Source of the DNA: a bacterium
Lineage (GTDB): Bacteria > SAR324 > XYD2-FULL-50-16 > G965216635
Direction: 5' to 3'
Assembly (NCBI GenBank): GCA_965216635.1
Contig: OZ244188.1
Coordinates: 219,205-283,204, forward strand
DNA length: 64,000 nt
In this document: positions 1 to 64,000 of the stretch, in pieces
How positions within the stretch are numbered: position 1 is the first letter of the stretch
Layout of the letters: each line of letters starts with the position of its first letter
Position numbers and translations under genes: made by a program
The notes under the pieces: generated by a model
The model's database searches: none
Told to the model about the DNA's origin: nothing
Seen by the model: the letters and a program-made list of their open reading frames with translations, nothing else

Positions 1-1357
1 AAACAGATCCCGCCCTTATTCTACGAGCGAGTTTGTGGGCTTTGCTTAAATTTTCAGTCCATAAAGAAGCAACCAATCCGTAGGTGCTGTCGTTGGCTTT
101 TTGGATAGCTTCGTCATCGGTCTTGAAAGTATCAACGACAACTACGGGTCCAAAAATTTCTTCTCGCACAATGCACGCGTCTTTTTTAGGTGCTTCAAAA
201 ATGGTAGGTTCTATAAAACAATTCACTCCTCCTATTTCTAGTCTGTTTCCTCCATAAACAAGGGTGGCTTCTGTTTTTCCTTTTTCAATATAGCCCATCA
301 CCTTGTCAGCGTGGGATTGCTCTACCATAGCTCCCAATTCGTTTTCTGGATCTAGCGGGTTGCCTACTTTGATTTTCTTTGTTTTTTCTATGATTTTTTT
401 CATCAACTCTTCTTTAAGGCTTTCGTGTATCAAAAGACGGGTATTTGCAGAACACATTTCTCCTTGATTAAAAGTAAAACCTTCTACAGATTTTTCTGCT
501 ATTTTATCTAAATCTTTGGCGTCTTCTAAAACTATGTTGGGAGATTTACCTCCAGCCTCTACCCAAATTCTTTTCATATTGGAACGAGCCGAGTATTCCA
601 AAAATAACTTGCCAATTTCAGTGGAACCAGTAAAAGCGACACAATCTATATCGGAATGTATACCGATAGCCTTGCCAGCGGTTTCTCCAAAGCCTGTTAC
701 TACATTAAAAACGCCATCTGGAATTCCAGCCTCCAAGGCTAATTCTGCTAATTTTAAGGCAGACGAGGGAGATTGTTCGGCTGGTTTTAAAATAAAAGAA
801 TTTCCAGAAATTAAAGCAGGTGCAGTTTTCCACATAGCCATATCCAAGGGAAAATTCCACGGCACTACAGCTCCGATAACTCCCATAGGCTCGCGGGTAA
901 TTGTAGCAAAAGCATCCTTTCTGACAGGAGCTATTTCGTCGTAAATTTTATCTATACTCTCAGCATACCATCTTAAAACACCGCAGGCTGCTGGAACATC
1001 GCTTACATAAGCCATTTGTACAGATTTTCCCATATCTAAACTTTCTAACAAAGCAAAGGTTTCGCTATTTCGCTCTATTAAGTCCACCAATTTAAGCAAA
1101 ATTTTTTTCTTCTCACTAGGATTCGTTTCGCTCCAAACTCCTTTGTTAAAAGATTGTCTTGCGGCTTGGACGGCTTTTTCTACATCTTCTTTATCGCAGG
1201 CAGCTACTTGGGCTAAAACTTCTCCGGTAGCAGGGTTTATGTTTTCAAAAGTTTTTCCGCTTACGGCAGAAACAAATTCTCCATCAATAAAAGCAAGATT
1301 GGGAAATTTTATTTTTTCAGCTTCTGTTTTCCAAAATTCATAAGTTTTTTCTTTCAT
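1..1357 (-). CDS. NAD(P)-dependent aldehyde dehydrogenase (C-terminus runs off window start)
   Basis: Absent from ORF track because cut by window edge. Reverse-strand translation from ATG at 1357 reads MKEKTYEFWKTEAEKIKF... and contains the ALDH catalytic Cys motif FNQGEMCSANTRL and the Glu motif VEAGGKSP. Track ORFs 516..944(+) and 1143..1343(+) are antisense shadows of this gene. Confidence 0.85.
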   Translation of the reverse strand, partial: MKEKTYEFWKTEAEKIKFPNLAFIDGEFVSAVSGKTFENINPATGEVLAQVAACDKEDVEKAVQAARQSFNKGVWSETNPSEKKKILLKLVDLIERNSETFALLESLDMGKSVQMAYVSDVPAACGVLRWYAESIDKIYDEIAPVRKDAFATITREPMGVIGAVVPWNFPLDMAMWKTAPALISGNSFILKPAEQSPSSALKLAELALEAGIPDGVFNVVTGFGETAGKAIGIHSDIDCVAFTGSTEIGKLFLEYSARSNMKRIWVEAGGKSPNIVLEDAKDLDKIAEKSVEGFTFNQGEMCSANTRLLIHESLKEELMKKIIEKTKKIKVGNPLDPENELGAMVEQSHADKVMGYIEKGKTEATLVYGGNRLEIGGVNCFIEPTIFEAPKKDACIVREEIFGPVVVVDTFKTDDEAIQKANDSTYGLVASLWTENLSKAHKLARRIRAGSV

Positions 1358-1405
1358 TTTTTATTTAGGTGATAATTTGATTAAAAATACACGCTCTACA
1401 CAATT

Positions 1406-1534
1406 AGATAGACCTTTGAATTTGCCAAATAGAACAAAACTAGCTGCGACGGCTAGCCAAATGGTTAGAACAGGAGCGAAAAAAACTTTCGCTCCTGGTC
1501 TAGCTTTCCTATAATGCTAAAGTTCAAAGGTCTC
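1406..1534. mobile_element. MITE-like intergenic repeat (family tagacctttgaatt / ggctagccaaatggttagaacagg modules)
   Basis: Shares the gacctttgaatttgccaaatagaacaaaactagctg...ggctagccaaatggttagaacagg module with 10990-11060 and 56861-56940; ends in ttcaaaggtct. Confidence 0.6.
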
Positions 1535-1713
1535 AACAGTATTGTCAAAAATACGCGCAGCTACAAAGTTATTCAGATTCTATCTCTAATTAAAATTGCA
1601 ACTGCACCTTGCCTCACACTTATCCTGGAATTTCCTTTCTTGTGTTTGAAATTTTATCAAATTATCTCAAAACCGCTAGAAAGCTAATTCAACAAATTGT
1701 AGGATAGTTACTA

Positions 1714-2766
1714 TCAATTATATCTATAGGGTCTTCCCGCTTTTTGCATATCAGAGTTATATTTTTTGAAGATATTAACGACCTTAGCCTTCGTTTTTGA
1801 CTCTGCTGCTATTTTGTCCCAAAACTTAACAGCTGCCTTTTCCACTCTAGCCCATTCGCTATCAGATATAGTTGTTAGTTTGAGTTTTTTACCATAAACT
1901 CTGAGAGAAGCTTCGCCTCCCCAATACCACCATTGCCTATAATAGTGTGAACTATCCATAGTAAGCTGCAGAAGCTCTTTCAAGTGAGCAGGTAATTTGT
2001 TATACTGCTTCATATTCGCAAAAAACGAACCCGCCCAAGCACCAGAAATATTGTTGGTGAGAAAATATTTCGTAACATCTGCCCAACCTACAGTATAGTC
2101 TTCTGTTATCCCAGACCACGCAATACCATCTAGTTCTCCAGTTTGAACAGCAACCTCAATATCTTCCCAAGGCAATGTAACAGGCACTACTCCAAACTGT
2201 TTAAGAAACCTTCCCGCTGTTGGAAATGTAAAGACTCTTAATCCTTTTAAATCAGACAGTTTACGGATAGGTTTCTTAGTTGCAAAATGACAAGGGTCCC
2301 AAGCACCTGCTGACAAATGTTTTACTCCGAGTTTTGAATATTCTGCATCCCAAATCTTATTCAATCCATATTGATTAAATAATACAGGAACATCCAGAGA
2401 GTACCTACTAGCAAAAGGGAAATAGCCTCCAAAAACAGTAACCTCAGTGGGAGAAGCCATAGAATCATCATCCGATTGCACTGCGTCTATTGTGCCTTTT
2501 TGCATTGCTCTGAAAAGCTCACTTGTAGGAACTAATTGATCAGAAAAATACAATTCTATTTTCATTTCACCCTTTGCAACTTTATTAAAACTATCAATTG
2601 CCGGTTTGATTACATGTTTTGCTAAGGCTGGTCCTGCATAGGTCTGCATTCTCCAGCGAATCTCCTTTTTAGCGTGAACTACAGGGGCTTTTGTTATCAA
2701 AGCAGCAGCCCCTACACCAGCTATTCCAGCTCCTTTGATGAATTTACGTCTAGTTGTTGTATTCAT
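1714..2766 (-). CDS. dctP: TRAP transporter periplasmic solute-binding protein (DctP family)
   Basis: 364-aa track ORF (1714..2808) with overall DctP-like pattern. N-terminus has a twin-arginine motif TRRKFIKGAGIAGVGAAA, so the true start is probably MNTTT at 2766. Lies downstream of the dctQM pair on the same strand. Confidence 0.75.
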   Translation of the reverse strand: MNTTTRRKFIKGAGIAGVGAAALITKAPVVHAKKEIRWRMQTYAGPALAKHVIKPAIDSFNKVAKGEMKIELYFSDQLVPTSELFRAMQKGTIDAVQSDDDSMASPTEVTVFGGYFPFASRYSLDVPVLFNQYGLNKIWDAEYSKLGVKHLSAGAWDPCHFATKKPIRKLSDLKGLRVFTFPTAGRFLKQFGVVPVTLPWEDIEVAVQTGELDGIAWSGITEDYTVGWADVTKYFLTNNISGAWAGSFFANMKQYNKLPAHLKELLQLTMDSSHYYRQWWYWGGEASLRVYGKKLKLTTISDSEWARVEKAAVKFWDKIAAESKTKAKVVNIFKKYNSDMQKAGRPYRYN

Positions 2767-2775
2767 AATTAATCT

Positions 2776-3172
2776 TGAGACCTTTGAATTAGCGTTCTGT
2801 TTAGCCAAAACAAGCTTATTGCTTCCAACCTATACGGGCTTTAGCAAAAGAGCCACTGGTATGACCATTTGGCTCTTTTGCAGTCTATATTGTGTTAGCT
2901 TTAAGTTTTGTGGTGTTTTTTGCTACGCCGTTAAAAAAAAAATTTAACTCTTGAAATATCGTAGTGCCACAATAATGGCACCAGGTACACTACAAAACTT
3001 GCGTTATGTGCTCTAAATAAGGCAAAAAAGAATGTAAAAGAGCCAGTGGATCTTCTACTGCAACCCTTATTTTGTGTTAAGAAATAAGAGAGTATTCCTG
3101 CAAGCTAAATTTTTTTTTTGCACTTTTCTAACCATTTGGCTAGCCGTCACATAACACTAATTCAAAGCTCTC
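2776..3172. mobile_element. Composite MITE-like repeat (about 400 bp) between dctP and dctM
   Basis: Begins tgagacctttgaattagcgttctgtttagcc and ends ggctagccgtcacataacactaattcaaagctctc, an inverted-end structure. Internal modules (gcaaaagagccactgg, ttaactcttgaaata, attcctgcaagctaaa) recur at 11100-11250, 14780-14860, 28960-29030 and 57040-57110. Confidence 0.7.
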
Positions 3173-3295
3173 GCCTTTAGTTAAGTTTAAAATTAAGCAA
3201 ACAATTATTAATTATTCGCTGTACTATAAAAACATAATCTGTTACCCTTAAAGATCTCTTTTTTTTTAAAAAATATTTTAACAGCTAACTAACTT

Positions 3296-4618
3296 TTATT
3301 TTCCATAGATATAATTTGGAAACCATAAACTAATATTAGGAAATAGCATAATTAGCAGCAATGCAAATATCATAATGAGAATAAAGGGCCAAATAGAGCT
3401 ATAAATATCTTTTATTGTAATTTCAGGAGGAGCCATAGCCCGCATTAGAAAAAGATTGTATCCAAATGGAGGAGTAATATAGGCAATTTGAGATGTAATA
3501 GTGTATAAGACACCATACCAAATAAGATTAAAGCCCAAATGATCTACAAGTGGAACATAGAGAGGAGCAACTATTACAAGCATTGCAGTATCATCAAGGA
3601 ATGTACCCATAACAAGAAAGGATATTTGCATTAAAATTAACACGGTCCAAGGGCTAAATCCGAGTTGATCTGTAAATAGATTTTCTATCACCTTAACTGC
3701 TCCCAGTCCGTCAAATACTGCCCCGAATCCCAACGCAGCAAGAATAATCCACATGAACATACAAGATATGGCTAGAGTTTGTTTGACTGATACTTCCAGA
3801 ACATGTTTATTCATCCTACCTTTGAGCACAGATGCCAACAATGCAGCCATAGCTCCGATTGCCGAACTTTCCACAAGACTTGTCCACCCTTTGACAAATG
3901 GAATCATCATTGCAGCAAAAATAAATAAAGGAAGCAAACCTGATCTTAGAAGAGCTAATTTTTCGCGAAGTGAAACTTTCCTATCATCTGATTTTAATGC
4001 AGGACCGAGTTCAGGTTGAAATTTACAGCGGACAATAATGTATATAATAAAGAGGGTCGCCATCAGCAATCCTGGAATAATTCCTGCTAGCCAAAGTCTT
4101 CCTACCGGTTGCCTTGCTATCAAGGCATATAGGACTAAGACTACAGAAGGTGGGATCAAAATTCCCAATGATGAACCAGCTTGAATTACCCCTGTAACCA
4201 TTTTTTTGTCATAATTTCGTTTTAAGAGTTCGGGTAGAGCAATTGTTGCCCCAATAGCCATACCTGCTACTGAAAGTCCATTCATAGCAGAAATAAGAAC
4301 CATTAAAATAATAGTGCCAATAGCCAAACCACCTCTAATTGGCCCCATCCATACATGGAACATACGGTATAAATCATCAGCCAGTTTTGATTCTGATAAA
4401 ATATATCCCATAAAAATAAACATAGGTAGAGTTAGTAAAGGATACCATTTCATCAATTTCATAGCAGCACCAAAAGGAATAGCCGAACCTCCAGTTCCCC
4501 ATAATGAAAGAGCAGCAATAGATGCAACAGCCCCGATAGCTCCAAAAACCCGTTGTCCTGTCAACAGCATTAGCATCATTGACGAGAACATAAAAACGGC
4601 AATAAATTCGTATGGCAT
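3296..4618 (-). CDS. dctM: TRAP transporter large permease (DctM family)
   Basis: 440-aa polytopic membrane protein with the DctM-type sequence pattern. Start overlaps the stop of the upstream dctQ-like gene (4618). Confidence 0.8.
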   Translation of the reverse strand: MPYEFIAVFMFSSMMLMLLTGQRVFGAIGAVASIAALSLWGTGGSAIPFGAAMKLMKWYPLLTLPMFIFMGYILSESKLADDLYRMFHVWMGPIRGGLAIGTIILMVLISAMNGLSVAGMAIGATIALPELLKRNYDKKMVTGVIQAGSSLGILIPPSVVLVLYALIARQPVGRLWLAGIIPGLLMATLFIIYIIVRCKFQPELGPALKSDDRKVSLREKLALLRSGLLPLFIFAAMMIPFVKGWTSLVESSAIGAMAALLASVLKGRMNKHVLEVSVKQTLAISCMFMWIILAALGFGAVFDGLGAVKVIENLFTDQLGFSPWTVLILMQISFLVMGTFLDDTAMLVIVAPLYVPLVDHLGFNLIWYGVLYTITSQIAYITPPFGYNLFLMRAMAPPEITIKDIYSSIWPFILIMIFALLLIMLFPNISLWFPNYIYGK

Positions 4619-5124
4619 TAGATTTTTTCTCCTTTAATACGTAATATATCCTTCAAAAATTCAGAAAAAATTTGTAACAACATCAGTACAAACCCCAAGC
4701 TTGTAATAAATTTTATTGGCCATAGGTAAGGTCTCCAAGCCGTTGGACTTCTTTCGCTGTATTGTAGAGAATAAGCGAGGCTTTCTATAGATCCATAAAA
4801 AAGAACTCCTAGATAAAATACGAGTAGTAATGAAGTGAAAATATCAAATTTTGCTTTTCGCCTTACACTCCAATTCCCATAAAACAAATCCATACGGACA
4901 TTAGAGCCGAGTTGAATAGAATAAGGTCCTCCTAAAATATAATACGCGACCAGTGCAAACTGTGCCATTTCTAGTGTCCAAAGAGATGGAACTAGAAAAG
5001 TTTTTGAGATAGACGACCACGCAAGTATTACTACTAGCAAGAAAATCCCATACATAACTACTCGTCCGATGCGATAATTGACGATGTCTATCAGATAAAT
5101 AATTTTGTTTAATATTTTCATCAT
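4618..5124 (-). CDS. dctQ: TRAP transporter small permease (DctQ family)
   Basis: 168 aa with 4 predicted TM helices, immediately upstream of and overlapping dctM. Confidence 0.7.
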   Translation of the reverse strand: MMKILNKIIYLIDIVNYRIGRVVMYGIFLLVVILAWSSISKTFLVPSLWTLEMAQFALVAYYILGGPYSIQLGSNVRMDLFYGNWSVRRKAKFDIFTSLLLVFYLGVLFYGSIESLAYSLQYSERSPTAWRPYLWPIKFITSLGFVLMLLQIFSEFLKDILRIKGEKI

Positions 5125-5163
5125 AAATTCAAATATAAGTTCACAAGCTAAATATAAAAAAAA

Positions 5164-5937
5164 TTATTCTGGAGTTACATACGCCGAAGTAATCCCTCCA
5201 TCCACTATAAACTCTGTTCCTGTAGTATAAGAAGATTCATCAGAGGCTAAGAATAAAGCTGATTTTGCCATTTCTTTTGCTTCTCCAAAACGTCCCATCG
5301 GAATATGAACCAGTCGCCTCTGTTTTTTAGCATCTGTATCCAAGAACTTCATTAATAATTCAGTCTGTAAGGGACCTGGACAAAGAGCATTAATACGAAT
5401 GTTTTCTCTAGCGTGTAGCACTGCCAGTTCACGAGTTAAAGCAATCACCCCGCCCTTGCTAGCAGTGTAGGCAACCTGTGGGGTTGCAGCTCCCATGAGA
5501 CCAACGAAAGATGCGGTATTAATAATAGAGCCCCCTCCAGCACGTCGCATAGCACTAATTCCATATTTGCAACCAAGAAAAACTCCTTTTAAATTAATTG
5601 CCATTGTTAAATCCCAAACTTCTTCCTCCGTTACTTGAGCGTTGTCGTCTCTACTATCCATAATCCCTGCATTATTAAACATTACATTAAGTTTTCCGAA
5701 TTGGGTTTCGGCAGTTTTTACCATATTTTCACAGTTTGTAGCTTTAGAAATATCAGCGTGAACATAAATAGCATCTCCTCCAGCAGATTGAATTTTAGCA
5801 ATCGTTTTTTCACCTTCTGCGTCATTCACATCTACAGCTACAATTTTTGCTCCCTCTTGTGCAAACAAAAGCGCAGCTTCTCTACCAATTCCACTAGATG
5901 CGCCCGTAATAAGAGCAACTTTATTTTGTAATCTCAT
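5164..5937 (-). CDS. SDR-family oxidoreductase
   Basis: TGASSGIG Rossmann motif at the N-terminus, NNAG, and a YTASKGGV catalytic Tyr/Lys motif; 257 aa. Confidence 0.85.
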   Translation of the reverse strand: MRLQNKVALITGASSGIGREAALLFAQEGAKIVAVDVNDAEGEKTIAKIQSAGGDAIYVHADISKATNCENMVKTAETQFGKLNVMFNNAGIMDSRDDNAQVTEEEVWDLTMAINLKGVFLGCKYGISAMRRAGGGSIINTASFVGLMGAATPQVAYTASKGGVIALTRELAVLHARENIRINALCPGPLQTELLMKFLDTDAKKQRRLVHIPMGRFGEAKEMAKSALFLASDESSYTTGTEFIVDGGITSAYVTPE

Positions 5938-6042
5938 AAGTTTTATTTTTGTTATTGATTAAATTTTTTTAAGTCTATTATTTAGATAGTCCCATTATTT
6001 TAGAACTGTAAATTTTATGGATTTTTTTAAGGTTAGAGAATT

Positions 6043-7422
6043 TCATAATTGGTTTTCTGTTTTCAAATCATCCTGAACTTTTACAATACTATCCCTAAGT
6101 GTAGCAATTAAAAAATCAGCTTCTTCTTTGCTTAAACAAAGAGGAGGAGACATTACATTTTTATCTCCAATCGGGCGAATAATGAGTCCAGCGTTTTGGG
6201 CGTATTTAGAGACTCTTTCCCCTACCTTCAAATTCGCATCAAAAGAAGTTTTGCTGCTTTTGTCTTTTACAAATTCTACACACATCATAAAATGGCTACC
6301 TCTAACATCCCCCACTATTTCTAAGTCGTCAAGTTCTCCGAGTTTTTTTTCAAAATAACCTCCTACTTTTTGCACATGCCCACAAAAATCCTCGTTTTCT
6401 AAAATCTCAATATTTTTCAAACCCACAGCACAGCTTACAGGATGTCCCGAATAGGTGAAGCCGTGTGCAAATTCTTTGCCTCCTCTAGGTTGGCTGATAG
6501 TATCAAAAATTTCATCCGAAATCAGAGTTGCTCCCAAAGGAATATAACCAGAAGTTAAACCTTTAGCACAGGTTATTATATCAGGTTGAATATCAAACAT
6601 TTTCTCTGAAGAAAAAAAATGCCCTAGCCTACCGAAAGCGGTGACTACTTCATCAGAAATATAGAAACAATCGTGTTTTTTACAAATTTCCAAAGCTCGT
6701 TTGTGATAACCTTTAGGCGCCATTAAAACCCCACCTGCTCCCATAATAGGTTCAGCTATAAAGGCGGCTACTTTGTCTGCTCCTATGCTTAAAATTTTGG
6801 CTTCCAATTCTTGCATTAGCTGGTCACAAAAATCGTTATCGGAAAGGCTACTTGGTTTTCTATAAAGATTCGGGCTAGAAATATGATGAATCCATTCTTT
6901 TTCTACGGTAAAATCTATATGGTCGTAATTTAGTCCTGTCAAAGACATCGCAAGATAGGTACTGCCGTGATAAGCACCCTCTCTCGCAATAATATGCTTT
7001 TTTTGGGGTTGTTTTTTTAGATGAAAATAATGGTGAATAGTGCGCACAGCAGTATCGTTCGCCCCCGAACCGCTTAAAGAATAAAAAACACGGTTTAAAT
7101 TTTGTGGAGCTAGTTCTGCTAATTTGGCTGCTAAAAATGCTGCTGGTTCTGTGGTATGAGCTCCAAAGGTAGAAAAATAAGCCATTTTGTCCATTTGTTT
7201 AGCGGCTACTTCCCCTAATTCTTTTCTGCCGTAGCCGATATTGATACACCACAAACCACCTATACCGTCCAAATATTTTTTACCATCAGAGTCAAAAACA
7301 AAAGAGCCTTTGGCTTCTTTAATTATGATAGAGCCTTCCTTCTTAAAAGATTCAAATTCAGTCCAAGGATGAATAAAATGATCTTTATCCGCTTGCCAAA
7401 TTTTTTGATTGTTTGTTTGCAT
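6043..7422 (-). CDS. Class III (omega) aminotransferase, PLP-dependent, amine:pyruvate type
   Basis: 459 aa; GIGGLWCINIGYGRKEL, AREGAYHGST, and DEVVTAFGRLG with the PLP lysine region CAKGLTSGYIPLG, typical of omega-amino-acid/putrescine/taurine-pyruvate aminotransferases. Confidence 0.8.
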   Translation of the reverse strand: MQTNNQKIWQADKDHFIHPWTEFESFKKEGSIIIKEAKGSFVFDSDGKKYLDGIGGLWCINIGYGRKELGEVAAKQMDKMAYFSTFGAHTTEPAAFLAAKLAELAPQNLNRVFYSLSGSGANDTAVRTIHHYFHLKKQPQKKHIIAREGAYHGSTYLAMSLTGLNYDHIDFTVEKEWIHHISSPNLYRKPSSLSDNDFCDQLMQELEAKILSIGADKVAAFIAEPIMGAGGVLMAPKGYHKRALEICKKHDCFYISDEVVTAFGRLGHFFSSEKMFDIQPDIITCAKGLTSGYIPLGATLISDEIFDTISQPRGGKEFAHGFTYSGHPVSCAVGLKNIEILENEDFCGHVQKVGGYFEKKLGELDDLEIVGDVRGSHFMMCVEFVKDKSSKTSFDANLKVGERVSKYAQNAGLIIRPIGDKNVMSPPLCLSKEEADFLIATLRDSIVKVQDDLKTENQL

Positions 7423-7444
7423 TTTAGTTTTTTGATAAAAATAA

Positions 7445-7560
7445 GAATGAACTTTCTATTTTGTAAGATAAGAAAAATAAACTAGAAAAAGCAAATTCTT
7501 TCTTTTAGACTAGAAAAATAAACTAGAAAAAGCAAATTCTTTCTTTTAGACTAGTAAAGC
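7445..7560. promoter_or_regulatory. 45-bp direct repeat x2 in divergent promoter region between aminotransferase and hdc
   Basis: aaataaactagaaaaagcaaattctttcttttagactag occurs twice in tandem (7468-7506 and 7514-7552). Confidence 0.4.
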
Positions 7561-7571
7561 TACAATAAAAC

Positions 7572-8672
7572 ATGATCACAAAACCCCCACTACTAAAATT
7601 CTTAAAAGAAATACAACACCATTTAGGCAATATGTTCGGTTATCCTGCCGCTCAAGATTTTAACTACGAAGAATTGCTTCCGTTTTTTCGCCACCCAATC
7701 AATAACATTGGTGATCCTTTTATTAAAGGCACCGCCAAAGATAATTGTCACCATTTAGAAAGAGAGGTATTAGGATTTTGGGCAAAATTGCTAAGAGCCC
7801 CCAAAAATAATTGGTGGGGTTACGTGACTAATGGAGGAACTGAAGGCAATCTGTATGGTCTTTGGTTGGCGAGAGAATGCTATCCTAAGGGAATTGTTTA
7901 TTACTCCGAAGATACGCACTATAGCATTGATAAAAATTTGCATTTTTTGAAGATGCAGCAGTGCCGCATTCCTTCCCAAAAAAATGGAGAGATAGACTAT
8001 AAAAAATTGCAAAAAACTTTAGCTAAAAATAGAAAAAAGCCCGCAATTATTTTTGCAAACATTGGAACTACAATGACAGAAGCAAAAGATGATATAGGAA
8101 AAATTCAGGAGATACTAAAAGATTTGATTATTTCTGATTACTATATTCACTGTGATTCAGCAATGAGCGGAGCCATTTCCCCTTTTTTAAAACCCAAACC
8201 GAATTTTGATTTTGCAGACGGGGCAGATAGTATTGTAATTAGCGGACACAAATTTATTGGCTCGCCTATCCCCTGTGGAATAGCCATAGTTCTCAAAAAA
8301 CATAAAAATCGCATCGCAGAATCCATTCCTTATATTGGCACAGTAGATACTACCATCAGCGGTTCTCGTAGCGGGCTAACTTCTCTTATTCTTTGGTATG
8401 CAATGAAGACACAATCCAAAAAAGGAATGGCTGCAAGAGTGCAGAAATCTTTGGATTTAGCGGGTTATGCAAAAACAAAATTAGTAGAAATGGGAGTGCA
8501 AGCGTGGAGAAATGAAAATGCTATCACTGTGGTATTTCCTGCAGCCAAAAAAGAGCTAAAAGAAAAATGGCAACTCGCCACAGCCAATAAAATCTCACAT
8601 ATTATCGTTATGCCTCACCTCACGAAAAAAGATATAGACAATTTTCTCGCAGATTATAAAAAAATTTTTTAG
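7572..8672 (+). CDS. hdc: Pyridoxal-dependent histidine decarboxylase (group II decarboxylase, Gram-negative Hdc type)
   Basis: WGYVTNGGTEGN, YYSEDTHYS, NGEIDY, IIFANIGTT, SGHKFIGSPIPCGIAIV (PLP Lys), SGSRSG and AWRNENAITVVFP track the Morganella/Klebsiella Hdc family essentially block by block; 366 aa. Confidence 0.8.
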   Translation: MITKPPLLKFLKEIQHHLGNMFGYPAAQDFNYEELLPFFRHPINNIGDPFIKGTAKDNCHHLEREVLGFWAKLLRAPKNNWWGYVTNGGTEGNLYGLWLARECYPKGIVYYSEDTHYSIDKNLHFLKMQQCRIPSQKNGEIDYKKLQKTLAKNRKKPAIIFANIGTTMTEAKDDIGKIQEILKDLIISDYYIHCDSAMSGAISPFLKPKPNFDFADGADSIVISGHKFIGSPIPCGIAIVLKKHKNRIAESIPYIGTVDTTISGSRSGLTSLILWYAMKTQSKKGMAARVQKSLDLAGYAKTKLVEMGVQAWRNENAITVVFPAAKKELKEKWQLATANKISHIIVMPHLTKKDIDNFLADYKKIF

Positions 8673-8768
8673 CTCGTAGGAATACTGAAGAGCATTTCTT
8701 CACAAATGGCAAGAGACAAATTTTTTTTGCCTTGCCTAGCCGTCACATAACGCAAATTCAAAGGTCTA
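8670..8768. mobile_element. Partial MITE-like repeat overlapping the hdc stop
   Basis: ttttttagctcgtaggaatactgaag ... ttgccttgcctagccgtcacataacgcaaattcaaaggtcta. Confidence 0.6.
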
Positions 8769-9424
8769 ATTTACTATGAAATGGAAAAAGAAGAGAAAAA
8801 GAAACAAATTAAAGCCAAAAATAAGCATAAATCAGTTATAAATTTAGTAAATTATTGAAAAATTTCTGTGATTTTTGGAAAAAATTTTAAAAAATAGAAT
8901 TTTTAATAATAAACTTTTTTTAAGAGACTAATTCAACAGTTTCTTTAAGAATTGAAAAAAATAAAATGACATTAATCTCCTTATTTTAATAAGCCTAAGA
9001 TACCTATCTTGTTAAAACAGTCAGAAAATGGTTGACAAGAGATTATTTTACTATTAAACTCAACATTATTTTTAGTGATTTAAAACAAAATATTTAAAGC
9101 TGACCTGAAACCGAGTGTTTTTCAATTATGAGAGCACTGATTTTTTATCAAGCAATATAGTGCCTGTTCTAGTTGATGATAGATTTGATTCCACATCAAG
9201 TTCGTTTAGACATCAGGTCGTTTAAGCATTAGGGACAACTTACTGCAGAAAATATCGACATAGTTATGAATATAATCACTAATAAGTTTTATAATGATAA
9301 TGTTTTATTGTGGTCACAGTTTTTGATAGTTTTATGCAAAACACTGAGACCTTATTTTTTAACCAGTTACCTGTTTTGATAAGGATATACCTTATTATCT
9401 AGGCTACTATTTTATGGATATATT

Positions 9425-10873
9425 ATGAAAAAAATTGTATCGTTTCTAACCCTTATTTTAGGGATTTTTCTTTTTGCATCGTCTAATCTTTTAGCTCAAG
9501 GTAGCGATGAAGATTTTGAATATTGTTTTGTATTTGAACGACTCAAAGCAAAAAATGAAGGCGCTAATACTATAGAATCTATAAATCAAGCGAAAGAAGT
9601 TTGTAATTTAAAACTTGGTAATAGTCAAGGAGATAATAACGCTACTGGAAGTTCTACAGAAGAGAATTTAGAAAATTCAGGTTCTAGGAAAGCTCCAATT
9701 TTTACTATAGATATTTTTACTGGTAAAAAAAAAGTAAAAGGAGAGAAGTCCGAAAAACTTGTCACAACTGGGGTTTTATTGAATTATTATATTACACCTA
9801 AATTTAGTTTGGCCGCAGGCTATCTATTGTCTAAAGGGGATGTAAATGGAACTGTTGTGGATTATGAAACTGAGAGCTATACGGACTATTCTGACTATTC
9901 TTATGTAGATGAAACTTACGACGCAACAGTAGCTCGCTATACAGATGAAACCCGTGATATACGAATAAAACAATATAAAGATGAAACCCGTGATATACAA
10001 GTAAAACAATATAAAGATGAAACCTATGATGATCGAATAGCCCGATATACAATCACAACCTCTGGTAATGAACTTAGACCAAATGAACTAACAAAACCCG
10101 GTGATAAATATTTCTGTTCTTTTGGTGATTTTTCTGGATCTCCCGATATTTGTTATGCTTGGAATTATGCTAGAAGGGTCTATGGAACTTTTTTCTGTGG
10201 TAGTTCGTTTGCTGACAGACTTGCTTCCAATTACTATCAGTGTATAAAAATAGTTCGTAAACCTGATGTTTTTAAGTCTTCTTGTAAAATACATGGAGGT
10301 AATGGGTGTATTCAGTGGCAATATCAAACTACTTATGGAGTATTCTCTTACTATGAAACAAAGACTCTCACTGAGCGAGTATTCTCTCACTTTGAAACAA
10401 AGACTTTCACTGAGCGAGTATTCTCTCACTATGAAACGGAAACTCTCATTAGCCAAGTCTTCTCTCACTATGAAACAGAGACTCTCACTCGCCAAGTAGC
10501 TAGTTATGTCACAAAGACACGCCAAGTACCTCGTCGTAGTCGCACAGAAAATCTATCCATTAAAAATATTGAGTCTTCTTTGGGGGCGAAATGGCATTTA
10601 TTGGGTAATGGTTTGGTGGATTTTTTTCTAGGAGCTGGTATAGTCAATATTTCGCATAGTAGAGAATATCTAAATACTGTAGAAAGCGGAAGTGGTTCTG
10701 GTACTTATTTTGAAACTGGTATAAAGTATATTTTTAATTCTGGTTTTAATATAGGCTACTATTGGCGAAGATCTTCGGCTACTTTTGAATTAACTAATAA
10801 TGCAAATCAGCAAACTACAGAAACAGATGGAGGAGGAATTACAAGCGGGTTGACATTTGGGTTTGCCTTTTAG
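9425..10873 (+). CDS. Secreted/outer-membrane repeat protein (signal peptide, Cys-containing N-domain, two tandem-repeat blocks, C-terminal beta-barrel-like segment ending in F)
   Basis: Signal peptide MKKIVSFLTLILGIFLFASSNLLAQ. 36-bp (12-aa DETRDIRIKQYK) repeats x3 at about 9937-10045 and 42-bp (14-aa FSHYETKTLTERV) repeats x4 at about 10325-10500. C-terminal ...GLTFGFAF. Confidence 0.6.
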   Translation: MKKIVSFLTLILGIFLFASSNLLAQGSDEDFEYCFVFERLKAKNEGANTIESINQAKEVCNLKLGNSQGDNNATGSSTEENLENSGSRKAPIFTIDIFTGKKKVKGEKSEKLVTTGVLLNYYITPKFSLAAGYLLSKGDVNGTVVDYETESYTDYSDYSYVDETYDATVARYTDETRDIRIKQYKDETRDIQVKQYKDETYDDRIARYTITTSGNELRPNELTKPGDKYFCSFGDFSGSPDICYAWNYARRVYGTFFCGSSFADRLASNYYQCIKIVRKPDVFKSSCKIHGGNGCIQWQYQTTYGVFSYYETKTLTERVFSHFETKTFTERVFSHYETETLISQVFSHYETETLTRQVASYVTKTRQVPRRSRTENLSIKNIESSLGAKWHLLGNGLVDFFLGAGIVNISHSREYLNTVESGSGSGTYFETGIKYIFNSGFNIGYYWRRSSATFELTNNANQQTTETDGGGITSGLTFGFAF

Positions 10874-10981
10874 TAATGAGACCAGTAGAAATGAGACCAG
10901 TAAAAATGAGACTGTTGAATTAGTGTGATGCTAGGCACAAGCAAAAAATTTTCTCAATTTGGCAATAGTTTGGAGAAAACA

Positions 10982-11256
10982 CTAATTCAAAAGTCTTAAA
11001 TAGACCTTTGAATTTCGCTGATGTGACGGCTAGCCAAATGGTTAGAACAGGTGCGAAAAATTTTTTTAGCTCGTAGGAATACTGAAGTATTTCAAGAGTT
11101 AAAAAAATTTTTCAATGGCGTAGTAAAAAACACTACGAACCTTAAAGCTAACACAATATAGACTGCAAAAGAGCCACTGGCTCTTTTGCTAAAGCCCGTA
11201 TAGAGTGAAAGCAACAAGCTTGTTTTGGCTAAACAGAATGCAAATTCAAAAGTCTA
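10982..11256. mobile_element. Composite MITE-like repeat (about 275 bp)
   Basis: Starts aattcaaaagtcttaaatagacctttgaatttcgctg...ggctagccaaatggttagaacaggtgcg and ends gcaacaagcttgttttggctaaacagaatgcaaattcaaaagtctat. Confidence 0.7.
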
Positions 11257-11268
11257 TTAAAATTATTT

Positions 11269-12063
11269 ATGAAAAAAACAATAATACTTCTTTTTGTTGG
11301 TTGTCTTTTGAGTTTGACTGATCTTTTGGCACAGGAGAATTTTGAAAATTGTTTTGCTCTAAAAAGGATAAGAGCTAAAGCTGGCGGAGCTAGCGCTTAT
11401 GAAGCTGTAGAAATTGCAGAAACAATTTGTTATAGAAAATTCTACCCTGATAAAAAAAGAATGGTTGCTAGTAAAAAACATGCTTTAAAAGAAAATTCTG
11501 ATAAGGATACAATTCAAGAAACAAGCAAAAAAGAAAACAATAATAACTGGGTGGTTGCTACTCAACTCAGAGTCCATTGGGAACTGCAAGATGTTAAAAC
11601 TCTAGTTTCTGATACTCGCTCAGCAAAAAAAATAATCACAAATGAAGAAACACCTATAGCTAAAATAACAGGCAACAGTGATAATCTAAATCTTAGATTT
11701 GCTGGAAAAAATAGCGACCTTATTCTCAACTACTCCAAAGATGGCAAACAGAAAATCATCACTTCTACTTCTCGTGAAATAGGAAAATGGAGTTTAGGAG
11801 GCTCTCTAACAATAGATAAAGATTCTGCAAACTCAAACGCTAATATTAGTGATTTTGGAAAAATTCATCTAAAACACCGCAGCGGACTTCGTTTGAATTT
11901 TAATAGAACCAATGTTTTGAAAGATGTTAATGGTAGTAGTTCTGTAAATAGTGGTGAAATCGGCTTTACCACTAAAAATAAAAAATACAACAGCACTTTA
12001 GACGGAAGCCTTTTATTTAACGATGGATTCTCAACTAGAATTCAAATGTACCAAAGTTTTTAA
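11269..12063 (+). CDS. Secreted hypothetical protein, paralog of the N-terminal domain of 9425..10873
   Basis: Signal peptide ...LLAQ, then a conserved CF..R.KA....A.E......C pattern shared with the 482-aa protein. Confidence 0.5.
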   Translation: MKKTIILLFVGCLLSLTDLLAQENFENCFALKRIRAKAGGASAYEAVEIAETICYRKFYPDKKRMVASKKHALKENSDKDTIQETSKKENNNNWVVATQLRVHWELQDVKTLVSDTRSAKKIITNEETPIAKITGNSDNLNLRFAGKNSDLILNYSKDGKQKIITSTSREIGKWSLGGSLTIDKDSANSNANISDFGKIHLKHRSGLRLNFNRTNVLKDVNGSSSVNSGEIGFTTKNKKYNSTLDGSLLFNDGFSTRIQMYQSF

Positions 12064-12199
12064 GTTTAAGAGAAATAGATACGACAAATTCTAATTCTAT
12101 GAAAAAAAAGCTGTACTTAAAACTTGTATCTACGATTCTAATAAAATTTATAATTCTTAAAAGATTCCATTATTGTTTTATAAGGTTATAAGAATTGTA

Positions 12200-12250
12200 C
12201 CCAAAGGCTATAGGTTTTTATCTTTGCCTTTGGGTTTTTTTATTTGCAGG
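12200..12250 (+). terminator. Rho-independent terminator candidate downstream of 11269..12063
   Basis: cccaaaggc...gcctttggg stem followed by a ttttttt run. Confidence 0.45.
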
Positions 12251-12461
12251 TTTAAGTTCTAAGTGCAACTTTTTACACTAAAGCGTTTGCGGTAACATTT
12301 ATTCTTTTTTAAAGACCACATATTCAACAGAATTATGAAAAAAAAATTATTATTTAATTACCTTTTTTTGTATTTACCTTTTTTCTTCTGTTAATCTTTT
12401 AGCTCAAAAAAATAACTTTGGTGGTGTATTAAAGCTGAAAGAATAAAAGCAAAAAACTTTT

Positions 12462-12506
12462 CTAGCCTTGCCTGTCCGTCACAGATAAGCAAATTCAAAA
12501 GTCTAT
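12462..12506. mobile_element. MITE-like repeat fragment (right-end module)
   Basis: tctagccttgcctgtccgtcacagataagcaaattcaaaagtctat. Confidence 0.55.
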
Positions 12507-12633
12507 CCTATTGTTTAAAACACTTAATTAATTAAAAAACAAATAACACTCCGACTCTAATCAGTATTCCTTGCCGTTTTGTGATATTTGAGTTATTTTT
12601 ACTATAGAAAAACACCAACTCCAAAATTTTTTT

Positions 12634-13455
12634 ATGAAATTTCTAATAAAAAAAGCAATAAAAAAAACAGGTTATGCCTTCTTTTTCATTTTATTTTTTC
12701 TGCTGTTTTATTTTTCCGCAACAAATTCTAAGACTTGGGCACAAGAAAACAACAATCAGAATAAAGATTTTTTATTTCGCTATTATGTAAAAATGGGAGA
12801 TCAGTTTTATCACCATCACTATTTTCAAACGAACCTTCAACTGGCTTTTGGATATTATAAAAAAGCCTTAGAGTTAGACGATTCGCAAGTAGAGCTTTAT
12901 TGGAAAATTTCTCGTGTTTTGTGGGTTGAGCAGGAGAAAACTCTAGCAAACAAGAAAAAAAACCAACTTTTAGAAGAGGCATTGAGATACATAGAAAAAG
13001 GGCTTGCTCTCTATCCACAAAATCTAGATATCCGTCTTTGGAGTGCCATTATTAAGGGAGGTTATGTTCTCAATCAAAATTTTGTGCAGGCTATTTTGTT
13101 TTTAAAAACAGATGTTAAGAGAGATTTGGAATTTGTTTTAAGTCAAAATCCTAAATCCACCCGCGCTCTTTTTGCGCTAGGTAGTTATTACTCGCTTGTG
13201 CCGAAAGTTTTAGGAGGCAATATAGAAAAAGGCATACAGTTTATTCAGGAGGCTATAAAGGTTAATCCTAATTTTCATAGAGCAAGAATTGGTTTGGCAG
13301 AAATTTATTTAAAAAACAAGCAATACGACGAAGCAATTCAGATTTTAGAGCCTACTTTAAAAGCCACAGTATGGGAAGAAAATGGTTATGCTTTATCCTA
13401 TAAACAAAGAGCAGAAAAACTCATCCAACAGGCTCAATTAGAAAAAAGTTTGTAG
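12634..13455 (+). CDS. TPR-repeat protein with N-terminal signal/anchor
   Basis: N-terminal hydrophobic segment, then recurring 34-residue helical repeats (...AFGYYKKALELD...; ...YDEAIQILEPTL...). Confidence 0.5.
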   Translation: MKFLIKKAIKKTGYAFFFILFFLLFYFSATNSKTWAQENNNQNKDFLFRYYVKMGDQFYHHHYFQTNLQLAFGYYKKALELDDSQVELYWKISRVLWVEQEKTLANKKKNQLLEEALRYIEKGLALYPQNLDIRLWSAIIKGGYVLNQNFVQAILFLKTDVKRDLEFVLSQNPKSTRALFALGSYYSLVPKVLGGNIEKGIQFIQEAIKVNPNFHRARIGLAEIYLKNKQYDEAIQILEPTLKATVWEENGYALSYKQRAEKLIQQAQLEKSL

Positions 13456-13466
13456 CTAAAATTTTT

Positions 13467-14762
13467 ATGAAAAAAAAATACAATATTTTTTTGGATACTT
13501 TAGGTTGTCGTCTCAATTTTTCAGAAACATTTGTGATTGCAGGCAGTTTTGAAGCATTAGGTCATCGGGTGGTGCAGACTGTTGAAAAAGCGGATCTTTG
13601 TGTTCTTAATAGCTGCACTGTAACAGCCCAAAGTGATGCAAAGTGCAGACAGAAAATTCGCCTTTTTCAAAAAAGAAATCCCCGAGCTTGGCTCGCTGTG
13701 ATTGGTTGCTATTCACAAATGGACGCTAAAAAAATCCAAAAAATGGGAGTGGATATTATTTTGGGAAACCAAGAAAAAATGCAATTAGCAAATTATTTTG
13801 GAATGTTTTTAAAAACCAAATCTCCCATTCTCAATGTGCGGAAAATTTCTAAAAAACCTTTTGTCTTACCAGAGACAAAACGGGTTTCGTTACAAACTAG
13901 GGCTAGTTTAAAAATTCAAGATGGTTGTGATTTTTGCTGTGCTTTTTGTATTATTCCTTTTGCAAGGGGTAGAGCCAGACCGCGTTTGTTTGCCGATATT
14001 ATAAAAGAGGCTCGCAGTTTAGCAAAACAGGGTTATCAAGAATTGGTTTTAACGGGGGTAAATATTGGCACTTACCAAGAGCAGGGTTTTTGTTTTATGG
14101 ATATTTTAGAAGCATTGGAATCCATTGAGTCTCTGCGAAGGATTAGAATTAGTTCCATAGAACCTACTACTATAGGAACAGAAATTTTTTCTTTAATGAA
14201 AGACGAGCAAAGCAAGTTAGTGCCTTTTTTGCACTTACCTTTGCAATCAGCTTCTAATAGAGTCTTAAAGGATATGCGAAGAAAATATTCCTTTGAAGAC
14301 TACCAAAATTTTATTCAGCAGGCTTATAACGAAGTTCCAGATATTTGCTTGGGAACAGATATTATTGTGGGATTTCCTACAGAAAATGAGGCAGAATTTG
14401 AAGAGAACTATCAAAACCTACAACAAGCGCCTTTGCACTTTTACCATGTTTTTCCTTTTTCTGCTCGCAAAAAAACAAGAGCCTATAATTTGGTAGAACA
14501 TCAATCAGCAGAGATAATCCAAAAAAGAGCTAGTATCGTTCGGAATTTGAGCCAAGAAAAAAGAAAATCTTTTTATCAAACACAGTTAGGAAAAATTAAA
14601 AAGGTTTTATTTGAGGTATGCAAAGAAGACAATGTTTGGTTTGGGTATACCGATAATTATGTTCGTGTAAAAACACAGGAAAGGAGCATACAAAAAAACT
14701 TTATTGCTTCTGTTAAAATTCAAGCTGTAGATAGTATGCTTGCTGAAGCTATTCTAGTATAG
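13467..14762 (+). CDS. Radical-SAM methylthiotransferase, MtaB/MiaB family (tRNA modification)
   Basis: N-terminal MTTase domain (LGCRLNFSE) and radical-SAM cluster motif CDFCCAFCIIP; 431 aa. Confidence 0.75.
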   Translation: MKKKYNIFLDTLGCRLNFSETFVIAGSFEALGHRVVQTVEKADLCVLNSCTVTAQSDAKCRQKIRLFQKRNPRAWLAVIGCYSQMDAKKIQKMGVDIILGNQEKMQLANYFGMFLKTKSPILNVRKISKKPFVLPETKRVSLQTRASLKIQDGCDFCCAFCIIPFARGRARPRLFADIIKEARSLAKQGYQELVLTGVNIGTYQEQGFCFMDILEALESIESLRRIRISSIEPTTIGTEIFSLMKDEQSKLVPFLHLPLQSASNRVLKDMRRKYSFEDYQNFIQQAYNEVPDICLGTDIIVGFPTENEAEFEENYQNLQQAPLHFYHVFPFSARKKTRAYNLVEHQSAEIIQKRASIVRNLSQEKRKSFYQTQLGKIKKVLFEVCKEDNVWFGYTDNYVRVKTQERSIQKNFIASVKIQAVDSMLAEAILV

Positions 14763-14968
14763 ACTTTTGCATTTGCATTCTGTTTAGCCTATGCAGCGTT
14801 GAAAATTTTTTTTAACTCTTGAAATACTTCAGTATTCCAGCGAGCTAAAAAAAATTTTCGCACCTGTTCTAACCATTTGGCTAGCCGTCACATAACGCAA
14901 ATTCAAAGGTCTATAATAGACTGTCGTATTTGCATTCTGTTTAGCCAATGCAGTGTTAAAAAAAATTT
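14761..14968. mobile_element. Composite MITE-like repeat between mtaB-like gene and hemH
   Basis: agacttttgcatttgcattctgtttagcctatgcagcgttgaaaa...accatttggctagccgtcacataacgcaaattcaaaggtctat, plus a second half-copy. Its read-through translation (SRHITQIQRS) produced the artificial N-terminal extension of track ORF 14877. Confidence 0.7.
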
Positions 14969-14969
14969 A

Positions 14970-16067
14970 ATGTCCGTAAAATACAGTTCCCAAAAAAATT
15001 TCAATCATTTAGAGCTACAAAAAATAGGGATTTTACTGGTTAATTTAGGCACTCCTGATGCACCAACAACAAAATCTCTTAAGAAATACTTAAAGCAATT
15101 TTTGAGCGATCCGAGGGTGATAGAGCTACCTAAATACATTTGGTTTTTTATTTTAAATTTTATTGTTTTGCCTTTTCGTGCTCCAAAATCATCCAAAAAA
15201 TACCGTACTATTTGGGGGAAAAAAGGCTCTCCGCTATTAGTTCAATCTCAAAACCTTACTTTCAAACTACAAAAAAAACTTCCTTCTTCTATGATTTGTG
15301 CGTTGGCGATGAGTTACGGCAAACCATCTATCTGCGATGCCCTAGAAAATTTGAGAGAGCAAAATTGTAAAAAATTGCTTGTTTTACCTATGTATCCGCA
15401 ATATTCTGCAACGACTGTAGCTTCTGTTTTTGACGAAGTTTGCACACAACTGAAAAAATGGCGATGGATTCCAGAATTAAGATTTGTCAATCAGTACCAC
15501 GACGAAGAAGCCTATATTAGGGCACTTGCTGCAAGTCTTCTTCCCTTTAAAAAAATAGCAAAAAACCAAAAAATTGTTTTTTCTTATCACGGAACGCCTT
15601 TACAATCATTATTAGATGGCGATCCCTACCACTGTCAATGCCATAAAACTTCTCGTTTAATAGCGGAAAAATTAAAACTAAAAAAAGAAAATTATCTAAC
15701 CTGTTTTCAATCTAGGTTTGGCTCAAGTGCTTGGTTGCAACCCTATACCGACGAAACCTTGAAAAGCCTACCTCAAAAAAAAATCAACGAAGTTTTTATA
15801 ATATGCCCCGGTTTTTCCATAGATTGTTTGGAGACTTTGGAGGAAATCAATTCAGAAAATAGAGAAATATTCTTAAAAAATGGCGGGAAAAAATTCACTT
15901 ATATTTCTTGTTTGAACGATTCAAAACACCAGCTAAAACTTTTTCAAACTTTAGTAGACATACATACTCAAAACTGGGCGAAACAAGAGAAAAAAACAAG
16001 AGAAAAACAAAACCATCTTTATCAACAATTATTTGAAAAACACAGCTTTTTCTCCACAAACCGATAG
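14970..16067 (+). CDS. hemH: Ferrochelatase
   Basis: GILLVNLGTPDAPT N-terminal ferrochelatase signature. Start moved from track 14877 to ATG 14970 (MSVKYS...) because the upstream extension is MITE sequence. Confidence 0.8.
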   Translation: MSVKYSSQKNFNHLELQKIGILLVNLGTPDAPTTKSLKKYLKQFLSDPRVIELPKYIWFFILNFIVLPFRAPKSSKKYRTIWGKKGSPLLVQSQNLTFKLQKKLPSSMICALAMSYGKPSICDALENLREQNCKKLLVLPMYPQYSATTVASVFDEVCTQLKKWRWIPELRFVNQYHDEEAYIRALAASLLPFKKIAKNQKIVFSYHGTPLQSLLDGDPYHCQCHKTSRLIAEKLKLKKENYLTCFQSRFGSSAWLQPYTDETLKSLPQKKINEVFIICPGFSIDCLETLEEINSENREIFLKNGGKKFTYISCLNDSKHQLKLFQTLVDIHTQNWAKQEKKTREKQNHLYQQLFEKHSFFSTNR

Positions 16068-16080
16068 CCCAACTGGATAA

Positions 16081-16118
16081 TGAGACCTTTGAATTAGAAT
16101 GCTAATTCAAAAGTCTAT
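16081..16118. mobile_element. Minimal 38-bp MITE hairpin (both inverted ends only)
   Basis: tgagacctttgaatt-agaatgct-aattcaaaagtctat. Confidence 0.6.
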
Positions 16119-16231
16119 ATAAAAAAGGAGCAGAAAAAATAAAAAAAACTGCCAATAGCCACTAAGTACTATTGACAAGAAGGTGTTTTTCTGTAATTAT
16201 TCTTTATAAAGGATAAGCAGAAAAAATAAAA

Positions 16232-16371
16232 AACTTTTGAATTAGCGTTCTGTTTAGCCTATGCAGCGTTAAAAAAAAATTTTAACTCTTGAAATATTAC
16301 ATATATTCCTGCGAGCTAAAATTTTTTTTTGCCTTGCCTAGCCGTCACATAACGCAAATTCAAAGGTCTAT
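16232..16371. mobile_element. MITE-like repeat (about 140 bp)
   Basis: aacttttgaattagcgttctgtttagcctatgcagcgtt...ttgccttgcctagccgtcacataacgcaaattcaaaggtctat; nearly identical to 28938-29080. Confidence 0.75.
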
Positions 16372-16459
16372 AAAAAACTGCCAACAACCAATAGTTTGCT
16401 ATTATTGTTTTTTTCTGCTAATTTTTATTTTAATACTAACATTTTCATTACAAATAATT

Positions 16460-17857
16460 ATGAAAAACATAAATTCCCAAGTTTTAAGGAAAACTTCAGC
16501 TGTTCGTTTTACTCTGGTTCGTTTCGTTTTGGCAGCTATTCTTATTCCCGCTATTCTTATAGGAAGTGCCTTTACTTTTGGAGGCAGTAATCTGCAAGCC
16601 CAAGCGAATGGTGGCAGCAAGCAGGGATTTTTCGCTGGTTTTGTCTATTTGAGTGGTTTTAAAGTGGATAGCACAAAAAAGGTCACCACAAATATCACAA
16701 CCACTGCAAACGCTATAACAGGCTATAGAATCACTGGCTCTTCAGACGCAACTTCTATAGTCGCCAACGTAGATGCCGTTTTTAATACTCAGATTAATGG
16801 TATTATTCATTATAACGGAGTAAAAGCTCTTTTGAAAGAGAGTTGTGAAACAGGAGTCACATCGGTTACAGCGTATGGTAGAACTTATAGTTATGGCAGC
16901 ATTGATCTGGATTCTTTTGATGCAGGCACAAGTAAAGGTGAAGGAACTAGTGTGACCACCACAAGTGATGGATCTGGCACGATAGTGCACAGTAATCAGA
17001 ATCTATTTCCTACGGGAACAAGAAATGATGGAGATGACACTAATTATTGTTTCACTTACTTTTTCGGTGATCTTTCCTCCGATAGAACCTCTATTACTCT
17101 TTCTGCTTATAAGGGGGTATCTGACGATTCAGAACCAACTACAACTGCTGTAATTGTGGATCCAACAGCAATCACTAGTAGTAGCAAGAGCGATAAAATC
17201 TCAGGTATTGGTCTGCAATTCGGCTTTAGGTGGGAAAAATGGAGAGCCTCCTTGACTCACTTTACTGGCAAGGGGGGAGATAACGAGCTCGCCAATACGC
17301 TAGTTATGGCGGATTATTTTGTAAACGAGGGTCTTTTTGTAGGAGGCGGTCTAGCGAGTATGAAGCTTACCAATGGCTCCGCCAGCGGCTCCGCCACAAG
17401 TCCAGCGCTTAGAGTCGGCTATAAGCAGAAATTAACCCCCAACCTATCGCTTAATTTTGGCTTGACTAAGTATATCTCGGGAGTTTCTCTAAAAAACAGT
17501 GTTACTACTAATAATACTACTACTGCTAATGCTAATGCTAATACTACTCCCATTGTGTTACGCTCTTTTGAAGAAACACAGACTCCTGACCGCGGCGATT
17601 CAGCAGTGGTTGGTGTTTCCAACATACGATTTGGTACCAGTCAAACTATTACCGCAAGATATTTTGTTGTACCTAGTACTCAAATGTTTGATAGTGATCG
17701 TAGAACACCAGTGACTCAAGTCCGCAGCAGAACTGTATATATAAACGAAATCCAGACTCCAGCAGGATCAGAAACTCAGACAACCACAACTACAGAAACC
17801 GATGCCGAACTCAAAGCACCACTCGTCATCAGCATCTCCTTCCACTTGAGTTTTTAA
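16460..17857 (+). CDS. Outer-membrane beta-barrel family protein with Thr/Ser/Asn-rich variable regions (paralog of 53281..54570)
   Basis: Start moved to MKNINSQ (16460) because the track start 16289 lies inside the MITE. Signal peptide ends NLQAQA. The C-terminal half (GLQFGFRWEKWRASLTHF...LVMADYFVNEGLFVGGGLA...LRVGYKQ) aligns with 53281 ORF. Terminal ...FHLSF. Confidence 0.6.
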   Translation: MKNINSQVLRKTSAVRFTLVRFVLAAILIPAILIGSAFTFGGSNLQAQANGGSKQGFFAGFVYLSGFKVDSTKKVTTNITTTANAITGYRITGSSDATSIVANVDAVFNTQINGIIHYNGVKALLKESCETGVTSVTAYGRTYSYGSIDLDSFDAGTSKGEGTSVTTTSDGSGTIVHSNQNLFPTGTRNDGDDTNYCFTYFFGDLSSDRTSITLSAYKGVSDDSEPTTTAVIVDPTAITSSSKSDKISGIGLQFGFRWEKWRASLTHFTGKGGDNELANTLVMADYFVNEGLFVGGGLASMKLTNGSASGSATSPALRVGYKQKLTPNLSLNFGLTKYISGVSLKNSVTTNNTTTANANANTTPIVLRSFEETQTPDRGDSAVVGVSNIRFGTSQTITARYFVVPSTQMFDSDRRTPVTQVRSRTVYINEIQTPAGSETQTTTTTETDAELKAPLVISISFHLSF

Positions 17858-17944
17858 TGGGAGCAGGGTACTATAAAATTTGCGTTATGTGCTCTAGGCA
17901 AAAAGTCTGTTTTATAAGAGCTACTTTTATTAACTTTTATTAAT

Positions 17945-18577
17945 ATGTATCAAAAAAAAGTTTATTTTTTAATTCTTTTGGTTGGGTTTTTCAGCACTTC
18001 TTTAGTTTTTAGCTGGGATAAGGAGTTTTTTGAAAATATTGAGCAACCTATTGCATTTCCTCATAAACTGCATACCGTCAACAATGGTATAAGCTGTGAG
18101 TATTGCCATTCTTCGGCTCGTAATTCTATAAATGCGGGAATTCCTCCCGTGAGAACCTGTATCGGCTGTCATGCTTTAGTAAAAGGTCGTAGCGAAGAAC
18201 AGAAAAAAGAAATCCAAAAAATCACGGATTATTGGCAGAAAAAAGAGCCTATTCCTTGGAAAAAAATACACGATTTACCAGATTTTGTTTATTTTTCGCA
18301 TAAAAGACATATCAAAGCAGGTTTTGATTGCACGAATTGCCACGGAGATGTATCGGAAACCAAGACTCCTGTTCCCAAACCTCTTTATGGGAAGACTCCT
18401 TTGAGTATGGGTTGGTGTATTAGCTGTCATCTTGACGATCATCCAGTGGATAAAAATGGCAAAATAATCACTCTTCCTCGTTTGACGCGTGGGGGAATAA
18501 GGCAGTATGATAAGCCGACTCCAAAAGCGGTTGGTGTAAAAAATGGGAGTTTGGATTGTTTAGTTTGCCACAAATGA
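17945..18577 (+). CDS. actA: Alternative complex III subunit A, pentaheme cytochrome c
   Basis: Five CxxCH motifs (CEYCH, CIGCH, CTNCH, CISCH, CLVCH), N-terminal membrane anchor, position upstream of actB. Confidence 0.8.
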   Translation: MYQKKVYFLILLVGFFSTSLVFSWDKEFFENIEQPIAFPHKLHTVNNGISCEYCHSSARNSINAGIPPVRTCIGCHALVKGRSEEQKKEIQKITDYWQKKEPIPWKKIHDLPDFVYFSHKRHIKAGFDCTNCHGDVSETKTPVPKPLYGKTPLSMGWCISCHLDDHPVDKNGKIITLPRLTRGGIRQYDKPTPKAVGVKNGSLDCLVCHK

Positions 18578-18637
18578 GAATCTTTGAATTAGATATTAAA
18601 CTTTGCATAACGCTAAAGATTTTAATAAAATAGAAAA

Positions 18638-20014
18638 ATGAAATATTTAAGTTTTTCATTAGAAAATTATAAAGGGATTAAAAAATTTTCAATTAATGTG
18701 GATCCAAACCAACCTATCTCGCTGGTAGGATTGAACGAGAGCGGTAAAACTACTATTTTAGAAGGTATAGACCATATAGGAAAACATTGTAAGCAATTAT
18801 CAACAAATAAGTTTCGGCAATTACTGAATAATGGAGAATTGGCAAAAGTAAGACCAAAAAAATTACCAGGTGTTTTTTTTAGTGATGAGATTAAATTTGC
18901 GTGTAAAGTTGTATGTGAAGAAAAAGTTTGCGAAATATCTTTTATCTATACTTTAGAAAAAGATAAAACCGCAGGCTACAAAGTGTTTTTTGATAAAGAG
19001 GAATTGAATTTTAAAGATGCTGATGTATTGGAAAAAATAAATAAATTTAGCGAAGAAATGCCAGAAATTATTTATTATTCTGATTTTACTCTTGAAGTTC
19101 CTCAAGAAATATTTTTTCATACAAATACTTATAAAAAAAAACAAACTCCAGGTATGTTGGCAAGTTTAGAAAGAGAAAATAAGAAATCCAATAACCCAGA
19201 ATGGCAAAAAATTTTACAGGATATAACGGATTCTCTATATTCTGAGGACGAAAAAGTGCTTTTTCAAGATGATATTGTAGATTATTTGGACGGTGACAAT
19301 ACTGGGGATGAAAATAGTTTTAGGGATAAGTTAACAGGTTTTAGCAGACATATAAACCAAAAAATCACCAAAAAATGGTTGCAAAGCCTACCAAAAAAAT
19401 CTTCTTTAAAAGAAATTGAATTTGTTTGTAATACAATGGAAAAAAATGCAAACACAAGAGAGTTTGCTTTTAAAGTTATCTCTAATGATGACGCTACATT
19501 TGATTTATCGGACAGATCTAAAGGCTGTAGGTGGTTTTTTGCTTTTATGTTATTTACAGAGTTTAGAAAATATAGAAAACAAAATACAATTTTTTTATTA
19601 GATGAGCCTGCTTCTAATTTACACTCTTATGTTCAAGAAAAAGTTATCCACGCTATTAATGAATTATGCGACGAAAAGACAGGCTCTATTGTTTTATATT
19701 CTACCCACTCTCCTTATTTACTAGATATAGAAAACGTAGAAACTATGTATCTTGTAGAAAATATCAATGCCTCTTCTGAGGTTAGGGAAGCAAGAATAGA
19801 AGTCAATTTATACACAGAAAACACTCGGGCAAGCAAGAAAGGAGAAGCGAAACCTATCTCTGATTATTTTCAGTTAAACTTGCAAAAAGTAATGAAATAT
19901 TTTGAAAAAAAAAATACTCCTAAAAAAATCGGAGCTATTGGTAAAAAATTTTTAGAAAATACAAGAAATATTAAAAATATAGCAGATGTGATTGAGTTTT
20001 CTAAGAATTTGTAA
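18638..20014 (+). CDS. Standalone ABC/OLD-family-type ATPase (AAA_15/AAA_21-like) inserted between actA and actB
   Basis: Walker A LVGLNESGKTTILEGI at the N-terminus; Walker B/D-loop IFLLDEPASNLH and H-loop YSTHSPYLLD near the C-terminus; no nuclease domain evident; 458 aa. Confidence 0.6.
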   Translation: MKYLSFSLENYKGIKKFSINVDPNQPISLVGLNESGKTTILEGIDHIGKHCKQLSTNKFRQLLNNGELAKVRPKKLPGVFFSDEIKFACKVVCEEKVCEISFIYTLEKDKTAGYKVFFDKEELNFKDADVLEKINKFSEEMPEIIYYSDFTLEVPQEIFFHTNTYKKKQTPGMLASLERENKKSNNPEWQKILQDITDSLYSEDEKVLFQDDIVDYLDGDNTGDENSFRDKLTGFSRHINQKITKKWLQSLPKKSSLKEIEFVCNTMEKNANTREFAFKVISNDDATFDLSDRSKGCRWFFAFMLFTEFRKYRKQNTIFLLDEPASNLHSYVQEKVIHAINELCDEKTGSIVLYSTHSPYLLDIENVETMYLVENINASSEVREARIEVNLYTENTRASKKGEAKPISDYFQLNLQKVMKYFEKKNTPKKIGAIGKKFLENTRNIKNIADVIEFSKNL

Positions 20015-20045
20015 TTTTTTGTTTATGATTTAAATATTAAAAAAA

Positions 20046-23000
20046 ATGTCCCATAATAATATTAAAAACAACAAAATAAAAAGAAGAGATTTTTTCAAAA
20101 TAGCTGCGACCAGTGGCGCTGCTGTAGCTGTAGCCAGCTGTAATAATGACCCTGTAGAAAAAATACTCCCTTCTTTATTGCCTCCAGACAATTACCAAAC
20201 TGGTGTAGCTTTACATTTTGCTTCTGTATGCCAAGAATGTCCTTCTCAGTGCGGCATAGTAGTCAAAACTCGCGAAGGTAGGGCTATTAAAATTGAAGGC
20301 AACCCTAATCACCCTCTCAATCAAGGCAAACTTTGTGCTATAGGACAATCTGCTTTGCAAGGTTTATACAGTCCTAATCGCATTAAAAAAGCGACCCAAA
20401 AAGGCAAACAGCTAGATTTAGCAACAGCCAAAAACGAATTTTATGGCAAAATAAAACGTCTAGTCGCAGAAAACAGAGGCAAAGAAATTCTGTTTATTAG
20501 CCCCGCTGGAGATAGCAGTCTGCAAAGAATGACTACTAAAATTATTTCCCGTCTTGGAGCCTCCCAAATTCAGTTGGACTTGAGTTCTGCTAATTCCATC
20601 AAAAACGCAAACAAAATTTTGTACGGGAAAAACGAAGTTCCAGATTACCAATTTTCAAAAGCAAACTTTTTACTCAATTTTGGAGCAGATTTTTTGGAAG
20701 GCTGGCTTAATGTGATGAAAAATTCTAGAGAATTTGCCGAATTTCATTCTTACAAAAGAAAAAACAAAAACGAGTATGTGCATATTTCACCTCATCTTTC
20801 TACGACTGGTGTACAAGCAGACGATTGGATAAACTGCCCTTCCAAAGCAGAAGAAGCGATTGCACTCGCTTTGGTAGCCCGTCTGGCAGCTAGCAATTCT
20901 TCTCTTTCTGCAGCGGAAAAAAGGATTATCCGTAGCTATACTAAAAACCACAACATTGCCGCTGTGGCGAAAAAATACCAGCTAGATGCAAAAAAATTAG
21001 AGCAGATTGCCAAAAAACTAGCTACTAAAAGTAGCCTGATTATTGGAGGCGGTAATGCTACTTCCAACGGAGAGCAAACAAAACTGCAAATAGCGATTGC
21101 TCTTTTGAACTATCTTACTGGAAATACAAATCTAAACTTTGGAGCAGATTATAAATTTGGAGGCAGTAGCTTTGCAGAAATCAAGAAGGCTGTTCAAAAA
21201 ATAAAAAATAAAAAATATAGCCTAGTCGTAATTTTAGAGTTAAACCCTGCTTATATTTTTTCTATTTTCTCCGAATGGTCGGATAAAAAAGAAATTCAAG
21301 GAAAAGTTCCCATAGTGAGTTTGTCTCTGTCTCATAGCGAGACCACCGAGCAAGCGGATTTAGTAATTCCCATCACTTCCAGTTTTGAAAATTGGGGAGA
21401 TAGTTTTGCTGCCAATGGAATTTACGCTTTGCAGCAACCAGTAATGGCAAAGTTGCCGGGTTTTGAAGCAGAGCCTTTGGGAGATATTTTGCTTGGTTTG
21501 ACAAAAGAATTAGGCTGGAGCGGAGATAATTTTGAAGCTGCTGATTTTAAAAATTATTTAAGAAGTCAATGGAGAGGGCTACAAACCCAACTGAAATATG
21601 TAGGCACTTTTGAAATGTTTTGGATAGCTGCTTTGAAAAAAGGAGGGATTTTTCAAAATTATACTCCACAAAGAGCGAGTTTAAAAACCAATGCTTTGGC
21701 ACAGCTTAACGCTAGCGAAACAAAAACAGCTAAAGGCATTTCTTTAATGGTCCTAAATTCTAATTTGCATTCTAACGACGGCAGAACGGGGGATAGATAC
21801 TGGCTTTTAGAAATTCCCCATCCTTTAACGCAGGTCGTTTGGGATTCTTGGCTAGAAATTAACCCCGATAAAGCACAAGAATTAGGTATTCAACATTTAG
21901 ACGAAGTGGAAGTTACTACTTCTGCGGGCAGTGTCAAATTAGCTGCCTATATTTATGATTTTATAGATAAAAATACAGTTGCCATTCCAGCGGGCATGGG
22001 TAGAAGTTTGAAATTTCCTAACTATTCTTCCAGAAGAAACAGTATTTTACCATTCAAAGGTGGGCATAAAAGGACAAACCTTGTAGAAAAAAAGGTAGGC
22101 TTGAATCCTTTTGAATTGATTCCTTTTGCGACTGATGATTCTGGAGAGCTGATTTTTTCTGCAGAAAATATTAGTCTTAAAAAGACTGGAAAAAAATCTT
22201 TTTTGGTCAGCAGCGATGGGCAGTATAAAGACGATTCCAAAGCTCTTATTGCTGATACACCTACTGGTTACGGAGATAGAAGCCAAAAAGGAAGGCATTT
22301 GATTAGGTCAGTTTCTTTGAAGGAATTGAATTCTGGCAAAATCCACAAAGAAGGACACCAACTCAAAGATAGATTTTATACTACCGATAGACAAAACACC
22401 CACGATTTTTATAAGGAAAAAAGGGACGGTTTAGATAATCATATTTTTGGAATAAAGGGAAGTAAAACAGGAAAATACTACGACCCCTACAAGTTTGAAA
22501 TGAGTATAGATTTAGATAAATGCACGGGTTGTTCTGCTTGTGTGGTTGCCTGCTACGCCGAAAATAATATTGCAGTGGTCGGTAAAGAAAGACAGGCTAT
22601 CGGCAGGGAAATGTCTTGGCTTAGAATAGAAAGATACTTAGACAAAGATAAAAAAACCGGAAAAATCCAAGCGCTTTTATCGCCGCAGATGTGTCAACAG
22701 TGCGGCAACGCAGGTTGCGAAGCAGTCTGCCCCGTTTATGCAACTTACCACAACCCTGATGGACTCAACGCACAGATTTACAACCGTTGCGTTGGCACTA
22801 GATATTGTGCCAATAACTGCGTTTATAAACAAAGAAGATTTAACTGGAGAAGCTATAGTTTTCCATCTCCTTTGCATTACCAACTTAACCCCGATGTTAC
22901 TGTTCGCGACAAAGGAGTAATGGAAAAATGCACCTTTTGTGTGCAAAGAATTGTAGCTGCAAAAGATAAGGCTAAGGACGATAACCGAATTGTTTTTGAC

Positions 23001-23180
23001 GGAGAAATCAAAACAGCGTGTCAGCAAACCTGTCCGACAGAGGCAATTGTTTTTGGCAATGCGATGGATAAAAAATCTTTGCTTACAAAAACAAAAAAAG
23101 ATATTCGCGGCTATCACCAACTAGAAGAATTGAATTTTCAACCTGGGGTTACCTATCTCAGTAAAATAAAAAGAGGGTAA
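20046..23180 (+). CDS. actB: Alternative complex III subunit B (molybdopterin-oxidoreductase-like domain fused to 4Fe-4S ferredoxin domain)
   Basis: Tat signal KRRDFFKIAATSGAAVAVASC. 1044 aa. C-terminal Cys clusters CTGCSACVVAC, CQQCGNAGCEAVCP, CVGTRYCANNC and CTFCVQRI. Confidence 0.85.
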   Translation: MSHNNIKNNKIKRRDFFKIAATSGAAVAVASCNNDPVEKILPSLLPPDNYQTGVALHFASVCQECPSQCGIVVKTREGRAIKIEGNPNHPLNQGKLCAIGQSALQGLYSPNRIKKATQKGKQLDLATAKNEFYGKIKRLVAENRGKEILFISPAGDSSLQRMTTKIISRLGASQIQLDLSSANSIKNANKILYGKNEVPDYQFSKANFLLNFGADFLEGWLNVMKNSREFAEFHSYKRKNKNEYVHISPHLSTTGVQADDWINCPSKAEEAIALALVARLAASNSSLSAAEKRIIRSYTKNHNIAAVAKKYQLDAKKLEQIAKKLATKSSLIIGGGNATSNGEQTKLQIAIALLNYLTGNTNLNFGADYKFGGSSFAEIKKAVQKIKNKKYSLVVILELNPAYIFSIFSEWSDKKEIQGKVPIVSLSLSHSETTEQADLVIPITSSFENWGDSFAANGIYALQQPVMAKLPGFEAEPLGDILLGLTKELGWSGDNFEAADFKNYLRSQWRGLQTQLKYVGTFEMFWIAALKKGGIFQNYTPQRASLKTNALAQLNASETKTAKGISLMVLNSNLHSNDGRTGDRYWLLEIPHPLTQVVWDSWLEINPDKAQELGIQHLDEVEVTTSAGSVKLAAYIYDFIDKNTVAIPAGMGRSLKFPNYSSRRNSILPFKGGHKRTNLVEKKVGLNPFELIPFATDDSGELIFSAENISLKKTGKKSFLVSSDGQYKDDSKALIADTPTGYGDRSQKGRHLIRSVSLKELNSGKIHKEGHQLKDRFYTTDRQNTHDFYKEKRDGLDNHIFGIKGSKTGKYYDPYKFEMSIDLDKCTGCSACVVACYAENNIAVVGKERQAIGREMSWLRIERYLDKDKKTGKIQALLSPQMCQQCGNAGCEAVCPVYATYHNPDGLNAQIYNRCVGTRYCANNCVYKQRRFNWRSYSFPSPLHYQLNPDVTVRDKGVMEKCTFCVQRIVAAKDKAKDDNRIVFDGEIKTACQQTCPTEAIVFGNAMDKKSLLTKTKKDIRGYHQLEELNFQPGVTYLSKIKRG

Positions 23181-23231
23181 ACATCAAATTTTGCCTATGC
23201 TTTGTCTAACGCCTAATTTAAAAATAAAAAA

Positions 23232-23921
23232 ATGGTAGAAGTGAATCTAGAACACAAATCGGATGAGCAATTTGATAAAGAGTTGAGTGAAAAAAAAGTT
23301 ACCCCTAACCTACAAAATATAGGTTATTTACCTTGGATTGGAAAGGATTATGCTGACTTGCCTGACAAAAATAAAATTTTTATTCTTGGCGAAAGTGTTT
23401 ATAATGGTTGGAATCCTGATAAAAACGCTTCTAGAGATATAATAAATGGTCACGCAATAAAGACAAATCCTAGTCGTCTTTTTAGAAATATGAGTTGGGC
23501 TATTTGTGGAGAAAAAAAAAAGAAAGAGTTAAATCCAAAAGAGTTTTGGAGTAAAGTTTGTTTTAATAATTTGGTGCAAACTAAAATGAAAACTAAGAAG
23601 TATAGACCTTCTACAAGTGATTATGAAAATGGAACTGAATATATTGCAAAACAAATAGATATATTAAAACCTGCTTTAGTTATTTGTTTTAATAATTCGG
23701 ATGTAGCTAATTCTTTTAAAGAAATATTTGCTGACGCTAAATTAGAAGTTAAAGAAAAAGTAGGTAGAATAAAACCAAAAATACTAACAGCAAACAAGCT
23801 AAAAATATTATTTATTAAACACGCTAGTAGTTATTTTAGTTGGAGCAAATGGAATGAGTTTATAAATAAAAATGCAAAAGAAAATATTGATTGCTTTCAA
23901 TCATTAGAAAATACAAACTAA
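23232..23921 (+). CDS. Hypothetical protein (cargo between actB and actC)
   Basis: 229 aa, no confident family. Weak resemblance to uracil-DNA-glycosylase-superfamily motifs (ILGESVY...; HASSYFS). Confidence 0.3.
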   Translation: MVEVNLEHKSDEQFDKELSEKKVTPNLQNIGYLPWIGKDYADLPDKNKIFILGESVYNGWNPDKNASRDIINGHAIKTNPSRLFRNMSWAICGEKKKKELNPKEFWSKVCFNNLVQTKMKTKKYRPSTSDYENGTEYIAKQIDILKPALVICFNNSDVANSFKEIFADAKLEVKEKVGRIKPKILTANKLKILFIKHASSYFSWSKWNEFINKNAKENIDCFQSLENTN

Positions 23922-23930
23922 GTTTTAAAA

Positions 23931-24062
23931 TTAAAAAATGCTAACCTACGAAAAAATTGATAATGATTTTTTATAATTTATGCTAGAATGTATTTTTAAT
24001 AAACTAAAAAACCAAAATGAATAAAACTATAATCACTTTTTGCGATAAAGGAGGCGGACTGC
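23931..24062. repeat. Duplicated actC 5' end (about 35 bp incl. ATG) plus about 95-bp element-end sequence, copy 1
   Basis: aaaaaatgctaacctacgaaaaaattgataatgat + tttttataatttatgctagaatgtatttttaat...gcgataaaggaggcggactgc; compare real actC start at 27583-27620. Confidence 0.8.
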
Positions 24063-24139
24063 CTTAAAACTAAATTTTGTGCTTTTAAAATTAAAGTTAT
24101 AGACTGTGCTATACTGCAAAATAAAAGATAAATATTATT

Positions 24140-24619
24140 ATGGAAAAACAAAATGTATTGAGTGTGGCGGATTTTTTTATCACAGAAGTTGATAAAAAGT
24201 ATGGTGTAGATAATTTAAAATTAAACAAAATAGCCTATATCTCTTTAGGATTTTCACTATCTATACGGAATTTTGATTTATTTTCTGAAGATGTAGAAGC
24301 TTGGAATTGGGGTCCGGTAATTCCAGAATTGTATTATTCTTTTAAAGAATATGGCTCTAGGATTATTACTAAGCCTTCTGAAAGAGAAAATTCAAGTGAG
24401 ATAAAAGATGAAGATACTTTGGGTTTGTTGAATCTAGTAAAAGATCTTTATCAAAGTAAGAGTGGGTTAGAAATTATGGAATTGACTCATGTAAAAAACA
24501 CACCTTGGGATTATTGTTATGATGGAGAAAAAAATACAATTATAGATAAGAATATTATTAAAGATTACTATGATATTCTTATAAAAAACTTAAAAAAAAG
24601 TAATATTCTTATAGATTAG
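24140..24619 (+). CDS. Panacea-domain (DUF4065, SocA/PanA-like) antitoxin
   Basis: AWNWGPVIPELYYSFKEYGS matches the W.GPV....Y hallmark of DUF4065. Paralogous to the 195-aa protein at 39866..40453 (shared NLKLNKIAY, EAW.WGPVIPE.Y). Confidence 0.7.
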   Translation: MEKQNVLSVADFFITEVDKKYGVDNLKLNKIAYISLGFSLSIRNFDLFSEDVEAWNWGPVIPELYYSFKEYGSRIITKPSERENSSEIKDEDTLGLLNLVKDLYQSKSGLEIMELTHVKNTPWDYCYDGEKNTIIDKNIIKDYYDILIKNLKKSNILID

Positions 24620-24623
24620 TTTT

Positions 24624-25031
24624 ATGGTAAAATGTAATACTAAAGAAAAATTTTTATACTCAAAAGTTAGTGATGATAGTTCTGTAAGTGAATCCAAAGA
24701 AAAATTTAAAGCATCTGCTCCGATCAAGACAGAGATAAGTAAAGAATTTGAAGAGACGATAAGTAAAGAATTTGAATTGCTATATAACAATAGATTTAAA
24801 CAAGATACAGAATTAAGTAAAGATTTCTTTTACTTTGCTAAAGAAATTACTGGTTGGTGGATATTGATTTTATTTATAGTCTTATTGTGGCAATTATTTT
24901 TACCATTTGAAGGATACGGACAACGACTTTCTGATATTCAATTTTCTGTATTATTCAGCACTACTACTGTAACAGTGCTTGGTTTTTGGGGAATAGTTGG
25001 TTTGTATTTATTTCCTAAAAAAGGAAAATAA
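24624..25031 (+). CDS. Small membrane protein, candidate toxin partner of the Panacea antitoxin
   Basis: 135 aa, starts 4 bp after the antitoxin stop. Soluble charged N-terminal half, then two TM helices (WWILILFIVLLWQLF; VLFSTTTVTVLGFWGIVGLYLF). Confidence 0.45.
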   Translation: MVKCNTKEKFLYSKVSDDSSVSESKEKFKASAPIKTEISKEFEETISKEFELLYNNRFKQDTELSKDFFYFAKEITGWWILILFIVLLWQLFLPFEGYGQRLSDIQFSVLFSTTTVTVLGFWGIVGLYLFPKKGK

Positions 25032-25047
25032 AAAATAATTTTAATAA

Positions 25048-25177
25048 ACAAAAAATGCTAACTTACGCACAAATTGATAAGGATTTTTTATAATTTATGC
25101 TAGAATGTATTTTTAATGAACTAAAACCAAAATGAATAAAACTATAATCACTTTTTGCGATAAAAGAGGCGGACTGC
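25048..25177. repeat. Duplicated actC 5' end plus element-end sequence, copy 2
   Basis: aaaaatgctaacttacgcacaaattgataaggat (identical to real actC start) + ttttttataatttatgctagaatgtatttttaatgaac...gcgataaaagaggcggactgc. Confidence 0.85.
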
Positions 25178-25610
25178 AGAAAACCAGAATTTGTGATATT
25201 TTTGAAATAAGGATTGTTACTTACTCAACAGTTTAATAGCAATACTTTCAGGCGTAGAGTTATTTATTTTGACATCTGGAATTTGGATTGCTTACTCTAG
25301 TATTCAATCCCATAAAAACAGGCAAATTTAACCATTTTTGCACAAAAATCGCCTTTTTTAATTATTTAATTCTAAAAAAAAACTTTTTGTAAATGCTTTA
25401 AAAATCTTATAAAATTCCTTGAATTAAGGAAAATATTGAATTTTTGTGAAAAAAAAGTTACTATTTTAATAAATTTATTAAAAACAATAAACGGATTTTA
25501 AGACTTTTTGGGGCGGTTGTTAAGAATGGTTTTAAATTTCCTTCGTTAAAGTTTTATATCATAAAAACTAAAACAGACATATTTCTTTGTCTGTGCGTAA
25601 TAAATAAAAT

Positions 25611-26132
25611 ATGGAACAAAGAAAAGTTGAGTTTCTTTTAGAATATCAACAAAGAATAGATCAAAAAGCTAGAGAGAACTCTAGTGAGTTGATTTCTAAC
25701 GGAACCATTGAACACGCTAGAATCTTAATTGCTTCTATTTTTAGTGTTGCAAATAAAAAAATAGAAATATTTACAGGATTTCTTAATCCAATAATCTACA
25801 ATGATAAAAAAATCATTGACAGCGCCTTTAATTTTCTAAAAAAACAAAACACTAAAATAGAAGTTGTAGTGCAAGAAAATGACCACTCATTAGGTTTGAA
25901 TGAATTTGTGAATGAAGCTAAGAATAATAAACAATTTGTTCTTAAAGAAGCAAATGAAATTGATAAAAATGAACAGTATCATTTTATAGTTGCTGATAGT
26001 AAATCATTCCGTTATGAACCTGATAAAGCAAAAAATATAGGTATAGGTTGTTTTAACAAACCAGCATTTGCTGAGAAACTTAATAATCGCTTTCAAGAAA
26101 TATTTAAACAAGCAAAAACGCTGGAAATTTAA
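25611..26132 (+). CDS. Hypothetical protein (cassette cargo)
   Basis: 173 aa, no recognisable family; preceded by an about 400-bp AT-rich leader with a hairpin acagacatatttctttgtctgt. Confidence 0.35.
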   Translation: MEQRKVEFLLEYQQRIDQKARENSSELISNGTIEHARILIASIFSVANKKIEIFTGFLNPIIYNDKKIIDSAFNFLKKQNTKIEVVVQENDHSLGLNEFVNEAKNNKQFVLKEANEIDKNEQYHFIVADSKSFRYEPDKAKNIGIGCFNKPAFAEKLNNRFQEIFKQAKTLEI

Positions 26133-26147
26133 AAGAAAGAATATTCT

Positions 26148-26714
26148 ATGGATTTTTTTTATATTATAGAAATTTCTTTTTTATTAAATATAGCTTATAG
26201 AGAGCTAAAATCTTCTCGTTGGAAGCAAGAATTTGAGAAAAAATATTCTACTTATTTCAACGCATTTGAGATGACAGAATCTATTGGTAGAGATATTCTA
26301 AAAAAAGATAATCTGTTCCAACCAGAAGGAAAACAGTTTGTTGAGGGATTAGAAAAAGGGGAAAAGAATGCTTGGGAGAACAAATTTTTTATTCCTTTTT
26401 ATTACCGCAATTTTATTTGCAAAGAATGGAGTAAAAAATTTACTGGTTGTATTATATTAGGTATAATTATTATTATAGGAATATTGTATTTTTTTGCAGG
26501 ATATAATTATTATATTTACATAAAAAACACTTCCTTTGTCGCATTTTTAATCTTTTCTATGTGCCCTTTTATTTTTAGTTTTTTTGATAATCGGTGTTAT
26601 AATTATTTATTTGGTGATAATGGAAGAATAGAATTTATTATAAAAGAAATAACAAGAAAAAATAAATCTATGATGGATGATGAGCTAGATTTACCAGAAA
26701 GAGCATTAAAGTAA
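26148..26714 (+). CDS. Hypothetical membrane protein (cassette cargo)
   Basis: 188 aa; central hydrophobic segments (FTGCIILGIIIIIGILYFFAG; SFVAFLIFSMCPFIFSFF); 16 bp after the preceding ORF. Confidence 0.35.
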   Translation: MDFFYIIEISFLLNIAYRELKSSRWKQEFEKKYSTYFNAFEMTESIGRDILKKDNLFQPEGKQFVEGLEKGEKNAWENKFFIPFYYRNFICKEWSKKFTGCIILGIIIIIGILYFFAGYNYYIYIKNTSFVAFLIFSMCPFIFSFFDNRCYNYLFGDNGRIEFIIKEITRKNKSMMDDELDLPERALK

Positions 26715-26799
26715 TTAACTTACCAACCTCTTATATCCTTACCATTTTTATACCGATTCCTTAAAAATACTCTTCAATAAAAAAACAAATAAATGAAAA

Positions 26800-27048
26800 A
26801 TGGCTAGTTTAGCAGAAAAAGAGGTAGATGCAAATTTTGATTATTTTCAAACACTACTTCCAGAATTAAAACAAACTCACTTTGAAAAATTTGCTTTATT
26901 GCATAAAAAAAAAATTATTGAATTTTTTGATACTGCTAGAGATGCAGCAAAGTTTGGGATAGTAAAATTCGGAAAAGGCAATTTTTCTGTGCAACAAGTA
27001 GCTGATAGACGTGTTGATTTAGGATATCAAGGACATGTCCTCTTTTAG
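26800..27048 (+). CDS. Small hypothetical protein overlapping the downstream aspartic protease gene
   Basis: 82 aa; 14-nt overlap with 27035..27538 suggests translational coupling. Confidence 0.35.
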   Translation: MASLAEKEVDANFDYFQTLLPELKQTHFEKFALLHKKKIIEFFDTARDAAKFGIVKFGKGNFSVQQVADRRVDLGYQGHVLF

Positions 27049-27538
27049 GCAAACTTTAAATAAAAACAGGCAGTTTATTATTACTGTAAAAGTTATTGAG
27101 TCACCTTTGGAAAAAGAGAAATACAAAGACGGCACAGCACAAAGATTTCTTATTAAGGCGGAAACTCAAAAAGCTTTGATTGATACAGGTGCTAATACGA
27201 CTAGTATATCTCAAAAATATGCGAATGAATCAGGTTTAGTTGCTACTGGAAAAACCATTACAAGTACTGCTGGAGGAGATTGTAGAGAAAATTTATTTTT
27301 GATTGATATTGCTATTCCGATTACTCAAACTGCATTAAAACCTTTTACAGCAAAAGACGGTAGTCAGCAGTTTAAACCATTTATAATTGGAGAAGAACAT
27401 TGGGCTCACGCAGAACTTGAGGTTACTTCTTTTGCAGTTGGTGAAGGATATTATGGTTTTGATATTCTTTTAGGTATGGATATACTATCTCAAATGCATA
27501 TTACTATGTTTCATAATGAGATTATTATGTCTTTTTAA
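27035..27538 (+). CDS. Retropepsin-like (clan AA) aspartic peptidase
   Basis: ALIDTGANTTSIS contains the D-T/S-G-A catalytic motif in a hydrophobic-hydrophobic-D-T-G-A context; about 170 aa, typical of single-domain bacterial retropepsins. Confidence 0.55.
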   Translation: MSSFRQTLNKNRQFIITVKVIESPLEKEKYKDGTAQRFLIKAETQKALIDTGANTTSISQKYANESGLVATGKTITSTAGGDCRENLFLIDIAIPITQTALKPFTAKDGSQQFKPFIIGEEHWAHAELEVTSFAVGEGYYGFDILLGMDILSQMHITMFHNEIIMSF

Positions 27539-27588
27539 AAAATTGTAAAATTTATTACACAAGTTTTCTTAATTTTAAAAAATAAAAA

Positions 27589-28935
27589 ATGCTAACTTAC
27601 GCACAAATTGATAAGGATGTTTTAAAATCAATGGAGCCACCCGGCAAAAAATGGTTTTTGTGCATCGCAGTTTCTTTGACCGCTTTGGCTATGGGGATTT
27701 ATGCCCTTTATATCCAAGTTGCCGGAGGACTAGAGATTAGCGGAATTTCGCATCCTATTGGTTGGGGAGTTTATATTACTGACTTTGTTTTTTGGGTAGG
27801 TATTGCACACGCGGGAACCTTAATTTCTGCAGTGCTTTTTCTAACGCGAGCTCCTTACAGAACTTCTATCTATAGAACTGCAGAGGCGATGACAGTTTTT
27901 GCGGTAATGACGGCTGGGCTTTTTCCTATTATCCATGTAGGGCGGATTTGGAACGCCTACTGGTTAGTGCCTTATCCCAATCAAAGAGAGCTTTGGGTCA
28001 ATTTCAAATCTCCGCTCCTTTGGGATGTTTTTGCGGTTTCTACCTATATGTCGGTTTCCATTGCCTTTTTTATTGTAGGGTTGATTCCAGACTTTGCCAC
28101 AGTGCGAGATCGCACCAAAGGTTTGATGAAATTTTTTTACGGGTTTTTGGCATTAGGCTTTAGAGGCACCAATCACCAGTGGGTGCATTATTTGAGAGGC
28201 TACCTACTTTTTGCAGCACTGGCTACTCCTCTAGTTTTTTCCGTTCACTCCATAGTCTCTTGGGATTTTGCAATGTCTAGTATACCGGGCTGGCATACCA
28301 CAATTTTTGCTCCTTACTTTGTAGCAGGTGCGATTTTTTCGGGCTGTGCTATGGTCTTGACGATTGTGATTCCTATGAGAAAAATTTTTAGAGGCTTTGA
28401 AGAAATTATAAAAATAGAACACTTAGAGGCTTTGGGTAAACTGATTTTACTCACGGGAACGATTGTAACCTATTCTTACACCATAGAATTTTTTATTGCC
28501 TATTATAGCGGTAATCCTTACGAAAAAGCTATTTTTTGGTTTCGCCCTTTTGGAGAATTAAAGGGATTTTTCTGGTTGATGGTGCTTTGTAATTGTATTG
28601 GTCCCATTCCCCTTTGGAGAAAGAAAATTCGCACCAATCTCGCTGCTCTTTTTGTGATTTCTATTATTGTCAATGTAGGTATGTGGTTGGAAAGATTTAA
28701 CATAGTCGTCACTTCGCTGTCTCACGATTTTGTGCCTTTTGTTTGGAGCAACTACCAGTTTCAGTGGGGCGAAATTTGGATTACTATCGGTAGTTTTGGT
28801 TGGTTTTTCACTTGGTTTTTTCTATTTGTTAAAATTATGCCTTCTATGTCGGTTACAGAATTGAAGGAAGCATTGCCTCCAATGTTGCGAAAAGGTAAAA
28901 TGACACCTAGGCCAGTTTCTGGCTTCTATAAATAA
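27589..28935 (+). CDS. actC: Alternative complex III subunit C (NrfD/PsrC-like polytopic membrane subunit)
   Basis: 448 aa, about 10 TM helices, positioned between actB and actDEF. Confidence 0.8.
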   Translation: MLTYAQIDKDVLKSMEPPGKKWFLCIAVSLTALAMGIYALYIQVAGGLEISGISHPIGWGVYITDFVFWVGIAHAGTLISAVLFLTRAPYRTSIYRTAEAMTVFAVMTAGLFPIIHVGRIWNAYWLVPYPNQRELWVNFKSPLLWDVFAVSTYMSVSIAFFIVGLIPDFATVRDRTKGLMKFFYGFLALGFRGTNHQWVHYLRGYLLFAALATPLVFSVHSIVSWDFAMSSIPGWHTTIFAPYFVAGAIFSGCAMVLTIVIPMRKIFRGFEEIIKIEHLEALGKLILLTGTIVTYSYTIEFFIAYYSGNPYEKAIFWFRPFGELKGFFWLMVLCNCIGPIPLWRKKIRTNLAALFVISIIVNVGMWLERFNIVVTSLSHDFVPFVWSNYQFQWGEIWITIGSFGWFFTWFFLFVKIMPSMSVTELKEALPPMLRKGKMTPRPVSGFYK

Positions 28936-28937
28936 AT

Positions 28938-29080
28938 TAGAGACCTTTGAATTAGCGTTCTGTTTAGCCTATGCGTCGTTGAAAAAAATTTTTAACTCTT
29001 GAAATACTTGAGTATTCCTGCGAGCTAAATTTTTTTTTTGCCTTGCCTAGCCGTCACATAACGCAAATTCAAAGGTCTAT
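28938..29080. mobile_element. MITE-like repeat (about 143 bp) between actC and actD
   Basis: tagagacctttgaattagcgttctgtttagcctatgcgtcgttgaaaaa...ttgccttgcctagccgtcacataacgcaaattcaaaggtctat; clear inverted termini. Confidence 0.8.
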
Positions 29081-29097
29081 AAATTTTACTAAAAAAA

Positions 29098-29628
29098 ATG
29101 AATAAAAAATTTTGCGGAGTTTGGGCAACTTTTGAATATTTAGACGACTTTTGCAACAGCGTAAAAGATTTGCGTAGCAAAAATTTTAAAAAAATCACTA
29201 CCTATTCGCCTTGCCCTCGTCATGAGATTTTGGACGCTTTGGGTAATCCAGTGAGTAGAGTGCCTTTTTTCACTTTAGCGTTTGGAATTTTAGGAGTAAC
29301 CATAGCCTATACTTTAGCAAGCTGGATGTCGCTGGATTGGGTTTTACCAGTGTCTAATAAACCGATTGTGTCTCTTCCTCCGTTCACTATTATAGCTTTT
29401 GAATTAATGGTGCTTTTGGGAGCCTACGGCACTATGGTTGGAGTTGTTTTTTTGATAATCCGAGAAACTAGAAAATTTACTTTCCCGAAAAGTAATAAAT
29501 TCAAAAACTACGACAGATTTACCCACGATAGGTTTGGTTTGGTAGTGCGGTGCAAAAAAAAAGATATTAAAAAATTGATACAAATTGTCAAAATACATCA
29601 ACCAGAAGAAATCAACAATGAAAGTTAA
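29098..29628 (+). CDS. actD: Alternative complex III subunit D (small membrane subunit)
   Basis: 176 aa, two TM helices, operon position. Confidence 0.65.
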   Translation: MNKKFCGVWATFEYLDDFCNSVKDLRSKNFKKITTYSPCPRHEILDALGNPVSRVPFFTLAFGILGVTIAYTLASWMSLDWVLPVSNKPIVSLPPFTIIAFELMVLLGAYGTMVGVVFLIIRETRKFTFPKSNKFKNYDRFTHDRFGLVVRCKKKDIKKLIQIVKIHQPEEINNES

Positions 29629-30199
29629 AAAAAGATTTTTGGCTACAGTTCTTGCTATAGCTCTCTGCGGTTTGATTTTTACGGTTTCCGCTTATGGCAC
29701 TTCCACGATTTGGTCTTGGATGAAGGATATGTATAACCAACCGAGCATCAAACCTCAAGAAGAAGGTTCTTTTAAACATTTTCCTATTGGCTCTGTTACA
29801 ACAGAAGGCTTGCAAATTAGTAGTGATGGAGAAAAGCACTTAAAAGCAACAGATTTTACTTGGATAGCTGCCAGAAATAGTGTTGCACTAGCTCCCAAAA
29901 ATCCTCAAAAAGCAACGGCAGAATCTTTGAAGCAAGGAGAGTTTTTTTTTAATTCTTACTGTATTGCCTGCCACGGGGCAGATGGTAAATCAACCACTCC
30001 TGTAGCTCTTTTTAGAGGAGGAGTTATTCCTTTAGATTTGATTTTAACCGACCCTACTATTACCGACGGCTACCTTTTTTACAAAATTACTTATGGAGGT
30101 TTTGGAGATGTAGCTATGCCTCCTTTTGGCTATTCCATCACAGAAAAAGAAAGATGGCACATAGTAAATTATATAACCCATAGATGGCAGAACAAATGA
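29618..30199 (+). CDS. actE: Alternative complex III subunit E (monoheme cytochrome c)
   Basis: Single CIACHG heme motif. Signal peptide starts at MKVKKRFLATVLAIALC, so start placed at 29618 rather than track 29585 (either overlaps the actD stop). Confidence 0.7.
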   Translation: MKVKKRFLATVLAIALCGLIFTVSAYGTSTIWSWMKDMYNQPSIKPQEEGSFKHFPIGSVTTEGLQISSDGEKHLKATDFTWIAARNSVALAPKNPQKATAESLKQGEFFFNSYCIACHGADGKSTTPVALFRGGVIPLDLILTDPTITDGYLFYKITYGGFGDVAMPPFGYSITEKERWHIVNYITHRWQNK

Positions 30200-31521
30200 C
30201 AAGAGAACAAGAAATAAAAAATATTCTACAGAAAATTTCTTTTAAGCTAGATTCTAAAGCAAAACTTTCTTTATTTGTTTTGTTTGGGGTAGGGGTTGTA
30301 GGACTATTACTAGGAATTTTTACTGGCCATTTAGAGTTGGCTTGGCAAGCCTTACTTATCAACAGTATTTATTTTACTGGAATAGGCTACGCTGGACTGG
30401 CATTTTCTGTGATTTTTACTATCAGTGATGCATTTTGGGGCAGACCCATCAAACGCATTGGAGAAGCTTTCGCTAGTTTTATTCCTATAGGCACTATTAT
30501 CTTTTTTATTTTGTTTTTTGCAGGCAATTCAATCTTTGAATGGTATGATCACGACAAGGTCATCCACTCCAAAGAAGGCTGGCTCAATATTCCTTTTTTT
30601 GTTGGTAGAAATCTAGTACTTTTCTTGTTTTCTGCTTGGCTTGCTTCCCTTTATCTTAAAAACTCTATCCGCCCTGATATAGTCTTGGCTAGAAAAATGG
30701 GGGATTATTTTAAAAATAAGTTTGCTGATAAATTTGTCAAAAACTTCTGTGACTCTGAAAAAGAAATTGAAACTGCTTACCATAAAAACAAAAGAATAGC
30801 ACCTGTATTAGCTTTAACTTACGCCCTTTTGACTTCATTTATTGCCTTTGATTGGATGATGTCCATTGATCAAGAATGGTTTAGCACTATGTTTGGAGTG
30901 CAGTTCACTGTCTCTAGCTTGATGGGAGCAGGCGCTTTTTTGATTATAATTACTGGAATTCTTCGCAGAAAATTCCAACTTACAGATTATCTTTCTATCA
31001 ATCGTCACCACGATTTAGCAAAACTCACCTTTGCTTTTTGTCTACTCTGGACCTATATGATTTTTTCGCAAGTCCTTGTGATTTGGTATGCTAATTTGCC
31101 TGAGGAAACTCCATTTTTGGTTTTAAGAATGTTCTCATTAGAATGGGGTTGGCTCTTTTGGGTTATTTTCTTTATGCTTTTTATTACTCCTTTTTTTGGT
31201 TTAATGGCTCGTACTGCCTGCTGCTCTATTTGGTTTTCCAGACTGGTTGCTTTCATTATTTTGAGCGGACTTTGGCTAGAAAAATATTTTATCATAACCC
31301 CCTCGCTACAAGAAAATGCACTCGTGGCTGGACATGCTGTATCGCATGGAGCAGCCTCTATTGAAAAAGTAGCAGGTTTTGAATTTTTTCCTTTCCTTGT
31401 GGATTTGTTTGTAGGTATGGGATTTTTAGGAATTTTCTTAGGCTGTTTCTTCTTCTTTATCCAAAGAGTTCCTCTCGTTCCTATCTCTGACTACCGTTTC
31501 TTTAAAGACGGGCATCACTAA
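30184..31521 (+). CDS. actF: Alternative complex III subunit F (NrfD-like membrane subunit)
   Basis: 445 aa polytopic membrane protein, overlaps the actE stop. Confidence 0.7.
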   Translation: MAEQMTREQEIKNILQKISFKLDSKAKLSLFVLFGVGVVGLLLGIFTGHLELAWQALLINSIYFTGIGYAGLAFSVIFTISDAFWGRPIKRIGEAFASFIPIGTIIFFILFFAGNSIFEWYDHDKVIHSKEGWLNIPFFVGRNLVLFLFSAWLASLYLKNSIRPDIVLARKMGDYFKNKFADKFVKNFCDSEKEIETAYHKNKRIAPVLALTYALLTSFIAFDWMMSIDQEWFSTMFGVQFTVSSLMGAGAFLIIITGILRRKFQLTDYLSINRHHDLAKLTFAFCLLWTYMIFSQVLVIWYANLPEETPFLVLRMFSLEWGWLFWVIFFMLFITPFFGLMARTACCSIWFSRLVAFIILSGLWLEKYFIITPSLQENALVAGHAVSHGAASIEKVAGFEFFPFLVDLFVGMGFLGIFLGCFFFFIQRVPLVPISDYRFFKDGHH

Positions 31522-31562
31522 TTCAAGGGGTCTCACTTAATTCATAACTTAAAAAATATAAA

Positions 31563-32438
31563 ATGGAAATTACTAGTGGTCTTATTATTGGGGTAGCTCT
31601 TGTAGCTACTGTACTTTTCACACTTTATTTGGGGGTCAAAATAGTTCCTCAATCTGAAGTATTTGTTATCGAGCGATTTGGAAAATATACTAAAACTCTT
31701 TCCTCTGGGTTGTCTTTGATTGTCCCTTATTTGGATCGGGTGGCTCATAGAGTTTCTGTTCTTGAACGGCGTTTAGAAGAATTTGATGTTTCGGTCATCA
31801 CTAAAGATAATGTTGAAGTTGGATTGAGCACTTCTGTTTTCTATCGCGTTATTGATGCTTCGCGATCTGTGTATCGCATTCGCAATATTGATGGGGCTAT
31901 TTATACAGCAGCAGCTTCTATTGTGCGCTCGGCTGGTGGTAAGCTAGAATTAGACGAATTGCAATCTAGCCGCGAGGCTATGAATGCAGAAATTTCTAAA
32001 AACTTGGGCGAAGCTGCGGAAGTTTGGGGAATTGAAATTACTAGAACGGAAATCACTGATGTGCAAATAGACGAGCAAACCAAAAACGCACAAAGACAAC
32101 AACTTAATGCTGAAAGAGAACGGCGAGCCGAAATTGCCCGTGCTGAAGGTTCAAAAAAATCTGCCGAACTATCTGCTGAAGCTTCTCTTTACACAGCTCA
32201 GAAGTCCGCTGAAGCAGTTATAGTAAAAGCGGATGCAGAATCCCATCGCGTCCGTGTAGAAGGAGCGGCTGCGGCTTCTGTGATTGAAATACAAGGTAAG
32301 GCTCTTAAGAGTAATGAGAAAATTATTGAATTGGAAAAAGCTCGTAGCTGGGATGGAGTTTTGCCTACAACTAATGTTGGAGGCGATAGTGGGGCTAATT
32401 TCTTGTTTGAATTGAAATCTAGTAAAAGCAAAAAATAA
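31563..32438 (+). CDS. SPFH/band-7 (stomatin/prohibitin-like) membrane protein
   Basis: N-terminal TM helix, then an SPFH core (VPQSEVFVIERFGKY...) and an Ala/Glu-rich coiled-coil tail. Confidence 0.8.
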   Translation: MEITSGLIIGVALVATVLFTLYLGVKIVPQSEVFVIERFGKYTKTLSSGLSLIVPYLDRVAHRVSVLERRLEEFDVSVITKDNVEVGLSTSVFYRVIDASRSVYRIRNIDGAIYTAAASIVRSAGGKLELDELQSSREAMNAEISKNLGEAAEVWGIEITRTEITDVQIDEQTKNAQRQQLNAERERRAEIARAEGSKKSAELSAEASLYTAQKSAEAVIVKADAESHRVRVEGAAAASVIEIQGKALKSNEKIIELEKARSWDGVLPTTNVGGDSGANFLFELKSSKSKK

Positions 32439-32704
32439 TGCTTGTTTTATTGACAAATCCTACGACGTGGTTTGTTATCGGAGCCTTATTGCTGATTATA
32501 GAAATGTTTGAAGGCTCTTTGGCATTCTTTCTTCCTATAGGTATTGCTTCTTTGGTTATCTCGGGTTTGGTTGCTTTTTGGGAAATAAATATCTCTACGA
32601 TTCTAGTACTTTTTGCAGTTTTTTCACTTGTTTTTGCTACAACTCTTAGGTTTTATTCCAAATCCATCAAAAAGAAAAAAACGAAGGATATTAACAAATA
32701 CTAA
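32438..32704 (+). CDS. NfeD-like small membrane protein (SPFH partner)
   Basis: 88 aa, two TM helices, start overlaps the SPFH stop; classic SPFH-NfeD pairing. Confidence 0.55.
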   Translation: MLVLLTNPTTWFVIGALLLIIEMFEGSLAFFLPIGIASLVISGLVAFWEINISTILVLFAVFSLVFATTLRFYSKSIKKKKTKDINKY

Positions 32705-32926
32705 AAAAAAATTCTGAATCTAAAAAATCGCCAAACCTTGTTATTTATCTATCAAAAATTCTTTGTTTGCTTTATTTTTTATTCTTTATTATATTTATAA
32801 TTATTAACAATAAACTTAAAATGAGAATTCTTATGTACTTTGTTCTTACCTGTCTTTTTCTACTTCCATTTGCTTGTTCAACTGTTTTTGCTTAATACTA
32901 AAACTTCCATTCCTAAAAATAATTTG

Positions 32927-34810
32927 ATGAAAATTTTGAAAAAGAAAAAAATCAATTTTTCTAGAAGAGTTTATCTTGTTCTCGCCTGTTTCTTTCTTGG
33001 TTCTTACTGTTTCTCTGGTTCGGGGGTTATTTTCGCTCAAAACTTTGAGTTAGTAGATAAAGAAACTTATGAAGAATATTACAAAAAACCGCTCTATGTT
33101 CCAGATGTGCGTTTTTCTGGAGAATACCAATATAATGCTTTAAATTTTGAAGATTTTGCTGGTAATAGGCATATATCTTCTTGGCAGGGTTTTGAATTGC
33201 GTCTACGAAGTGAGGTCAAAGAAAATTTGAAGCTTAATCTTTTATTTACCAACGAGCCTTACGAATGGGGCGAAACGAAGGAGGTTTATCGCTCTCGTGG
33301 GAACGGCAATAGGCAAAATCAAGCAAGACAGAATATCGGAATTTCTTTGCGGGAGTTTTACTTGGAATACAATAGCAATCCTCACGCTATTTTTCGTGCG
33401 GGTCGCCAGCCTATCAGCTTGGGTGATAAATTAGGCTTGATTTATGAGGGGGAAGCAGATGCTTTTACTATTAGCTGTCGTATTGGCACTTGGTGTTTGG
33501 AAGCAGGGCAGGCTAATTTTGGTGGTGGGATAAAAGCCTACGAATCGTATGGAATTACTACTTGGCTAGAGTTTTTTTATCCCGTCTATGAATCGGAGGA
33601 GACAATAGAAAACTATTGGATTGACAACGAGGAGAAGAAAAGAAAACATTCCCGATTGGATGTAGATATCTATCGTATAGACGACAAGCAAGACAGAGTC
33701 GCTGTGACTTCTTATGGGGGTAGAACCCATAACCCTTATCAAAATTCTGTAGGGGATATAGTCTATAGTCCTGATCATTTGCAAGTTGGAGTAATAGATG
33801 ATTTTACTCTACAAACTAGAAGTTTTGATTTTAATGGAGATGAGACTATTGACGCTACTAATGATATTTTAGGAAGAGATGTGAAAGCTGGAATAGAAAA
33901 TTCTATTTTCAGTGAATATGCTACGAGTAGCCCTTTTGATATTAATGGAGATGGTACTTTTGATAATCCCAACAAAGACGAATTCCTATTTCTAATAAGA
34001 CTTCCTGTTTTGAGAATAGATGCTATAGATAGCTATAGATCCATCAGTGTAGTTAAAAGTAATAACAAAGATATTAGCGCTGACTTTGCCTTTGACTTAC
34101 CCTTAAATCTAGAACGTGTTTATTTTGATAGGGAGCAACAAACTTTTGGTATTAATATTAAATGGTATGCCGGCAATTTTGGTTTGCTTTTTCATACTGC
34201 TCAAAATTTTGGTAAAAAAGCCTACCACTATGGAGGAGGTGATAGCGATGCTGTGCCTGGTGCAGAAAGACAGACATTAGGAAGATTTTACCGTTTGGAA
34301 TGGCAACAGCTAGCTGGCAGTTCTACCCAATTTGGGGCAGTAGCTTTTATGGCATCAGGTGGGAAAGCTAATTCTAACGATGACTTTCCTTGGAGCAATA
34401 ACGATGGTTATTTTGAATGGAATAAAGGCACTTATGGAGATGCTCTGTTATATTTTGGAGGAAAAGAAAGCTATCTAGGACAGGCTCATTCGGTGAATAA
34501 TTTAGTTTATAGTAGTTTTTATTACAAATACCACGGTGCCGAACAAAATATCGGAGGCATTACGCGACTATTTAGCTTTAGTAGGAACGAACCTGTCTAT
34601 AACGCAGCAGGTAAAAAAGTATCCTACATAGGTTGGGAGTGGGATTTAGAATTTTATAAATATATCTCTGATTCTTTAAAAATAAGTCTAGAGGCTGCTT
34701 ATTTCAAACCTGGAAATGCTTACAGTCCAGATGATTCTACAAAACCCGGAGTAGATCCCATTCCTTCTAATATTACGCAGTATAATTTTAAGATAGAGTA
34801 TAAATTCTAA
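32927..34810 (+). CDS. Putative outer-membrane beta-barrel protein/porin
   Basis: Start moved to MKILKKKK (32927), giving signal peptide ...VIFAQ. About 628 aa rich in Y/G/N/D. Ends YNFKIEYKF (C-terminal aromatic OMP signature). Confidence 0.5.
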   Translation: MKILKKKKINFSRRVYLVLACFFLGSYCFSGSGVIFAQNFELVDKETYEEYYKKPLYVPDVRFSGEYQYNALNFEDFAGNRHISSWQGFELRLRSEVKENLKLNLLFTNEPYEWGETKEVYRSRGNGNRQNQARQNIGISLREFYLEYNSNPHAIFRAGRQPISLGDKLGLIYEGEADAFTISCRIGTWCLEAGQANFGGGIKAYESYGITTWLEFFYPVYESEETIENYWIDNEEKKRKHSRLDVDIYRIDDKQDRVAVTSYGGRTHNPYQNSVGDIVYSPDHLQVGVIDDFTLQTRSFDFNGDETIDATNDILGRDVKAGIENSIFSEYATSSPFDINGDGTFDNPNKDEFLFLIRLPVLRIDAIDSYRSISVVKSNNKDISADFAFDLPLNLERVYFDREQQTFGINIKWYAGNFGLLFHTAQNFGKKAYHYGGGDSDAVPGAERQTLGRFYRLEWQQLAGSSTQFGAVAFMASGGKANSNDDFPWSNNDGYFEWNKGTYGDALLYFGGKESYLGQAHSVNNLVYSSFYYKYHGAEQNIGGITRLFSFSRNEPVYNAAGKKVSYIGWEWDLEFYKYISDSLKISLEAAYFKPGNAYSPDDSTKPGVDPIPSNITQYNFKIEYKF

Positions 34811-34895
34811 ATTAGACATTAGCGTTTTGCTTAGCCTATGCTTCGTTAATTTTTTTTTATCCCTTGCCTAGCCATCACATAACACTAATGCAATA
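34806..34895. mobile_element. Degenerate MITE-like copy
   Basis: aaattagacattagcgttttgcttagcctatgcttcgtt...cccttgcctagccatcacataacactaatgcaata. Confidence 0.5.
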
Positions 34896-35036
34896 AGCCT
34901 CTTTTAAATTAGACATTATTCGGAATTTAGTTTTTTAAAATTTTTTTGCAGTGTCTAGTTTGTCCTAGCTAGTTTGTACTATCTGGCCAATTCAATAAAT
35001 CTCTTTTAAACGAAATATAAGCTAAACAGAATACTA

Positions 35037-36362
35037 ATGAAAACAACACAATCCCAAAGACTATTCCAAGCCGCTAGCCAAAGTATAGCAGGCGGAGTCA
35101 ATAGCCCTGTCCGAGCTTTTAAATCTGTTAATCTCCAACCTCTTTTTATTGAAAGAGCTACTGGCTCTAAAGTTTATGATGTAGATGGCAACGAATACAT
35201 AGATTTTGTAGGCTCCTGGGGACCTATGATATTGGGGCACAATCATCCCGCTGTGCAAAAAAAAGTATGCGAAGCTGCAAAAAACGGCTTATCTTTCGGT
35301 GCTCCTTGCAGAAGTGAAGTGATTTTAGCAGAGAAAATCAAAAGTTTTTTTCCATCTATTGATCTGTTAAGAATGGTCAATTCTGGAACAGAGGCGGCTA
35401 TGTCTGCTATCCGTTTAGCTCGTGGTTTCACTGGCAAAAATAAAATTATCAAGTTCATTGGTTGCTATCACGGTCACGCTGACTTTCTTTTAGTGCAGGC
35501 TGGTTCTGGTTCTAGCACTCTGAATACTCCAAATTCTGCGGGAGTGCCTCCTAATCTAGTGCAGGATACTTTGCTTGCAGATTTTAATTCTTTAGAGCAA
35601 GTAGAACAGTTAGTAGAAGAAAACTCGGACGAAATTGCAGCGATAATTATAGAGCCTATTGCGGGGAATATGGGCTTAATCACTCCTCAAAATAATTTTT
35701 TGAAAGATTTAAGAAAATTTTGTGATTTGCACTCTATCTTGCTGATTTTTGACGAAGTTATGACGGGATTTCGGGTAGCCAAAGGAGGAGCGCAAGAGCT
35801 TTTTTCTATTCAAGCAGATTTGACTATTTTAGGAAAAATTATTGGTGGAGGTATGCCCGTCGGTGCTTATGGAGGAAGAAAAGATATTATGGATTGTCTT
35901 GCTCCTTTAGGAAAAGTCTATCAAGCTGGCACTCTTTCGGGAAATCCTATTGCAATGGCATCGGGTATAGCTACTTTAGAAGAATTGGAAAAAGAAGGTG
36001 TTTATGAAGAATTAGGACAAAAAACGAACTGGTTTATACAGTGTTTGCGTTCTGTTTTTGAAAAACACAATCTCCATTTTAGTATGAACTATGCGGGAGC
36101 TATGTTTGGTTTTTTTATAATGCAAAAAGATTTGCCACCAGAAAAATTCTCGGGAGATGTAAAAAACTACTCCGATGCTCAAAAAACCGATCAAGATCTT
36201 TTTAGCAAACTTTTTAAACAACTTTTGATAAGAGGCGTCTACATTGCCCCTTCTGTTTTTGAGGCTGGTTTTATTTCGCTTGCTCACAGCGAAGAAGATT
36301 TACAAAAAACGGTGGATGTTTTTGATGAAGCACTGGGTAAAGTATTGAGCGAGCTGTTGTAA
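35037..36362 (+). CDS. hemL: Glutamate-1-semialdehyde 2,1-aminomutase
   Basis: 441 aa; GSWGPMILGH and FDEVMTGFRV with PLP-lysine region GKIIGGGMPVGAYGG; HemL-typical N-terminus. Confidence 0.85.
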   Translation: MKTTQSQRLFQAASQSIAGGVNSPVRAFKSVNLQPLFIERATGSKVYDVDGNEYIDFVGSWGPMILGHNHPAVQKKVCEAAKNGLSFGAPCRSEVILAEKIKSFFPSIDLLRMVNSGTEAAMSAIRLARGFTGKNKIIKFIGCYHGHADFLLVQAGSGSSTLNTPNSAGVPPNLVQDTLLADFNSLEQVEQLVEENSDEIAAIIIEPIAGNMGLITPQNNFLKDLRKFCDLHSILLIFDEVMTGFRVAKGGAQELFSIQADLTILGKIIGGGMPVGAYGGRKDIMDCLAPLGKVYQAGTLSGNPIAMASGIATLEELEKEGVYEELGQKTNWFIQCLRSVFEKHNLHFSMNYAGAMFGFFIMQKDLPPEKFSGDVKNYSDAQKTDQDLFSKLFKQLLIRGVYIAPSVFEAGFISLAHSEEDLQKTVDVFDEALGKVLSELL

Positions 36363-36377
36363 GCAATTCTATCCATA

Positions 36378-37286
36378 GTGCAAAGTCCTTTTTTTTCTGT
36401 TGTAATTCCTACCTATAACCGCAAAGAATTTTTAAAAAAAGCTATAGATTCTGTTTTGCAACAAAGCGAAAAAGATTGGGAGCTTTTGATTGTGGACGAT
36501 GGCTCTACCGATGGAAGTTCGCTAAAAGAAGAAATAGCCAAAAAAGATTATTCTCAAGAAAATATTCATTGGTTCACAAGAAAACATTTTGGAGTAAGTA
36601 GTGCTAGAAATCATGGAGTCAAACAAGCAAAAGGCGAGTGGATAGCGTTCTTGGATTCTGATGATTTGTGGCATCCTGAAAAACTTAAAAAACAAAAAGA
36701 GTTTGCCCGCCAATTCCCCAAGTATAGTATTTTTCAATGTGAAGAATTTTGGATGAAAAACAATTCACAGGTTAATTTACCACAAAAACATTATAAAAAA
36801 GCAGGTGATATTTTTAAAAAATCGTTGGAACTTTGCTTTATCACTCCGTCTGCTGTTTGTATAAAAAAAAAACTTTTTGAAATGTTTGGAGGCTTTGATG
36901 AAAATATGCCTTGCTGCGAGGATTACGATCTTTGGCTAAGAATCACAGCACAACAACCTGTCGGATTACTTGCAGAAAATTTAGTTACTCGCTACGAAGG
37001 ACACCCAGAGCAACTTTCCCACACTTTTTTTGCTATGGATAGATTTCGTATTTATAGCCTTTGCAAATTGTTTCTTTTTGAATCACTAACCAAAACTCAA
37101 AGAAATTTAGCAAAAGCTGTTTTTTTTAAAAAATCTGCTATCTATCTCCAAGGAGCAAAAAAAAGAAATAAAGATAGTCAAAAACTAAAAAATTTACTTC
37201 AAATTGTCACAGATGTTTTTATCTCCAGTGAAGAAGAAAAAGAATTTTTTCTTGAATCTATTCGCGAGCTCCTATGGAAAAGTTAA
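36378..37286 (+). CDS. Family-2 glycosyltransferase
   Basis: [10 protein letters not shown]...[11 protein letters not shown]...FLDSDD (DxD) motifs. Confidence 0.75.
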
Positions 37287-37292
37287 AGCTCT

Positions 37293-37643
37293 TTAGGCAT
37301 TTGTTCTTTCACAGCGAATCAAAATAAAATCTGCTTTTGCTAAAGCCTTAGGTTTTAGACATTCTACTTCCAGCCATTTTAAACGAGTATCTTGAATCAA
37401 GAAATCAGCTACTTCATTCGCTAAAGTTTCTAGGAGAGAAAATTTTTTCTCTGATAAAAAGTTTTGTAACTTTTCACAAAGTTGGGAATAATCTACTGTC
37501 TGTTCTAAAGCATCTTTTTCTAGCTCTGGTTCTTTTTTCAGTCTGTATTTTAGATTAAAAACAACCCTTCTTTTTTTTTTCTGCTCCCAAGCAAAACAGC
37601 CAAGATAAACTTTTAGGGATAAGTTTTGAATTTCTACTTGCAT
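37293..37643 (-). CDS. folB: Dihydroneopterin aldolase
   Basis: 116 aa; MQVEIQNLSLKVYLGCFAWEQKKKRRVVFNL matches the FolB N-terminal GVYDWE...Q pattern and size. Confidence 0.7.
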   Translation of the reverse strand: MQVEIQNLSLKVYLGCFAWEQKKKRRVVFNLKYRLKKEPELEKDALEQTVDYSQLCEKLQNFLSEKKFSLLETLANEVADFLIQDTRLKWLEVECLKPKALAKADFILIRCERTNA

Positions 37644-37663
37644 ATTTTGAACTTTTTGAAAAG

Positions 37664-37737
37664 TAGCGATGGGGTGAATTGAACACCCGACCTTACGATT
37701 ATGAGTCGTACGCTCTAACCATCTGAGCTACATCGCC
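37664..37737 (-). tRNA. tRNA-Met (anticodon CAT; could be Ile2-lysidine type)
   Basis: Reverse complement reads GGCGATG-TA-GCTC-AGATGGTT-AGAGC-G-TACGA-CTCATAA-TCGTA-AGGTC-GGGTG-TTCAATT-CACCC-CATCGCT-A: full cloverleaf, T-loop TTCAATT, anticodon CAT. Confidence 0.85.
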
Positions 37738-37908
37738 TTTGCAATTGTTTTAGTCTAATCTGAATAATTTTCCAAGAAAAATTTTAAACAGAAATAGGAG
37801 CTTTAATACTTGGATGAAACTGATAATTTTCTAAAGCAAAATAATCAAGATAAACTTTTAGGGATAAGTTTTGAATTTCTACTTGCATATTTTAAACTTT
37901 TTGAAAAG

Positions 37909-37982
37909 TAGCGATGGGGTGAATTGAACACCCGAACTTATGATTATGAGTCGTATGCTCTAACCATCTAAGCTACATCGCC
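37909..37982 (-). tRNA. Diverged duplicate of tRNA(CAT), likely pseudo-tRNA
   Basis: Same 74 nt with 6 substitutions, including a C-A mismatch in the anticodon stem (ATACGA/TCATA). Sits in a duplicated block with a folB 5' fragment. Confidence 0.5.
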
Positions 37983-38055
37983 TTTATTTTTGAGATTTTT
38001 GAATTAACTCTATATAGATGCTAGGCAAGACGCGTGAACTCTACACAATAGCAAA

Positions 38056-38310
38056 TCAGTTATAAATATTACCTCTAAAATCTGCCTTATCAACAACAAT
38101 TTTATCGTCAAGCACATAAAAAATAAAACGAATTTTTCCGATTCGTAGCCGATAAAAACCTTTTGCCTTACCTTTAAGCATTTTTATATCTAAATTGACT
38201 TGATTGGTTTTAAAAAATTTTAAATCTTCAAGTTTTAATAAATATTTTGATGAATTCTTTAAACTACTGATAAATTTATAAACTGATTTTCTGATAATAA
38301 GGCGATACAT
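38056..38310 (-). CDS. RelE/ParE-family type II toxin
   Basis: 84 aa; ...GKAKGFYRLRIGKIRFIFYVLDDKIVV... matches the RelE/ParE G..YRLR.G.YR..Y core. Confidence 0.7.
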   Translation of the reverse strand: MYRLIIRKSVYKFISSLKNSSKYLLKLEDLKFFKTNQVNLDIKMLKGKAKGFYRLRIGKIRFIFYVLDDKIVVDKADFRGNIYN

Positions 38311-38312
38311 CT

Positions 38313-38489
38313 TTATAATTCTACAAAATCATCTTCCGTTATCTGTTTATCAAAAGCATCATTTTTATATATACTTTCAATTTCTGCTTGCTCCTTATCA
38401 GATATAAAATTGTATCTTGGGAAATATTCTTTTAGAGCATCTTGTATTAATGATTTTAATTCACTTTTTTTTATAATAACTGTATCCAT
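38313..38489 (-). CDS. Small antitoxin partner of the RelE/ParE toxin
   Basis: 58-aa ORF (MDTVIIKKSELKSLIQDALKEYFPRYNF...) not in track (<60 aa), ending 3 nt before the toxin start. Confidence 0.5.
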   Translation of the reverse strand: MDTVIIKKSELKSLIQDALKEYFPRYNFISDKEQAEIESIYKNDAFDKQITEDDFVEL

Positions 38490-38612
38490 AGTATTTTTAA
38501 TTTTATTTGGGATAGCTCTCCATTAGTTTGATTTAGATTAACCTAACCTAGCTAATTTTTAAAGTAAAAATATCAACAATTTTTGGCTTTTAAAATTTAT
38601 TTTTTTAAAGAA

Positions 38613-39446
38613 CTAAACAGAGATAGGAGCTTTAATACTTGGGTGAAACTGATAATTTTCCAAAGCAAAATCTTTCACTTCGTATTCTTCTAAAGAGTTT
38701 CTTTTTTTCAAAATAGCTAGTTTTGGTAAAGAGTAGGGTTTTCTCGTTAGTTGTAATTTTGCCTGCTCTAAATGGTTTTTATAAAGGTGAATGTCGCCTC
38801 CAGACCATATTAGTTCGCCTACTTCTAAACCACTATGCAAAGCGAGTAGGTGTGTAAGTAGAGCATAGCTTGCGATATTGAAAGGAGTTCCTAAAAAATA
38901 ATCTTGACTACGAGCAAAGAAAAATAAAGATAATTTATCTTGATTGACAAAAAGCTGTGTTAAAAGATGACAACAAGCTAAAGCCATTTTACCCTGTTTG
39001 ATGTTCTCTTGGGGGCTAATGTCTTCGTCTGGCAAATCTTCTACATTCCAACCGCTCAAAATCATCCTACGGCTATGAGGTTTTTTTTTTAGACTCCGCA
39101 GCAGTGTTTTTATTTGGTCGTAATTTTTACCTTTACTACCGCTCCAATTTCTCCACTGTTTGCCATAAATAGGACCTAAATTGCCATCCTCAGCTGCCCA
39201 TTTATCCCAGATACTACAACCGTTATCTTTTAAGAATTGAATGTTTGTATCACCGCGTAAAAACCATAAAAGCTCAGCTACTACGCTTTTAAAATGAATT
39301 TTTTTAGTGGTGATAATCGGAAAGCCAGCCTGTAAATCAAATCTTTGCTGTCTAGCAAATAAAGAAAAAGTGCCAGTACCAGTGCGGTCTTTTTTTTCTG
39401 CTCCTTCTTCTATAATCTGCTTCAATAAATCTAAATAACTTTGCAT
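38613..39446 (-). CDS. thyA: Thymidylate synthase
   Basis: 277 aa; DRTGTGT, LPPCH-equivalent region CCHLLTQLFV, sizes and C-terminus typical of ThyA. Confidence 0.85.
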   Translation of the reverse strand: MQSYLDLLKQIIEEGAEKKDRTGTGTFSLFARQQRFDLQAGFPIITTKKIHFKSVVAELLWFLRGDTNIQFLKDNGCSIWDKWAAEDGNLGPIYGKQWRNWSGSKGKNYDQIKTLLRSLKKKPHSRRMILSGWNVEDLPDEDISPQENIKQGKMALACCHLLTQLFVNQDKLSLFFFARSQDYFLGTPFNIASYALLTHLLALHSGLEVGELIWSGGDIHLYKNHLEQAKLQLTRKPYSLPKLAILKKRNSLEEYEVKDFALENYQFHPSIKAPISV

Positions 39447-39565
39447 TTTTTATGCGATTAAACTTAAAATTTTATATTTTTTGTTTTTCTGTAAGTGGTT
39501 TGTAGACAGGATTTTTTTCTTATTTTTTTCTTGGTTAGTTTTTTAGGTATTTTTATTGTTTTTAA

Positions 39566-39865
39566 TTATAACCCTAGTTCCGAATGGGAACCTGTTCTAA
39601 TTAAAATAAGTTCGTCATTTTTTATTCTATATTCTAAAAGCCAATCTCCTTTTATGTGGCATTCTTTGTTACCTTTACTACTACCTTTCAATTTATGGTC
39701 TTTATTGATTTCAGGGAGCTTGATTCCTTGGGCTAATAATCCAATAATTTCATTAAGATCATTAATATCTCTATTTTTGCTTTTACCTTGTCGGTTTATT
39801 TTTTCTAGATCGTCTTTAAATTTTTTTTTATATTTTAGAGTATAATTATATTCTGACTCTGACAT
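39566..39865 (-). CDS. YafQ/RelE-family type II toxin (mRNA interferase)
   Basis: 99 aa; KDHKLKGSSKGNKECHIKGDWLLEYRIKNDELILIRTGSHSEL matches the YafQ C-terminal signature (H...DW.L.Y......L.L.RTG.HS.L). Confidence 0.7.
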   Translation of the reverse strand: MSESEYNYTLKYKKKFKDDLEKINRQGKSKNRDINDLNEIIGLLAQGIKLPEINKDHKLKGSSKGNKECHIKGDWLLEYRIKNDELILIRTGSHSELGL

Positions 39866-40453
39866 CTAAATCCCTAAATCTTTTAGCATAGACTTAAAAT
39901 CACTATAACTTTTTGGTTCAGGTTCGGATAATAAAGCCACTATAGTTTCTCTGTTGGGAAGTCCAAATGATGGTATAGGATAATATGCTTTTATTTCTTC
40001 TTTGGGTATTTTGATATTTTTAATGTTTGGTTTATACAATCTTGCCCAAGGACTGTTTTCATCGTGAAATTCGTCATAAAAATACTTTTTACTCATTGAG
40101 GAATAAATTTCTATAACAGTATCTAGTATTTCTTCAGTCTTCCTCTGTAGGCTACTACTGGCATTATCTATTATAGATGGAATAGTTTTTTTACCATTTT
40201 TTAAAAAATAATATTTTTCTTTTATATTTTTATTACCATAATTCTTAAATTTACAATAAACCTCAGGTATGACAGGCCCATGTTCCCAAGCCTGAATTTC
40301 ATCTTTAAATAATTCTAAATTGTAATAAGCAGAACCTATTCCATAAGCACTGTAAACAAATTTGTTTAATTTAAAATTGTCTATCTCTTTAACTTTATCA
40401 ATAAAATAATTTGCTATTTGGACTGCGGTGTATTTATTATTTTCAGTTTCCAT
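39866..40453 (-). CDS. Panacea-domain (DUF4065) antitoxin, immediately upstream of the YafQ-like toxin
   Basis: QAWEHGPVIPEVYCKFKNYGN hallmark; 195 aa; its stop abuts the toxin start. Confidence 0.7.
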   Translation of the reverse strand: METENNKYTAVQIANYFIDKVKEIDNFKLNKFVYSAYGIGSAYYNLELFKDEIQAWEHGPVIPEVYCKFKNYGNKNIKEKYYFLKNGKKTIPSIIDNASSSLQRKTEEILDTVIEIYSSMSKKYFYDEFHDENSPWARLYKPNIKNIKIPKEEIKAYYPIPSFGLPNRETIVALLSEPEPKSYSDFKSMLKDLGI

Positions 40454-40740
40454 TTTTAGTATCGGGCAATTTCTATAAATATTTTTTAGGTTTTGGAATA
40501 AAGGATATATTTTGAAAATCGTCGCTTATATCAACAAATAAGTGATGATTTTCTTCTTTTATCAGCTCAAATATTCTCCAATTTTCTCTTTTTTTTGATC
40601 TCTGTAGATATTTTTTTTTAAGTATCTTTTTTCCCCTAATTTATGAAAGTCGTATTTGTTATCAAACATAAATTTTATAGTTGGTGATATTGAGTTTATT
40701 TAACTAAAAATAATAGTAAAAGTCAAGGTTTTATAAAAAA

Positions 40741-40870
40741 TTTTTCATACAATCAAATTTTGTTTGTCTAGCAAATAAAGAAAAAGTGCCAGTACCAGTG
40801 CGGTCTTTTTTTTCTGCTCCTTCTTCTATAATCTGCTTCAATAAATCTAAATAACTTTGCATTTTTTATG
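40741..40870. repeat. Duplicate of thyA promoter-proximal/5' coding region (copy b)
   Basis: ttttcatacaatcaaattttgtttgtctagcaaataaagaaaaagtgccagtaccagtgcggtc...ctaaataactttgcattttttatgcg identical to 39346-39465 (real thyA start). Confidence 0.9.
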
Positions 40871-42569
40871 CGCTAGGAGATAAATTTTCTTTAAAAAAAT
40901 TTAATATAGTGCGGGAAAATTTATCTTCTCGTTTTTCAATATCTTCTTTTAGCCAATCGTCTTTAGTATATCGTGATAATTTTTGAACCTCTGCTATATT
41001 AGAATTTTTATATACTTCTTTTTTTGTTTTGAAGTTATCATTGCTTGCTTGATTATTAGTTTTTTTCTCTATAGCAACCTTGTTGCCGAATTTTTCTCTA
41101 TATTTCTTTGCATCTTCTTCACTCCATCCATGATAATTCTTCCACCGCCAAGGAAAAATATGTTCAATCTCAAATTTTTCTGAAATCAATTCTTCTTGTT
41201 TTGGGTTTTGATAAGCGTGCACTAAAATTAGTCCTCTTGCTATTCTTAAGTTGTTTGCATTACTAATCCTAGTTTTCAAAGGTGGATTTTGGTATTTTTC
41301 TAATTCAATATTCATTTCATAATTTTTATTTTGGCATAAATTTTCACACTCTTTATGAGTATCGTTTTTAATTTCATTTACAGTTGGTTTTTCTATAAAT
41401 TTGACATACAAAAATGCAGTTAGTTTTTTTAAAAATTGTAGAAAATTTTCTTCAAAATTAGGTCCATCTTTTTTTTTCAGATAAAAAACGCTAGTGAGAT
41501 ATCTCCAATGTTCGTTTGGATAATTTTGTAAGCAATGCAGATATTTATACGTTTCTTGGATAATTTTTTTATTTTTAAAATCTAAATCTCTTCCATTTAT
41601 AGCTACCCAAAAAGTAGCTAGTTTATCTAAATTTTCCAGCAAATTAGGCTCTGCTAGTTTTTTGTAACCGTCTCTTGCATAAAATTTTCTTAAACTCACT
41701 TCAACTTCCTTTTTAGTATTTTTTGCTTTTCCTCCAAGATAGCGCATATAATAGGTAAATAAATTATTTAAAAAAATTTTAGCGGGTTCAAGTTTTTTTA
41801 CTTTTTCTACCAATTCTTTCCAATCATTAATAAATTTTTCTTTTTCTTCATCTGTTTTTTTTGTTTTATAAATTTCTGCTTTAAAAATATCAGAGTCATT
41901 CAAAGGCAATCCTCTATCGTTAAGTGTAGAAAAAATTGTTAAGGCAGCGCCAGCATTATTGCATTCAATAGGTAAAATGATACATTTATTTAGTATAACA
42001 CTGAGTAAAGAGTGCCATTTTAAAGGCTCATTTCTAGCGTATTTTTCGCATTGGTTATAAAAAAAATTATAATTTTTTTGGTACCTGTTTTTTTCATCAA
42101 TATCTAATTTTCCTTCTGTTAAAATGGTATGAAATATTTTATTATCACTTTCAGTAACAACTTTTGATTCAATATTTATTTTTGTTTTATTTTCTGCTCT
42201 ATGATAGGTTTCATCCACTTCCCAAATGCAAGGTTCAATATCTCTTTTTAAGATATCAATGTTACTATCTTCATTCATTTCTTCTAGTTTTTTATAAAAG
42301 GCTCGCAACAATAAAAAAAATGAAATAACTCTCTGCTGTCCGTCAATAACTTCTATATTTTTTTGTTCATCTTTGCTGGTAACTATTGTACCCAAAAAGT
42401 ATTCTTCCTCTTTTTTATCTTTAGAAAAATTATCTATATCATCCCATAAAATTTCACATTTTTCTTCATCCCAGCTGTAAGGTCTTTGGTATTCAGGAAT
42501 AATAAATTTCCCTTTCTTAATGCTTAAAAAACTTTTTATACTTTCTCTGCTTACATTTAATTCTGCCAT
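40866..42569 (-). CDS. GmrSD-family type IV (modification-dependent) restriction enzyme, DUF262+DUF1524
   Basis: N-terminal DUF262 with IPEYQRPYSW and DGQQR motifs; C-terminal DUF1524/HNH-like EIEHIFP...; 567 aa. Confidence 0.7.
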   Translation of the reverse strand: MAELNVSRESIKSFLSIKKGKFIIPEYQRPYSWDEEKCEILWDDIDNFSKDKKEEEYFLGTIVTSKDEQKNIEVIDGQQRVISFFLLLRAFYKKLEEMNEDSNIDILKRDIEPCIWEVDETYHRAENKTKINIESKVVTESDNKIFHTILTEGKLDIDEKNRYQKNYNFFYNQCEKYARNEPLKWHSLLSVILNKCIILPIECNNAGAALTIFSTLNDRGLPLNDSDIFKAEIYKTKKTDEEKEKFINDWKELVEKVKKLEPAKIFLNNLFTYYMRYLGGKAKNTKKEVEVSLRKFYARDGYKKLAEPNLLENLDKLATFWVAINGRDLDFKNKKIIQETYKYLHCLQNYPNEHWRYLTSVFYLKKKDGPNFEENFLQFLKKLTAFLYVKFIEKPTVNEIKNDTHKECENLCQNKNYEMNIELEKYQNPPLKTRISNANNLRIARGLILVHAYQNPKQEELISEKFEIEHIFPWRWKNYHGWSEEDAKKYREKFGNKVAIEKKTNNQASNDNFKTKKEVYKNSNIAEVQKLSRYTKDDWLKEDIEKREDKFSRTILNFFKENLSPSA

Positions 42570-42601
42570 AATAATTTTTAAAGTTTAGGTTTATAATACT
42601 A

Positions 42602-42664
42602 TAGACCTTTGAATTTGCGTTATGTTTAGCCTTGCCGTCGCATCAGCGAAATTCAAAGGTCTAT
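42602..42664. mobile_element. Short MITE (63 bp)
   Basis: tagacctttgaatttgcgttatgtttagccttgccgtcgcatcagcgaaattcaaaggtctat. Confidence 0.8.
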
Positions 42665-42779
42665 AATAAAAAAAAGTAAGTTTGTATAGTTTAGCAAAAA
42701 AAACTTCTTTGTCAAGTATAAAATATAATTTTTAGCAAAAAAACTTCTTTGTCAAGTATAAAATAGACTTTTGATTTTA

Positions 42780-42965
42780 ATGGTTTTTTTGTCTGGAAAT
42801 AATTTTTCTATTATAAGGAGTATGTTTTTCTATTTTCATACAATCAAATTTTGTTTGTCTAGCAAATAAAGAAAAAGTGCCAGTACCAGTGCGGTCTTTT
42901 TTTTCTGCTCCTTCTTCTATAATCTGCTTCAATAAATCTAAATAACTTTGCATTTTTTATGCGCT
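42780..42965. repeat. Junction block: 5' fragment of the 410-aa methyltransferase gene + duplicate of thyA 5'/promoter region (copy a)
   Basis: 42785-42850 is the reverse complement of atgaaaatagaaaaacatactccttataatagaaaaattattt (compare 46040-46085). 42838-42990 repeats the thyA start plus 40 bp of its upstream region. Confidence 0.85.
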
Positions 42966-43862
42966 TAAACTTAAAATTTTATATTTTTTTTCTACTAATT
43001 TTAATTCCTTATTTTTATTTTCCCAAATATTAACAAAATCTTTGTTTTGCATAGTGCGAATTTTCCCCAGATAGATTGAAACAAAAGAGTCATTAATTTT
43101 TGTTTCTTTTGCTTCTACTACATTTTTTTTTGCTATTTCCACATAGTCAGAATCTAGCTCTATTCCAATATAGTTTCTTCCTAATTGTTTTGCTGCTATT
43201 GCTGTAGTTCCAGTTCCTATAAATGGATCTAAAACCACATCGTTTTCTTCTGTGGACATTAAAATCAACCTTTCTAAAAGAGGAATGGGTAACTGGCAAG
43301 GATGGTTATCTCGTCTTTTTTTGTGACGGAGTCTATGAATATCTGTCCATACATCTGAAAGTAAGGGACCGAATCCATGGGCTTGATCTTTTTTACCGCC
43401 ATAATCTTTTAGAAATTCTTTACAACTACGGCAACTAGAATGCGGAGCTCTAATATCATAAAATTTAAAATCTTTATAATTTTGCGAACGAGTGTAGTAT
43501 AAAATTCCATAATGATTTGGTAGTAAAGTTTTGCCAAGCGGAACCCCACCAGAGTCCCAAGAAATCCAGTGTTTAAAGCAAGCAATTTTATTTAGATATC
43601 CTGCATAGTAATTAAGCCAACGAGGAATGTTATGCACAAAAATAGAACCGCTAGGTTTTGTTACTCTTACCATTTCACTAATCCATTCTTTACACCAATT
43701 CAAATAGTCTTCTTGTTCTTTCGTATCTTCATAGGAAGTATAATTTTTTTTGAGGTTAAAAGGTGGGTCAGCAAAGCTCATATCTGCAGACTCATTTGGT
43801 ATTTTTTTTAGCCATTGCAGGCAATCTCCTTCTATAATTTTATTGAGGTATTTTTTAAGCAT
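42957..43862 (-). CDS. Beta-class N6-adenine/N4-cytosine DNA methyltransferase
   Basis: N-terminal NKIIEGDCLQWLKKIP...FADPPFN (motif IV) and C-terminal VLDPFIGTGTTAIAA (motif I); pfam N6_N4_Mtase order IV then I. Confidence 0.8.
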   Translation of the reverse strand: MLKKYLNKIIEGDCLQWLKKIPNESADMSFADPPFNLKKNYTSYEDTKEQEDYLNWCKEWISEMVRVTKPSGSIFVHNIPRWLNYYAGYLNKIACFKHWISWDSGGVPLGKTLLPNHYGILYYTRSQNYKDFKFYDIRAPHSSCRSCKEFLKDYGGKKDQAHGFGPLLSDVWTDIHRLRHKKRRDNHPCQLPIPLLERLILMSTEENDVVLDPFIGTGTTAIAAKQLGRNYIGIELDSDYVEIAKKNVVEAKETKINDSFVSIYLGKIRTMQNKDFVNIWENKNKELKLVEKKYKILSLSA

Positions 43863-43864
43863 AA

Positions 43865-44848
43865 TTATTTTTTAAAAGTTTGAATGAGAAGTTTTTTAAA
43901 TCTTTCTAACTCTTCTTTATGAAAAGTAAAAACTTCATTATAAGCGCTAACCATTCTTTTTAAATCTCCTTTTCTTACATACCATCCAATACCATCTATA
44001 AATCCAATAAATTTCGCTTTTGGATAATGAGATTTGATAAGATAATCTACAGAAATTTCTGTTTTAGATTTGTCTCCCTGTCCTGATGAAGTTGTAACTA
44101 AAAATGAACTTTCACCAATAATTAAAGGATTTCTTTTGTCTGGTATTATAAAATCCATTGTTCTTTTAGTGGTAGGAGCGTTAGTAACTAATTCGTTTAA
44201 ATCTCCTTTTTCAAAAGGAATATTTAAATCTTTTAATATTTTTTCTATCAGTGTTTCAGGATTATTTTCTTTTTTTCCAGAATAGCTCCCTTTTTCTTTA
44301 TACCTTACTAGAGTATCTATCATTTCTGGTATTTCAAATTTAAGTTTTGAAATACTTAATTTTTTGAGCTCAAATAAAGGAATAGTTTTAGCTAAAAATG
44401 GAATAGTAGAACCTTCAAAAAAAATATTCACTATCCCTTTCCTAAAAGATTGATTTTCTTTTATTATTTTTCTAATCTGACTGTCTGACCATTCTTTAAT
44501 ATCACTACTTTTTTCTTCAAACCATTCTTCTTTATTTACTAATCTATTAAGTTCATCATCATTAACTACTCTAATAATTGTTGTTAATCTTTTTAAAGTT
44601 TCATTAGAAAAACCTGTTAATGCCAATAACGCTCTCAAACCATTTTCTTTTTCAAGGAGTATTTTTTCAAATAACTCTTTCTTTAGTCCATTATTTTCAA
44701 TTTCATTTTTTAAAAATAAAAGTATTTCTTTTAATGAATTCAGATAACCCTCATATTTTTCTTCAAAAATTGGGTTGAAAAAATAAAAAGTATTTTTACT
44801 GATTATAGTCTGAAATTTTGATTCTATTGTTGGTAAGTTTGTTTGCAT
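43865..44848 (-). CDS. Hypothetical protein, candidate restriction endonuclease of the R-M cassette
   Basis: 327 aa, sandwiched between two MTase genes with 2-4 bp spacing; possible PD-(D/E)xK-like segment MDFIIPD...IIGESSF...K; no firm motif. Confidence 0.35.
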   Translation of the reverse strand: MQTNLPTIESKFQTIISKNTFYFFNPIFEEKYEGYLNSLKEILLFLKNEIENNGLKKELFEKILLEKENGLRALLALTGFSNETLKRLTTIIRVVNDDELNRLVNKEEWFEEKSSDIKEWSDSQIRKIIKENQSFRKGIVNIFFEGSTIPFLAKTIPLFELKKLSISKLKFEIPEMIDTLVRYKEKGSYSGKKENNPETLIEKILKDLNIPFEKGDLNELVTNAPTTKRTMDFIIPDKRNPLIIGESSFLVTTSSGQGDKSKTEISVDYLIKSHYPKAKFIGFIDGIGWYVRKGDLKRMVSAYNEVFTFHKEELERFKKLLIQTFKK

Positions 44849-44852
44849 AGCA

Positions 44853-46085
44853 TTATTTTAAATTTTTAAAAAATAGAATAGATTCATTTTTCATACTATT
44901 TTGAAGACCCCTAATAGGCTTGCTCATTTTTAGATTTAAACACAAATTTTGTTCTTTTGCTATTTCAATAATTTTATTTTCTAAATTTACTCCTTTTGTT
45001 TGAATCTCATTTGTTCCTATAATTATAATAATAAAAGAATCTTTCTTAGAAACTCTCTTCATTTCTTTTAAAGCTACTGCCATTTTTTCAAAATACAATT
45101 CTAATTTACTTTCTATTCCTCGTCCTGACAAGCCAATCATTTCTTCTCTTAAGGTATTCAGATTATATCCGAGGTATTCTAGTTGAGGTTGATCGTTCTT
45201 TAGATAATCAATAGCAAAAGAATATGGAGGAGAAGTTATAATAGCGTCCACAGAATCGTCGTCAATAGGTAATTGTAATGCACTTGCTTGAATTATTTTA
45301 CTGTTGCCTATTTTTAATTTAACTTCTTTTCTTGCTTTTTGAAAATTACCTATAGTCGCAACATATCTTTCTAATACTCTCGGGAAAAGTTTTTCAATAG
45401 AAGCACTAATTCTATTTGAGAATCCCATAGCATCTAAAAAAGCCAACAAAACTATTTCATAGTATCTTTTTTTATCACAAGGACTATTTGACAAATAATT
45501 AAGGATTTTTTTACTTTTAAGTCCATTTAATAATCCTATTGGATTTTTTGTAATTTCTTGCAATATTTCAATATCTAAATTTAAAGCGAAGGTTTTTACT
45601 TGACCCATTAAATTACAAAAAGGACTCAAATCTACAGCAATAGAATTAAGATTAAGCAAATTTGCTTCTACTGAAAAAGTAGAACTCCCAGCCATTGGAT
45701 CTAAAACTACATCTCCTTTTTTAATTTTTAAGATATTTAATAAAGCTCTAATTAATTGTGGATGAAATTTTCCACGGTATGGAAAAAGACTATGTGTAGA
45801 ATAACCTGTAGAATATTTTCCATTTAAGAAAAATACTTTTGTTCTAAATGAACTTTCTTTATGAATTTCTTCAAGATTGTGTAAATTACAAGTTTTAAAA
45901 TGAATCGTTTCTATTCCAGCCACCGTTTTGAAAAAGGCACTTCTATCAATTAATTCTGTTTTTGATAAATTTTCATATTCCCACAAAGCCAAATCTAATT
46001 CAAAAATATCATCTGTACCTTCAATTAACTGGTAACCTTCTGGAAATAATTTTTCTATTAAAGGAATATGTTTTTCTATTTTCAT
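44853..46085 (-). CDS. Gamma-class-like DNA methyltransferase (motif I before motif IV)
   Basis: HSLFPYRGKFHPQLIRALLNIL...GDVVLDPMAGSSTFSVEA (AdoMet motif I) then IITSPPYSF (motif IV); 410 aa. Confidence 0.7.
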   Translation of the reverse strand: MKIEKHIPLIEKLFPEGYQLIEGTDDIFELDLALWEYENLSKTELIDRSAFFKTVAGIETIHFKTCNLHNLEEIHKESSFRTKVFFLNGKYSTGYSTHSLFPYRGKFHPQLIRALLNILKIKKGDVVLDPMAGSSTFSVEANLLNLNSIAVDLSPFCNLMGQVKTFALNLDIEILQEITKNPIGLLNGLKSKKILNYLSNSPCDKKRYYEIVLLAFLDAMGFSNRISASIEKLFPRVLERYVATIGNFQKARKEVKLKIGNSKIIQASALQLPIDDDSVDAIITSPPYSFAIDYLKNDQPQLEYLGYNLNTLREEMIGLSGRGIESKLELYFEKMAVALKEMKRVSKKDSFIIIIIGTNEIQTKGVNLENKIIEIAKEQNLCLNLKMSKPIRGLQNSMKNESILFFKNLK

Positions 46086-47620
46086 ACAATCAAATTTTGT
46101 TTGTCTAGGAAGCGGTAGTGCACAGCTTCGGCGAGGTGGGCGACTGCTACCGTTTCTTTTTTGTCAAGGTCTGCGATGGTGCGAGAAATTTTCAAAATTC
46201 TATCATAAGCTCTACTAGAAAAATTAATTTTTTCCATTGTGGCACGCAGAAAATTAGAACCTTCTTTATTCAGTTCACAAAAAATTTCAATTTGCCTGCG
46301 ACTCATATCAGAATTTGTTTTAGTTGTACTTTTTTTAAATCGTTCTTTTTGGATAGCAGCAACAGCCATCACTTTTTCTAAAACCATACGACTGCTAGAT
46401 TCCGTTTCTGTTTGCTGCATTTCATCAAAGGAAAGATGGGGCATTTCTATTTGTAGGTCAATTCTGTCTAATAGTGGTCCAGAAATACGCGAGCGATATT
46501 TTTGAATTTGGTAGGGAGTGCAATTACAACTATGCAGCGAGCTTCCATAATAACCGCAAGGGCAGGGGTTCATTGCACATACAAGCAAAAATCCAGTGGG
46601 TAGGGTGATACTCATATTTGCTCGGGAAATAGTGACCTCTTTGGCTTCCATAGGTTGTCTAAGGTTTTCTAAAGTTGTTCTTTGAAATTCTGGAAGTTCA
46701 TCTAAAAAAAGCACTCCATTATGAGCGAGGGATGCTTCTCCAGCTTTAGGTTGACTACCTCCTCCAATAAGTCCAGCGGGTGAAATTGTATGGTGCGGAG
46801 AGCGGAAAGGTCTTTCAGTTGAGATTTCTTCGGTTTTTCTTAAATTTCCAGTCGCTGAATGAATTTGGATTAAGCTTAAACACTCTGCTATACTCAACGG
46901 AGGTAGGATTGTTTTTAATCTACGAGCAAGCATTGTTTTTCCAGTTCCTGGGGGACCACAAAATAAAATATTGTGATTACCAGCAGCAGCTATTTCTAAA
47001 GCTCTTTTTGCTTTTTGTTGTCCTTTTACTTCGTTTAAATCTTCAGCGTAGTAGGGCAATTCTATTTTAGGTGGCTGATATTGAGCTAGAATAAGTTCTT
47101 TTCCAAAATCAAAAAAATCTATCACCTGTTTTAAATTTTCGGCTAGATATATTTCCATTCCTTCTACTAGGCTTGCTTCTTTTTGGTTTTCTGCAGGTAA
47201 AATGATTTTGCGGATGCCTTTTTTTTTAGCAGCTAAAAGAATTGGCAAGATGCCCTGCACCGAGCGAATTTTTCCTTGCAAAGACAATTCTCCGACTAAA
47301 AGAAATTCTTTGATTTTGTCTTTGGGTATGTTGTGATTAGCGGCAAGAATAGCAATCGCCAAGGGTAAGTCAAATCCTGTGCCCTGTTTTTTTAAGTTCA
47401 CAGGGGCAAGATTGACTATGACTTTATAAAGATAAAAACCTTTGAGGAGATAGTTGAGAGAAGCAAAAATACGGTCTCTACTTTCACGAATAATATTATC
47501 GGGCAAGCCTACGATATTAAAATAACTAGTGCCTGAACTAACCTCTACTTCTACAGTTACTAGGTGGGCTTCTATACCCCAAAGAGTGGCGGTGTTTGTA
47601 ATTGCAATACTAGAAGCCAT
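46082..47620 (-). CDS. comM: Mg-chelatase-like AAA+ protein ComM/YifB
   Basis: Lon-like N-domain, Walker A GPPGTGKTML, Walker B VLFLDE, C-terminal Mg-chelatase domain. Probable start MASSIAITNT (47620). Last six codons KQNLIV are supplied by the cassette junction sequence. Confidence 0.8.
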   Translation of the reverse strand: MASSIAITNTATLWGIEAHLVTVEVEVSSGTSYFNIVGLPDNIIRESRDRIFASLNYLLKGFYLYKVIVNLAPVNLKKQGTGFDLPLAIAILAANHNIPKDKIKEFLLVGELSLQGKIRSVQGILPILLAAKKKGIRKIILPAENQKEASLVEGMEIYLAENLKQVIDFFDFGKELILAQYQPPKIELPYYAEDLNEVKGQQKAKRALEIAAAGNHNILFCGPPGTGKTMLARRLKTILPPLSIAECLSLIQIHSATGNLRKTEEISTERPFRSPHHTISPAGLIGGGSQPKAGEASLAHNGVLFLDELPEFQRTTLENLRQPMEAKEVTISRANMSITLPTGFLLVCAMNPCPCGYYGSSLHSCNCTPYQIQKYRSRISGPLLDRIDLQIEMPHLSFDEMQQTETESSSRMVLEKVMAVAAIQKERFKKSTTKTNSDMSRRQIEIFCELNKEGSNFLRATMEKINFSSRAYDRILKISRTIADLDKKETVAVAHLAEAVHYRFLDKQNLIV

Positions 47621-49052
47621 AAAAATTATTTTTAGTAAATAGCTTAGACTGTGCATTTAATTTAGCATAAAAATCTCCTAAAAGATAGATAGAGCCAGTC
47701 ACCAAAAAAATAGAATAATTTGCAAACATTCCTTTAAGGAATTTTTCTATAACCTCTTCTAAAGTTTGCGGGCTGTTGGTTTTTAAATGAGCTTTTTTTA
47801 AAGTAGTTTGAATACTAGCAATATCGCCAGCTTTGGAGTGTTTAAAATCTATGGGTAAAAACTCTATATTCAGGTGAGAGAATTTTTTGAGGGATACAAA
47901 AATTTCCTTTTTTTGTACCCAATGGATGGCACAAAGAATTTTATCTTTAAAATGATGTTGCTGGAGATGTTTTGCTAAAGATTCTATTCCTTGAGAGTTA
48001 TGAGCAGCGTCTAAAAGCAAAGTAGGTTTTATTTTTGAAATATAATGCAACCGTGCGGGCCAATGGCTCTTTTGTAGACTGGATGCTATTTTTTTTTTTG
48101 TTAGCCTTTTTTGAGGAGGCACAATAGAAAAGTAAGAAGCGAGAGCTGTAGCTATATTTTCTAATTGGTAGGTAGATATTGTCTGGTTTTTTACTGGGTT
48201 TTTTGCTGGGTTTTTTATTGGGTTTTTTACTGGGCTTTTTATTGGGCTTTTTATTGGGCTTTTATTCTTTGTCCGAATGGGAATTTCTAAAGTTTGTTCT
48301 GTTTTTTTTTTTTGCCATTTTTTTTGTTTAGAGAGAAAAAAATAGGTGTCTTTTCTTTTTTCTAAAAAAAAATCGTTCCCAAAAATTGTTTTTTCATTAT
48401 TCGGGAATTTATCTTGCAAAAGTTTTAAAACAGAATTTTCTTGTGAAGAGCTGATGATAAGGGATTTTTTTTTAACAATACCAAATTTTTCTTGAGCGAT
48501 TTCAAGCAAACTATTCCCTAGAAATTCTGTGTGATCTAAAGAAATAGGAGAAAAAATACAGGCAAGACTTTTAGGGATTGCATTGGTAGAATCCATTCTT
48601 CCTCCCATACCCGTCTCTAATAAAATGTAGTCTGGTTTTTTTTTTTTAAACCAAAAAAAAGCAAGTCCGATACTAAATTCAAAAAAAGTCGGTTTGACGA
48701 GCCAATTTTTATCATTCTTAGAATAAGGGTCTATGCAGCAAATTTCACAAATTTCATCAAAATTTTCTTTTAACTCTGCATCGGAAATCTGTTTGGCTTG
48801 AAAACGAAATCTTTCATTGTAGTCTAATAAATGCGGTGAGGTTGTCATACATACTTTAAAACCACTATCTATTAAGAGTCTTTCTAAAAAACTTAGAATA
48901 GAGCCTTTGCCATTTGTGCCTGCTATGTGAATGATGGCTGGGTGGATCTGTGGATTACCTAGTTTCTCTAAAAATTTATACGTTGTCTCTAATCCTAGTC
49001 TAATATGAAACTCTCCTAATCTATAAATAAAATCCAGCAAATAGTTATCCAT
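47610..49052 (-). CDS. folC: Folylpolyglutamate synthase/dihydrofolate synthase (Mur ligase family)
   Basis: HIAGTNGKGS P-loop and Mur ligase central/C-terminal domains. Start probably MDNYLLD (49052). Carries an in-frame low-complexity insert KSPIKSPIKSPVKNPIKNPAKNPVKN. Confidence 0.75.
   Translation of the reverse strand: MDNYLLDFIYRLGEFHIRLGLETTYKFLEKLGNPQIHPAIIHIAGTNGKGSILSFLERLLIDSGFKVCMTTSPHLLDYNERFRFQAKQISDAELKENFDEICEICCIDPYSKNDKNWLVKPTFFEFSIGLAFFWFKKKKPDYILLETGMGGRMDSTNAIPKSLACIFSPISLDHTEFLGNSLLEIAQEKFGIVKKKSLIISSSQENSVLKLLQDKFPNNEKTIFGNDFFLEKRKDTYFFLSKQKKWQKKKTEQTLEIPIRTKNKSPIKSPIKSPVKNPIKNPAKNPVKNQTISTYQLENIATALASYFSIVPPQKRLTKKKIASSLQKSHWPARLHYISKIKPTLLLDAAHNSQGIESLAKHLQQHHFKDKILCAIHWVQKKEIFVSLKKFSHLNIEFLPIDFKHSKAGDIASIQTTLKKAHLKTNSPQTLEEVIEKFLKGMFANYSIFLVTGSIYLLGDFYAKLNAQSKLFTKNNFYGF
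48175..48255. repeat. 15-bp tandem repeat array (about 6 units) inside the folC coding sequence
   Basis: ttttttactggg/ttttttgctggg/ttttttattggg units; in-frame (5 codons each). Confidence 0.8.
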
Positions 49053-49056
49053 TTTT

Positions 49057-49710
49057 TTAGTCTTCAGTGTTACGAAGCATCGGCACAAAAGAAACTCCAC
49101 AAATTTTTCTAATAGCCAGTTTCGGGTTCTTTGGATTTTCGGATTCTTTGGTTATCTCTAGTAAATCTTGATATCCTCTTTCTCCTACGGGGGTGATAAT
49201 TTTTCCTCCTATTTTTAACTGACTGACTAATTCTTTAGGAATGAGTTTGGGAGCGCAGGAGATAAGAATAGCATCATAAGGAGAATGCTCTTGCCAGCCT
49301 TGGTGTCCATCCCCTAGTTTTAAGTGAACGTTAGAAAGAGCCATTTTTTTTAAATTATTTTTTCCCTTTAAATGAAGATAGCGAATTCTTTCAACACTAA
49401 AAACTTGCCCCTGTGAACTTAACAAAAGTTTTGCTAAGATAGCTGTTTGGTAACCGCACCCTGTGCCTATTTCCAAGATATTTTGACACTTTGCTTTTAA
49501 GACAAGTTCTGTCATTAAGGCTACAATGTAAGGTTGTGATATTGTCTGTCCCGCTCCTATAGGTAGAGGTCTATCGTCGTAGGCTTGGAGTTGGTAGTTT
49601 TCTGCTACAAAAAGATGACGAGGCACCTGCTCCATAGCCTTTAATAGATCTGGATTTTGAACGCCCCGAAAAATGATTTGCTCGCGTATCATTTTTTCGG
49701 TTTTTTTCAT
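49057..49710 (-). CDS. pcm: Protein-L-isoaspartate O-methyltransferase
   Basis: GTGCGYQTAILA AdoMet motif and ISQPYIVALM; track start 49728 lies inside the tandem repeat array, so MKKTEK (49710) is preferred. Confidence 0.75.
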   Translation of the reverse strand: MKKTEKMIREQIIFRGVQNPDLLKAMEQVPRHLFVAENYQLQAYDDRPLPIGAGQTISQPYIVALMTELVLKAKCQNILEIGTGCGYQTAILAKLLLSSQGQVFSVERIRYLHLKGKNNLKKMALSNVHLKLGDGHQGWQEHSPYDAILISCAPKLIPKELVSQLKIGGKIITPVGERGYQDLLEITKESENPKNPKLAIRKICGVSFVPMLRNTED

Positions 49711-49721
49711 CCAGTTATTTT

Positions 49722-49800
49722 TTGCCATTGATTTTTTGCCAATTATTTTTTACCAATTATTTTTTACCAGTTATTTTTTGCCAGTATTTTTTTTATGGGT
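49722..49800. repeat. 15-bp tandem repeat array (5-6 units) upstream of pcm
   Basis: ttattttttgccat tgattttttgccaa ttattttttaccaa ttattttttaccag ttattttttgccag; unit related to the folC internal repeat. Confidence 0.8.
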
Positions 49801-49808
49801 AGCATCCA

Positions 49809-50225
49809 CTAATTCAAAATATCTGGTTTTACCAGACTAAAAGTAGGGATAAGAACTTCAAAGGTTTCTGAAGAAGTAATATAACACATTGTAAAAGCAC
49901 CATGCATAGAACCTACAGGAGTAGATATTTGAGCCCAGCTATCGTATTCAAATTTTTCTTGTGGTGCAAAAAATGGTTGTTGCCCTACTACCCCCTCTCC
50001 TTGCACGATGCGTTTTTCTCCATCTGCGTTTTCAATAACCCATCTACGAGATAAAAGCTGCACATTCTCTTCGGTTAAATTTTGAATAGTTATAAAATAA
50101 CCAAAAGCATAAATATTTTCTGTATCACTAGAATATTGCGGCAAATAAAATGTTTGTATGGAAATAGATATATTTTTATCTATGGATTGTATTTTTTCTG
50201 ATAAATTTTTTTTTGAAAAAAGCAT
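49809..50225 (-). CDS. apaG: ApaG (DUF525) protein
   Basis: 138 aa; YAFGYFITIQN...RRWVIENADGEKRIVQGEGVVGQQP matches the ApaG core. Confidence 0.7.
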   Translation of the reverse strand: MLFSKKNLSEKIQSIDKNISISIQTFYLPQYSSDTENIYAFGYFITIQNLTEENVQLLSRRWVIENADGEKRIVQGEGVVGQQPFFAPQEKFEYDSWAQISTPVGSMHGAFTMCYITSSETFEVLIPTFSLVKPDILN

Positions 50226-50392
50226 AGCTCAAAAGGTCTCTCTAATTAATTGATAACTCCTAGCAAGAAGTCTTTGTAGCATATTTTTAGGAAAAATCCA
50301 AACTTCAGTTTTTACAAAATTTTACTTCTTTTTTTCTGTGTTGAATAAAATTGTAGATATTTGTAAACTAAAAGAGACTAAAAAAACAAAAA

Positions 50393-52801
50393 ATGGCATA
50401 CAACCCCGCAAAAATAGAGCCCAAGTGGCAAAACTACTGGCTTAAAAACAAAATTTTTAAAGCAGAACTTAACCACGAAAAAAAAAAATTTTATTGTCTT
50501 GATATGTTTCCTTATCCTTCAGGGAATGGATTGCATGTGGGGCATCCCGAAGGCTATACGGCAACGGATATCTATTGTCGTTATAAAAGAATGAAAGGCT
50601 TTAATGTTTTGCATACAATGGGCTGGGATGCTTTTGGCTTGCCTGCTGAACAATACGCCTTAAAAACAGGAGTACATCCCGCAAAGACAACGAAAAAAAA
50701 TATTGCTACCTTTAAAAAACAGATCCAATCACTAGGTTTTTCTTACGACTGGGATAGAGAAATCAACACTACAGATCCTGATTATTATAAATGGACTCAA
50801 TGGATATTTTTGAAAATTTTCAAAAAAAATTTGGCTTATCAAGAAGAAGCTCCAGTAAATTGGTGTCCTGGGTTAAAAGCTGTTTTATCCCACGAAGAAG
50901 TAGCTGATGGACTTTCTGTAGAAGGGGGGCATCCAGTCTATCAAAAAAATTTAAGACAATGGAAATTAAAAATCACTGCCTATGCAGATGCACTTTTAAA
51001 AGATTTAGAAAAACTAGATTGGCCCGAGGCTATTAAAGAGCAGCAACGCAACTGGATCGGAAAATCGCAAGGTGTGATTGTTAAATTTTTGGTAGCACAA
51101 AAGCAAAATTTATTTTTTGAGATTTATACGACAAGAGCAGACACTCTTTTTGGAGCGACCTACTGCGTGTTAGCACCCGAACACCCACTTTTGACGAAGA
51201 TTACTACCCTTGAAAAACTTGATGCAGTAGAAAAATATTTAGCACAAAGCCTCGTTAAAAGTGAACGAGAAAGGATGAGTGAAAAAAAAAAAACAGGAGT
51301 TTTCACTGGTGCTTATGCTATCAATCCAGTGAACCAAGAAAAAATACCGATTTGGGTTTCCGATTATGTTTTGATTAGCTATGGCACAGGAGCTATTATG
51401 GCAGTTCCAGCCCACGATCAAAGAGACTACGAATTTGCAAAAAACTTCAATTTAGAAATCAGGAAAGTTGTATTTGGGGGCAACCTCAGTGAAGAAGCTT
51501 ATAGCGGAGAAGGAAAAATTGTAAACAGTGATTTTCTTAATGGTCTAAACTCTAAAGAAGCAATCCAAAAAATCACAGAATACTTAGTGCAAAAAAAACT
51601 AGGAAAAAAAGAAACTCACTACAAACTGAGAGATTGGCTTTTTTCAAGACAACGTTATTGGGGCGAGCCTATACCTATATTTTTTGACGAAAAGGGCAAT
51701 CCAGTTCCTCTGGACGAAAAAGAATTGCCTTTGCTACTACCTGAAACAGATTCTTTTACTCCGTTGGATAACGGAGAAAGCAGACTAGCAGCTATAGAAA
51801 ATTGGATAAAGTTCAAAAAAGAAGACAAAAATTATACAAGAGAAAGCAATACTATGCCGCAATGGGCTGGTAGTTGTTGGTATTATTTGAGATTTGTGGA
51901 CCCGCAAAATAAAAATCAGGCTTGGTCTGAAGAAGCAGAAAAATATTGGATGCCGGTAGACCTTTATGTAGGCGGAGCGGAGCACGCCGTTTTGCACCTT
52001 TTGTATGCCCGATTTTGGCATAAGGTTCTTTATGACTGTGGATTGGTTCATACCAAAGAGCCTTTTCAAAAATTGCTTAATCAAGGAATGATTTTAGGTA
52101 GTGACGGTCAGAAGATGTCTAAATCTAGAGGAAATGTAATCAACCCCGATGAGATTGTAGCTGAGTTCGGCGCAGATTCTTTAAGGCTTTACGAAATGTT
52201 TATGGGTCCCTTAGACAAAGCCAAGCCTTGGCAAATAAACGGAGCGGATGGGATTTTTCGCTTCTTAAATCGTGTTTGGAATATGGTTGTGGACTCCGTT
52301 GACAAGCTGGATTCTAGCATCCAAGAAATAGAAGCGAGTGAAGAAGATAAAAAATTGTTACACCGCACAATCAAAAAAGTAGGCGAAGATATAGAAGCTA
52401 TCCATTTAAATACAGCCATCTCAGAAATGATGATTTTCGTCAATCAATTTTCTAAAAACAGAGTAAAACCCTTAGAAATTGTAAGAAATTTTATTTTATT
52501 ACTCTCCCCCTTTGCTCCTCATCTGGCAGAAGAGCTTTGGCAAAAAATTGGAGAAAAAGAAAGTCTCGCTTACCACCCTTGGCCCCTTTATCAAGAAAAA
52601 TATCTAGTCCAAGAGAGCTATATATTACCCGTACAAATCAATGGAAAAGTGCGGCTACAACTCAAGGCACGAATAGGAGAAACCCAAGAAAATATACTGA
52701 AAAAAATAAGGCAAGAAGAAAAACTAGAAAAATATCTCAAAGGAAAAGAAATCAAAAAAATCATCTTTGTTCCAGATAAAATAATGAATTTGGTGCTCTG
52801 A
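50393..52801 (+). CDS. leuS: Leucyl-tRNA synthetase
   Basis: 802 aa; [12 protein letters not shown] (HIGH) and KMSKS motifs; LeuS-specific editing/anticodon-binding regions. Confidence 0.9.
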
Positions 52802-53129
52802 TACCCTAATACCTGATACCCGAAACTATGAAATTAAGATATTTTTTTGAGTAAGTTAGGGGTTGATAATATTTCAATAAAGTATTAAAAATAAAAGAAA
52901 TACAGACCTAGAAGAAAAGAGACCTATTTTTGACTATTTAAAATTGAACACAGAAACAATAGAAAAATATTTAAAAAAAGAAAAAAACAACATTACTAAC
53001 ACTAAGGTCAAAAATTTTAGTCAAAAATTCTTATCAGGGATAAAAGATGCTAAAAATATGGTGACTGTGTTTGAATTTTTTAAAGATTTGTTTTAAAGAA
53101 AAATAAAAAAGTTATGTTTTTTTATTTTT

Positions 53130-53275
53130 GTGTTATTATTCTTTGTAAAGTTTTATAAAAATAAAACTGAATAACCTAAATTAACTAAAAAAAAGATTGA
53201 CTATTTTTATTTTTTTAGTTACTCTTTGTAAAGTTTTATAAAAATAAAACTGAATAACCTAAATTAACTATAAAA
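53130..53275. repeat. About 60-bp direct repeat x2 upstream of OMP gene 53281
   Basis: ctttgtaaagttttataaaaataaaactgaataacctaaattaacta at about 53141-53200 and 53222-53275. Confidence 0.7.
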
Positions 53276-53280
53276 AGACT

Positions 53281-54570
53281 ATGGAATCTCAAAAAATTAT
53301 GCAAACAAAAGAAATTATGCAAACAAAAGAAATCATGCAAACAAAAAAAACTATGCAAACAAAAGAAATTGTGAAATTAAGCAAAATAACACTGGCAATT
53401 TTAGCTTCGCTTTCGTGCTTGCTTTTACTTTTTGCGGGAGTAAATAATCTGCAAGCCCAAGAAGCAAGACAGCAAGGTTGGTCTATCGGGGTTAGTCCCT
53501 TTTATCTAGGTGCTAAAATCAAAACCACTACAGAAAACACCACCCTTAGAGAAGTAGTAACAACTGGAACCAGAACATTGGATTCTACGAGTGTGGCATT
53601 CAGTGCGAGTACCACCGATAATGTATCTTCGGGCGAAACTGCAGGTGTAGAGGGTGCATTGTTAGCGACTGGTGCTATAAGTTACAGCTCCAATTACAAC
53701 GCAATAGTAATCGCTGCTGTAGTGAATATTTGTGAAGATGGCACCTACGATAATAGTCCTGGAATCTATTCTTCTCGTCAGTTTGACGCAAATTCTAATC
53801 CAGCATCCTCTACAGCAACGACAGATACAGCTGCCTGTTTCAAGTACTTCCAAGGGCTAGATCTAACCTCTTTTAGTGAATTTTTAACAGGAACAGTTGT
53901 AGATTCTTCCACTACATCTGTTTCCGTTAGCAACGAAAATACCAATTTAGCAGGTAACGGATTGGAACTAGGCTACAGCTTTGAAAAGTTTCGCCTTTCT
54001 TTTAGCCTACACCAATGGAGTGCTGGAGACGATAAACTGAACAGTCAAATGGTGCTGGTGGATTACTTCCTGCCCTACGGGCTTTATGCAGGAGCTGGTT
54101 TAGCCCAAGCCAAGCTAGAAACTCCGCTAGGCTCAGATTCAAAAATAGCCCCCGCCGTTCGTTTTGGCTATAAGCGAAATTTTAGCAAAAACTTTTCTAT
54201 AGAAGCGGGACTGCTGTGGGTGGGGACAAAGCTCTCTATAAAACATACCAATGCAGCACCATTAGCAACAACAAGCTCAGCAGCGGAGCCGCTACCGATT
54301 CCTATTACCAGATCTGCATTGGTTGGAGGTCTTATAAATGCTCCAATTAGTAATATTTTATTGTATTTTGTAGATGATAGAAATAATCAATTAAGCCTCG
54401 CAGGAACTACTGATGAAGATAGAAGAATACGAGTAGACGGAACAGTAACTCCAACCTACACTGAAGGACAACAGGAGCCCCTACCCCCAAGAACTGTACC
54501 TACAAAAACAACAATAGAAGTAGAAGCACCAGCTTCTCTTTTTATTCGCTTCGTCTTAAAATTTCGCTAA
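53281..54570 (+). CDS. Outer-membrane beta-barrel family protein (paralog of 16460..17857) with N-terminal MQTKEI x4 repeat
   Basis: Four tandem 18-bp units atgcaaacaaaagaaatt at the 5' end, each beginning with ATG. Signal peptide ...NNLQAQ. C-terminal region aligns with the 522-aa paralog (LVLVDYFLPYGLYAGAGLA...VRFGYKRNF). Confidence 0.6.
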   Translation: MESQKIMQTKEIMQTKEIMQTKKTMQTKEIVKLSKITLAILASLSCLLLLFAGVNNLQAQEARQQGWSIGVSPFYLGAKIKTTTENTTLREVVTTGTRTLDSTSVAFSASTTDNVSSGETAGVEGALLATGAISYSSNYNAIVIAAVVNICEDGTYDNSPGIYSSRQFDANSNPASSTATTDTAACFKYFQGLDLTSFSEFLTGTVVDSSTTSVSVSNENTNLAGNGLELGYSFEKFRLSFSLHQWSAGDDKLNSQMVLVDYFLPYGLYAGAGLAQAKLETPLGSDSKIAPAVRFGYKRNFSKNFSIEAGLLWVGTKLSIKHTNAAPLATTSSAAEPLPIPITRSALVGGLINAPISNILLYFVDDRNNQLSLAGTTDEDRRIRVDGTVTPTYTEGQQEPLPPRTVPTKTTIEVEAPASLFIRFVLKFR

Positions 54571-54690
54571 AGAAAATATCAAGAAATTTATCGTTTTTTT
54601 TTCTTTAAAGCCTATCAGAATTTTAGACGGTTTTTTATTATTTGCTTGACTTTAGCGGATTTGTTTATTATTATTATAGAAATAAATAAT

Positions 54691-54770
54691 ATAGACTGTC
54701 GTTTTGTCCTATTTGGCAAATAGGACAAAACTAGCTGTTTAGCCTAAACAGAACGCAAATTCAAAAGTCT
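54691..54770. mobile_element. MITE-like repeat
   Basis: atagactgtcgttttgtcctatttggcaaataggacaaaactagctgtttagcctaaacagaacgcaaattcaaaagtct. Confidence 0.65.
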
Positions 54771-54787
54771 TATTTTTATTTACTGTA

Positions 54788-56041
54788 CTACAGACTGGAA
54801 GTAAAAAGAGCAGGACGACTAGCAGAAAAAGATGAAATAAGAGATTGATAGCTTGTTTTTTCTTGGACAGCTAAATCCACGAGTATTCTTCCGTAGAGCG
54901 GTGTGAATTTAAAACTACGGCCCGAAGAATCGCAAAAAACAGCTGCTTTGGGAAAGTAGTTATCCGACTCTGGTGTAGTAGGTATTCTACTCAATATTAT
55001 TTCTCCATCTGGACTAACAGAATAGGGGCAAGCTGCTTCTAATTGGGGCGTTAAATCTAATACACCTTCTCGGATTCGGTTTTGCAGATGATTTTTTATA
55101 TCTTCTATGATTTGGGGATCAAAATTTTCTTTTTTGGCTTGCTCTGGTTTTTCTAGCTTTGTGTTTGTGCAGTCTTTTGCTGTTTTTAGCATTCCTTTAG
55201 TCGCTTCGTTAAAATCCAAATTGGTAATAGCGTAAAAAAGATTTTGGTCTGTCTGTGTAAAATTACCAAATTCATACCAGATAGGCAAACACGATTGTTC
55301 GTAGGATTTTAGCAAAATCTTAAAATAGGCGTAGCTCATCATCCATATTTCCCAGTTTTTAGGAGCTAGTCTGAAATGTTTCAAACATTCGCTCAACCAA
55401 ATTCCAGGGCAGAGAATCAGACTTGTAGTTTGTAGACTTTGGCTCGTCTGCTCTCCTGTGCACTGGAGATGCCATTCTTCCGCTTCCCTTGAAATATTTG
55501 ATACTGTGGTGTTTTCGTAGATGCTCAAATTCCCTGTTTTCAAGCCGTATTCTTTCAAAACAGAAAAAGAGCTGGTTAAATCAATAGAGGCTGCGTTGTT
55601 TTGTAGCATCCCTACATATTCTTTCGGAAATTTATTGCAATCAAAAATGGGAAAGGCTTCTGCTATTTCTTGCGGTGATTTGAAGTATTGGTAAGGAATA
55701 CCCATTTCTTGCATTTGGGTTTTTACTTTTAATATGCTATTTTCATAAGGGTTGTATCCTTGCTCGTATCCAAAAAATAATAGGCTGTTTTCTGCTAGTA
55801 TTTTTCTTTGTGCCATTTTTTCTAGTTCGTACCAGCCTGCAAGGGAGGCTTCTGCTAACCTGACTTTTTCTTCTTTGGAGTAAAGAATACGAAAGCACCT
55901 ATCAAATCCTCGTGAGCTATTTTTGTCACTATGAATCTGGTGCTGTTCTATTAAGGCAGTTTTTAATCCTCGTTTTGCAGAGTTGAAAGCAGCTGATAGT
56001 CCTATAGTGCCTCCTCCTATTACAATAAGATCGTATTTCAT
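54788..56041 (-). CDS. FAD-dependent oxidoreductase (DAO/sarcosine-oxidase-like family)
   Basis: N-terminal dinucleotide-binding MKYDLIVIGGGTIGLSAAF...ALIE; start chosen at MKYDL (56041) rather than track 56095. Confidence 0.6.
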   Translation of the reverse strand: MKYDLIVIGGGTIGLSAAFNSAKRGLKTALIEQHQIHSDKNSSRGFDRCFRILYSKEEKVRLAEASLAGWYELEKMAQRKILAENSLLFFGYEQGYNPYENSILKVKTQMQEMGIPYQYFKSPQEIAEAFPIFDCNKFPKEYVGMLQNNAASIDLTSSFSVLKEYGLKTGNLSIYENTTVSNISREAEEWHLQCTGEQTSQSLQTTSLILCPGIWLSECLKHFRLAPKNWEIWMMSYAYFKILLKSYEQSCLPIWYEFGNFTQTDQNLFYAITNLDFNEATKGMLKTAKDCTNTKLEKPEQAKKENFDPQIIEDIKNHLQNRIREGVLDLTPQLEAACPYSVSPDGEIILSRIPTTPESDNYFPKAAVFCDSSGRSFKFTPLYGRILVDLAVQEKTSYQSLISSFSASRPALFTSSL

Positions 56042-56427
56042 AAAAAAATAGTTCGTGTGAGGTAAATACCCAACAAAGTAGCCAACAGGGCGCAAAAAAC
56101 ATTCAATACTAAATTACTTATAGCGTAAAAATAATTTCCTTGCCCTAAAAGTTGGATGGTTTCCAAAGAAAAAGTTGAAAAAGTAGTTAAAGCTCCTAAA
56201 AAACCTACCTTCAAAAAAAGATGCCAAGCCTCGCTTAAAGCGAGTTTTTGGGTGGCTATTACAAAAACAACGCCTAGCAAAAAAGAGCCTAGTAAATTTG
56301 CAGTTAAAGTTGCCCAAGGAAAAAAAATAGCGGAGTTTTTTTGTACAAAGACAGAAATTGTATAACGTCCTAAAGAGCCTAAAGCTCCGCCAAAAGCTAC
56401 AGCTAGAATTATATTGATCTTAAACAT
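56038..56427 (-). CDS. crcB: Fluoride channel CrcB/Fluc
   Basis: 129 aa, 4 TM; GGALGSLGRY and FLGALTTFSTFS motifs typical of CrcB. Confidence 0.8.
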   Translation of the reverse strand: MFKINIILAVAFGGALGSLGRYTISVFVQKNSAIFFPWATLTANLLGSFLLGVVFVIATQKLALSEAWHLFLKVGFLGALTTFSTFSLETIQLLGQGNYFYAISNLVLNVFCALLATLLGIYLTRTIFL

Positions 56428-56650
56428 CTTTTACTGTTTTTTTCTTAAAATAAATTGAGACACTTATACAAGTGTTTTGGCTAAACAAGCTAAGCTAATC
56501 TATTTAAGTTTTTTTTGCAAAGCCATCAAAAAAGTCACAATTTGAGAATTTTTACAGCGGCAGTTTTTTTTTATTAGTATTGTTTGACGAAAGGTTTTAT
56601 TTTTAGTATTCTTTAAAGAAATTTTAAGAAACTAATCAGATAAAAATACT

Positions 56651-56830
56651 ATGGCTGTTCCTAAAAGAAGAAAATCTCACAGCACAACAAGGCAAGGTAG
56701 AAATCATAAAAATATGAAATTTATCACTTTAACTCCTTGTTCTCATTGCGGAGAATTAAAATTACCGCATGTGGTGTGTGGTGCTTGTGGTTATTATAAC
56801 AATAAACTTATTAGGGAGGTAGCTTCCTAA
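56651..56830 (+). CDS. rpmF: 50S ribosomal protein L32
   Basis: 59-aa ORF missing from the track (<60 aa): MAVPKRRKSHSTTRQGRNHKN...CSHCGELKLPHVVCGACGYY with a C4 zinc ribbon; upstream of plsX as in the canonical rpmF-plsX cluster. Confidence 0.85.
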   Translation: MAVPKRRKSHSTTRQGRNHKNMKFITLTPCSHCGELKLPHVVCGACGYYNNKLIREVAS

Positions 56831-56860
56831 CTAGTAGACCCAACTAATTTTCCTAACTAA

Positions 56861-57167
56861 TAGACCTTTGAATTTGCCAAATAGAACAAAACTAGCTGTG
56901 ATGGCTAGCCAAATGGTTATAACAGGTGCGAAAATTTACAAAAAAGCGGAGCATACACGGTAGTATGTGAGTGTTTTTTGTAAATTTTTAATGGCGTAGT
57001 GCCACAATATAACGGGATCAGGGCACTACAAAACTTAAAGCTAGCACAATATAGACTGCAAAAGAGCCACTAACAAAAGAGCCAGTGGCTCTTTTGCTAA
57101 AGCCTGTATTGGCGTAAAAGCAATAAGCTTGTTTTGGCTAAACTAGACAAGCAAATTCAAAAGTCTA
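56861..57167. mobile_element. Composite MITE-like repeat (about 300 bp) between rpmF and plsX
   Basis: tagacctttgaatttgccaaatagaacaaaactagctgtgatggctagccaaatggtt...gcaataagcttgttttggctaaactagacaagcaaattcaaaagtcta. Confidence 0.75.
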
Positions 57168-57177
57168 ACTAATTTGA

Positions 57178-58167
57178 ATGATAGGTTTAGATGTCATGGG
57201 GGGAGATTTTTCTCCAGAAGTCCCTATTAGAGCTGCGATCCAAACAGTGCAAAAGCATAAAATCCCTATTCTTTTAATAGGCGATAAGTCTTTGATTGAG
57301 GAGCAGTTGAAAATACAAAATTACAAAGGAAATTTGTTATCTGTTTTTCATACAGAGGATTTTGTAAGTATGGAAGATTCAGTTTTACACGCTCTTAGAA
57401 AAAAAGAATCTTCTTTATACAAGGCTTTTGCGTTGCACAAAGAAAAAGAAATACAAGGCGTTGTTAGTGCGGGAAATTCTGCTGCATTTTTGGCGATTGG
57501 CAAATGCATTCTCAAATCTATAGAAGGGATTGATAGACCTTGCATTAGTGCGGTTATGCCTCATCTAAAGGGGAGATTAGTCTTTTTGGATGCTGGAGCT
57601 AATACAGATTGTGAAGCAAAACATCTATTGCAATTTTCTATTTTAGGCTCTATCTATGCTACTGAGTTTTTAAATATTTCCAAACCTAAGGTTGCTCTTT
57701 TGAATATTGGATCAGAAAAAGGCAAAGGGAATAGGGTGGTAAAAGAAGCTTATGATCTTTTAGAAAAGGCTCCTATTCATTTTATTGGTAATATAGAGGG
57801 AAAAATTTTTTTTAGCGGAGAAGCGGATGTGGTGGTAGCAGATGGTTTTGTTGGCAATGTTTTGTTGAAATCTGTAGAAGGATCCGCTAGTTTTATGAAG
57901 AATTTAGCTAAAAAACATTTCACAGAATCCTTGCTGAGTAAATTGGGAAGTGTTTTTCTTATGAGAAGTATAAAAAAAATCCAAAAAACTATAGATTATG
58001 CGGAATATGGCGGAGCTCCTCTTTTGGGGTTGAATGGAGTAGCTATAGTTTGCCACGGTGCTTCTCGGGACGATGCTATTGTCTACGCTTTGCGTTTAGC
58101 TCAAAAGAGTGCTGATTGTGGGTATGTTCGCCAAGTTACGGAGAAAATTTTTAATCTTAATTTTTAA
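57178..58167 (+). CDS. plsX: Phosphate acyltransferase PlsX
   Basis: MIGLDVMGGDFSPEV N-terminus and FLDAGAN/VADGFVGN motifs. Confidence 0.85.
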   Translation: MIGLDVMGGDFSPEVPIRAAIQTVQKHKIPILLIGDKSLIEEQLKIQNYKGNLLSVFHTEDFVSMEDSVLHALRKKESSLYKAFALHKEKEIQGVVSAGNSAAFLAIGKCILKSIEGIDRPCISAVMPHLKGRLVFLDAGANTDCEAKHLLQFSILGSIYATEFLNISKPKVALLNIGSEKGKGNRVVKEAYDLLEKAPIHFIGNIEGKIFFSGEADVVVADGFVGNVLLKSVEGSASFMKNLAKKHFTESLLSKLGSVFLMRSIKKIQKTIDYAEYGGAPLLGLNGVAIVCHGASRDDAIVYALRLAQKSADCGYVRQVTEKIFNLNF

Positions 58168-58183
58168 TTACTTTAAAAAATCT

Positions 58184-59107
58184 ATGTCTATTGCGTTTCT
58201 TTTTGCGGGGCAAGGATCTCAAAAAGTGGGTATGGGAAAATCTTTTGCCGATGATTCTCTTTGCCAAGAATCTTTTCAGATAGCAAATCAAGCATTAGGC
58301 TATGATTTACAAAAAATTTGCTGGGAGGGACCTGAAGATAAACTGACTCTTTCTGAAAACGCACAGCCTGCTATTTTAACAGTAGCTATTATTGCCTACC
58401 GAATATTTACCCAAATGCATAAAATTCAACCTAGTCTTATGGCTGGACATTCTTTAGGTGAATATAGTGCTTTAGTTGCTTCTGAAGTTTTAGATTTAGC
58501 AGACGCAGTGAAATTAGTGCATAAAAGAGGACAGTTGATGCAAGAGGCAGTACCCGCTGGAGTAGGAGCAATGGCCGCAGTGTTGGGAAAAAGCAACGAA
58601 GAAATTAAGTTACTTTGCTCACAAATAAGCAGCGCAGAAAAAATGGTTTCGGCTGCGAATTTTAATTGCAATGGACAGGTTGTGGTCTCAGGACATAAAG
58701 AAGCAGTTTTAGAGCTTTTAGAACAGGTGAAAGGTAAGATGCTTCAAGTCAGTGCCCCTTTCCATTGCCCTTTAATGAGTCCAGTAAAAGAAAAATTTGC
58801 TCCGTTTTTAAAGGAAGTTACTTTTAAGGACGCTAAAACAGCTATAGTCAATAATGTTCGTGGTGACATTCAAGAAAAAGCAGATAGTTTTCAAGAATCT
58901 CTGTTGAGTCAAATAGATAGTGCGGTTCTCTGGGAAAGTGGTATCCAAAAAATGCTTCAAAAAGGAATAAAAAATTTTTTAGAATTTGGAGAAGGCAAAG
59001 TTCTTACAAATCTCTTGAAAAGAATAGATAAAGAGGCTATGTTTGTGAATGTAAATTCTTTAGAGGCAATAAACGAATATAGACTGTCGTATTTGCATTC
59101 TGTTTAG
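58184..59107 (+). CDS. fabD: Malonyl-CoA:ACP transacylase
   Basis: Start moved to MSIAFLFAGQGSQKVGM (58184); GHSLGEYSA active-site Ser motif. Confidence 0.85.
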   Translation: MSIAFLFAGQGSQKVGMGKSFADDSLCQESFQIANQALGYDLQKICWEGPEDKLTLSENAQPAILTVAIIAYRIFTQMHKIQPSLMAGHSLGEYSALVASEVLDLADAVKLVHKRGQLMQEAVPAGVGAMAAVLGKSNEEIKLLCSQISSAEKMVSAANFNCNGQVVVSGHKEAVLELLEQVKGKMLQVSAPFHCPLMSPVKEKFAPFLKEVTFKDAKTAIVNNVRGDIQEKADSFQESLLSQIDSAVLWESGIQKMLQKGIKNFLEFGEGKVLTNLLKRIDKEAMFVNVNSLEAINEYRLSYLHSV

Positions 59108-59280
59108 CCAAAACAAGCTTATTGCTTTAAATAGGTTATGGGCTATAGTAAAAGCTCCACAAAGCAAAAAGAGTAAAAATTTAGCGTTAAGCAAAAACGA
59201 ACTGCCAAAAGGCACTTTGGCAATAATCTGTCTGAAGTTTAAAACAAAAACGTCACATTGGCGAAATTCAAAGTTCTAGG
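59079..59280. mobile_element. Two MITE-end fragments between fabD and fabG
   Basis: atagactgtcgtatttgcattctgtttagccaaaacaagcttattgc (59079-59130) and cgtcacattggcgaaattcaaagttctagg (59254-59280). Confidence 0.6.
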
Positions 59281-59331
59281 ATATACAGAACCTTTGCATT
59301 AAAGGTTTAAAATAGATAAAAAACATATAAG

Positions 59332-60072
59332 ATGTTAGATTTAAAAAATAAAGTAGCTTTCATCACGGGAGCAAATAGAGGCATAGGGAAAGCTTGTGCT
59401 TTGAAATTAGCAAAAAATGGTTGTAAGATAGCTTTTTTGAATAGAGATGAAGCTTCTGCAAAAACAGCACAGCAAGAAATTTCAGCTTTGGGAGTAGACT
59501 GTATCTATTTTAATGGTGATATTACAGATTCCAAAATGGTAGAAAAATCGGTATCGTCTACTATAGAACGGTTTGCTAAAATTGATTTTTTGATTAACAA
59601 TGCAGGACTTACCCAAGATACTTTATTCATTAGAATGACAGAAGAGCATTGGGATAAAGTTTTGAATGTAAATTTAAAAGGATTGTTTTTTGTTTCTAGA
59701 GAAGTAGCCAAATACATGATGAAAGCGAGAAGTGGCAGGATTATCAATATAGGCTCTATTGTAGGGCATACTGGAAATCCAGCTCAAGTCAATTACTCCT
59801 CTAGTAAAGCAGCACTTGTTGGCTTTACAAAATCTATTGCTTTAGAGTTGGCAGCTAGGAATATTTTATGCAATTTAATATCGCCGGGTTTTATAGAAAC
59901 GGATATGACCGATAAACTTAACGAAAAACAAAAAGAAGATATTTTAAACAAAATTCCTTTAAAAAAAATAGGAACCGCAGAATATATTGCGAATGGAGTG
60001 CTTTTTTTATGTTCTCCTATGTCTGATTATATAACTGGCACTACTTTGCATATTAATGGAGGTTTGTTATGA
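59332..60072 (+). CDS. fabG: 3-oxoacyl-ACP reductase
   Basis: TGANRGIG, NNAG and YSSSKAA SDR motifs; 246 aa; position in the fab cluster. Confidence 0.85.
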   Translation: MLDLKNKVAFITGANRGIGKACALKLAKNGCKIAFLNRDEASAKTAQQEISALGVDCIYFNGDITDSKMVEKSVSSTIERFAKIDFLINNAGLTQDTLFIRMTEEHWDKVLNVNLKGLFFVSREVAKYMMKARSGRIINIGSIVGHTGNPAQVNYSSSKAALVGFTKSIALELAARNILCNLISPGFIETDMTDKLNEKQKEDILNKIPLKKIGTAEYIANGVLFLCSPMSDYITGTTLHINGGLL

Positions 60073-60130
60073 TAAAATCTTATGGTGATTTTTTTATTTA
60101 AACTTAATAATAACTTAAACTTAATAAAAA

Positions 60131-60367
60131 ATGAGTGATCAATTTGAAGATATAAAAAAAATAATTGTAGATCAATTGGGAGTGGAAGAAAGTAAAGTTG
60201 TTCCTGAAGCAAAATTTATAGATGATTTAGGAGCAGATTCTCTAGATATAGTAGAGCTAATTATGGCGTTTGAAGAAAAATTTCAGGTAGAAATTTCTGA
60301 GACAGAAGCGGAAAACATCCAAACCGTCCAAACTGTGATGGATTATTTGGAAAAGTCTACCAGTTAA
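60131..60367 (+). CDS. acpP: Acyl carrier protein
   Basis: 78 aa with LGADSLD phosphopantetheine-attachment motif. Confidence 0.9.
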
Positions 60368-60423
60368 CAATACGAGAGCATTGCATTAGATAGTAGCTAG
60401 GCGAAGCGTTCACCTTTTTAAAA

Positions 60424-61656
60424 ATGGAGAGAAAAGTAGTAGTAACAGGGATAGGTAGTATTAACGCACTAGGTAATTCTTTGACAGAAAGTTGGAGAAA
60501 AGCAGCTGCGGGTATAGGTGGTATTGATACTATCACGAAATTTGATGCTTCTGAGTTTAAAAGTCAGATGGCAGCAGAAGTAAAAGGATTTGATCCCTCT
60601 GCGGTGATTCCCCATAAAGAACTAAAAAAACTAGGTCTTTTTATCCAATACTCTCTTTGTGCTACTAAAGAAGCACTAGAAGATGCCAATTTAACTATTA
60701 CTGAAGAAATTGCAGAATCTGTTGGTGCTTTAGTGGGAGTAGGTATAGGAGATTTAGATTATATCTATAGAACTTCTGTTTTGATTAAAGATGGCAGACA
60801 AAACAGAGTATCCCCTTTTTTTATTCCAGCGACTCTGCCTAATATGGCATCAGGACAAATTTCCATTTTTTTTGGAGCTAAAAACTACAATGCTTCTGTT
60901 GTTTCAGCCTGTTCTTCTTCTAATCATTCCATAGGCGATTCTGCGAAAATCATTAAAAGAGGAGATGCTCAGGTAATGATTTGCGGTGGTGCAGAATCTA
61001 CTATTTGCTCTTTAGCTATTGGAGGTTTTGCCGCAATGCGGGCTTTATCCTGTCGTAATGACAGTCCTAAAACAGCTAGTCGTCCTTATGATACAGGTAG
61101 AGATGGTTTTGTTTTGGGAGAAGGTAGCGGTATTTTGATTTTAGAAGACGAAGAATTTGCCAAAAGTAGAGGAGCGAAAATTTATGCAGAAATAGCAGGG
61201 TATGGTTTTAGTGCTGATTCTTTTCATATGACTGCTCCTTCTTTGGAGGGACCAGCTCAATCTATGAAAATGGCTCTTAAAAATGCTCGAATCAATACTT
61301 CAGAAATAGACTACATTAACGCACACGGTACTTCCACCCCATTAGGAGACAAAAACGAAATCAAAGCTATTAAATCCGTTTTTGGAGAATATGCTAAAAA
61401 AATATCTATTAGTGCGACAAAATCTATGCACGGACATGTGCTAGGAGGTGCTGGAGGAATTGAAGCAGCTCTTAGTCTTAAAGCTATGCAGGAAGGAATA
61501 GTTCCTCCCACTATCAATATTGAAAATCTTGATCCAGAATGCGACCTAGATGTCACACCCAACAAAGCCAAAGAAAGAAAAATAGATGCGTTAATGAGCA
61601 ACAGTTTTGGTTTTGGAGGCACCAATGCTACTCTTATCTTCAAGAAATACAGTTGA
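60424..61656 (+). CDS. fabF: 3-oxoacyl-ACP synthase II
   Basis: 410 aa; active-site Cys context SACSSS, HGTSTP and HGHVLGGAG His motifs. Confidence 0.85.
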   Translation: MERKVVVTGIGSINALGNSLTESWRKAAAGIGGIDTITKFDASEFKSQMAAEVKGFDPSAVIPHKELKKLGLFIQYSLCATKEALEDANLTITEEIAESVGALVGVGIGDLDYIYRTSVLIKDGRQNRVSPFFIPATLPNMASGQISIFFGAKNYNASVVSACSSSNHSIGDSAKIIKRGDAQVMICGGAESTICSLAIGGFAAMRALSCRNDSPKTASRPYDTGRDGFVLGEGSGILILEDEEFAKSRGAKIYAEIAGYGFSADSFHMTAPSLEGPAQSMKMALKNARINTSEIDYINAHGTSTPLGDKNEIKAIKSVFGEYAKKISISATKSMHGHVLGGAGGIEAALSLKAMQEGIVPPTINIENLDPECDLDVTPNKAKERKIDALMSNSFGFGGTNATLIFKKYS

Positions 61657-62327
61657 GTATTCAAGAGAACTATCTGAAAATCCTAGAAAAAATTCAAAAA
61701 TGCAAAGAGTTCACAGAGCGTGTGAAATTAGTTGCTGTTTCTAAATTTAAGCCCTATTTAGATATGCTGCAGCTTTATCAAGCAGGGCATAGAATATTTG
61801 CAGAAAGTAGAATCCAAGAAGCAAGAGATAAAAAACCTTATTTGCCGCAAGACCTTAGGCTTCATTTTGTGGGTAGGGTACAAACCAATAAAGTCAAATA
61901 TATTCCTAGTATTTTTAATACTGTGCATTCTCTTTCTGATTTAAAAGTAGCTCAGATTTTAGAGCAAAAATGTTTGGAGCAAGATAAAAAAATGGAGGTT
62001 TTGCTACAGATGAATCTCTGTCAAGAACAACAAAAAAGCGGTTTATTGAATTACGAGGAACTTGCTCTATTAGGGACAGAATTATTAAAGCTGAAACAGC
62101 TCAAACTCGTTGGTTTAATGACTATTCCAGCCTTCAATCTTAATACAAAAGAAACTACTAAAATCTACTCCAAATTGCGAGAGCATAAAGAAAAATTAGC
62201 AAGAGAATTAGGTATAGAAACACAACTCACAGAGCTTTCTATGGGTATGAGTGGAGATTTTGAAATAGCCATAGAGGAAGGAGCGACCTATGTGCGCATC
62301 GGCACGGCGTTATTTGGCGAACGTTAA
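61653..62327 (+). CDS. yggS: PLP-homeostasis protein YggS (alanine-racemase-fold)
   Basis: VAVSKFKP PLP-Lys motif; track start 61539 overlaps fabF. A TTG at 61653 overlapping the fabF stop gives a typical 224-aa YggS. Confidence 0.65.
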   Translation: MSIQENYLKILEKIQKCKEFTERVKLVAVSKFKPYLDMLQLYQAGHRIFAESRIQEARDKKPYLPQDLRLHFVGRVQTNKVKYIPSIFNTVHSLSDLKVAQILEQKCLEQDKKMEVLLQMNLCQEQQKSGLLNYEELALLGTELLKLKQLKLVGLMTIPAFNLNTKETTKIYSKLREHKEKLARELGIETQLTELSMGMSGDFEIAIEEGATYVRIGTALFGER

Positions 62328-62399
62328 TTCAACAGACGCGAGAATGTCTCTAAAAGCCTTATAATATTGATTGAAATTATAAGGTAAGTAATATTTTTA

Positions 62400-63122
62400 T
62401 TAAAATAATTTTGGGAGTGTATCCCTTGTGTGATTTTTACACAACAATCCAGCTGAGTAGTTTTGTTTTAATAAACTACGATCAATTATGCTGATAAAAT
62501 TTTGTTGGGAATTTAATGCATTATCAAATAAATTAAGTTGAAGTAATGATACCAACAAAGCACAAGTTCTAGCTTGGCAAGCTATGGACTTTTTAGGGTT
62601 AAATTCAATATCTGTAAAACCTTTAAATTTTAATAGTTTTTCTAGATAATCTTGATGAGGGTGAAGGGCAGTGAGGTACAACCAATCATAAAATGCAGTC
62701 TCTGGTTTCAATGACCATTTTTGTCCAAAATAATCAAATCCAATAAGTTTTCCTGATTCTTTAAGTATAAGGTCTTGTCTTGCTGATCTACTATCTTTTT
62801 CATAAATATCTGTATAAGGTCCTCCTTGTTCAAATACTTTACTCCCTTGATAAGCAGATTCAATGCTTATATATCCTCTACTAGTTTTTATTTTTAGATT
62901 GAATGCACTCAATCGCTTTCCGAGCAATACTTCAGATTTTGTAGAAGCCTCTAATAATGGCAACAAGCCTTTTTTTTTTGCTGCTTTATGTAGGGCTGCA
63001 ATATTTTTTTTCTTTTGTTCAACTGCAAAGCCAGGGTTCCATTCAAACTCAACTTGCAGTTCTTCAACTAGATTTTCTGTTTTACCAACAGGAATAAATA
63101 CGGGTCGTTTAGCCATTTTCAA
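62400..63122 (-). CDS. NADAR (YbiA-like, DUF1768) domain protein, candidate antitoxin for the adjacent DarT-like toxin
   Basis: LSAFNLKIKTSRGYISIESAYQGSKVF parallels the NADAR core FSNF....G.....SEHYFQAQKF; 240 aa; start overlaps the toxin gene end by 14 nt. Confidence 0.5.
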   Translation of the reverse strand: MKMAKRPVFIPVGKTENLVEELQVEFEWNPGFAVEQKKKNIAALHKAAKKKGLLPLLEASTKSEVLLGKRLSAFNLKIKTSRGYISIESAYQGSKVFEQGGPYTDIYEKDSRSARQDLILKESGKLIGFDYFGQKWSLKPETAFYDWLYLTALHPHQDYLEKLLKFKGFTDIEFNPKKSIACQARTCALLVSLLQLNLFDNALNSQQNFISIIDRSLLKQNYSAGLLCKNHTRDTLPKLF

Positions 63123-63633
63123 TACTTATAATCATATTTAATGGAATACAATCAGGGACAAGAATTTCTGATTTTACTGCTAATCTACGTCGCTTTTTAA
63201 TCTCTGGGTCATTCCAATCCATACCTTTGTACTTGAAAATGACATCAAAATCAATTCTTTTTTCTGCCTCCTCTGATGTAAAAAGAATAGCATCTGATTT
63301 ATTGGCTACCTCAGAGCAAAATTGTATCCCTTCTTGTAAAAGTATAGAAGATTTAATTTTCAACCACTTTGGATTTTTTATCCTTTGCTTTGATTTTACT
63401 GTATAGAGCATTGGATGTTCCTTGATAAATGTTAAATGCACAAATTTATGTAGATTTTTTTGTTTATCTGCATCATGACTCCATTTATTTCCTCCAAAAA
63501 CAGGGTGAATTTGTTGCCTTTCAATTTCTTCTAAAGAAAATATACCTTTATGTTTCTTTATTAACGCAATATTTGATTCTTCCGTAAAATGCCAGACGCT
63601 ATTAATTATATATTTTTTAATTATTTCTTTCAT
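63109..63633 (-). CDS. DarT-like (DUF4433) ADP-ribosyltransferase toxin
   Basis: N-terminal VWHFTEESNIALI (H-x-T NAD-binding element) and C-terminal RRRLAVKSEILVPDCIPL (ARTT-loop Glu, compare DarT ...AEFLV...LPL); 174 aa. Confidence 0.5.
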   Translation of the reverse strand: MKEIIKKYIINSVWHFTEESNIALIKKHKGIFSLEEIERQQIHPVFGGNKWSHDADKQKNLHKFVHLTFIKEHPMLYTVKSKQRIKNPKWLKIKSSILLQEGIQFCSEVANKSDAILFTSEEAEKRIDFDVIFKYKGMDWNDPEIKKRRRLAVKSEILVPDCIPLNMIISIENG

Positions 63634-63860
63634 TCTAGGAGTGCATTTTTATTTTTATCTATTCCAGAGAGATTTTGCGCTAATGTTTTGTTTAGCACCA
63701 ATGTATTAAATAATTTTACTTTAAAAAGTTATTAAACTATTGATTTAGCTGAATAAAATAATAAAAAACTGTGTGCTAAACGGCTAGTTTTTAAGGAAAA
63801 TAGTTTATTTTCTGGTTGTTTTCTAAACTTGTAAATCACTAATGTAATGCTTTTGTATTG

Positions 63861-64000
63861 TATAGACTTTTGAATTTGCATTCTGTTTAGCCTATGCAAG
63901 CTTATTGCTTTCACCCTATACAGGCTTTAGCAAAAGAGCCATTGGCTCTTTTGCAGTCTATCTTGTGTTAGCTTTAAGTTTTGTAATGCATTGCACTACG
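63861..64000. mobile_element. MITE-like repeat at window edge (truncated)
   Basis: tatagacttttgaatttgcattctgtttagcctatgcaagcttattgc...gcaaaagagccattggctcttttgcagtctat. Confidence 0.7.

Follow-up and report, generated by a model that had tools for sequence, protein, structure and literature searches.

Homology-facilitated illegitimate recombination (HFIR) has been described previously (PMC3240628), and transformation-induced tandem duplications can rescue otherwise lethal replacements (PMC3784515). Here we analyzed a 64-kb stretch of DNA (the window) in which three cargo units stand in tandem between actB and actC of the respiratory alternative complex III operon, parted by two copies of a chimeric joint, J, that repeats the start of actC. 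The joint formation that we propose resembles HFIR, and the array is best read as known recombination outcomes in a new variant. We consider the chances even that the actC array is a scar of recombination between alternative alleles of one hotspot and not a new mobile cassette.

Organization of the actB-actC slot

The actA of the window is the orthologue of the gene adjacent to actB in the relatives L001, L023, L024, and L025, and the ActC of the window is 85% identical to that of L001, the nearest complete relative, and identical to P0131, which is encoded on a 2.39-Mb contig. The left border of the slot is a conserved spacer (Table 1), hairpin-like in relatives (GACATTAAA...TTTAATGTC), with homologues starting at 5436 in L025 and at 161 in L027; the window and L025 copies are 76% identical. 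The sequence-only reading had proposed that the actB-actC junction contains inserted DNA, and this DNA is indeed absent from the closest complete relative. In L001, the actA-actB gap is 7 nt and the actB-actC gap is 1 nt; because the three genes are contiguous there, all 4.4 kb in the window were inserted. Between actB and actC, L023 and L024 contain no more than ORFs of 58 aa and 36 aa, and the comparison shows an empty ancestral boundary. The inserted DNA has a GC content of 23-30%, as against 36-44% in the act genes.

All cargo between actB and actC is co-oriented with the operon. The contents previously read from the sequence, a Panacea gene with a small protein followed by four genes including one for a retropepsin-like protease, were recovered. 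That reading had overlooked two further insertions, a UDG-like gene preceding the first actC-start copy and an AAA_15 ATPase gene between actA and actB. The UDG-like protein gave weak matches to NCBIfam family-4 UDG models and was not found in L001, L023, L024, or L025. The ATPase insert (28-30% GC) fills a slot of its own, at which no gene start is duplicated. In unit 2, the Panacea protein shares 57% aa and 67% nt identity with the L025 protein encoded at 6450-6929, and the 135-aa protein, which has no Pfam match, resembles proteins encoded 3' of the L025 PanA genes (108 aa, 40%; 118 aa, 44% over 77 aa). Unit 3 begins with a 433-nt stretch that gave no Rfam match and no tblastn match to any cargo protein, and its genes (25611-27538) gave a weak match to the PADLOC model PDC-M08B. 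Across the window, the cargo comprises PanA with its partner, PanA with YafQ, two RM systems, GmrSD, and DarT1-NADAR, and is addictive or defensive in predicted type. The actB-actC boundary is best read as a hotspot, or slot, that holds addiction and defense-type genes in this lineage.

Table 1. Positions of core genes, cargo, and joints in the window
Feature	Position	Strand	Basis or remark
actA, multihaem cytochrome c subunit of alternative complex III	17945-18577	+	CxxCH motifs in translation
AAA_15/AAA_21 ATPase, inserted between actA and actB	18638-20014	+	Pfam AAA_15 E = 7e-19
actB, upstream core gene of slot	20046-23180	+	Pfam Molybdop_Fe4S4, Molydop_binding, Fer4_7, TAT signal
Post-actB spacer	23181-23231	+	homologues after actB stop in relatives
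Unit 1: 229-aa UDG-superfamily-like ORF	23232-23921	+	Pfam UDG E = 8e-5, under cut-off
J1 left half: actC-start copy (-18 to +30), ATG 23938	23919-23967	+	would encode MLTYEKIDNDFL, then stop
95-nt copy 1	23966-24062	+	TGCTAGAAT at 23981-23989; micro-ORF MNKTIITFCDKGGGLP with stop at 24017-24067
Unit 2: Panacea-domain (PanA-type) antitoxin candidate	24140-24619	+	Pfam SocA_Panacea E = 1.5e-11
Unit 2: 135-aa protein, hydrophobic C-terminal half, candidate PanA toxin partner	24624-25031	+	homologous partners in L025
J2 left half: actC-start copy, ATG 25055	25036-25084	+	same as real start from -4 to +30 (34-mer)
95-nt copy 2	25085-25177	+	TGCTAGAAT at 25098-25106; disrupted micro-ORF 25132-25236
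Unit 3: non-coding start, 433 nt	25178-25610	+	no ORF of at least 40 aa
Unit 3: DUF7931 protein	25611-26132	+	Pfam DUF7931 E = 1e-7
Unit 3: 188-aa membrane-like protein	26148-26714	+	
Unit 3: 82-aa protein	26800-27048	+	72% identical to L025 86-aa ORF after joint
Unit 3: retropepsin-like aspartic protease	27035-27538	+	Pfam gag-asp_proteas E = 1.6e-9
Real actC, ATG 27589, with 18-nt upstream region; downstream core gene of slot	27570-28935	+	Pfam NrfD E = 4e-22
folB array	37589-38671	-	
folB array: tRNA-Met A	37663-37737	-	
folB array: fusion ORF	37784-37888	-	MQVEIQNLSLKVYL fused to DYFALENYQFHPSIKAPISV, then stop
folB array: tRNA-Met copy B	37908-37982	-	
folB array: two-gene TA-like cargo	38056-38489	-	
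thyA array	39335-46111	-	
thyA array: real thyA start	39335-39482	-	
thyA array: YafQ-like toxin	39566-39865	-	
thyA array: PanA	39866-40453	-	
thyA array: second joint, thyA 5' to comM 3'	40724-40898	-	
thyA array: GmrSD	40866-42569	-	
thyA array: first joint, thyA 5' to comM 3'	42815-42989	-	
thyA array: RM unit, three genes	42957-46085	-	
thyA array: comM 3' end	46082-46111	-	

Joints upstream of actC

The repeat at actC consists of about 18 nt upstream of the ATG and 30-35 nt of coding sequence and occurs three times, in register over codons 1-10 at 23919-23967, 25036-25084, and 27570-27618. All three copies are real as previously claimed, the coordinates given earlier being 2-3 nt off, which is immaterial. 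The exact 34-mer AAAAATGCTAACTTACGCACAAATTGATAAGGAT lies at 25051-25084 and 27585-27618, where chance would be expected to give 0 matches. Copy 1 is the more diverged, with 86% identity to the reference copy over 64 nt (23919-23982), and the four mismatches noted earlier were confirmed within the 30 coding nt compared with the real start; in relatives, actC genes that are functional differ at these positions too.

In J, the 18 upstream nt and the first 30-35 nt or so of actC are fused to a promoter-like box and a 16-codon micro-ORF, and the overlap at the breakpoint is only about 5 nt (GTTTT). The shared stretch of about 95 nt that had been reported after both upstream copies is genuine: 23907-24062 and 25024-25177 are 90.4% identical over 156 nt, and the similarity stops at ...GGCGGACTGC (24062 and 25177). 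Read against the consensus TGnTATAAT, the 95 nt read as a TGn-extended -10 promoter-like box followed by a conserved 16-codon micro-ORF, while scan statistics gave no support for the box. In the CDKGGGLP part of the micro-ORF, synonymous changes number at least 7 and non-synonymous ones 0, and the micro-ORF is under peptide-level selection. Copy 2 of the micro-ORF has a G>R change and has lost its stop, and its similarity to copy 1 ends inside the ORF at 25177, so that this right border looks like the leftover of a duplicated unit. Of the promoter, small RNA, or att-like core to be looked for in the 95 nt, only a promoter-like box was seen; Rfam gave no match to the stretch, no inverted repeat was found in it or at the unit borders, and no fold was significant (z-scores -0.6 to +1.1).

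Both halves of the 95 nt occur twice each in the window. Exact scans with a 30-mer in the genome contigs and a 27-mer in the metagenome and viral contigs gave no match, nor did a degenerate micro-ORF pattern in the metagenome and viral contigs. The right half of J is best read as belonging to the neighboring cargo unit, and it was not recognizable as the actB 3' end or as the actB-actC spacer of any relative.

The related species L025 (88.6% nt identity in actC) shares the breakpoint (GAGGATGTTTT to TTATAACTTGTGCTATAAT) at this locus, where part of its cargo is different, and its joint and micro-ORF are 73-81% identical to those of the window at the nt level. It has cargo at every act junction, with PanA and the 118-aa protein between actA and actB. 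Since L025 contains homologues of the 95 nt, the stretch is not absent from related taxa, although it was found there at the orthologous locus only. The joint was not found in L026 or L027, which come from the same sample and share 97-97.5% nt identity with L025 in actC. By these comparisons, the joint is old and locus-bound, and within one species it is present in some strains and absent from others.

Parallel arrays at thyA and folB

The architecture of a downstream gene-start piece, cargo, and the intact gene was found at three loci in the window, namely actC, thyA, and folB. In the thyA array, the comM 3' end is followed by the RM unit, a joint, GmrSD, a second joint, PanA with the YafQ-like gene, and the real thyA start; in L023, comM and thyA are 18 nt apart. 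The joint, in which thyA up to +101 runs into the final 26 nt of comM, was used twice with different cargo, and over 101 nt the thyA-start copies do not differ from the real start (100% identity). Between the thyA and comM sites, 17 of 21 positions agree (CTAGACAnnnAAnATTTGATT), a score reached by only 1 of 300 shuffles. Unit 2 retains the comM 3' end and 47 nt of the start of the unit-1 methylase gene (42792-42862 versus 46039-46108, 97%).

In the folB array, the thyA 3' end is followed by the TA-like cargo, tRNA-Met B, a fusion of the folB start to the thyA 3' end, an ancestral spacer, tRNA-Met A, and the real folB start. The joint fuses folB up to +42 to the last 60 or so nt of thyA, and tRNA-Met B has one stem-disrupting change. 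The spacer in the empty unit has a homologue in L029, whose thyA-tRNA-folB spacer is uninterrupted, and the array stacks an occupied allele on an "empty" one. The relic copy of the thyA 3' end and the intact gene differ at four sites; at all of these the relic agrees with the outgroup, and the four changes in the intact gene are all synonymous or stop-to-stop. This weakly hints (4:0, p ~0.06) that a functional but diverged allele may be the source of one unit of the folB array.

In these two arrays, what comes after the duplicated gene start is thus the upstream core gene's own 3' end, that of comM or thyA. Because these joints use the 3' end of their own upstream gene, the units carry their own hotspot flanks, as alleles would. 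For actC, the same statement rests on analogy with these arrays because the origin of the right half of J was not found.

Formation of the arrays

We infer the mechanism (a crossover plus an illegitimate joint), how the DNA entered, and what part addiction played. A second allele of the slot, coming from the sister chromosome or a related strain, would have been added instead of exchanged: one homologous crossover would have occurred in a flanking core gene, and one illegitimate joint would have linked the far end of the incoming allele to the first codons of the downstream gene already in place. An intact start kept or supplied downstream would preserve actC, and the truncated copy would stay upstream. 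The actC-start copy in J could then serve as 49 nt of portable homology; by recombining unequally, through homology, with another J or with the start of the real actC, it would duplicate or import units. Most of a duplicated unit would be replaced by new cargo, the 95 nt or so being what is left of the older unit at its left end. Addictive cargo may favor addition over replacement: many of the cargo genes belong to TA or RM modules, outcomes deleting these would be counter-selected, and a joint would survive only if it lay beyond all resident cargo on the right, in the first codons of the downstream gene. Counting against such stacking of alleles, a homology of 49 nt is on the short side for RecA to exchange efficiently, the overlap at the actC breakpoint is small, and the reuse of a joint with different cargo, together with micro-ORF selection, would also fit a functional, conserved cassette boundary.

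A purely local tandem duplication, in which illegitimate exchange between sister strands joined the 5' end of the downstream gene to an upstream point with no import, followed by slow decay of the copies and piecemeal turnover of their genes, is an unlikely origin. The joints do have the classic downstream-fused-to-upstream form, leftovers of the neighboring unit lie at the left end of each later unit, the thyA-start copies are unchanged, and the stem-disrupting change in tRNA-Met B is as expected of a redundant copy. However, the units have no cargo in common, so that each would need a separate later gene gain, and the cargo differs from the core genes in GC content. Furthermore, the folB-array relic is unchanged while the functional thyA end carries all four changes, all silent; occupied and empty alleles adjoin; and the actC copy of J1 has variants of functional actC genes of relatives.

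We regard as somewhat less probable still that the units are dedicated integrative cassettes, that is, small recombinase-less circular units inserted by a site-specific recombinase that is encoded elsewhere and recognizes the first codons of target genes, each unit bringing along a replacement for the gene start and having a conserved end, the 95 nt at actC, as its recombination site. In its favor, the same joint recurs with different cargo, in two copies in the window and one in L025, the joint and micro-ORF are conserved at least as well as the Panacea cargo, the cargo is all co-oriented with the operon, and there are three arrays in 64 kb, polymorphic within a species. On the other hand, the joints of the three arrays have no sequence in common, two of them using the 3' end of the upstream core gene, and the gene-start pieces are unequal (about 49, 148, and 152 nt) and have no common core. 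The borders have no inverted repeat, fold, or RNA family, the 95 nt are unmatched in the genome, metagenome, and viral scans, and their similarity stops inside a disrupted ORF. One folB unit has no cargo, and a cargo-driven cassette would not stack an occupied unit on an empty one. No recombinase was recognized among the window ORFs, on part of which Pfam was run; one acting in trans from elsewhere in the 2.39-Mb genome is possible. The sequence-only reading had proposed a family of integrative cassettes that target gene starts and carry a replacement 5' end, with the 95 nt as an element end. The architecture holds at the three window loci and at actC of L025, but the ends differ between arrays and lack att-like features, and the 95 nt, confined to the actB-actC locus and missing from the thyA and folB arrays, are no common element end. 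As for the replacement 5' end, incoming DNA supplying a gene end is compatible with the data, whereas a cassette family with a common end or att site found no support.

An assembly artefact, in which the assembler concatenated alternative alleles of a strain-variable hotspot, is very improbable: the hotspot is strain-variable in the related population and contigs of the L025 sample are visibly chimeric fold-backs, but the joints lie at microhomologies of 5-17 nt, too short for graph or overlap mis-joins, the copies have diverged from one another through substitutions and indels (86-97% identity), an independent assembly of another species contains a homologous joint, and at all three loci the joint sequences show internal consistency. 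As a point against the recombination between hotspot alleles that we favor, the three arrays in 64 kb and the cargo at every act junction of L025 suggest an unusually active process.

The actC array

The start of actC stands three times at the boundary (slot) between actB and actC in the alternative complex III operon. An exact 34-mer around the start codon is present at 25051 and 27585 (none expected by chance), and a third copy with four mismatches lies at 23919-23982, which bears out the threefold gene start described in the sequence-only reading. The stretch of about 95 nt that it saw behind both upstream copies, and took for an element end, is real as well: 23907-24062 and 25024-25177 match at 90.4% identity, and this stretch is found nowhere else in the window. 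The cargo that it listed for its two blocks, here units 2 and 3, was confirmed; absent from it were a UDG-like ORF, which makes up unit 1, and an AAA_15 ATPase gene at the actA-actB boundary. The G + C content of the inserted DNA is 23-30%, compared with 36-44% for the act genes, and the cargo genes are read in the same direction as the operon. No cargo protein of one unit is related to a cargo protein of another, and the only sequence that the units have in common is 51-156 nt at their left ends. The units both here (actC starts at 23919, 25036 and 27570) and in a second array at thyA (thyA starts at 39335, 40751 and 42842) lie between direct repeats that come from the target gene. The spacer directly behind the actB stop codon is hairpin-like and forms a constant left border of the variable slot.

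Features of the arrays and their surroundings (window coordinates unless another contig is named)
Feature	Location	Strand	Description
actC-start repeat, in register	23919-23967; 25036-25084; 27570-27618		From about 18 nt before the ATG to codon 10
actC unit 1, UDG-like ORF	23232-23921		229 aa; between actB and the first actC-start copy
actC unit 2			Panacea-domain protein (PanA-type antitoxin candidate; Pfam PF13274 Panacea (DUF4065), E = 1.5e-11), then conserved small hydrophobic partner
actC unit 3			Uncharacterised four-gene block: DUF7931, membrane-like protein, 82-aa protein, retropepsin-like protein (weak PADLOC PDC-M08B match on the protease)
AAA_15 ATPase gene	18638-20014		Inserted at the actA-actB boundary
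Hairpin-like spacer	23181-23217; L025 5436-5472; L027 161-197		Conserved, directly 3' of the actB stop; GACATTAAA...TTTAATGTC in relatives
Micro-ORF copies	24017-24067; 25132-25236; L025 about 5515-5565 and 6277-6333		Ends in CDKGGGLP; window copy 1 MNKTIITFCDKGGGLP then stop, copy 2 disrupted; L025 ...IIITSCDKGGGLP then stop, and MNKIIIIACDKGGGLPSR then stop
L025 actA-actB cargo	L025 1495-2317		PanA and 118-aa partner; flanked by a 14-15-nt actB-start duplication (AAATTAAAATGAATA)
L025 actB-actC cargo			Four genes
L025 actC-actD cargo	L025 8639-9980		N6_N4 methylase and 188-aa protein
thyA array cargo			Two N6_N4 methylases and DpnII-like nuclease; GmrSD enzyme; PanA and YafQ-like toxin
folB array	37589-38671	minus	Absent from the sequence-only reading
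Duplicated tRNA-Met	37663-37737; 37908-37982	minus	In the folB array
folB-thyA fusion ORF	37784-37888	minus	tRNA-Met copy and first 42 nt of folB in frame with the last ~60 nt of thyA
folB unit next to thyA	38056-38489	minus	Two-gene TA-like cargo
DarT1 and NADAR pair	62400-63633	minus	ssDNA ADP-ribosyltransferase and antitoxin
AAA_15-type gene relic and 58-nt tandem duplication	52887-53096; 53136-53276		C-terminal part, after leuS; 35% identity over 68 aa to the actA-actB cargo
Palindromic repeat copies	2754-2958; 11000-11281; 14756-14968; 16226-16380; 28934-29085; 42597-42667; 57023-57167; 63859-63989		And others
Short tandem repeats	53254-53397; 48185-48268; 49692-49793; 10331-10486		Periods of 18, 12, 14 and 39 nt, respectively

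The act and thyA boundaries in relatives

The closest ActC in the species-genome collection, with 85% amino acid identity, is that of L001, followed by those of SAR324-cluster MAGs. A Bacteroidota origin, which the low G + C content might have suggested, was rejected on the strength of these relatives. An ActC-type protein (P0011) that is 77% identical to that of the window and fused to ferredoxin-type (4Fe-4S) domains is also found in an assembly of the freshwater mussel Potamilus streckersoni, and the lineage may be animal-associated. Comparison of the actB-actC junction among relatives, as the sequence-only reading had proposed, gave an interval of 1 nt in L001 (7 nt between actA and actB), a single ORF of 58 aa in L023 and of 36 aa in L024, and a joint, that is, a truncated copy of the downstream gene start fused to other sequence, in L025. 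The distance between comM and thyA in L023 is 18 nt. Because these genes are nearly contiguous in L001, L023 and L024, window positions 23181-27569 and the entire comM-thyA interval are taken as inserted. Comparable direct repeats were not found in the act regions of L001, L023, L024 and the SAR324 MAGs.

L025 is a 13-kb contig from a related species, with nucleotide identities to the window of 88.6% in actC and 82.4% in actB, and it has cargo at every act boundary. Its actB-actC interval contains one actC-start copy (5910-5950), 95% identical to its own real start, and the breakpoint is the same in both genomes (between GAGGATGTTTT and TTATAACTTGTGCTATAAT in L025; AAGGATTTTTTATAATTTATGCTAGAAT in the window). 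Identity between the two is 73-75% at the joint, 76-81% in a micro-ORF behind it and 81-89% in the core genes; PanA is 67% identical in nucleotides and 57% in protein. The joint is therefore older than the split of the two lineages, or else was transferred between them. Contigs from the same sample whose actC is 97-97.5% identical to that of L025 carry an ORF of 87-89 aa between actB and actC without the joint, so the array is polymorphic within one species. L022, L026, L027, L028 and L029 (sample ERZ26869290) are fold-back chimeras with long inverted duplications, from which only local gene order was used. At the actC-actD boundary, L028 has a MORN-like protein (5108-5674) and the window only a palindromic repeat element (28934-29085).

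The 95-nt stretch

The sequence-only reading had suggested looking for a small RNA, a promoter or an att-like core in the 95 nt, and of these a promoter-like box could be read. The first half contains a TGn-extended -10-like box by comparison with the TGnTATAAT consensus, although a generic scan does not place it above chance: sigma-70 and terminator scanning of the region returned 23 promoter-like sites against 25 expected from shuffles. Such -10-like boxes follow each joint (TGCTAGAAT in the window; TGCTATAAT in L025). No structured RNA was recognized, with no Rfam match at E <= 1 and folding no better than that of shuffles (z-scores of -0.45, -0.60, +0.32 and +1.09), nor was any inverted repeat seen in 23919-24070 or 25036-25185.

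The second half is a micro-ORF, of which four copies were found, every one at the actB-actC slot. Over the last eight codons, the three intact copies show at least seven synonymous and no non-synonymous differences, a pattern which argues that the peptide, or its source, is under selection. It is this conserved micro-ORF that leaves room for a more novel reading. In L025, an 86-aa gene, 72% identical to the 82-aa gene of the window, stands between the promoter half and the micro-ORF, and ATAAAATCAAAATGAAT precedes both that gene and the micro-ORF; the 95 nt of the window may therefore be a deletion product between the two short ATAAAATCAAAATGAAT repeats. Similarity between the two window copies stops two codons before the micro-ORF stop, where copy 2 is disrupted.

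Several possible sources of the stretch were rejected. Smith-Waterman alignment with the actB ends of the window and L001 scored no better than shuffles or random windows, similarity to the actB-actC spacer or mini-ORFs of L023, L024 and L001 was not significant, and actD was not the top-scoring gene start in the window for the micro-ORF. The sequence-only reading held that its element-end idea would fail if the stretch were absent elsewhere in the genome or in related taxa and a simple local tandem duplication accounted for the duplicated blocks. A homologue does exist in L025, but only at the actB-actC slot; neither the thyA nor the folB array contains the stretch, and exact scans, which miss diverged copies, returned zero matches for a 30-mer in the GTDB species genomes and for a 27-mer in JGI metagenomes and IMG/VR. 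A degenerate micro-ORF pattern, which diverged copies would likewise escape, also had zero matches in JGI metagenomes and IMG/VR.

The thyA and folB arrays

Three copies of the first 112 nt of thyA, together with 10-36 nt of upstream sequence, make up the framework of the thyA array, which lies on the minus strand. Both upstream copies are followed by the 3'-terminal 26 nt of comM, stop codon included, and the genuine comM end precedes the first unit. The thyA and comM sites are alike at 17 of 21 positions, a count reached by one of 300 shuffles. Unit 2 retains the comM 3' end and 47 nt of the start of the unit-1 methylase gene (97% identity), and unit 3 the comM 3' end and ATGAAAA. Upstream of the GmrSD gene in unit 2, a promoter-like segment is tandemly duplicated (42690-42772; two copies of TATTTTATACTTGACAAAGAAGTTTTTTTGCTAAA).

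In the folB array, the unit next to folB is empty and has a spacer homologous to the one that runs uninterrupted from thyA through the tRNA gene to folB in L029, from a related species. Since the joints fuse the thyA 5' end to the comM 3' end and the folB 5' end to the thyA 3' end, units in both arrays have the form of an upstream core gene end, a content and a downstream core gene start, and each appears to be one hotspot allele with both of its flanks. The pieces retained at actC and thyA represent what is left of a neighbouring unit and are not the termini of elements. The actC joint is a fusion of the actC 5' end with the promoter region of a cargo unit, with an overlap of only about 5 nt (GTTTT). 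No sequence is common to the joints of the three arrays; by eye, only TTGAT recurred, at inconsistent positions.

The thyA 3' relic in the folB array agrees with the outgroup at all four sites at which it differs from the intact gene. These four differences are silent, being derived in the intact gene and ancestral in the relic (p ~0.06), and give a weak hint that one folB unit came from a diverged allele. All four tRNA differences are carried by tRNA copy B, and one of them disrupts the anticodon stem. The actC variants at J1, the left one of the two actC joints, match states found in relatives.

Possible origin of the arrays

The architecture is real and recurrent at three loci, and to this extent the interpretation given in the sequence-only reading is supported; a cassette family with a common element end or att site is not, as the joints share no sequence. 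The evidence favours a stacking of hotspot alleles driven by homology over cassettes with ends of their own, and the simplest account for all three arrays is that another allele of the hotspot was integrated in addition to the resident one. The incoming DNA would cross over once by homology within a flanking core gene, and its far end would be joined illegitimately to the opening codons of the downstream gene already in place, in the manner of homology-facilitated illegitimate recombination (HFIR) as defined in PMC3240628. The array would then grow by unequal homologous recombination between the gene-start copies, with cargo replaced afterwards. The position of the joints, within the first 35-112 nt of the downstream gene, may have a selective explanation: leftward joints would be disfavoured because they would delete resident TA or RM genes, and rightward joints because they would cut the core gene short if no start came with the incoming DNA, although one does.

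Duplication purely within the genome would also leave joints of downstream sequence fused to upstream sequence, as seen between thyA and comM and between folB and thyA, but the contents of the units differ and their cargo proteins are unrelated, and we consider such an origin unlikely. The sequence-only reading had favoured dedicated cassettes, which here would be moved by a recombinase acting in trans. Several observations would suit them: different cargo stands behind copies of one and the same joint, the boundary shows conservation of its peptide, every cargo gene points the same way as the operon, and events are dense, with three arrays within 64 kb and no act boundary of L025 left free. 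However, no recombinase was recognized by eye among the window ORFs of at least 100 aa, 31 of which were profiled (Pfam, NCBIfam or PADLOC), or on the 13-kb L025 contig. Neither intI nor attI was recognized next to an array in the window, the actC boundaries have no attC-like imperfect inverted repeat, and a common attP-like arm is missing, the arm at thyA and folB being the comM 3' or thyA 3' end in place of the 95 nt; we regard such cassettes as quite improbable. An assembly artefact is highly improbable, given the homologous joint in L025 at 73-75% identity.

It is conceivable, if doubtful, that hotspot alleles are stacked regularly in this lineage, by a process on which selection can act and which amounts to an integron-like system that needs no dedicated integrase. 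Units bounded by downstream-start copies would loop out by general recombination, pass between cells and re-insert by homology at the same gene start. Addictive cargo (TA, RM) would make replacement lethal, and only additive insertions with joints in the first codons would survive, which would explain how essential operons come to accumulate genes for defence and addiction. In a variant of this process, the boundary of promoter and micro-ORF (CDKGGGLP) would itself be functional, as a regulatory leader or as a recognition site for a trans factor.

Comparison with known systems

HFIR is known from laboratory selections, in which recipient DNA is usually lost; the original work was reportedly done in Acinetobacter and pneumococcus. 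The present arrays resemble its products in having one homologous end and one microhomology end (17 of 21 positions for thyA and comM) with foreign DNA added between, but they are natural, additive, present at several loci and situated inside an essential operon. The only competence-type gene in the window is comM. Transformation-induced merodiploidy, or tandem duplication, can rescue a lethal replacement by keeping both alleles in tandem (Johnston et al., 2013; PMC3784515). Those duplications span 100-900 kb, are bordered by IS-derived repeats and involve unequal crossing-over between the repeats (PMC3784515). Tandem alleles where replacement is lethal and unequal crossing-over are shared features, although the units here measure 0.25-3.3 kb and have gene-end fragments as borders, and the lethal step would be that TA or RM cargo is lost.

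In the C-terminal displacement arrays of Rhs (and CDI) genes, modules are added beside a conserved gene part by homologous recombination, for which circular intermediates were proposed, and older modules are displaced, each behind a partial copy of the conserved part, to give an array of orphan modules (Jackson et al., 2009; PMC2935791). Addition next to a conserved part and a partial copy before each displaced module recur here, but as a mirror image, since here it is the downstream gene whose 5' start has been duplicated. Furthermore, the conserved genes are housekeeping genes (actC, thyA and folB), and the cargo consists of independent TA, RM and defence genes instead of alternative ends of one protein.

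Integrons share with the present arrays a single direction, small units (mostly of one to four genes), a fixed site, a short repeat at each boundary and a cargo rich in TA and defence genes. Integrons have intI and attI by the array, attC, an imperfect inverted repeat folded from the bottom strand, at every cassette boundary, and promoterless cassettes in one orientation. The arrays described here differ in lacking an attC-like imperfect palindrome and, within the window, intI and attI; their boundaries are copies of host gene starts, and their units appear to have promoter-like boxes of their own. In CIME/ICE accretion, islands target a gene end and restore the gene. Repeats of a target-gene fragment around the units, an intact gene at one end and units without integrase are similar here; however, no integrase was found in the window, the repeat is at the 5' end and varies in length by locus, the upstream host gene contributes its 3' end as the second half of the joint, and one of the units is empty. 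Minimal mobile elements of Neisseria place cargo between conserved genes and are exchanged by transformation and homologous recombination. They too occupy a slot between core genes with strain-alternative content and no mobility genes, but they replace one another, whereas here alleles are stacked with chimeric joints.

The stacked arrays are a fresh form of recombination outcomes already known. If the stacking account is true, clusters of defence and addiction genes can accrete with neither an integrase nor a transposase, the versions of a hotspot being summed instead of swapped, and an essential respiratory operon can be a safe harbour for such genes, every operon boundary being filled in a related strain. 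It would also provide a testable tie between addiction (TA, RM) and island growth, and the fusion of a downstream start to an upstream end would be a sequence signature for stacked hotspots in other genomes. Annotators would likewise have to reckon with short decoy gene starts, duplicated tRNAs and fusion mini-ORFs between operon genes as possible scars of recombination.

Cargo and other features of the window

Unit 2 of the actC array is a candidate PanA-PanT toxin-antitoxin pair judging from its domain and gene order. Three homologous pairs of PanA and a co-directional hydrophobic partner are present across the window and L025, and the genome of the window has at least three further paralogues of the unit-2 PanA. 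The AAA_15-type relic behind leuS is followed by a 58-nt tandem duplication of the region upstream of an outer-membrane protein gene (53281).

The intergenic palindromic repeats belong to a MITE/REP-like family of about 150 nt with the ends AGACCTTTGAATT...AATTCAAAGGTCT; one copy lies within unit 2 of the thyA array, and a degenerate piece follows actA (18578-18625). By ORF coordinates, the short tandem repeat with a period of 18 nt falls at the 5' end of the outer-membrane protein gene at 53281, that of 12 nt within folC, that of 14 nt where the PCMT gene starts, and that of 39 nt inside a 482-aa ORF at 9425-10873.

Follow-up and report, generated by a model that had tools for sequence, protein, structure and literature searches.

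Which function can be assigned to a Panacea-domain gene that is followed, almost without a gap, by a gene for a small membrane protein? The question is raised by a locus at positions 24140 to 25031 of the 64-kb stretch of DNA analyzed here (the window), for which an initial annotation had described a 159-aa Panacea ORF, a spacing of 4 nt and a 135-aa ORF whose product is charged in its N-terminal half and carries two transmembrane (TM) helices toward its C-terminus. Both the coordinates and the features were confirmed. Judging from comparisons with published systems, the pair probably (we would put it at about 80%) constitutes a PanA-PanT toxin-antitoxin (TA) module of the type reported by Kurata et al. 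(2022; PNAS 119:e2102212119; PMC8832971), with a toxin of their cluster T3 encoded downstream of the antitoxin.

The panA and panT genes and their products

The upstream gene, panA (24140..24619, + strand; stop codon TAG at 24617-24619), encodes a protein of 159 aa that matches the Pfam profile SocA_Panacea, PF13274, over model positions 1-112 of 113 (E=1.5e-11; 45.6 bits for a cutoff of 25.7) and, in a PHROG search, phrog_1281 (E=1.8e-32). This protein, PanA, consists of the Panacea domain alone, without an extra N-terminal domain, and is acidic (pI 4.8). It keeps at residues 58-60 the GPV signature, a motif that is critical for neutralization by PanA proteins (Kurata et al., 2022). Across the 27 sequences of alignment A3, two positions never vary (W55 and P59, in the numbering of the window protein), and two others, G58 and V60, are near-invariant.

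Between the panA stop and the panT start lies a spacer of 4 nt, TTTT, so that the junction reads TAG-TTTT-ATG. The downstream gene, panT (24624..25031, + strand), codes for the 135-aa candidate membrane toxin of cluster T3. Its product opens with a cytoplasmic N-terminal region (residues 1-76; 24624..24851, + strand), delimited by charge counts, the family alignment A1 and AlphaFold2, in which 14 K/R stand beside 15 D/E. Residues 1-38 of this region are variable in A1 and disordered in the AlphaFold2 prediction, whereas residues 39-76 form, according to the same two sources, a conserved amphipathic juxtamembrane helix with the family consensus QD..RK.FA..A..IT. The first TM helix (residues ~77-97; 24852..24914, + strand), which is supported by Kyte-Doolittle windows of up to 2.28 and by conservation in A1, carries the family-invariant W79 and the near-invariant Q90; the G-x-G-L-S loop is also part of the conserved family core in A1. 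The second TM helix (residues ~107-129; 24942..25010, + strand) was recognized by its hydrophobicity and by the family motif TTT(T/V)..(L/F)GFW..VG.YLFP, which reads TTTTA...GFW.LVG.YLFP in A1. All the near-invariant positions of the family, i.e., W79, Q90, L102, F107, T115, W122, G126, L129, and F130, are kept in the window protein.

AlphaFold2, run on the family alignment, gave a model of PanT whose pLDDT averages 78.5 and exceeds 88 from residue 41 on. This model comprises a disordered segment (residues 1-38), a long helix (39-96), a loop of 7 residues and a second helix (104-129), and in this model the long helix would pass from the cytoplasm into the membrane. The lysines past the second TM helix, together with the charged stretch ahead of the first, suggest a hairpin of N-in/C-in topology. 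A Foldseek comparison of the model with the PDB gave no match. The variable N-terminal region also holds a short internal duplication, EISKEFEE / TISKEFEL, at residues 36-53 (24729-24782), outside the conserved core.

The PanT family, its gene linkage and cluster T3

Searches with the 135-aa PanT gave nothing significant in Pfam, PADLOC, PHROGs, and NCBIfam, the sole match being DUF7632 below threshold, and a word-index homology search retrieved only PanT itself. On the other hand, phmmer against 1.84 billion cluster representatives recovered 67 proteins at E<=1e-3, of ~90-170 aa and aligned to PanT residues ~35-135; the best of them is 52% identical to PanT (E=4e-16), and nothing closer occurs among these representatives. 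Throughout alignment A1 the N-termini are variable and acidic and the core is conserved. A profile search of an index of 5.8 billion proteins extended the family to 172 clusters (90% identity), all of them unnamed or called "hypothetical," with a Pfam domain in none except for one isolated PF20040 entry. The partner of PanA had initially been described as having no obvious family; this description has to be given up, since a profile search finds these 172 clusters and the family has been published as T3. The novelty suggested for the pair was likewise overstated, because the family is large and already in the literature.

The family is bound to Panacea genes. Six diverse members (P0008, P0133, P0163, P0017, P0115, P0169) could be placed by exact-sequence look-up, and all six have a Panacea gene directly upstream, which codes for 158-187 aa and overlaps the toxin gene or lies within 4 nt of it in five of the six cases. 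The same order, antitoxin then toxin, with genes that overlap or leave a gap of at most 4 nt, is found at loci L001-L010. A genome scan with a tighter sub-alignment of the PanT family (A2) as the query, covering one genome per GTDB species, returned 23 loci, mostly from Alphaproteobacteria. When the ORFs that end where a toxin gene begins were extracted, pooled with those of the earlier loci and scanned against Pfam, PF13274 was matched in 26 of the 27 upstream ORFs, the Panacea gene overlapping or abutting the toxin gene. The adjacency of panA and panT is therefore not a matter of chance, since the same two-gene layout recurs in 26 of 27 loci of other genomes. With this linkage and the T3 membership discussed below, the proposed pairing of a Panacea protein with a small membrane toxin gains support from sequence comparison.

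Two loci in alphaproteobacterial metagenome-assembled genomes (MAGs) depart from the common layout. One of them (L027, 2478-3345) is a decayed module with a frameshifted PanA and a truncated toxin, and the other (L019, 2911-3390) holds an apparently orphan T3 toxin with no PanA ORF upstream. Both exceptions are instructive, and the rule of panA-panT linkage is not at odds with them. The closest relatives of the window pair, L001, L003 and L004 (ENA sample ERZ26869290) and L002 (GCA_014238815.1), encode a PanA and a 93-aa T3 toxin in several copies. Their modules are flanked by pieces of housekeeping genes, duplicated or inverted (the C-terminus of TyrRS, the ATP synthase delta/OSCP subunit), which could reflect a true rearrangement around the module or an artifact of assembly.

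The linkage also bears on the suggestion that the two-TM protein is a holin-like lysis protein of a phage remnant. The size of PanT and its two TM helices are like those of class II holins, but the family is strictly linked to Panacea genes rather than to lysis cassettes, no endolysin gene is adjacent in ~30 loci, PanT has no PHROG match, and the island that surrounds the pair in the window lacks endolysin, spanin and any other phage structural or lysis genes. A holin is thus hardly credible here.

Is this family one of the published toxin clusters? Kurata et al. (2022) validated nine PanA-PanT pairs, three of whose toxins have TM helices. Cluster T3 is represented among the validated pairs by PanA and PanT of E. 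coli STEC O31 (WP_000287252.1 / WP_000019185.1); the E. coli toxin causes depolarization and uptake of SYTOX Green and is neutralized by its PanA, and the T3 toxin of V. cholerae is also toxic (Kurata et al., 2022). Toxins of clusters T3 and T12 both depolarize and permeabilize the membrane, with a strong effect (Kurata et al., 2022). A further T3 row in the authors' table is entered as "Marinicaulis flavus SY-3-19" (taxid 2058213), with toxin WP_133162165.1, the order antitoxin then toxin (A, T) and a distance of -50 (PMC8832971). Taxid 2058213 now stands for Hyphococcus luteus, and locus L024 of our scan comes from Hyphococcus luteus SY-3-19; the overlap between its PanA ORF and its toxin ORF is exactly 50 nt, in keeping with the listed -50, and an exact-sequence look-up of its toxin returned WP_133162165.1. 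Since taxid, overlap and accession all agree, L024 is the locus of the listed T3 row.

The window protein was compared with this T3 member in several ways. In hhalign, alignment A1, which was seeded with the window protein, matched WP_133162165.1 with a probability of 99.9% (E=1e-31). An independent HMM, made from 22 genome-scan toxins only, WP_133162165.1 among them and the window protein excluded, scored the window PanT at 67.0 bits (E=8e-23), while the best of 500 shuffles, in which each half of the protein, N- and C-terminal, kept its own composition, reached 14.3 bits with the same HMM. Neither a T12 toxin nor the other TM protein of the island scored above ~6 bits with the T3 HMM. BLASTP between the window PanT and the Hyphococcus T3 member was significant over the region of the second TM helix only (E=1e-7). 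The architecture of the window PanT, a charged N-terminus followed by two TM helices, fits the description of T3 in Kurata et al. (2022). That the family of the window toxin is cluster T3 is thus well supported by sequence comparison; the tie to the E. coli PanT runs via the co-clustered WP_133162165.1 and the clustering of the original authors. Homology to T12 was considered as well and was rejected, hhalign against D11S_2262 of phage S1249, one T12 sequence, giving a probability of 8.8%; T3 and T12 are themselves described as only "potentially homologous" (Kurata et al., 2022).

The assigned family does not by itself make PanT a poison in its host, where the protein might be harmless, serving PanA as a membrane anchor or partner, or might be an inactivated remnant kept through its linkage. 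In E. coli, eight of the PanTs examined by Kurata et al. (2022) showed no toxicity, and decay is seen elsewhere in the family, in the pair at L027 and the orphan toxin at L019. Decay could also be tolerated in this host given its several paralogous copies: the 2,394,643-bp host contig encodes at least three T3 toxins (P0001, P0010, P0030) and at least five PanA proteins (P0002, P0003, P0005, P0006, and the PanA at 39866-40453). Against a loss of toxicity, however, the ORFs of panA and panT are both intact, all the near-invariant family positions are retained, the protein still scores 67 bits with an HMM derived from other genomes, and the tight coupling of antitoxin then toxin has been kept. 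A non-toxic PanT is therefore unlikely, and we retain the reading as an active TA module.

The low-GC island, its repeats and neighboring modules

The panA-panT pair lies in an island of 4.4 kb (23214-27633) with a GC content of ~25%, compared with ~38% in the flanks. This island splits an operon for alternative complex III (ACIII) between actB (20046-23180) and actC, of the NrfD family (27589-28935). An actA-like gene for a multihaem cytochrome (17945-18577) precedes actB, and actC is followed by actD (29098-29628; PF11821, E=5e-39) and, further downstream, by actE and actF. The operon is interrupted a second time between the actA-like gene and actB, by a gene of 28-30% GC that codes for an AbiEii-like AAA_15/AAA_21 ATPase of 458 aa (18638-20014, + strand); the flanks of this insertion hold no target-copy repeats comparable to those of the island.

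Direct repeats frame the pair. The left one, R1 (23907..24081, + strand), is 88% identical over 175 nt to 25024-25195 and consists of a degenerate version of the actC start (19 nt of upstream sequence and the first 45 nt of the gene), followed by an element of ~110 nt, X, which forms the leader of panAT. The right one, R2 (25024..25195, + strand), joins a copy of the beginning of actC to a second version of the element, X', and opens the next cassette; in a three-way alignment, this copy shares 93% identity with the genuine 5' end of the gene. The template of these repeats, R3 (27570..27633, + strand), is the genuine upstream region of actC with the first 45 nt of the gene. The actC-start segment of ~64 nt is accordingly present in three copies, at 23919, 25036, and 27570, and X is the left end shared by cassettes 2 and 3 (23983-24081 and 25100-25195). 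The repeats of ~175 nt on either side, 88% identical, mark panAT as a unit of 1117 bp.

The island as a whole is made up of three cassettes, with a copy of the actC start at the end of each. Its first gene encodes a UDG-like protein of 229 aa (23232-23921, + strand; PF03167 below threshold, E=8e-5). This gene starts where actC would originally have had its ATG, and a fourth copy of the upstream segment, a partial one, precedes it. The third cassette holds a gene for a DUF7931 protein (25611-26132, + strand; E=1.2e-7), followed by one for a multi-TM protein of 188 aa (26148-26714, + strand), then an ORF of 82 aa (26800-27048, + strand) that overlaps by 14 nt the gene of a retropepsin-like aspartyl protease of 167 aa (27035-27538, + strand; PF13975 at 1.6e-9; PADLOC PDC-M08B at 3.9e-5). 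Both the DUF7931/multi-TM and the 82-aa/protease pairs may be further TA or defense pairs.

The repeat pattern would be accounted for if small circular cassettes had been inserted one after another, in a site-specific or homologous manner, at the start of actC. In that case panAT would be carried by a small mobile cassette without a recombinase gene of its own, placed in tandem with two others at the 5' end of actC; X, ~110 nt long, would form its left end, and its right end would copy ~64 nt of the target, i.e., the ribosome-binding region and 45 nt of actC. If true, the island would be an integron-like array of TA or defense cargo within the ACIII operon, on the strand of the operon and possibly under its promoter. 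We consider this scenario doubtful. No recombinase gene was found within the island, an exact 30-nt pattern from X is absent from JGI metagenome contigs, and at L001-L004, from the closest relatives, similarity to the window is limited to coding sequence and X is lacking. X was also examined as a structured RNA or a member of a known RNA family, and this was rejected (folding z-scores of -0.4 to +1.6; no Rfam match). We claim no promoter in the island, because it contains 23 promoter-like sites where shuffled sequences have a mean of 25.

A second Panacea module is found in the same window. Its PanA (39866-40453, - strand) is a protein of 195 aa with a C-terminal extension of ~50 aa (PF13274, E=1.2e-15), directly abutted by the gene of a 99-aa toxin of the YafQ/RelE family (39566-39865, - strand; PF15738, E=2e-27), so that the order is again antitoxin then toxin, as in panA-panT. 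The pairing of this second PanA with a bona fide YafQ indicates that panA genes of this genome do sit in TA modules. The statement in the initial annotation that Panacea proteins pair with diverse toxins is borne out here within 64 kb, by two unrelated partners, T3 and YafQ. The module adjoins a cluster of defense genes on the - strand (40866-46085), which comprises GmrSD (40866-42569, - strand), an N6/N4 DNA methylase (42957-43862, - strand), an unannotated ORF of 327 aa that may be a restriction enzyme (43865-44848, - strand) and a second methylase-like gene (44853-46085, - strand).

Such neighbors invite the reading of panA-panT as a module of abortive infection, in which phage infection would free the toxin and the membrane potential of the infected cell would collapse. 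This role would be compatible with the TA mechanism, and several features of the window agree with it: the low-GC island holds the other small candidate defense or TA pairs, its aspartyl-protease gene has the weak match to PADLOC PDC-M08B, the AbiEii-like AAA ATPase is encoded one gene upstream in the same operon, and the second PanA module adjoins GmrSD and DNA methylases. Some family members also occur in prophage-like settings, such as L011, which adjoins a terminase gene. However, neither PanA nor PanT matches any defense-system model of PADLOC-DB 2.0 at E<=0.1, and tblastn with the window toxin (P0001) across 50,697 phage records gave no match. A tblastn search of plasmids with protein P0074 was also empty. 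Phage defense is thus a realistic but minority possibility, and the pair is treated in what follows as a PanA-PanT TA module.

Proposed action of the module and its likeness to known systems

The 4-nt spacing suggests that panA and panT are co-transcribed and translationally coupled. Free PanT would sit in the inner membrane as a helical hairpin with both ends in the cytoplasm, where its amphipathic helix would lead into the first TM helix. Like the validated E. coli toxin of T3, it would dissipate the membrane potential and permeabilize the membrane, and we infer on this ground that the window PanT is toxic. The soluble and acidic PanA would neutralize it, most likely by direct binding (type II); the contact would plausibly be made at the conserved juxtamembrane helix, residues 39-76, before or after insertion of PanT into the membrane. 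Stable PanA-PanT complexes were obtained for five cognate toxins, all of them soluble and none of the membrane type (Kurata et al., 2022). Direct binding of PanA to a T3 toxin is consequently an extrapolation, because complexes are known for soluble toxins only.

Neutralization could alternatively follow the type VI mode of SocA-SocB, PanA acting as an adaptor that delivers PanT to a protease, e.g., ClpXP or FtsH. PanA does match the NCBIfam equivalog SocA_antitoxin (NF047745) at E=6e-18, and binding and adaptor modes may not be mutually exclusive (Kurata et al., 2022), but the score of this match is 65.1 bits, far below the cutoff of 190, PanT is unrelated to SocB, and neutralization by PanA in E. 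coli is independent of ClpXP and Lon (Kurata et al., 2022). An adaptor role is for these reasons very unlikely, and neutralization by direct binding remains the preferred reading.

The panA-panT pair is an ordinary further example of a published TA family, and its sole unusual feature is its position as a repeat-bounded cassette within a respiratory operon. This setting is a minor curiosity with regard to selfish modules that colonize essential operons. Of wider use is the assignment itself: at least 172 clusters labeled "hypothetical," without a Pfam, NCBIfam, PHROG, or PADLOC model, are now tied by accession to the T3 toxins, which gives panT and its relatives a testable function. The conserved juxtamembrane helix is moreover a candidate PanA-binding surface, and bears as such on how a soluble Panacea protein neutralizes a membrane-embedded toxin, a question left by Kurata et al. 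(2022).

Among known systems, SocA-SocB of Caulobacter crescentus, a type VI TA system, shares with the window pair the Panacea domain of its antitoxin. Its toxin is unrelated to PanT, and its mode of neutralization is different, SocA being an adaptor for ClpXP. SocB itself is soluble and acts by inhibiting the replication clamp. In type I TA systems, membrane toxins such as Hok and TisB resemble PanT as small hydrophobic proteins that depolarize the inner membrane. These toxins are ~30-50 aa long, have one TM helix and are controlled by antisense RNA, whereas the antidote of PanT would be a protein encoded upstream, and PanT has a cytoplasmic region of 76 aa and two TM helices; an Rfam search of the island gave no RNA match. 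The phenotypes of the membrane-type PanTs were compared with that of HokB (Kurata et al., 2022).

The T12 modules, represented by the PanT of Bartonella apis and by D11S_2261/D11S_2262 of Aggregatibacter phage S1249, likewise encode downstream of PanA a toxin with a charged N-terminus and TM helices, and the validated T12 member disrupts membranes as T3 does; the window PanA is 27% identical to the PanA of phage S1249 (E=8e-15). The closest likeness is to T3 as described by Kurata et al. (2022): there too, PanA has no domain other than Panacea, and the gene immediately downstream encodes a small toxin whose N-terminus is charged and whose TM helices lie at the C-terminal end. The window pair differs from these modules in its host, a low-GC (34%) genome of another lineage that carries several paralogous copies, and in its setting, an ACIII operon in which repeats delimit it as a cassette.

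What the first reader, a model, noticed from the sequence alone, without database searches (positions are those of the whole stretch)
25611..27538. Four-gene cargo cassette of unknown function containing a retropepsin-like aspartic protease
The 173-aa and 188-aa (membrane) proteins have no recognisable family. They are followed by an 82-aa protein whose gene overlaps a 167-aa clan-AA aspartic peptidase gene (LIDTGANTT). Their position inside a cassette array that otherwise carries TA/defense modules makes a defensive or addiction function plausible. The protease may process or activate the small partner protein.
Basis: inference. Interest (0 to 1): 0.6.

Follow-up and report, generated by a model that had tools for sequence, protein, structure and literature searches.

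The report
Mobile retropepsin protease gene pair
The last two of the four genes form a self-contained 0.8-kb module, a small DUF5678-like protein plus a retropepsin-type aspartic protease, which moves between bacterial phyla, lodges inside housekeeping operons and probably acts as a toxin-antitoxin or defence pair; the other two genes are a separate, later insertion.

Summary
All four ORFs, the 14-nt overlap and the DTGA motif are real. The "four-gene cassette" is not one unit. A low-GC 4.4-kb block sits inside an alternative complex III operon, between actB and actC. Copies of the actC 5' end partition the block. In sister genomes the 82-aa/167-aa pair occupies this site alone, as an 856-bp unit flanked by 49-nt actC repeats.

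The same pair, small gene first, lies in at least eight unrelated contexts. These include ilvC|pssA, ubiX|ubiD and RM/TA islands in Gammaproteobacteria, Spirochaetes and Thermodesulfobacteriota MAGs. Only about 0.8 kb is shared across phyla, at 81-85% nucleotide identity. DTGA is kept in 12 of 12 pairs, and both genes are under purifying selection.

The small protein is a divergent DUF5678-like fold with a conserved, disordered C-terminal tail. The 173-aa protein belongs to Pfam DUF7931 (probably a PLD-like fold). The 188-aa protein has two predicted TM helices.

Best reading, inferred and not shown: a TA-like or abortive-infection module with the protease as effector and the small protein as its inhibitor. 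The closest known system is the untested PADLOC candidate PDC-M08.

The parts
26800..27048 (+). Gene for the 82-aa small partner, a divergent DUF5678-like protein. The model shows helix 4-27, a beta-beta-alpha-beta core at 31-66, and a disordered but conserved C-terminal tail (V/I)(D/E)LG(Y/F/W)Q.
   Evidence: ORF. A profile search finds 151 homologs, all unnamed. AF2 model has pLDDT 82.8. BFVD fold matches include DUF5678 proteins, TM 0.58-0.70. The distant homolog in L021 hits Pfam DUF5678 at 6.8e-7. Five of 54 family members give weak DUF5678 hits.
27035..27538 (+). Gene for the 167-aa cytosolic retropepsin-like (clan AA) aspartic protease. It has one DTGA per chain and an LGMD motif near the C-terminus.
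   Evidence: Pfam gag-asp_proteas 1.6e-9 and Asp_protease_2 1.4e-5, both above gathering scores. The best solved relatives are DDI1 retropepsin domains. DTGA is present in 12 of 12 orthologs. No hydrophobic segment.
27035..27048 (+). 14-nt overlap of the two genes (ATGTCCTCTTTTAG), implying translational coupling.
   Evidence: The same 14-nt overlap occurs in 10 of 12 pairs from different genomes. The exceptions are a 5-nt gap in L016 and a 26-nt overlap in L018.
27182..27193 (+). Codons for the catalytic D50-T-G-A.
   Evidence: Read from the sequence. These columns are invariant in alignment A1 and present in all 12 pairs.
25611..26132 (+). Gene for the 173-aa DUF7931 protein. It probably has a PLD-like fold but lacks the HKD lysine. 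It belongs to a separate, later-acquired module.
   Evidence: Pfam DUF7931, 32 bits vs cut-off 27. 1,219 representatives at E<=1e-3. Conserved residues N30, H35, Y63, H124, D129 and R134. Best PDB profile hit is Nuc endonuclease 1byr, E 0.31 over the full length. Three of 54 members give weak PLDc_2 hits. GC 0.276.
26148..26714 (+). Gene for the 188-aa protein with two predicted C-terminal TM helices. It starts 15 nt after the DUF7931 gene. No family was found.
   Evidence: ORF. No Pfam, NCBIfam or PADLOC hit. Hydrophobic segments at 94-125 and 127-148. GC 0.249.
25036..25099 (+). Direct repeat DR2, a copy of the actC leader, ATG and about 12 codons. It marks the left end of the unit that holds the four genes.
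27570..27633 (+). Direct repeat DR3, the genuine actC leader and 5' coding end. It marks the right end of the unit.
23919..23982 (+). Direct repeat DR1, the actC 5' copy in front of the SocA/Panacea unit.
23213..23234 (+). Partial repeat DR0. Only the actC leader is present, fused to the ATG of the UDG-like gene.
   Evidence: Local alignment score 29, against a maximum of 27 in 300 shuffles.
25084..25192 (+). Shared cassette leader 'X' (TTTTTTATAATTTATGCTAGAAT...). A second copy lies at 23967-24077. Together with TTGATA in the DR it forms a promoter-like site.
   Evidence: TTGATA, 16 nt, TATGCT at 25074-25101 and 23957-23984
25193..25610 (.). 418-nt non-coding spacer, GC 0.24. No ORF of 40 aa or more, no Rfam match.
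20046..23180 (+). actB (1044 aa, molybdopterin-like plus Fe-S subunit of alternative complex III). It is the left flank of the insertion block.
   Evidence: Homologous to the L002/L003 gene at 83% nt identity.
27589..28935 (+). actC (NrfD-like membrane subunit), the right flank. Its 5' end is the repeated sequence.
   Evidence: actD (Pfam ActD, 5e-39) follows at 29098-29628.
24140..25031 (+). Neighbouring unit: a SocA/Panacea antitoxin gene (159 aa) and its 135-aa 2-TM partner.
   Evidence: The same unit lies proximal to actC in L009.
23232..23921 (+). Neighbouring unit: a 229-aa UDG-superfamily-like gene. The match is weak and falls below the Pfam cut-off.

Best explanation
The finding contains two things.

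(1) Genes 3 and 4 (26800-27538) are an autonomous, horizontally mobile two-gene module of about 0.8 kb. The first gene encodes a small DUF5678-like protein. The second, translationally coupled to it, encodes a cytosolic retropepsin-type aspartic protease. With one DTGA per chain, this protease must act as a homodimer. The module carries no recombinase. In this lineage it has sat between actB and actC of the alternative complex III operon since before the window organism and its sister species diverged. It is co-oriented with the operon and can be read through from it.

Proposed mechanism (inferred): this is a type-II-like toxin-antitoxin or abortive-infection pair. The small protein is made first and binds the protease. 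Its conserved, disordered C-terminal tail, (V/I)(D/E)LG(Y/F)Q, probably lies in the substrate cleft as an inhibitor or sacrificial substrate. When the small protein is depleted, by loss of the locus, stress or phage-induced shut-off, the protease is freed and cleaves cellular proteins, arresting growth.

(2) Genes 1 and 2 (DUF7931 protein plus a 2-TM protein) are a distinct and more recent low-GC insertion into the same hotspot. They are probably another two-gene toxin/effector module.

The hotspot grows by recombination at repeated copies of the actC 5' end. Each repeat restores an intact actC start.

The confidence given is for the whole statement including the inferred mechanism. The architectural part (autonomous mobile pair, separate from genes 1 and 2) taken alone I would put at about 0.85.
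For: Shown:
- The pair stands alone between actB and actC in sister genomes, as an 856-bp unit flanked by 49-nt repeats of the actC 5' end. In L009 the order of the pair and the SocA unit is swapped.
- The pair occurs in unrelated settings: ilvC|pssA-leuA (L008, L010), ubiX|ubiD (L011), five MAGs of three phyla, and next to a type ISP RM enzyme. Neighbours also include HipA+HTH and GmrSD-like/HNH plus ORF6N genes.
- A gammaproteobacterial MAG and a spirochaete MAG share only 807 bp, at 85% identity. L011 and L014 share only 835 bp, at 81%.
- The pair has lower GC than its flanks in all five MAG loci.
- DTGA is present in 12 of 12 pairs and the 14-nt overlap in 10 of 12.
- Identities of the two proteins co-vary (r = 0.75). 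dN/dS is 0.13-0.40 for both genes.
- Divergence of the pair between the window and L002 (79%) equals that of the flanking act genes (79-87%). L008 and L010 are collinear over 3.4 kb at 75%.
- Orphan small genes exist. In L001 an IS cuts the protease after codon 24. L020 and the phage contig L021 have the small gene only. Every relative found with the protease as query carries the small gene.
- All nine proteases hit PADLOC PDC-M08B.
- A source annotation records peptide evidence for the L008 protease.
- A second paralog of the small gene lies in the same genome.
- Gene GC differs between the two modules: 0.31-0.32 for the pair, 0.28 for DUF7931 and 0.25 for the TM gene.

Inferred: toxicity, inhibition through the tail, and the trigger.
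Against: No experiment or complex model links the two proteins physically. The protease model was poor (pLDDT 58). No multimer prediction was possible.

The small protein has no recognisable DNA-binding domain, unlike most type II antitoxins.

The conserved tail motif also occurs in homologs that lack a protease (L020, L021). It may therefore serve another purpose.

The PDC-M08B match covers only the region around DTG (36 of 127 profile positions). The small protein does not match PDC-M08A.

Retention for a long time inside housekeeping operons under purifying selection would also fit a host-beneficial function.

Neighbourhood data cover about 15 loci, not the whole family of 151. No context data were obtained for DUF7931 or the TM protein.
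Confidence: 0.45

Rival explanations
1. One reading: all four genes form one functional cassette (DUF7931, TM protein, small protein, protease) that acts together. For example, the protease might mature a membrane effector.
For: In this genome the four genes lie between two copies of the actC repeat, with no repeat between the TM gene and the small gene. All four are co-oriented with short spacers.
Against: None of the roughly 15 other loci holding the pair contains a DUF7931 or TM188 homolog. Sister genomes have the pair alone at the same site. GC differs between the two halves. The DNA shared across phyla stops at the ends of the pair.
Confidence: 0.07
2. The roles are reversed or the relation is one of processing. 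The small protein is the effector or pro-toxin, and the protease activates it, or continuously destroys it, by cleaving the conserved C-terminal tail.
For: The tail is conserved, disordered and hydrophobic (alignments). Retropepsins typically cleave extended hydrophobic segments (established knowledge). The tail motif persists in homologs without a protease. That would fit an activity intrinsic to the small protein.
Against: Orphan small genes survive after the protease is lost or disrupted by an IS (L001, L020, L021). This is unlikely if the protease were needed to detoxify the small protein. The order small gene first, larger enzyme second is the usual antitoxin-toxin order.
Confidence: 0.15
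3. The pair serves the host: a regulatory or quality-control protease with its adaptor (DDI1-like), or an accessory of alternative complex III. It would not be selfish or defensive.
For: The pair is retained vertically under purifying selection inside housekeeping operons in two lineages. A source annotation records peptide evidence. The closest solved relatives are DDI1 protease domains.
Against: The host operon differs between lineages: respiration, branched-chain amino acid and phospholipid synthesis, quinone synthesis. The phyletic distribution is patchy, with near-identical 0.8-kb units in different phyla and GC below the host's. Neighbours elsewhere are RM and TA genes. Only 10 protease clusters were found by the word-indexed search of 5.8 billion protein clusters.
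Confidence: 0.1
4. The block is an integron-type cassette array, and the genes are ordinary integron cassettes captured by an integrase.
For: The block holds several short, promoter-poor, co-oriented units separated by repeats, and it includes TA modules, as chromosomal integrons do.
Against: No ORF of 240 aa or more in the 64-kb window matches an integrase or transposase family. The repeats are copies of the actC start, not attC-type imperfect palindromes. In other genomes the pair has only 14-48 nt of conserved flank, too little for an attC site.
Confidence: 0.03

Closest known systems
PADLOC phage-defence candidate PDC-M08, a two-gene cassette FAM_03167>>FAM_00414 from 'guilt-by-embedding' (Payne et al., bioRxiv 10.1101/2024.01.29.577857)
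   Same: Both are two-gene cassettes whose second gene encodes a short retropepsin-like protein. All nine protease homologs here match the PDC-M08B profiles (best E 1.9e-7). Both were noticed because they are embedded inside other operons.
   Different: The match covers only the DTG region (about 36 of 127 profile positions). The protease here is about 40 aa longer. The small partner matches no PDC-M08A profile. PDC-M08 is itself untested. The host operons here are housekeeping operons, not defence systems.
Type II toxin-antitoxin modules
   Same: A small upstream gene overlaps a larger downstream enzyme gene. The pair is patchily distributed and horizontally transferred, with several paralogs per genome. 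It sits beside other TA and RM genes. Orphan copies of the small gene exist, and one protease gene is disrupted by an IS.
   Different: I found no described TA toxin that is a retropepsin-type aspartic protease (literature searches returned none). The small protein has no HTH, RHH or AbrB-type DNA-binding domain. Toxicity and neutralisation are untested.
DDI1 and retroviral-type retropepsins (clan AA)
   Same: The protein has a DTGA catalytic motif, a C-terminal hydrophobic-Gly-x-D motif (LGMD) and one catalytic Asp per chain. DDI1 retropepsin domains are the best solved-structure matches.
   Different: It is a stand-alone 167-aa bacterial protein with no UBL or UBA domains and no Gag/Pol context. 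It has about 24 extra residues between DTGA and LGMD relative to DDI1 (inferred from the alignment). It is encoded with a dedicated small partner.
TIGR02281 / TIGR03698 bacterial and archaeal clan AA proteases
   Same: They share the same domain and the DTGA signature. The window protein gives a weak TIGR02281 hit (3.8e-5).
   Different: The score of 23.9 bits is far below the 57.95 cut-off. The TIGR02281-type example met here (L017) has an N-terminal TM helix, lies next to hemE and has no small partner.
SocA/Panacea (PanA) antitoxin modules with small membrane toxins
   Same: One such module is the immediate neighbour in the same hotspot. It has the same layout as the DUF7931 + 2-TM pair: a soluble protein followed by a 2-TM protein.
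   Different: The DUF7931 protein has no Panacea domain. Its pairing with a TM protein could not be checked in other genomes.

Membership tests
Retropepsin-like aspartic protease (clan AA) | Catalytic Asp-Thr/Ser-Gly(-Ala) motif | tested here: met
   D50-T-G-A in the window protein. The motif is invariant in alignment A1 and present in 12 of 12 pairs.
Retropepsin-like aspartic protease (clan AA) | Domain profile match above the curated threshold, and the second conserved motif (hydrophobic-hydrophobic-Gly) | tested here: met
   gag-asp_proteas 38.6 bits vs 28.2; Asp_protease_2 26.1 vs 24.3. LGMD aligns with the LLGLDML motif of DDI1.
Retropepsin-like aspartic protease (clan AA) | Homodimer with proteolytic activity | not testable with these tools
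   The monomer model was poor (pLDDT 58). No multimer prediction or assay was available.
Type II toxin-antitoxin system | Two adjacent, co-transcribed small genes inherited as a unit and spread horizontally | tested here: met
Type II toxin-antitoxin system | Toxin arrests growth; antitoxin neutralises it by direct binding and is labile | not testable with these tools
   Indirect evidence only: orphan small genes and an IS-disrupted protease gene.
Type II toxin-antitoxin system | Antitoxin carries a DNA-binding domain for autoregulation (usual, not universal) | tested here: not met
PADLOC candidate PDC-M08 | B component matches the PDC-M08B profile | tested here: inconclusive
   Nine of nine homologs match, best E 1.9e-7. 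The match covers only about 36 of 127 profile positions around DTG.
PADLOC candidate PDC-M08 | A component matches the PDC-M08A profile | tested here: not met
   No PDC-M08A hit for the window protein or for 54 family members at E<=1.
DUF5678 (Pfam PF18929) | Profile match above the gathering score | tested here: inconclusive
   The window protein gives no hit at E<=1. Five of 54 family members give weak hits, best 0.0038, and DUF5678 is the top family. The distant homolog in L021 passes (29.5 bits vs 23.2).
DUF5678 (Pfam PF18929) | Same fold as DUF5678 proteins | tested here: met
   Foldseek against BFVD: proteins named DUF5678 match with TM 0.58-0.62, probability 1.00. The best hit has E 8.8e-5 and TM 0.70.
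DUF7931 (Pfam PF25559), for the 173-aa protein | Profile match above the gathering score | tested here: met
   32 bits vs 27. 53 of 54 aligned relatives match.
Phospholipase D / Nuc (HKD) superfamily, for the 173-aa protein | HxK(x)4D catalytic motif | tested here: not met
   The conserved segment is H124-F-x-V-x-D129, with no lysine at +2. Fold-level similarity is only suggested: Nuc 1byr at E 0.31, and PLDc_2 hits in 3 of 54 members.
Integron gene cassette | Adjacent IntI integrase with an attI site | tested here: not met
   No recombinase family was found in any ORF of 240 aa or more in the 64-kb window.
Integron gene cassette | attC imperfect palindrome at the 3' end of each cassette | tested here: not met
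   The repeats between units are direct copies of the actC 5' end plus a shared leader. Elsewhere only 14-40 nt follow the protease stop within the shared unit.
Alternative complex III subunit or accessory | Conserved with act genes wherever the complex occurs | tested here: not met
   The pair lies in other operons and islands in other taxa. Within this lineage the gene content between actB and actC varies.

The most novel reading that the evidence does not exclude
The pair founds an undescribed class of toxin-antitoxin or abortive-infection module in which the effector is a retropepsin-type aspartic protease. The protease would be held in check by a DUF5678-like partner through a substrate-mimicking tail. 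The class spreads between phyla as a 0.8-kb recombinase-free unit that embeds co-directionally inside essential operons. This would give DUF5678 a function and give bacteria a relative of the retroviral protease that is used for suicide or defence. In addition, the actC-5' repeat architecture may reflect a cassette-capture route that regenerates the start of the downstream gene at each insertion.
Probability: 0.3. Interest if true: 0.7.

Novelty: new variant of a known kind. Interest (0 to 1): 0.5.

Why it matters
Proteases are emerging as effectors of bacterial immunity and addiction modules. Examples from general knowledge include Lit, CHAT and Lon-type proteases. My literature searches found no retropepsin-type aspartic protease described in that role. 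The nearest entry is an untested PADLOC candidate.

This module is small (0.75 kb of coding sequence), has a clear catalytic residue to mutate, and has a partner with a conserved tail. A toxicity-and-rescue or phage-challenge experiment is therefore straightforward. A positive result would assign a function to the DUF5678-like family and to a set of bacterial retropepsins.

The locus also shows how intergenic spacers of a respiratory operon can accumulate selfish or defence cassettes without breaking the operon. This matters for annotation: such genes should not be read as complex subunits. It also matters for understanding defence-gene hotspots that lack integrases.

Tried and rejected
- The protease structure prediction used only nine sequences and gave pLDDT 58. 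I judged it unusable and did not search folds with it.
- The metagenome scan with the small-protein alignment returned only two loci, one of them already known.
- Three alignment-based scans failed for lack of conserved columns.
No neighbourhood data exist for DUF7931 or TM188, or for the second paralog in this genome.
- tblastn against plasmids and phages found nothing for the protease, the small protein or DUF7931. No protease relative was found in IMG/VR.
- Literature searches for retropepsin plus TA, PDC-M08, PF13650/PF13975 in bacteria, and DUF5678 gave nothing relevant.
- I considered a programmed +1 frameshift producing a Gag-Pro-like fusion, because the window has CTC TTT TAG G at the overlap. 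I rejected it. The protease ATG and the MSS N-terminus are invariant in alignment A1 and in 11 of the 12 pairs (L018 starts MPVI). The slippery context is not conserved, and L016 has no overlap.
- A degenerate actC repeat between the TM gene and the small gene was not significant against shuffles.
- No Rfam family or notable ORF lies in the 418-nt spacer. Promoter-like sites are no more frequent than in shuffles; terminator-like sites number 4 against about 1 expected, and 3 of the 4 lie on the minus strand.
- L017 turned out to be a different, TM-anchored retropepsin family.
Full report
**1. Observation**

The last two overlap by 14 nt. The 167-aa product carries ALIDTGANTT. It passes the Pfam gathering scores of gag-asp_proteas and Asp_protease_2. 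Its best solved relatives are the retropepsin domains of DDI1.

Two details of the observation are wrong. First, the 173-aa protein does have a family. It matches Pfam DUF7931 (32 bits against a cut-off of 27), and an exhaustive HMMER search finds 1,219 related cluster representatives. Second, the surroundings are not a generic cassette array, as the next section shows.

**2. Where the genes sit**

The window is ordinary chromosome. It contains TRAP transporter, ferrochelatase, leuS, fatty-acid synthesis and thyA genes.

Positions 17945-30199 are an alternative complex III operon:
- actA, a multihaem cytochrome, at 17945-18577
- actB at 20046-23180
- actC (NrfD-like) at 27589-28935
- actD at 29098-29628 (Pfam ActD, 5e-39)
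- a cytochrome c gene after that

A block at 23181-27588 with GC 0.27 is wedged between actB and actC. The act genes have GC 0.36-0.40. The block holds seven co-oriented genes: a weak UDG-superfamily gene, a SocA/Panacea antitoxin gene with a 2-TM partner, and the four genes of the finding.

The block is partitioned by direct repeats of the actC start, that is, the A-rich leader, the ATG and about 12 codons. The copies lie at 23919-23982, 25036-25099 and 27570-27633; the last is the real actC start. A partial copy of the leader is fused to the ATG of the UDG-like gene.

Copies 1 and 2 continue into a shared ~110-nt leader, which I call 'X'. This leader also precedes the SocA unit of a related contig, and it precedes the protease pair in sister genomes. 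TTGATA inside the repeat, together with TATGCT/TAGAAT in X, makes a promoter-like site.

Pfam scans of every ORF of 240 aa or more in the 64 kb found no integrase or transposase. The repeats are not attC-like.

A further low-GC gene, an AAA_15/AAA_21 ATPase, sits between actA and actB. In a sister genome four small genes sit between actC and actD. The intergenic spacers of this operon are therefore an insertion hotspot in this lineage.

**3. The pair is the real unit**

Homologs of the 82-aa protein led to metagenome contigs of sister organisms, whose core act genes are 79-87% identical to the window at the nucleotide level. In these contigs the small gene and the protease gene alone lie between actB and actC. 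They form an 856-bp unit flanked by 49-nt direct repeats of the actC 5' end (L002, L003, L007). In L009 the order is pair, then SocA unit, then actC, which is the reverse of the window. None of these loci, nor any other fetched locus, contains a DUF7931 or TM188 homolog.

The same pair occurs in quite different places. In each locus the small gene comes first:
- between ilvC and pssA-leuA in two genomes that are collinear over 3.4 kb at 75% identity (L008, L010)
- between ubiX and ubiD (L011)
- in two Gammaproteobacteria, two spirochaete and one Thermodesulfobacteriota MAG (L012-L016)
- beside a type ISP restriction enzyme (L018)

Neighbours in the MAGs include HipA plus an HTH protein, an ORF6N protein and a GmrSD-N/HNH protein.

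A gammaproteobacterial MAG and a spirochaete MAG share nothing except 807 bp at 85% identity. That stretch runs from 48 nt upstream of the small gene to 14 nt past the protease stop. L011 and L014 share 835 bp at 81%. In L014 the homology ends exactly at a tRNA-Ala gene. In all five MAG loci the pair has lower GC than its surroundings.

So an ~0.8-kb two-gene unit without a recombinase has moved between phyla. It has then been kept for long periods. Its divergence between the window and L002 (79%) matches that of the flanking core genes. Both genes have dN/dS of 0.13-0.40 in six comparisons.

Within the window, the pair's GC (0.31-0.32) is intermediate between host genes and the other inserts (0.25-0.29). 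This fits an older arrival. The strong Shine-Dalgarno sequences seen upstream of the small gene in other hosts are replaced here by the A-rich leader typical of this genome's genes.

**4. The two proteins**

Protease. D-T-G-A is present in all 12 pairs compared, and the LGMD motif in almost all. The N-terminus MSS(F/L) and the C-terminus I(I/V)(M/I)SF are conserved in 11 of the 12 pairs; the most divergent pair, L018, differs at both ends. The protein has no hydrophobic segment or signal peptide. This sets it apart from the TM-anchored TIGR02281-type retropepsin met in L017. It scores far below the TIGR02281 and TIGR03698 cut-offs. With one catalytic Asp per chain, it must dimerise to be active; this follows from established knowledge of retropepsins. 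One source annotation records peptide evidence for the L008 homolog.

Small protein. A profile search finds 151 homologs, all unnamed, including a second paralog in the same 2.39-Mb genome outside the window. An AlphaFold2 model built on 54 sequences (pLDDT 82.8) shows a long N-terminal helix, a beta-beta-alpha-beta core and a disordered C-terminal tail. The motif (V/I)(D/E)LG(Y/F/W)Q in that tail is among the most conserved parts of the protein, and its codons vary synonymously between loci.

Solved structures give no significant match. The viral structure library matches it to small phage proteins (E 8.8e-5, TM 0.70) and to proteins named DUF5678 (TM 0.58-0.62). A distant homolog on a phage contig passes the Pfam DUF5678 threshold. 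DUF5678 is the top, though weak, family among the 54 members. I therefore call it a divergent DUF5678-like protein. No literature on the function of DUF5678 was found.

The two genes co-vary in identity across loci (r = 0.75). They overlap by the same 14 nt in 10 of 12 loci.

**5. Mechanism**

What is shown: the pair is a co-inherited, translationally coupled, horizontally mobile module with an intact catalytic motif. It is under purifying selection and is found in TA/RM neighbourhoods or embedded co-directionally in operons.

What I infer: it works like a type II toxin-antitoxin or abortive-infection module. The protease is the effector and the small protein is its inhibitor, most plausibly with the conserved disordered tail lying in the substrate cleft.

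Three observations favour this polarity:
- The gene order is the usual one, small gene first.
- The small gene exists without the protease: L020, the phage contig L021, and L001, where an IS cuts the protease after codon 24.
- Every relative found with the protease as query has the small gene.

Four points count against the inference:
- There is no interaction evidence, and the protease model was too poor to use.
- The small protein has no DNA-binding domain.
- The tail motif persists in protease-less homologs.
- Long retention could reflect a benefit to the host.

I rate it lower because orphan small genes persist.

A role in alternative complex III is rejected, because the host operon differs between lineages. 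An integron origin is rejected on the integrase and attC tests.

**6. The other two genes**

The DUF7931 protein has conserved N30, H35, Y63, H124, D129 and R134. Its family profile aligns full-length, though weakly (E 0.31), to the PLD-family endonuclease Nuc. Three of 54 relatives touch PLDc_2. The HxK(x)4D motif is not present. It probably has a PLD-like fold with altered chemistry.

Its gene is followed after 15 nt by the 188-aa gene. That product has a soluble N-terminal half and two TM helices. This layout resembles the SocA + 2-TM module next door. I could obtain no neighbourhood data for either gene because the quotas were exhausted and phage and plasmid searches were empty. That they form a second toxin/effector pair is therefore only a suggestion.

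**7. Comparison and novelty**

The closest described entity is PADLOC candidate PDC-M08. It is a two-gene cassette (FAM_03167>>FAM_00414), one of 145 untested candidates found by 'guilt-by-embedding'. All nine proteases match PDC-M08B, but only around the DTG motif. The small partner does not match PDC-M08A. The pair works like a TA module, but membership cannot be claimed without toxicity data.

I class it as a new variant of a known kind, with moderate interest. It is a compact, testable candidate for a retropepsin-based addiction or defence module, and it shows recombinase-free cassette accretion inside an essential operon.

Noticed in passing
window 18638-20014 (+): A 458-aa AAA_15/AAA_21 (AbiEii/OLD-like) ATPase gene with GC 0.29 is inserted between actA and actB of the same operon. 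Sister contigs L002 and L003 have actA and actB adjacent.
   Followed up: partly
window 23213-23234, 23919-24077, 25036-25192, 27570-27633: The actC leader, ATG and about 12 codons are repeated at each unit boundary. Two copies also carry a shared ~110-nt leader whose junction with the repeat forms a promoter-like site (TTGATA, 16 nt, TATGCT). No recombinase lies in the window, and how such repeats arise is unexplained.
   Followed up: partly
L002 12126-13276: In a sister genome four small genes (MORN_2-like, DrpB-like, a 75-aa gene, YidD) lie between actC and actD, where the window has none. Other spacers of the operon therefore also take up genes.
   Followed up: no
window 39866-46085 (-): A second low-GC island lies near thyA and two tRNA genes (37664-37982). 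It holds another SocA/Panacea gene (35% identical to the first), a GmrSD-type restriction enzyme, and a methylase / DpnII-like endonuclease / methylase set. No integrase was seen.
   Followed up: partly
window 62400-63633 (-): A DarT (ssDNA ADP-ribosyltransferase) gene and a DarT1-associated NADAR antitoxin gene form a pair just downstream of the fatty-acid synthesis genes.
   Followed up: no
same genome, outside the window (protein P0092): A second small-protein paralog (85 aa, 44% identical) is encoded on the same 2,394,643-bp contig. Its neighbourhood could not be retrieved.
   Followed up: partly
L021 5478-6240: On an IMG/VR phage contig, a DUF5678-family homolog of the small protein is the last of three overlapping small genes just after the terminase gene. 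No protease follows. It could be a phage-borne mimic of the partner protein.
   Followed up: partly
L001 10248-10320: In a 1.36-Mb genome the small gene is intact, but the protease gene is cut after codon 24 by a high-GC IS element. The locus lies in an island with type I RM genes and several transposases.
   Followed up: yes
L004 and L009 (whole contigs): Both metagenome contigs are near-perfect inverted duplications of themselves and are most likely assembly artefacts. Only one arm was used as evidence.
   Followed up: no
window 27040-27050: The overlap reads CTC TTT TAG G, a context in which tRNA-Phe could slip +1 at the stop codon into the protease frame. The context is not conserved in other loci, and the protease ATG is invariant.
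   Followed up: yes
window 24734-24776: The 135-aa partner of SocA contains an exact 19-nt tandem duplication, 24 nt apart. It encodes a repeated ISKEFE peptide upstream of the protein's two TM helices.
   Followed up: no
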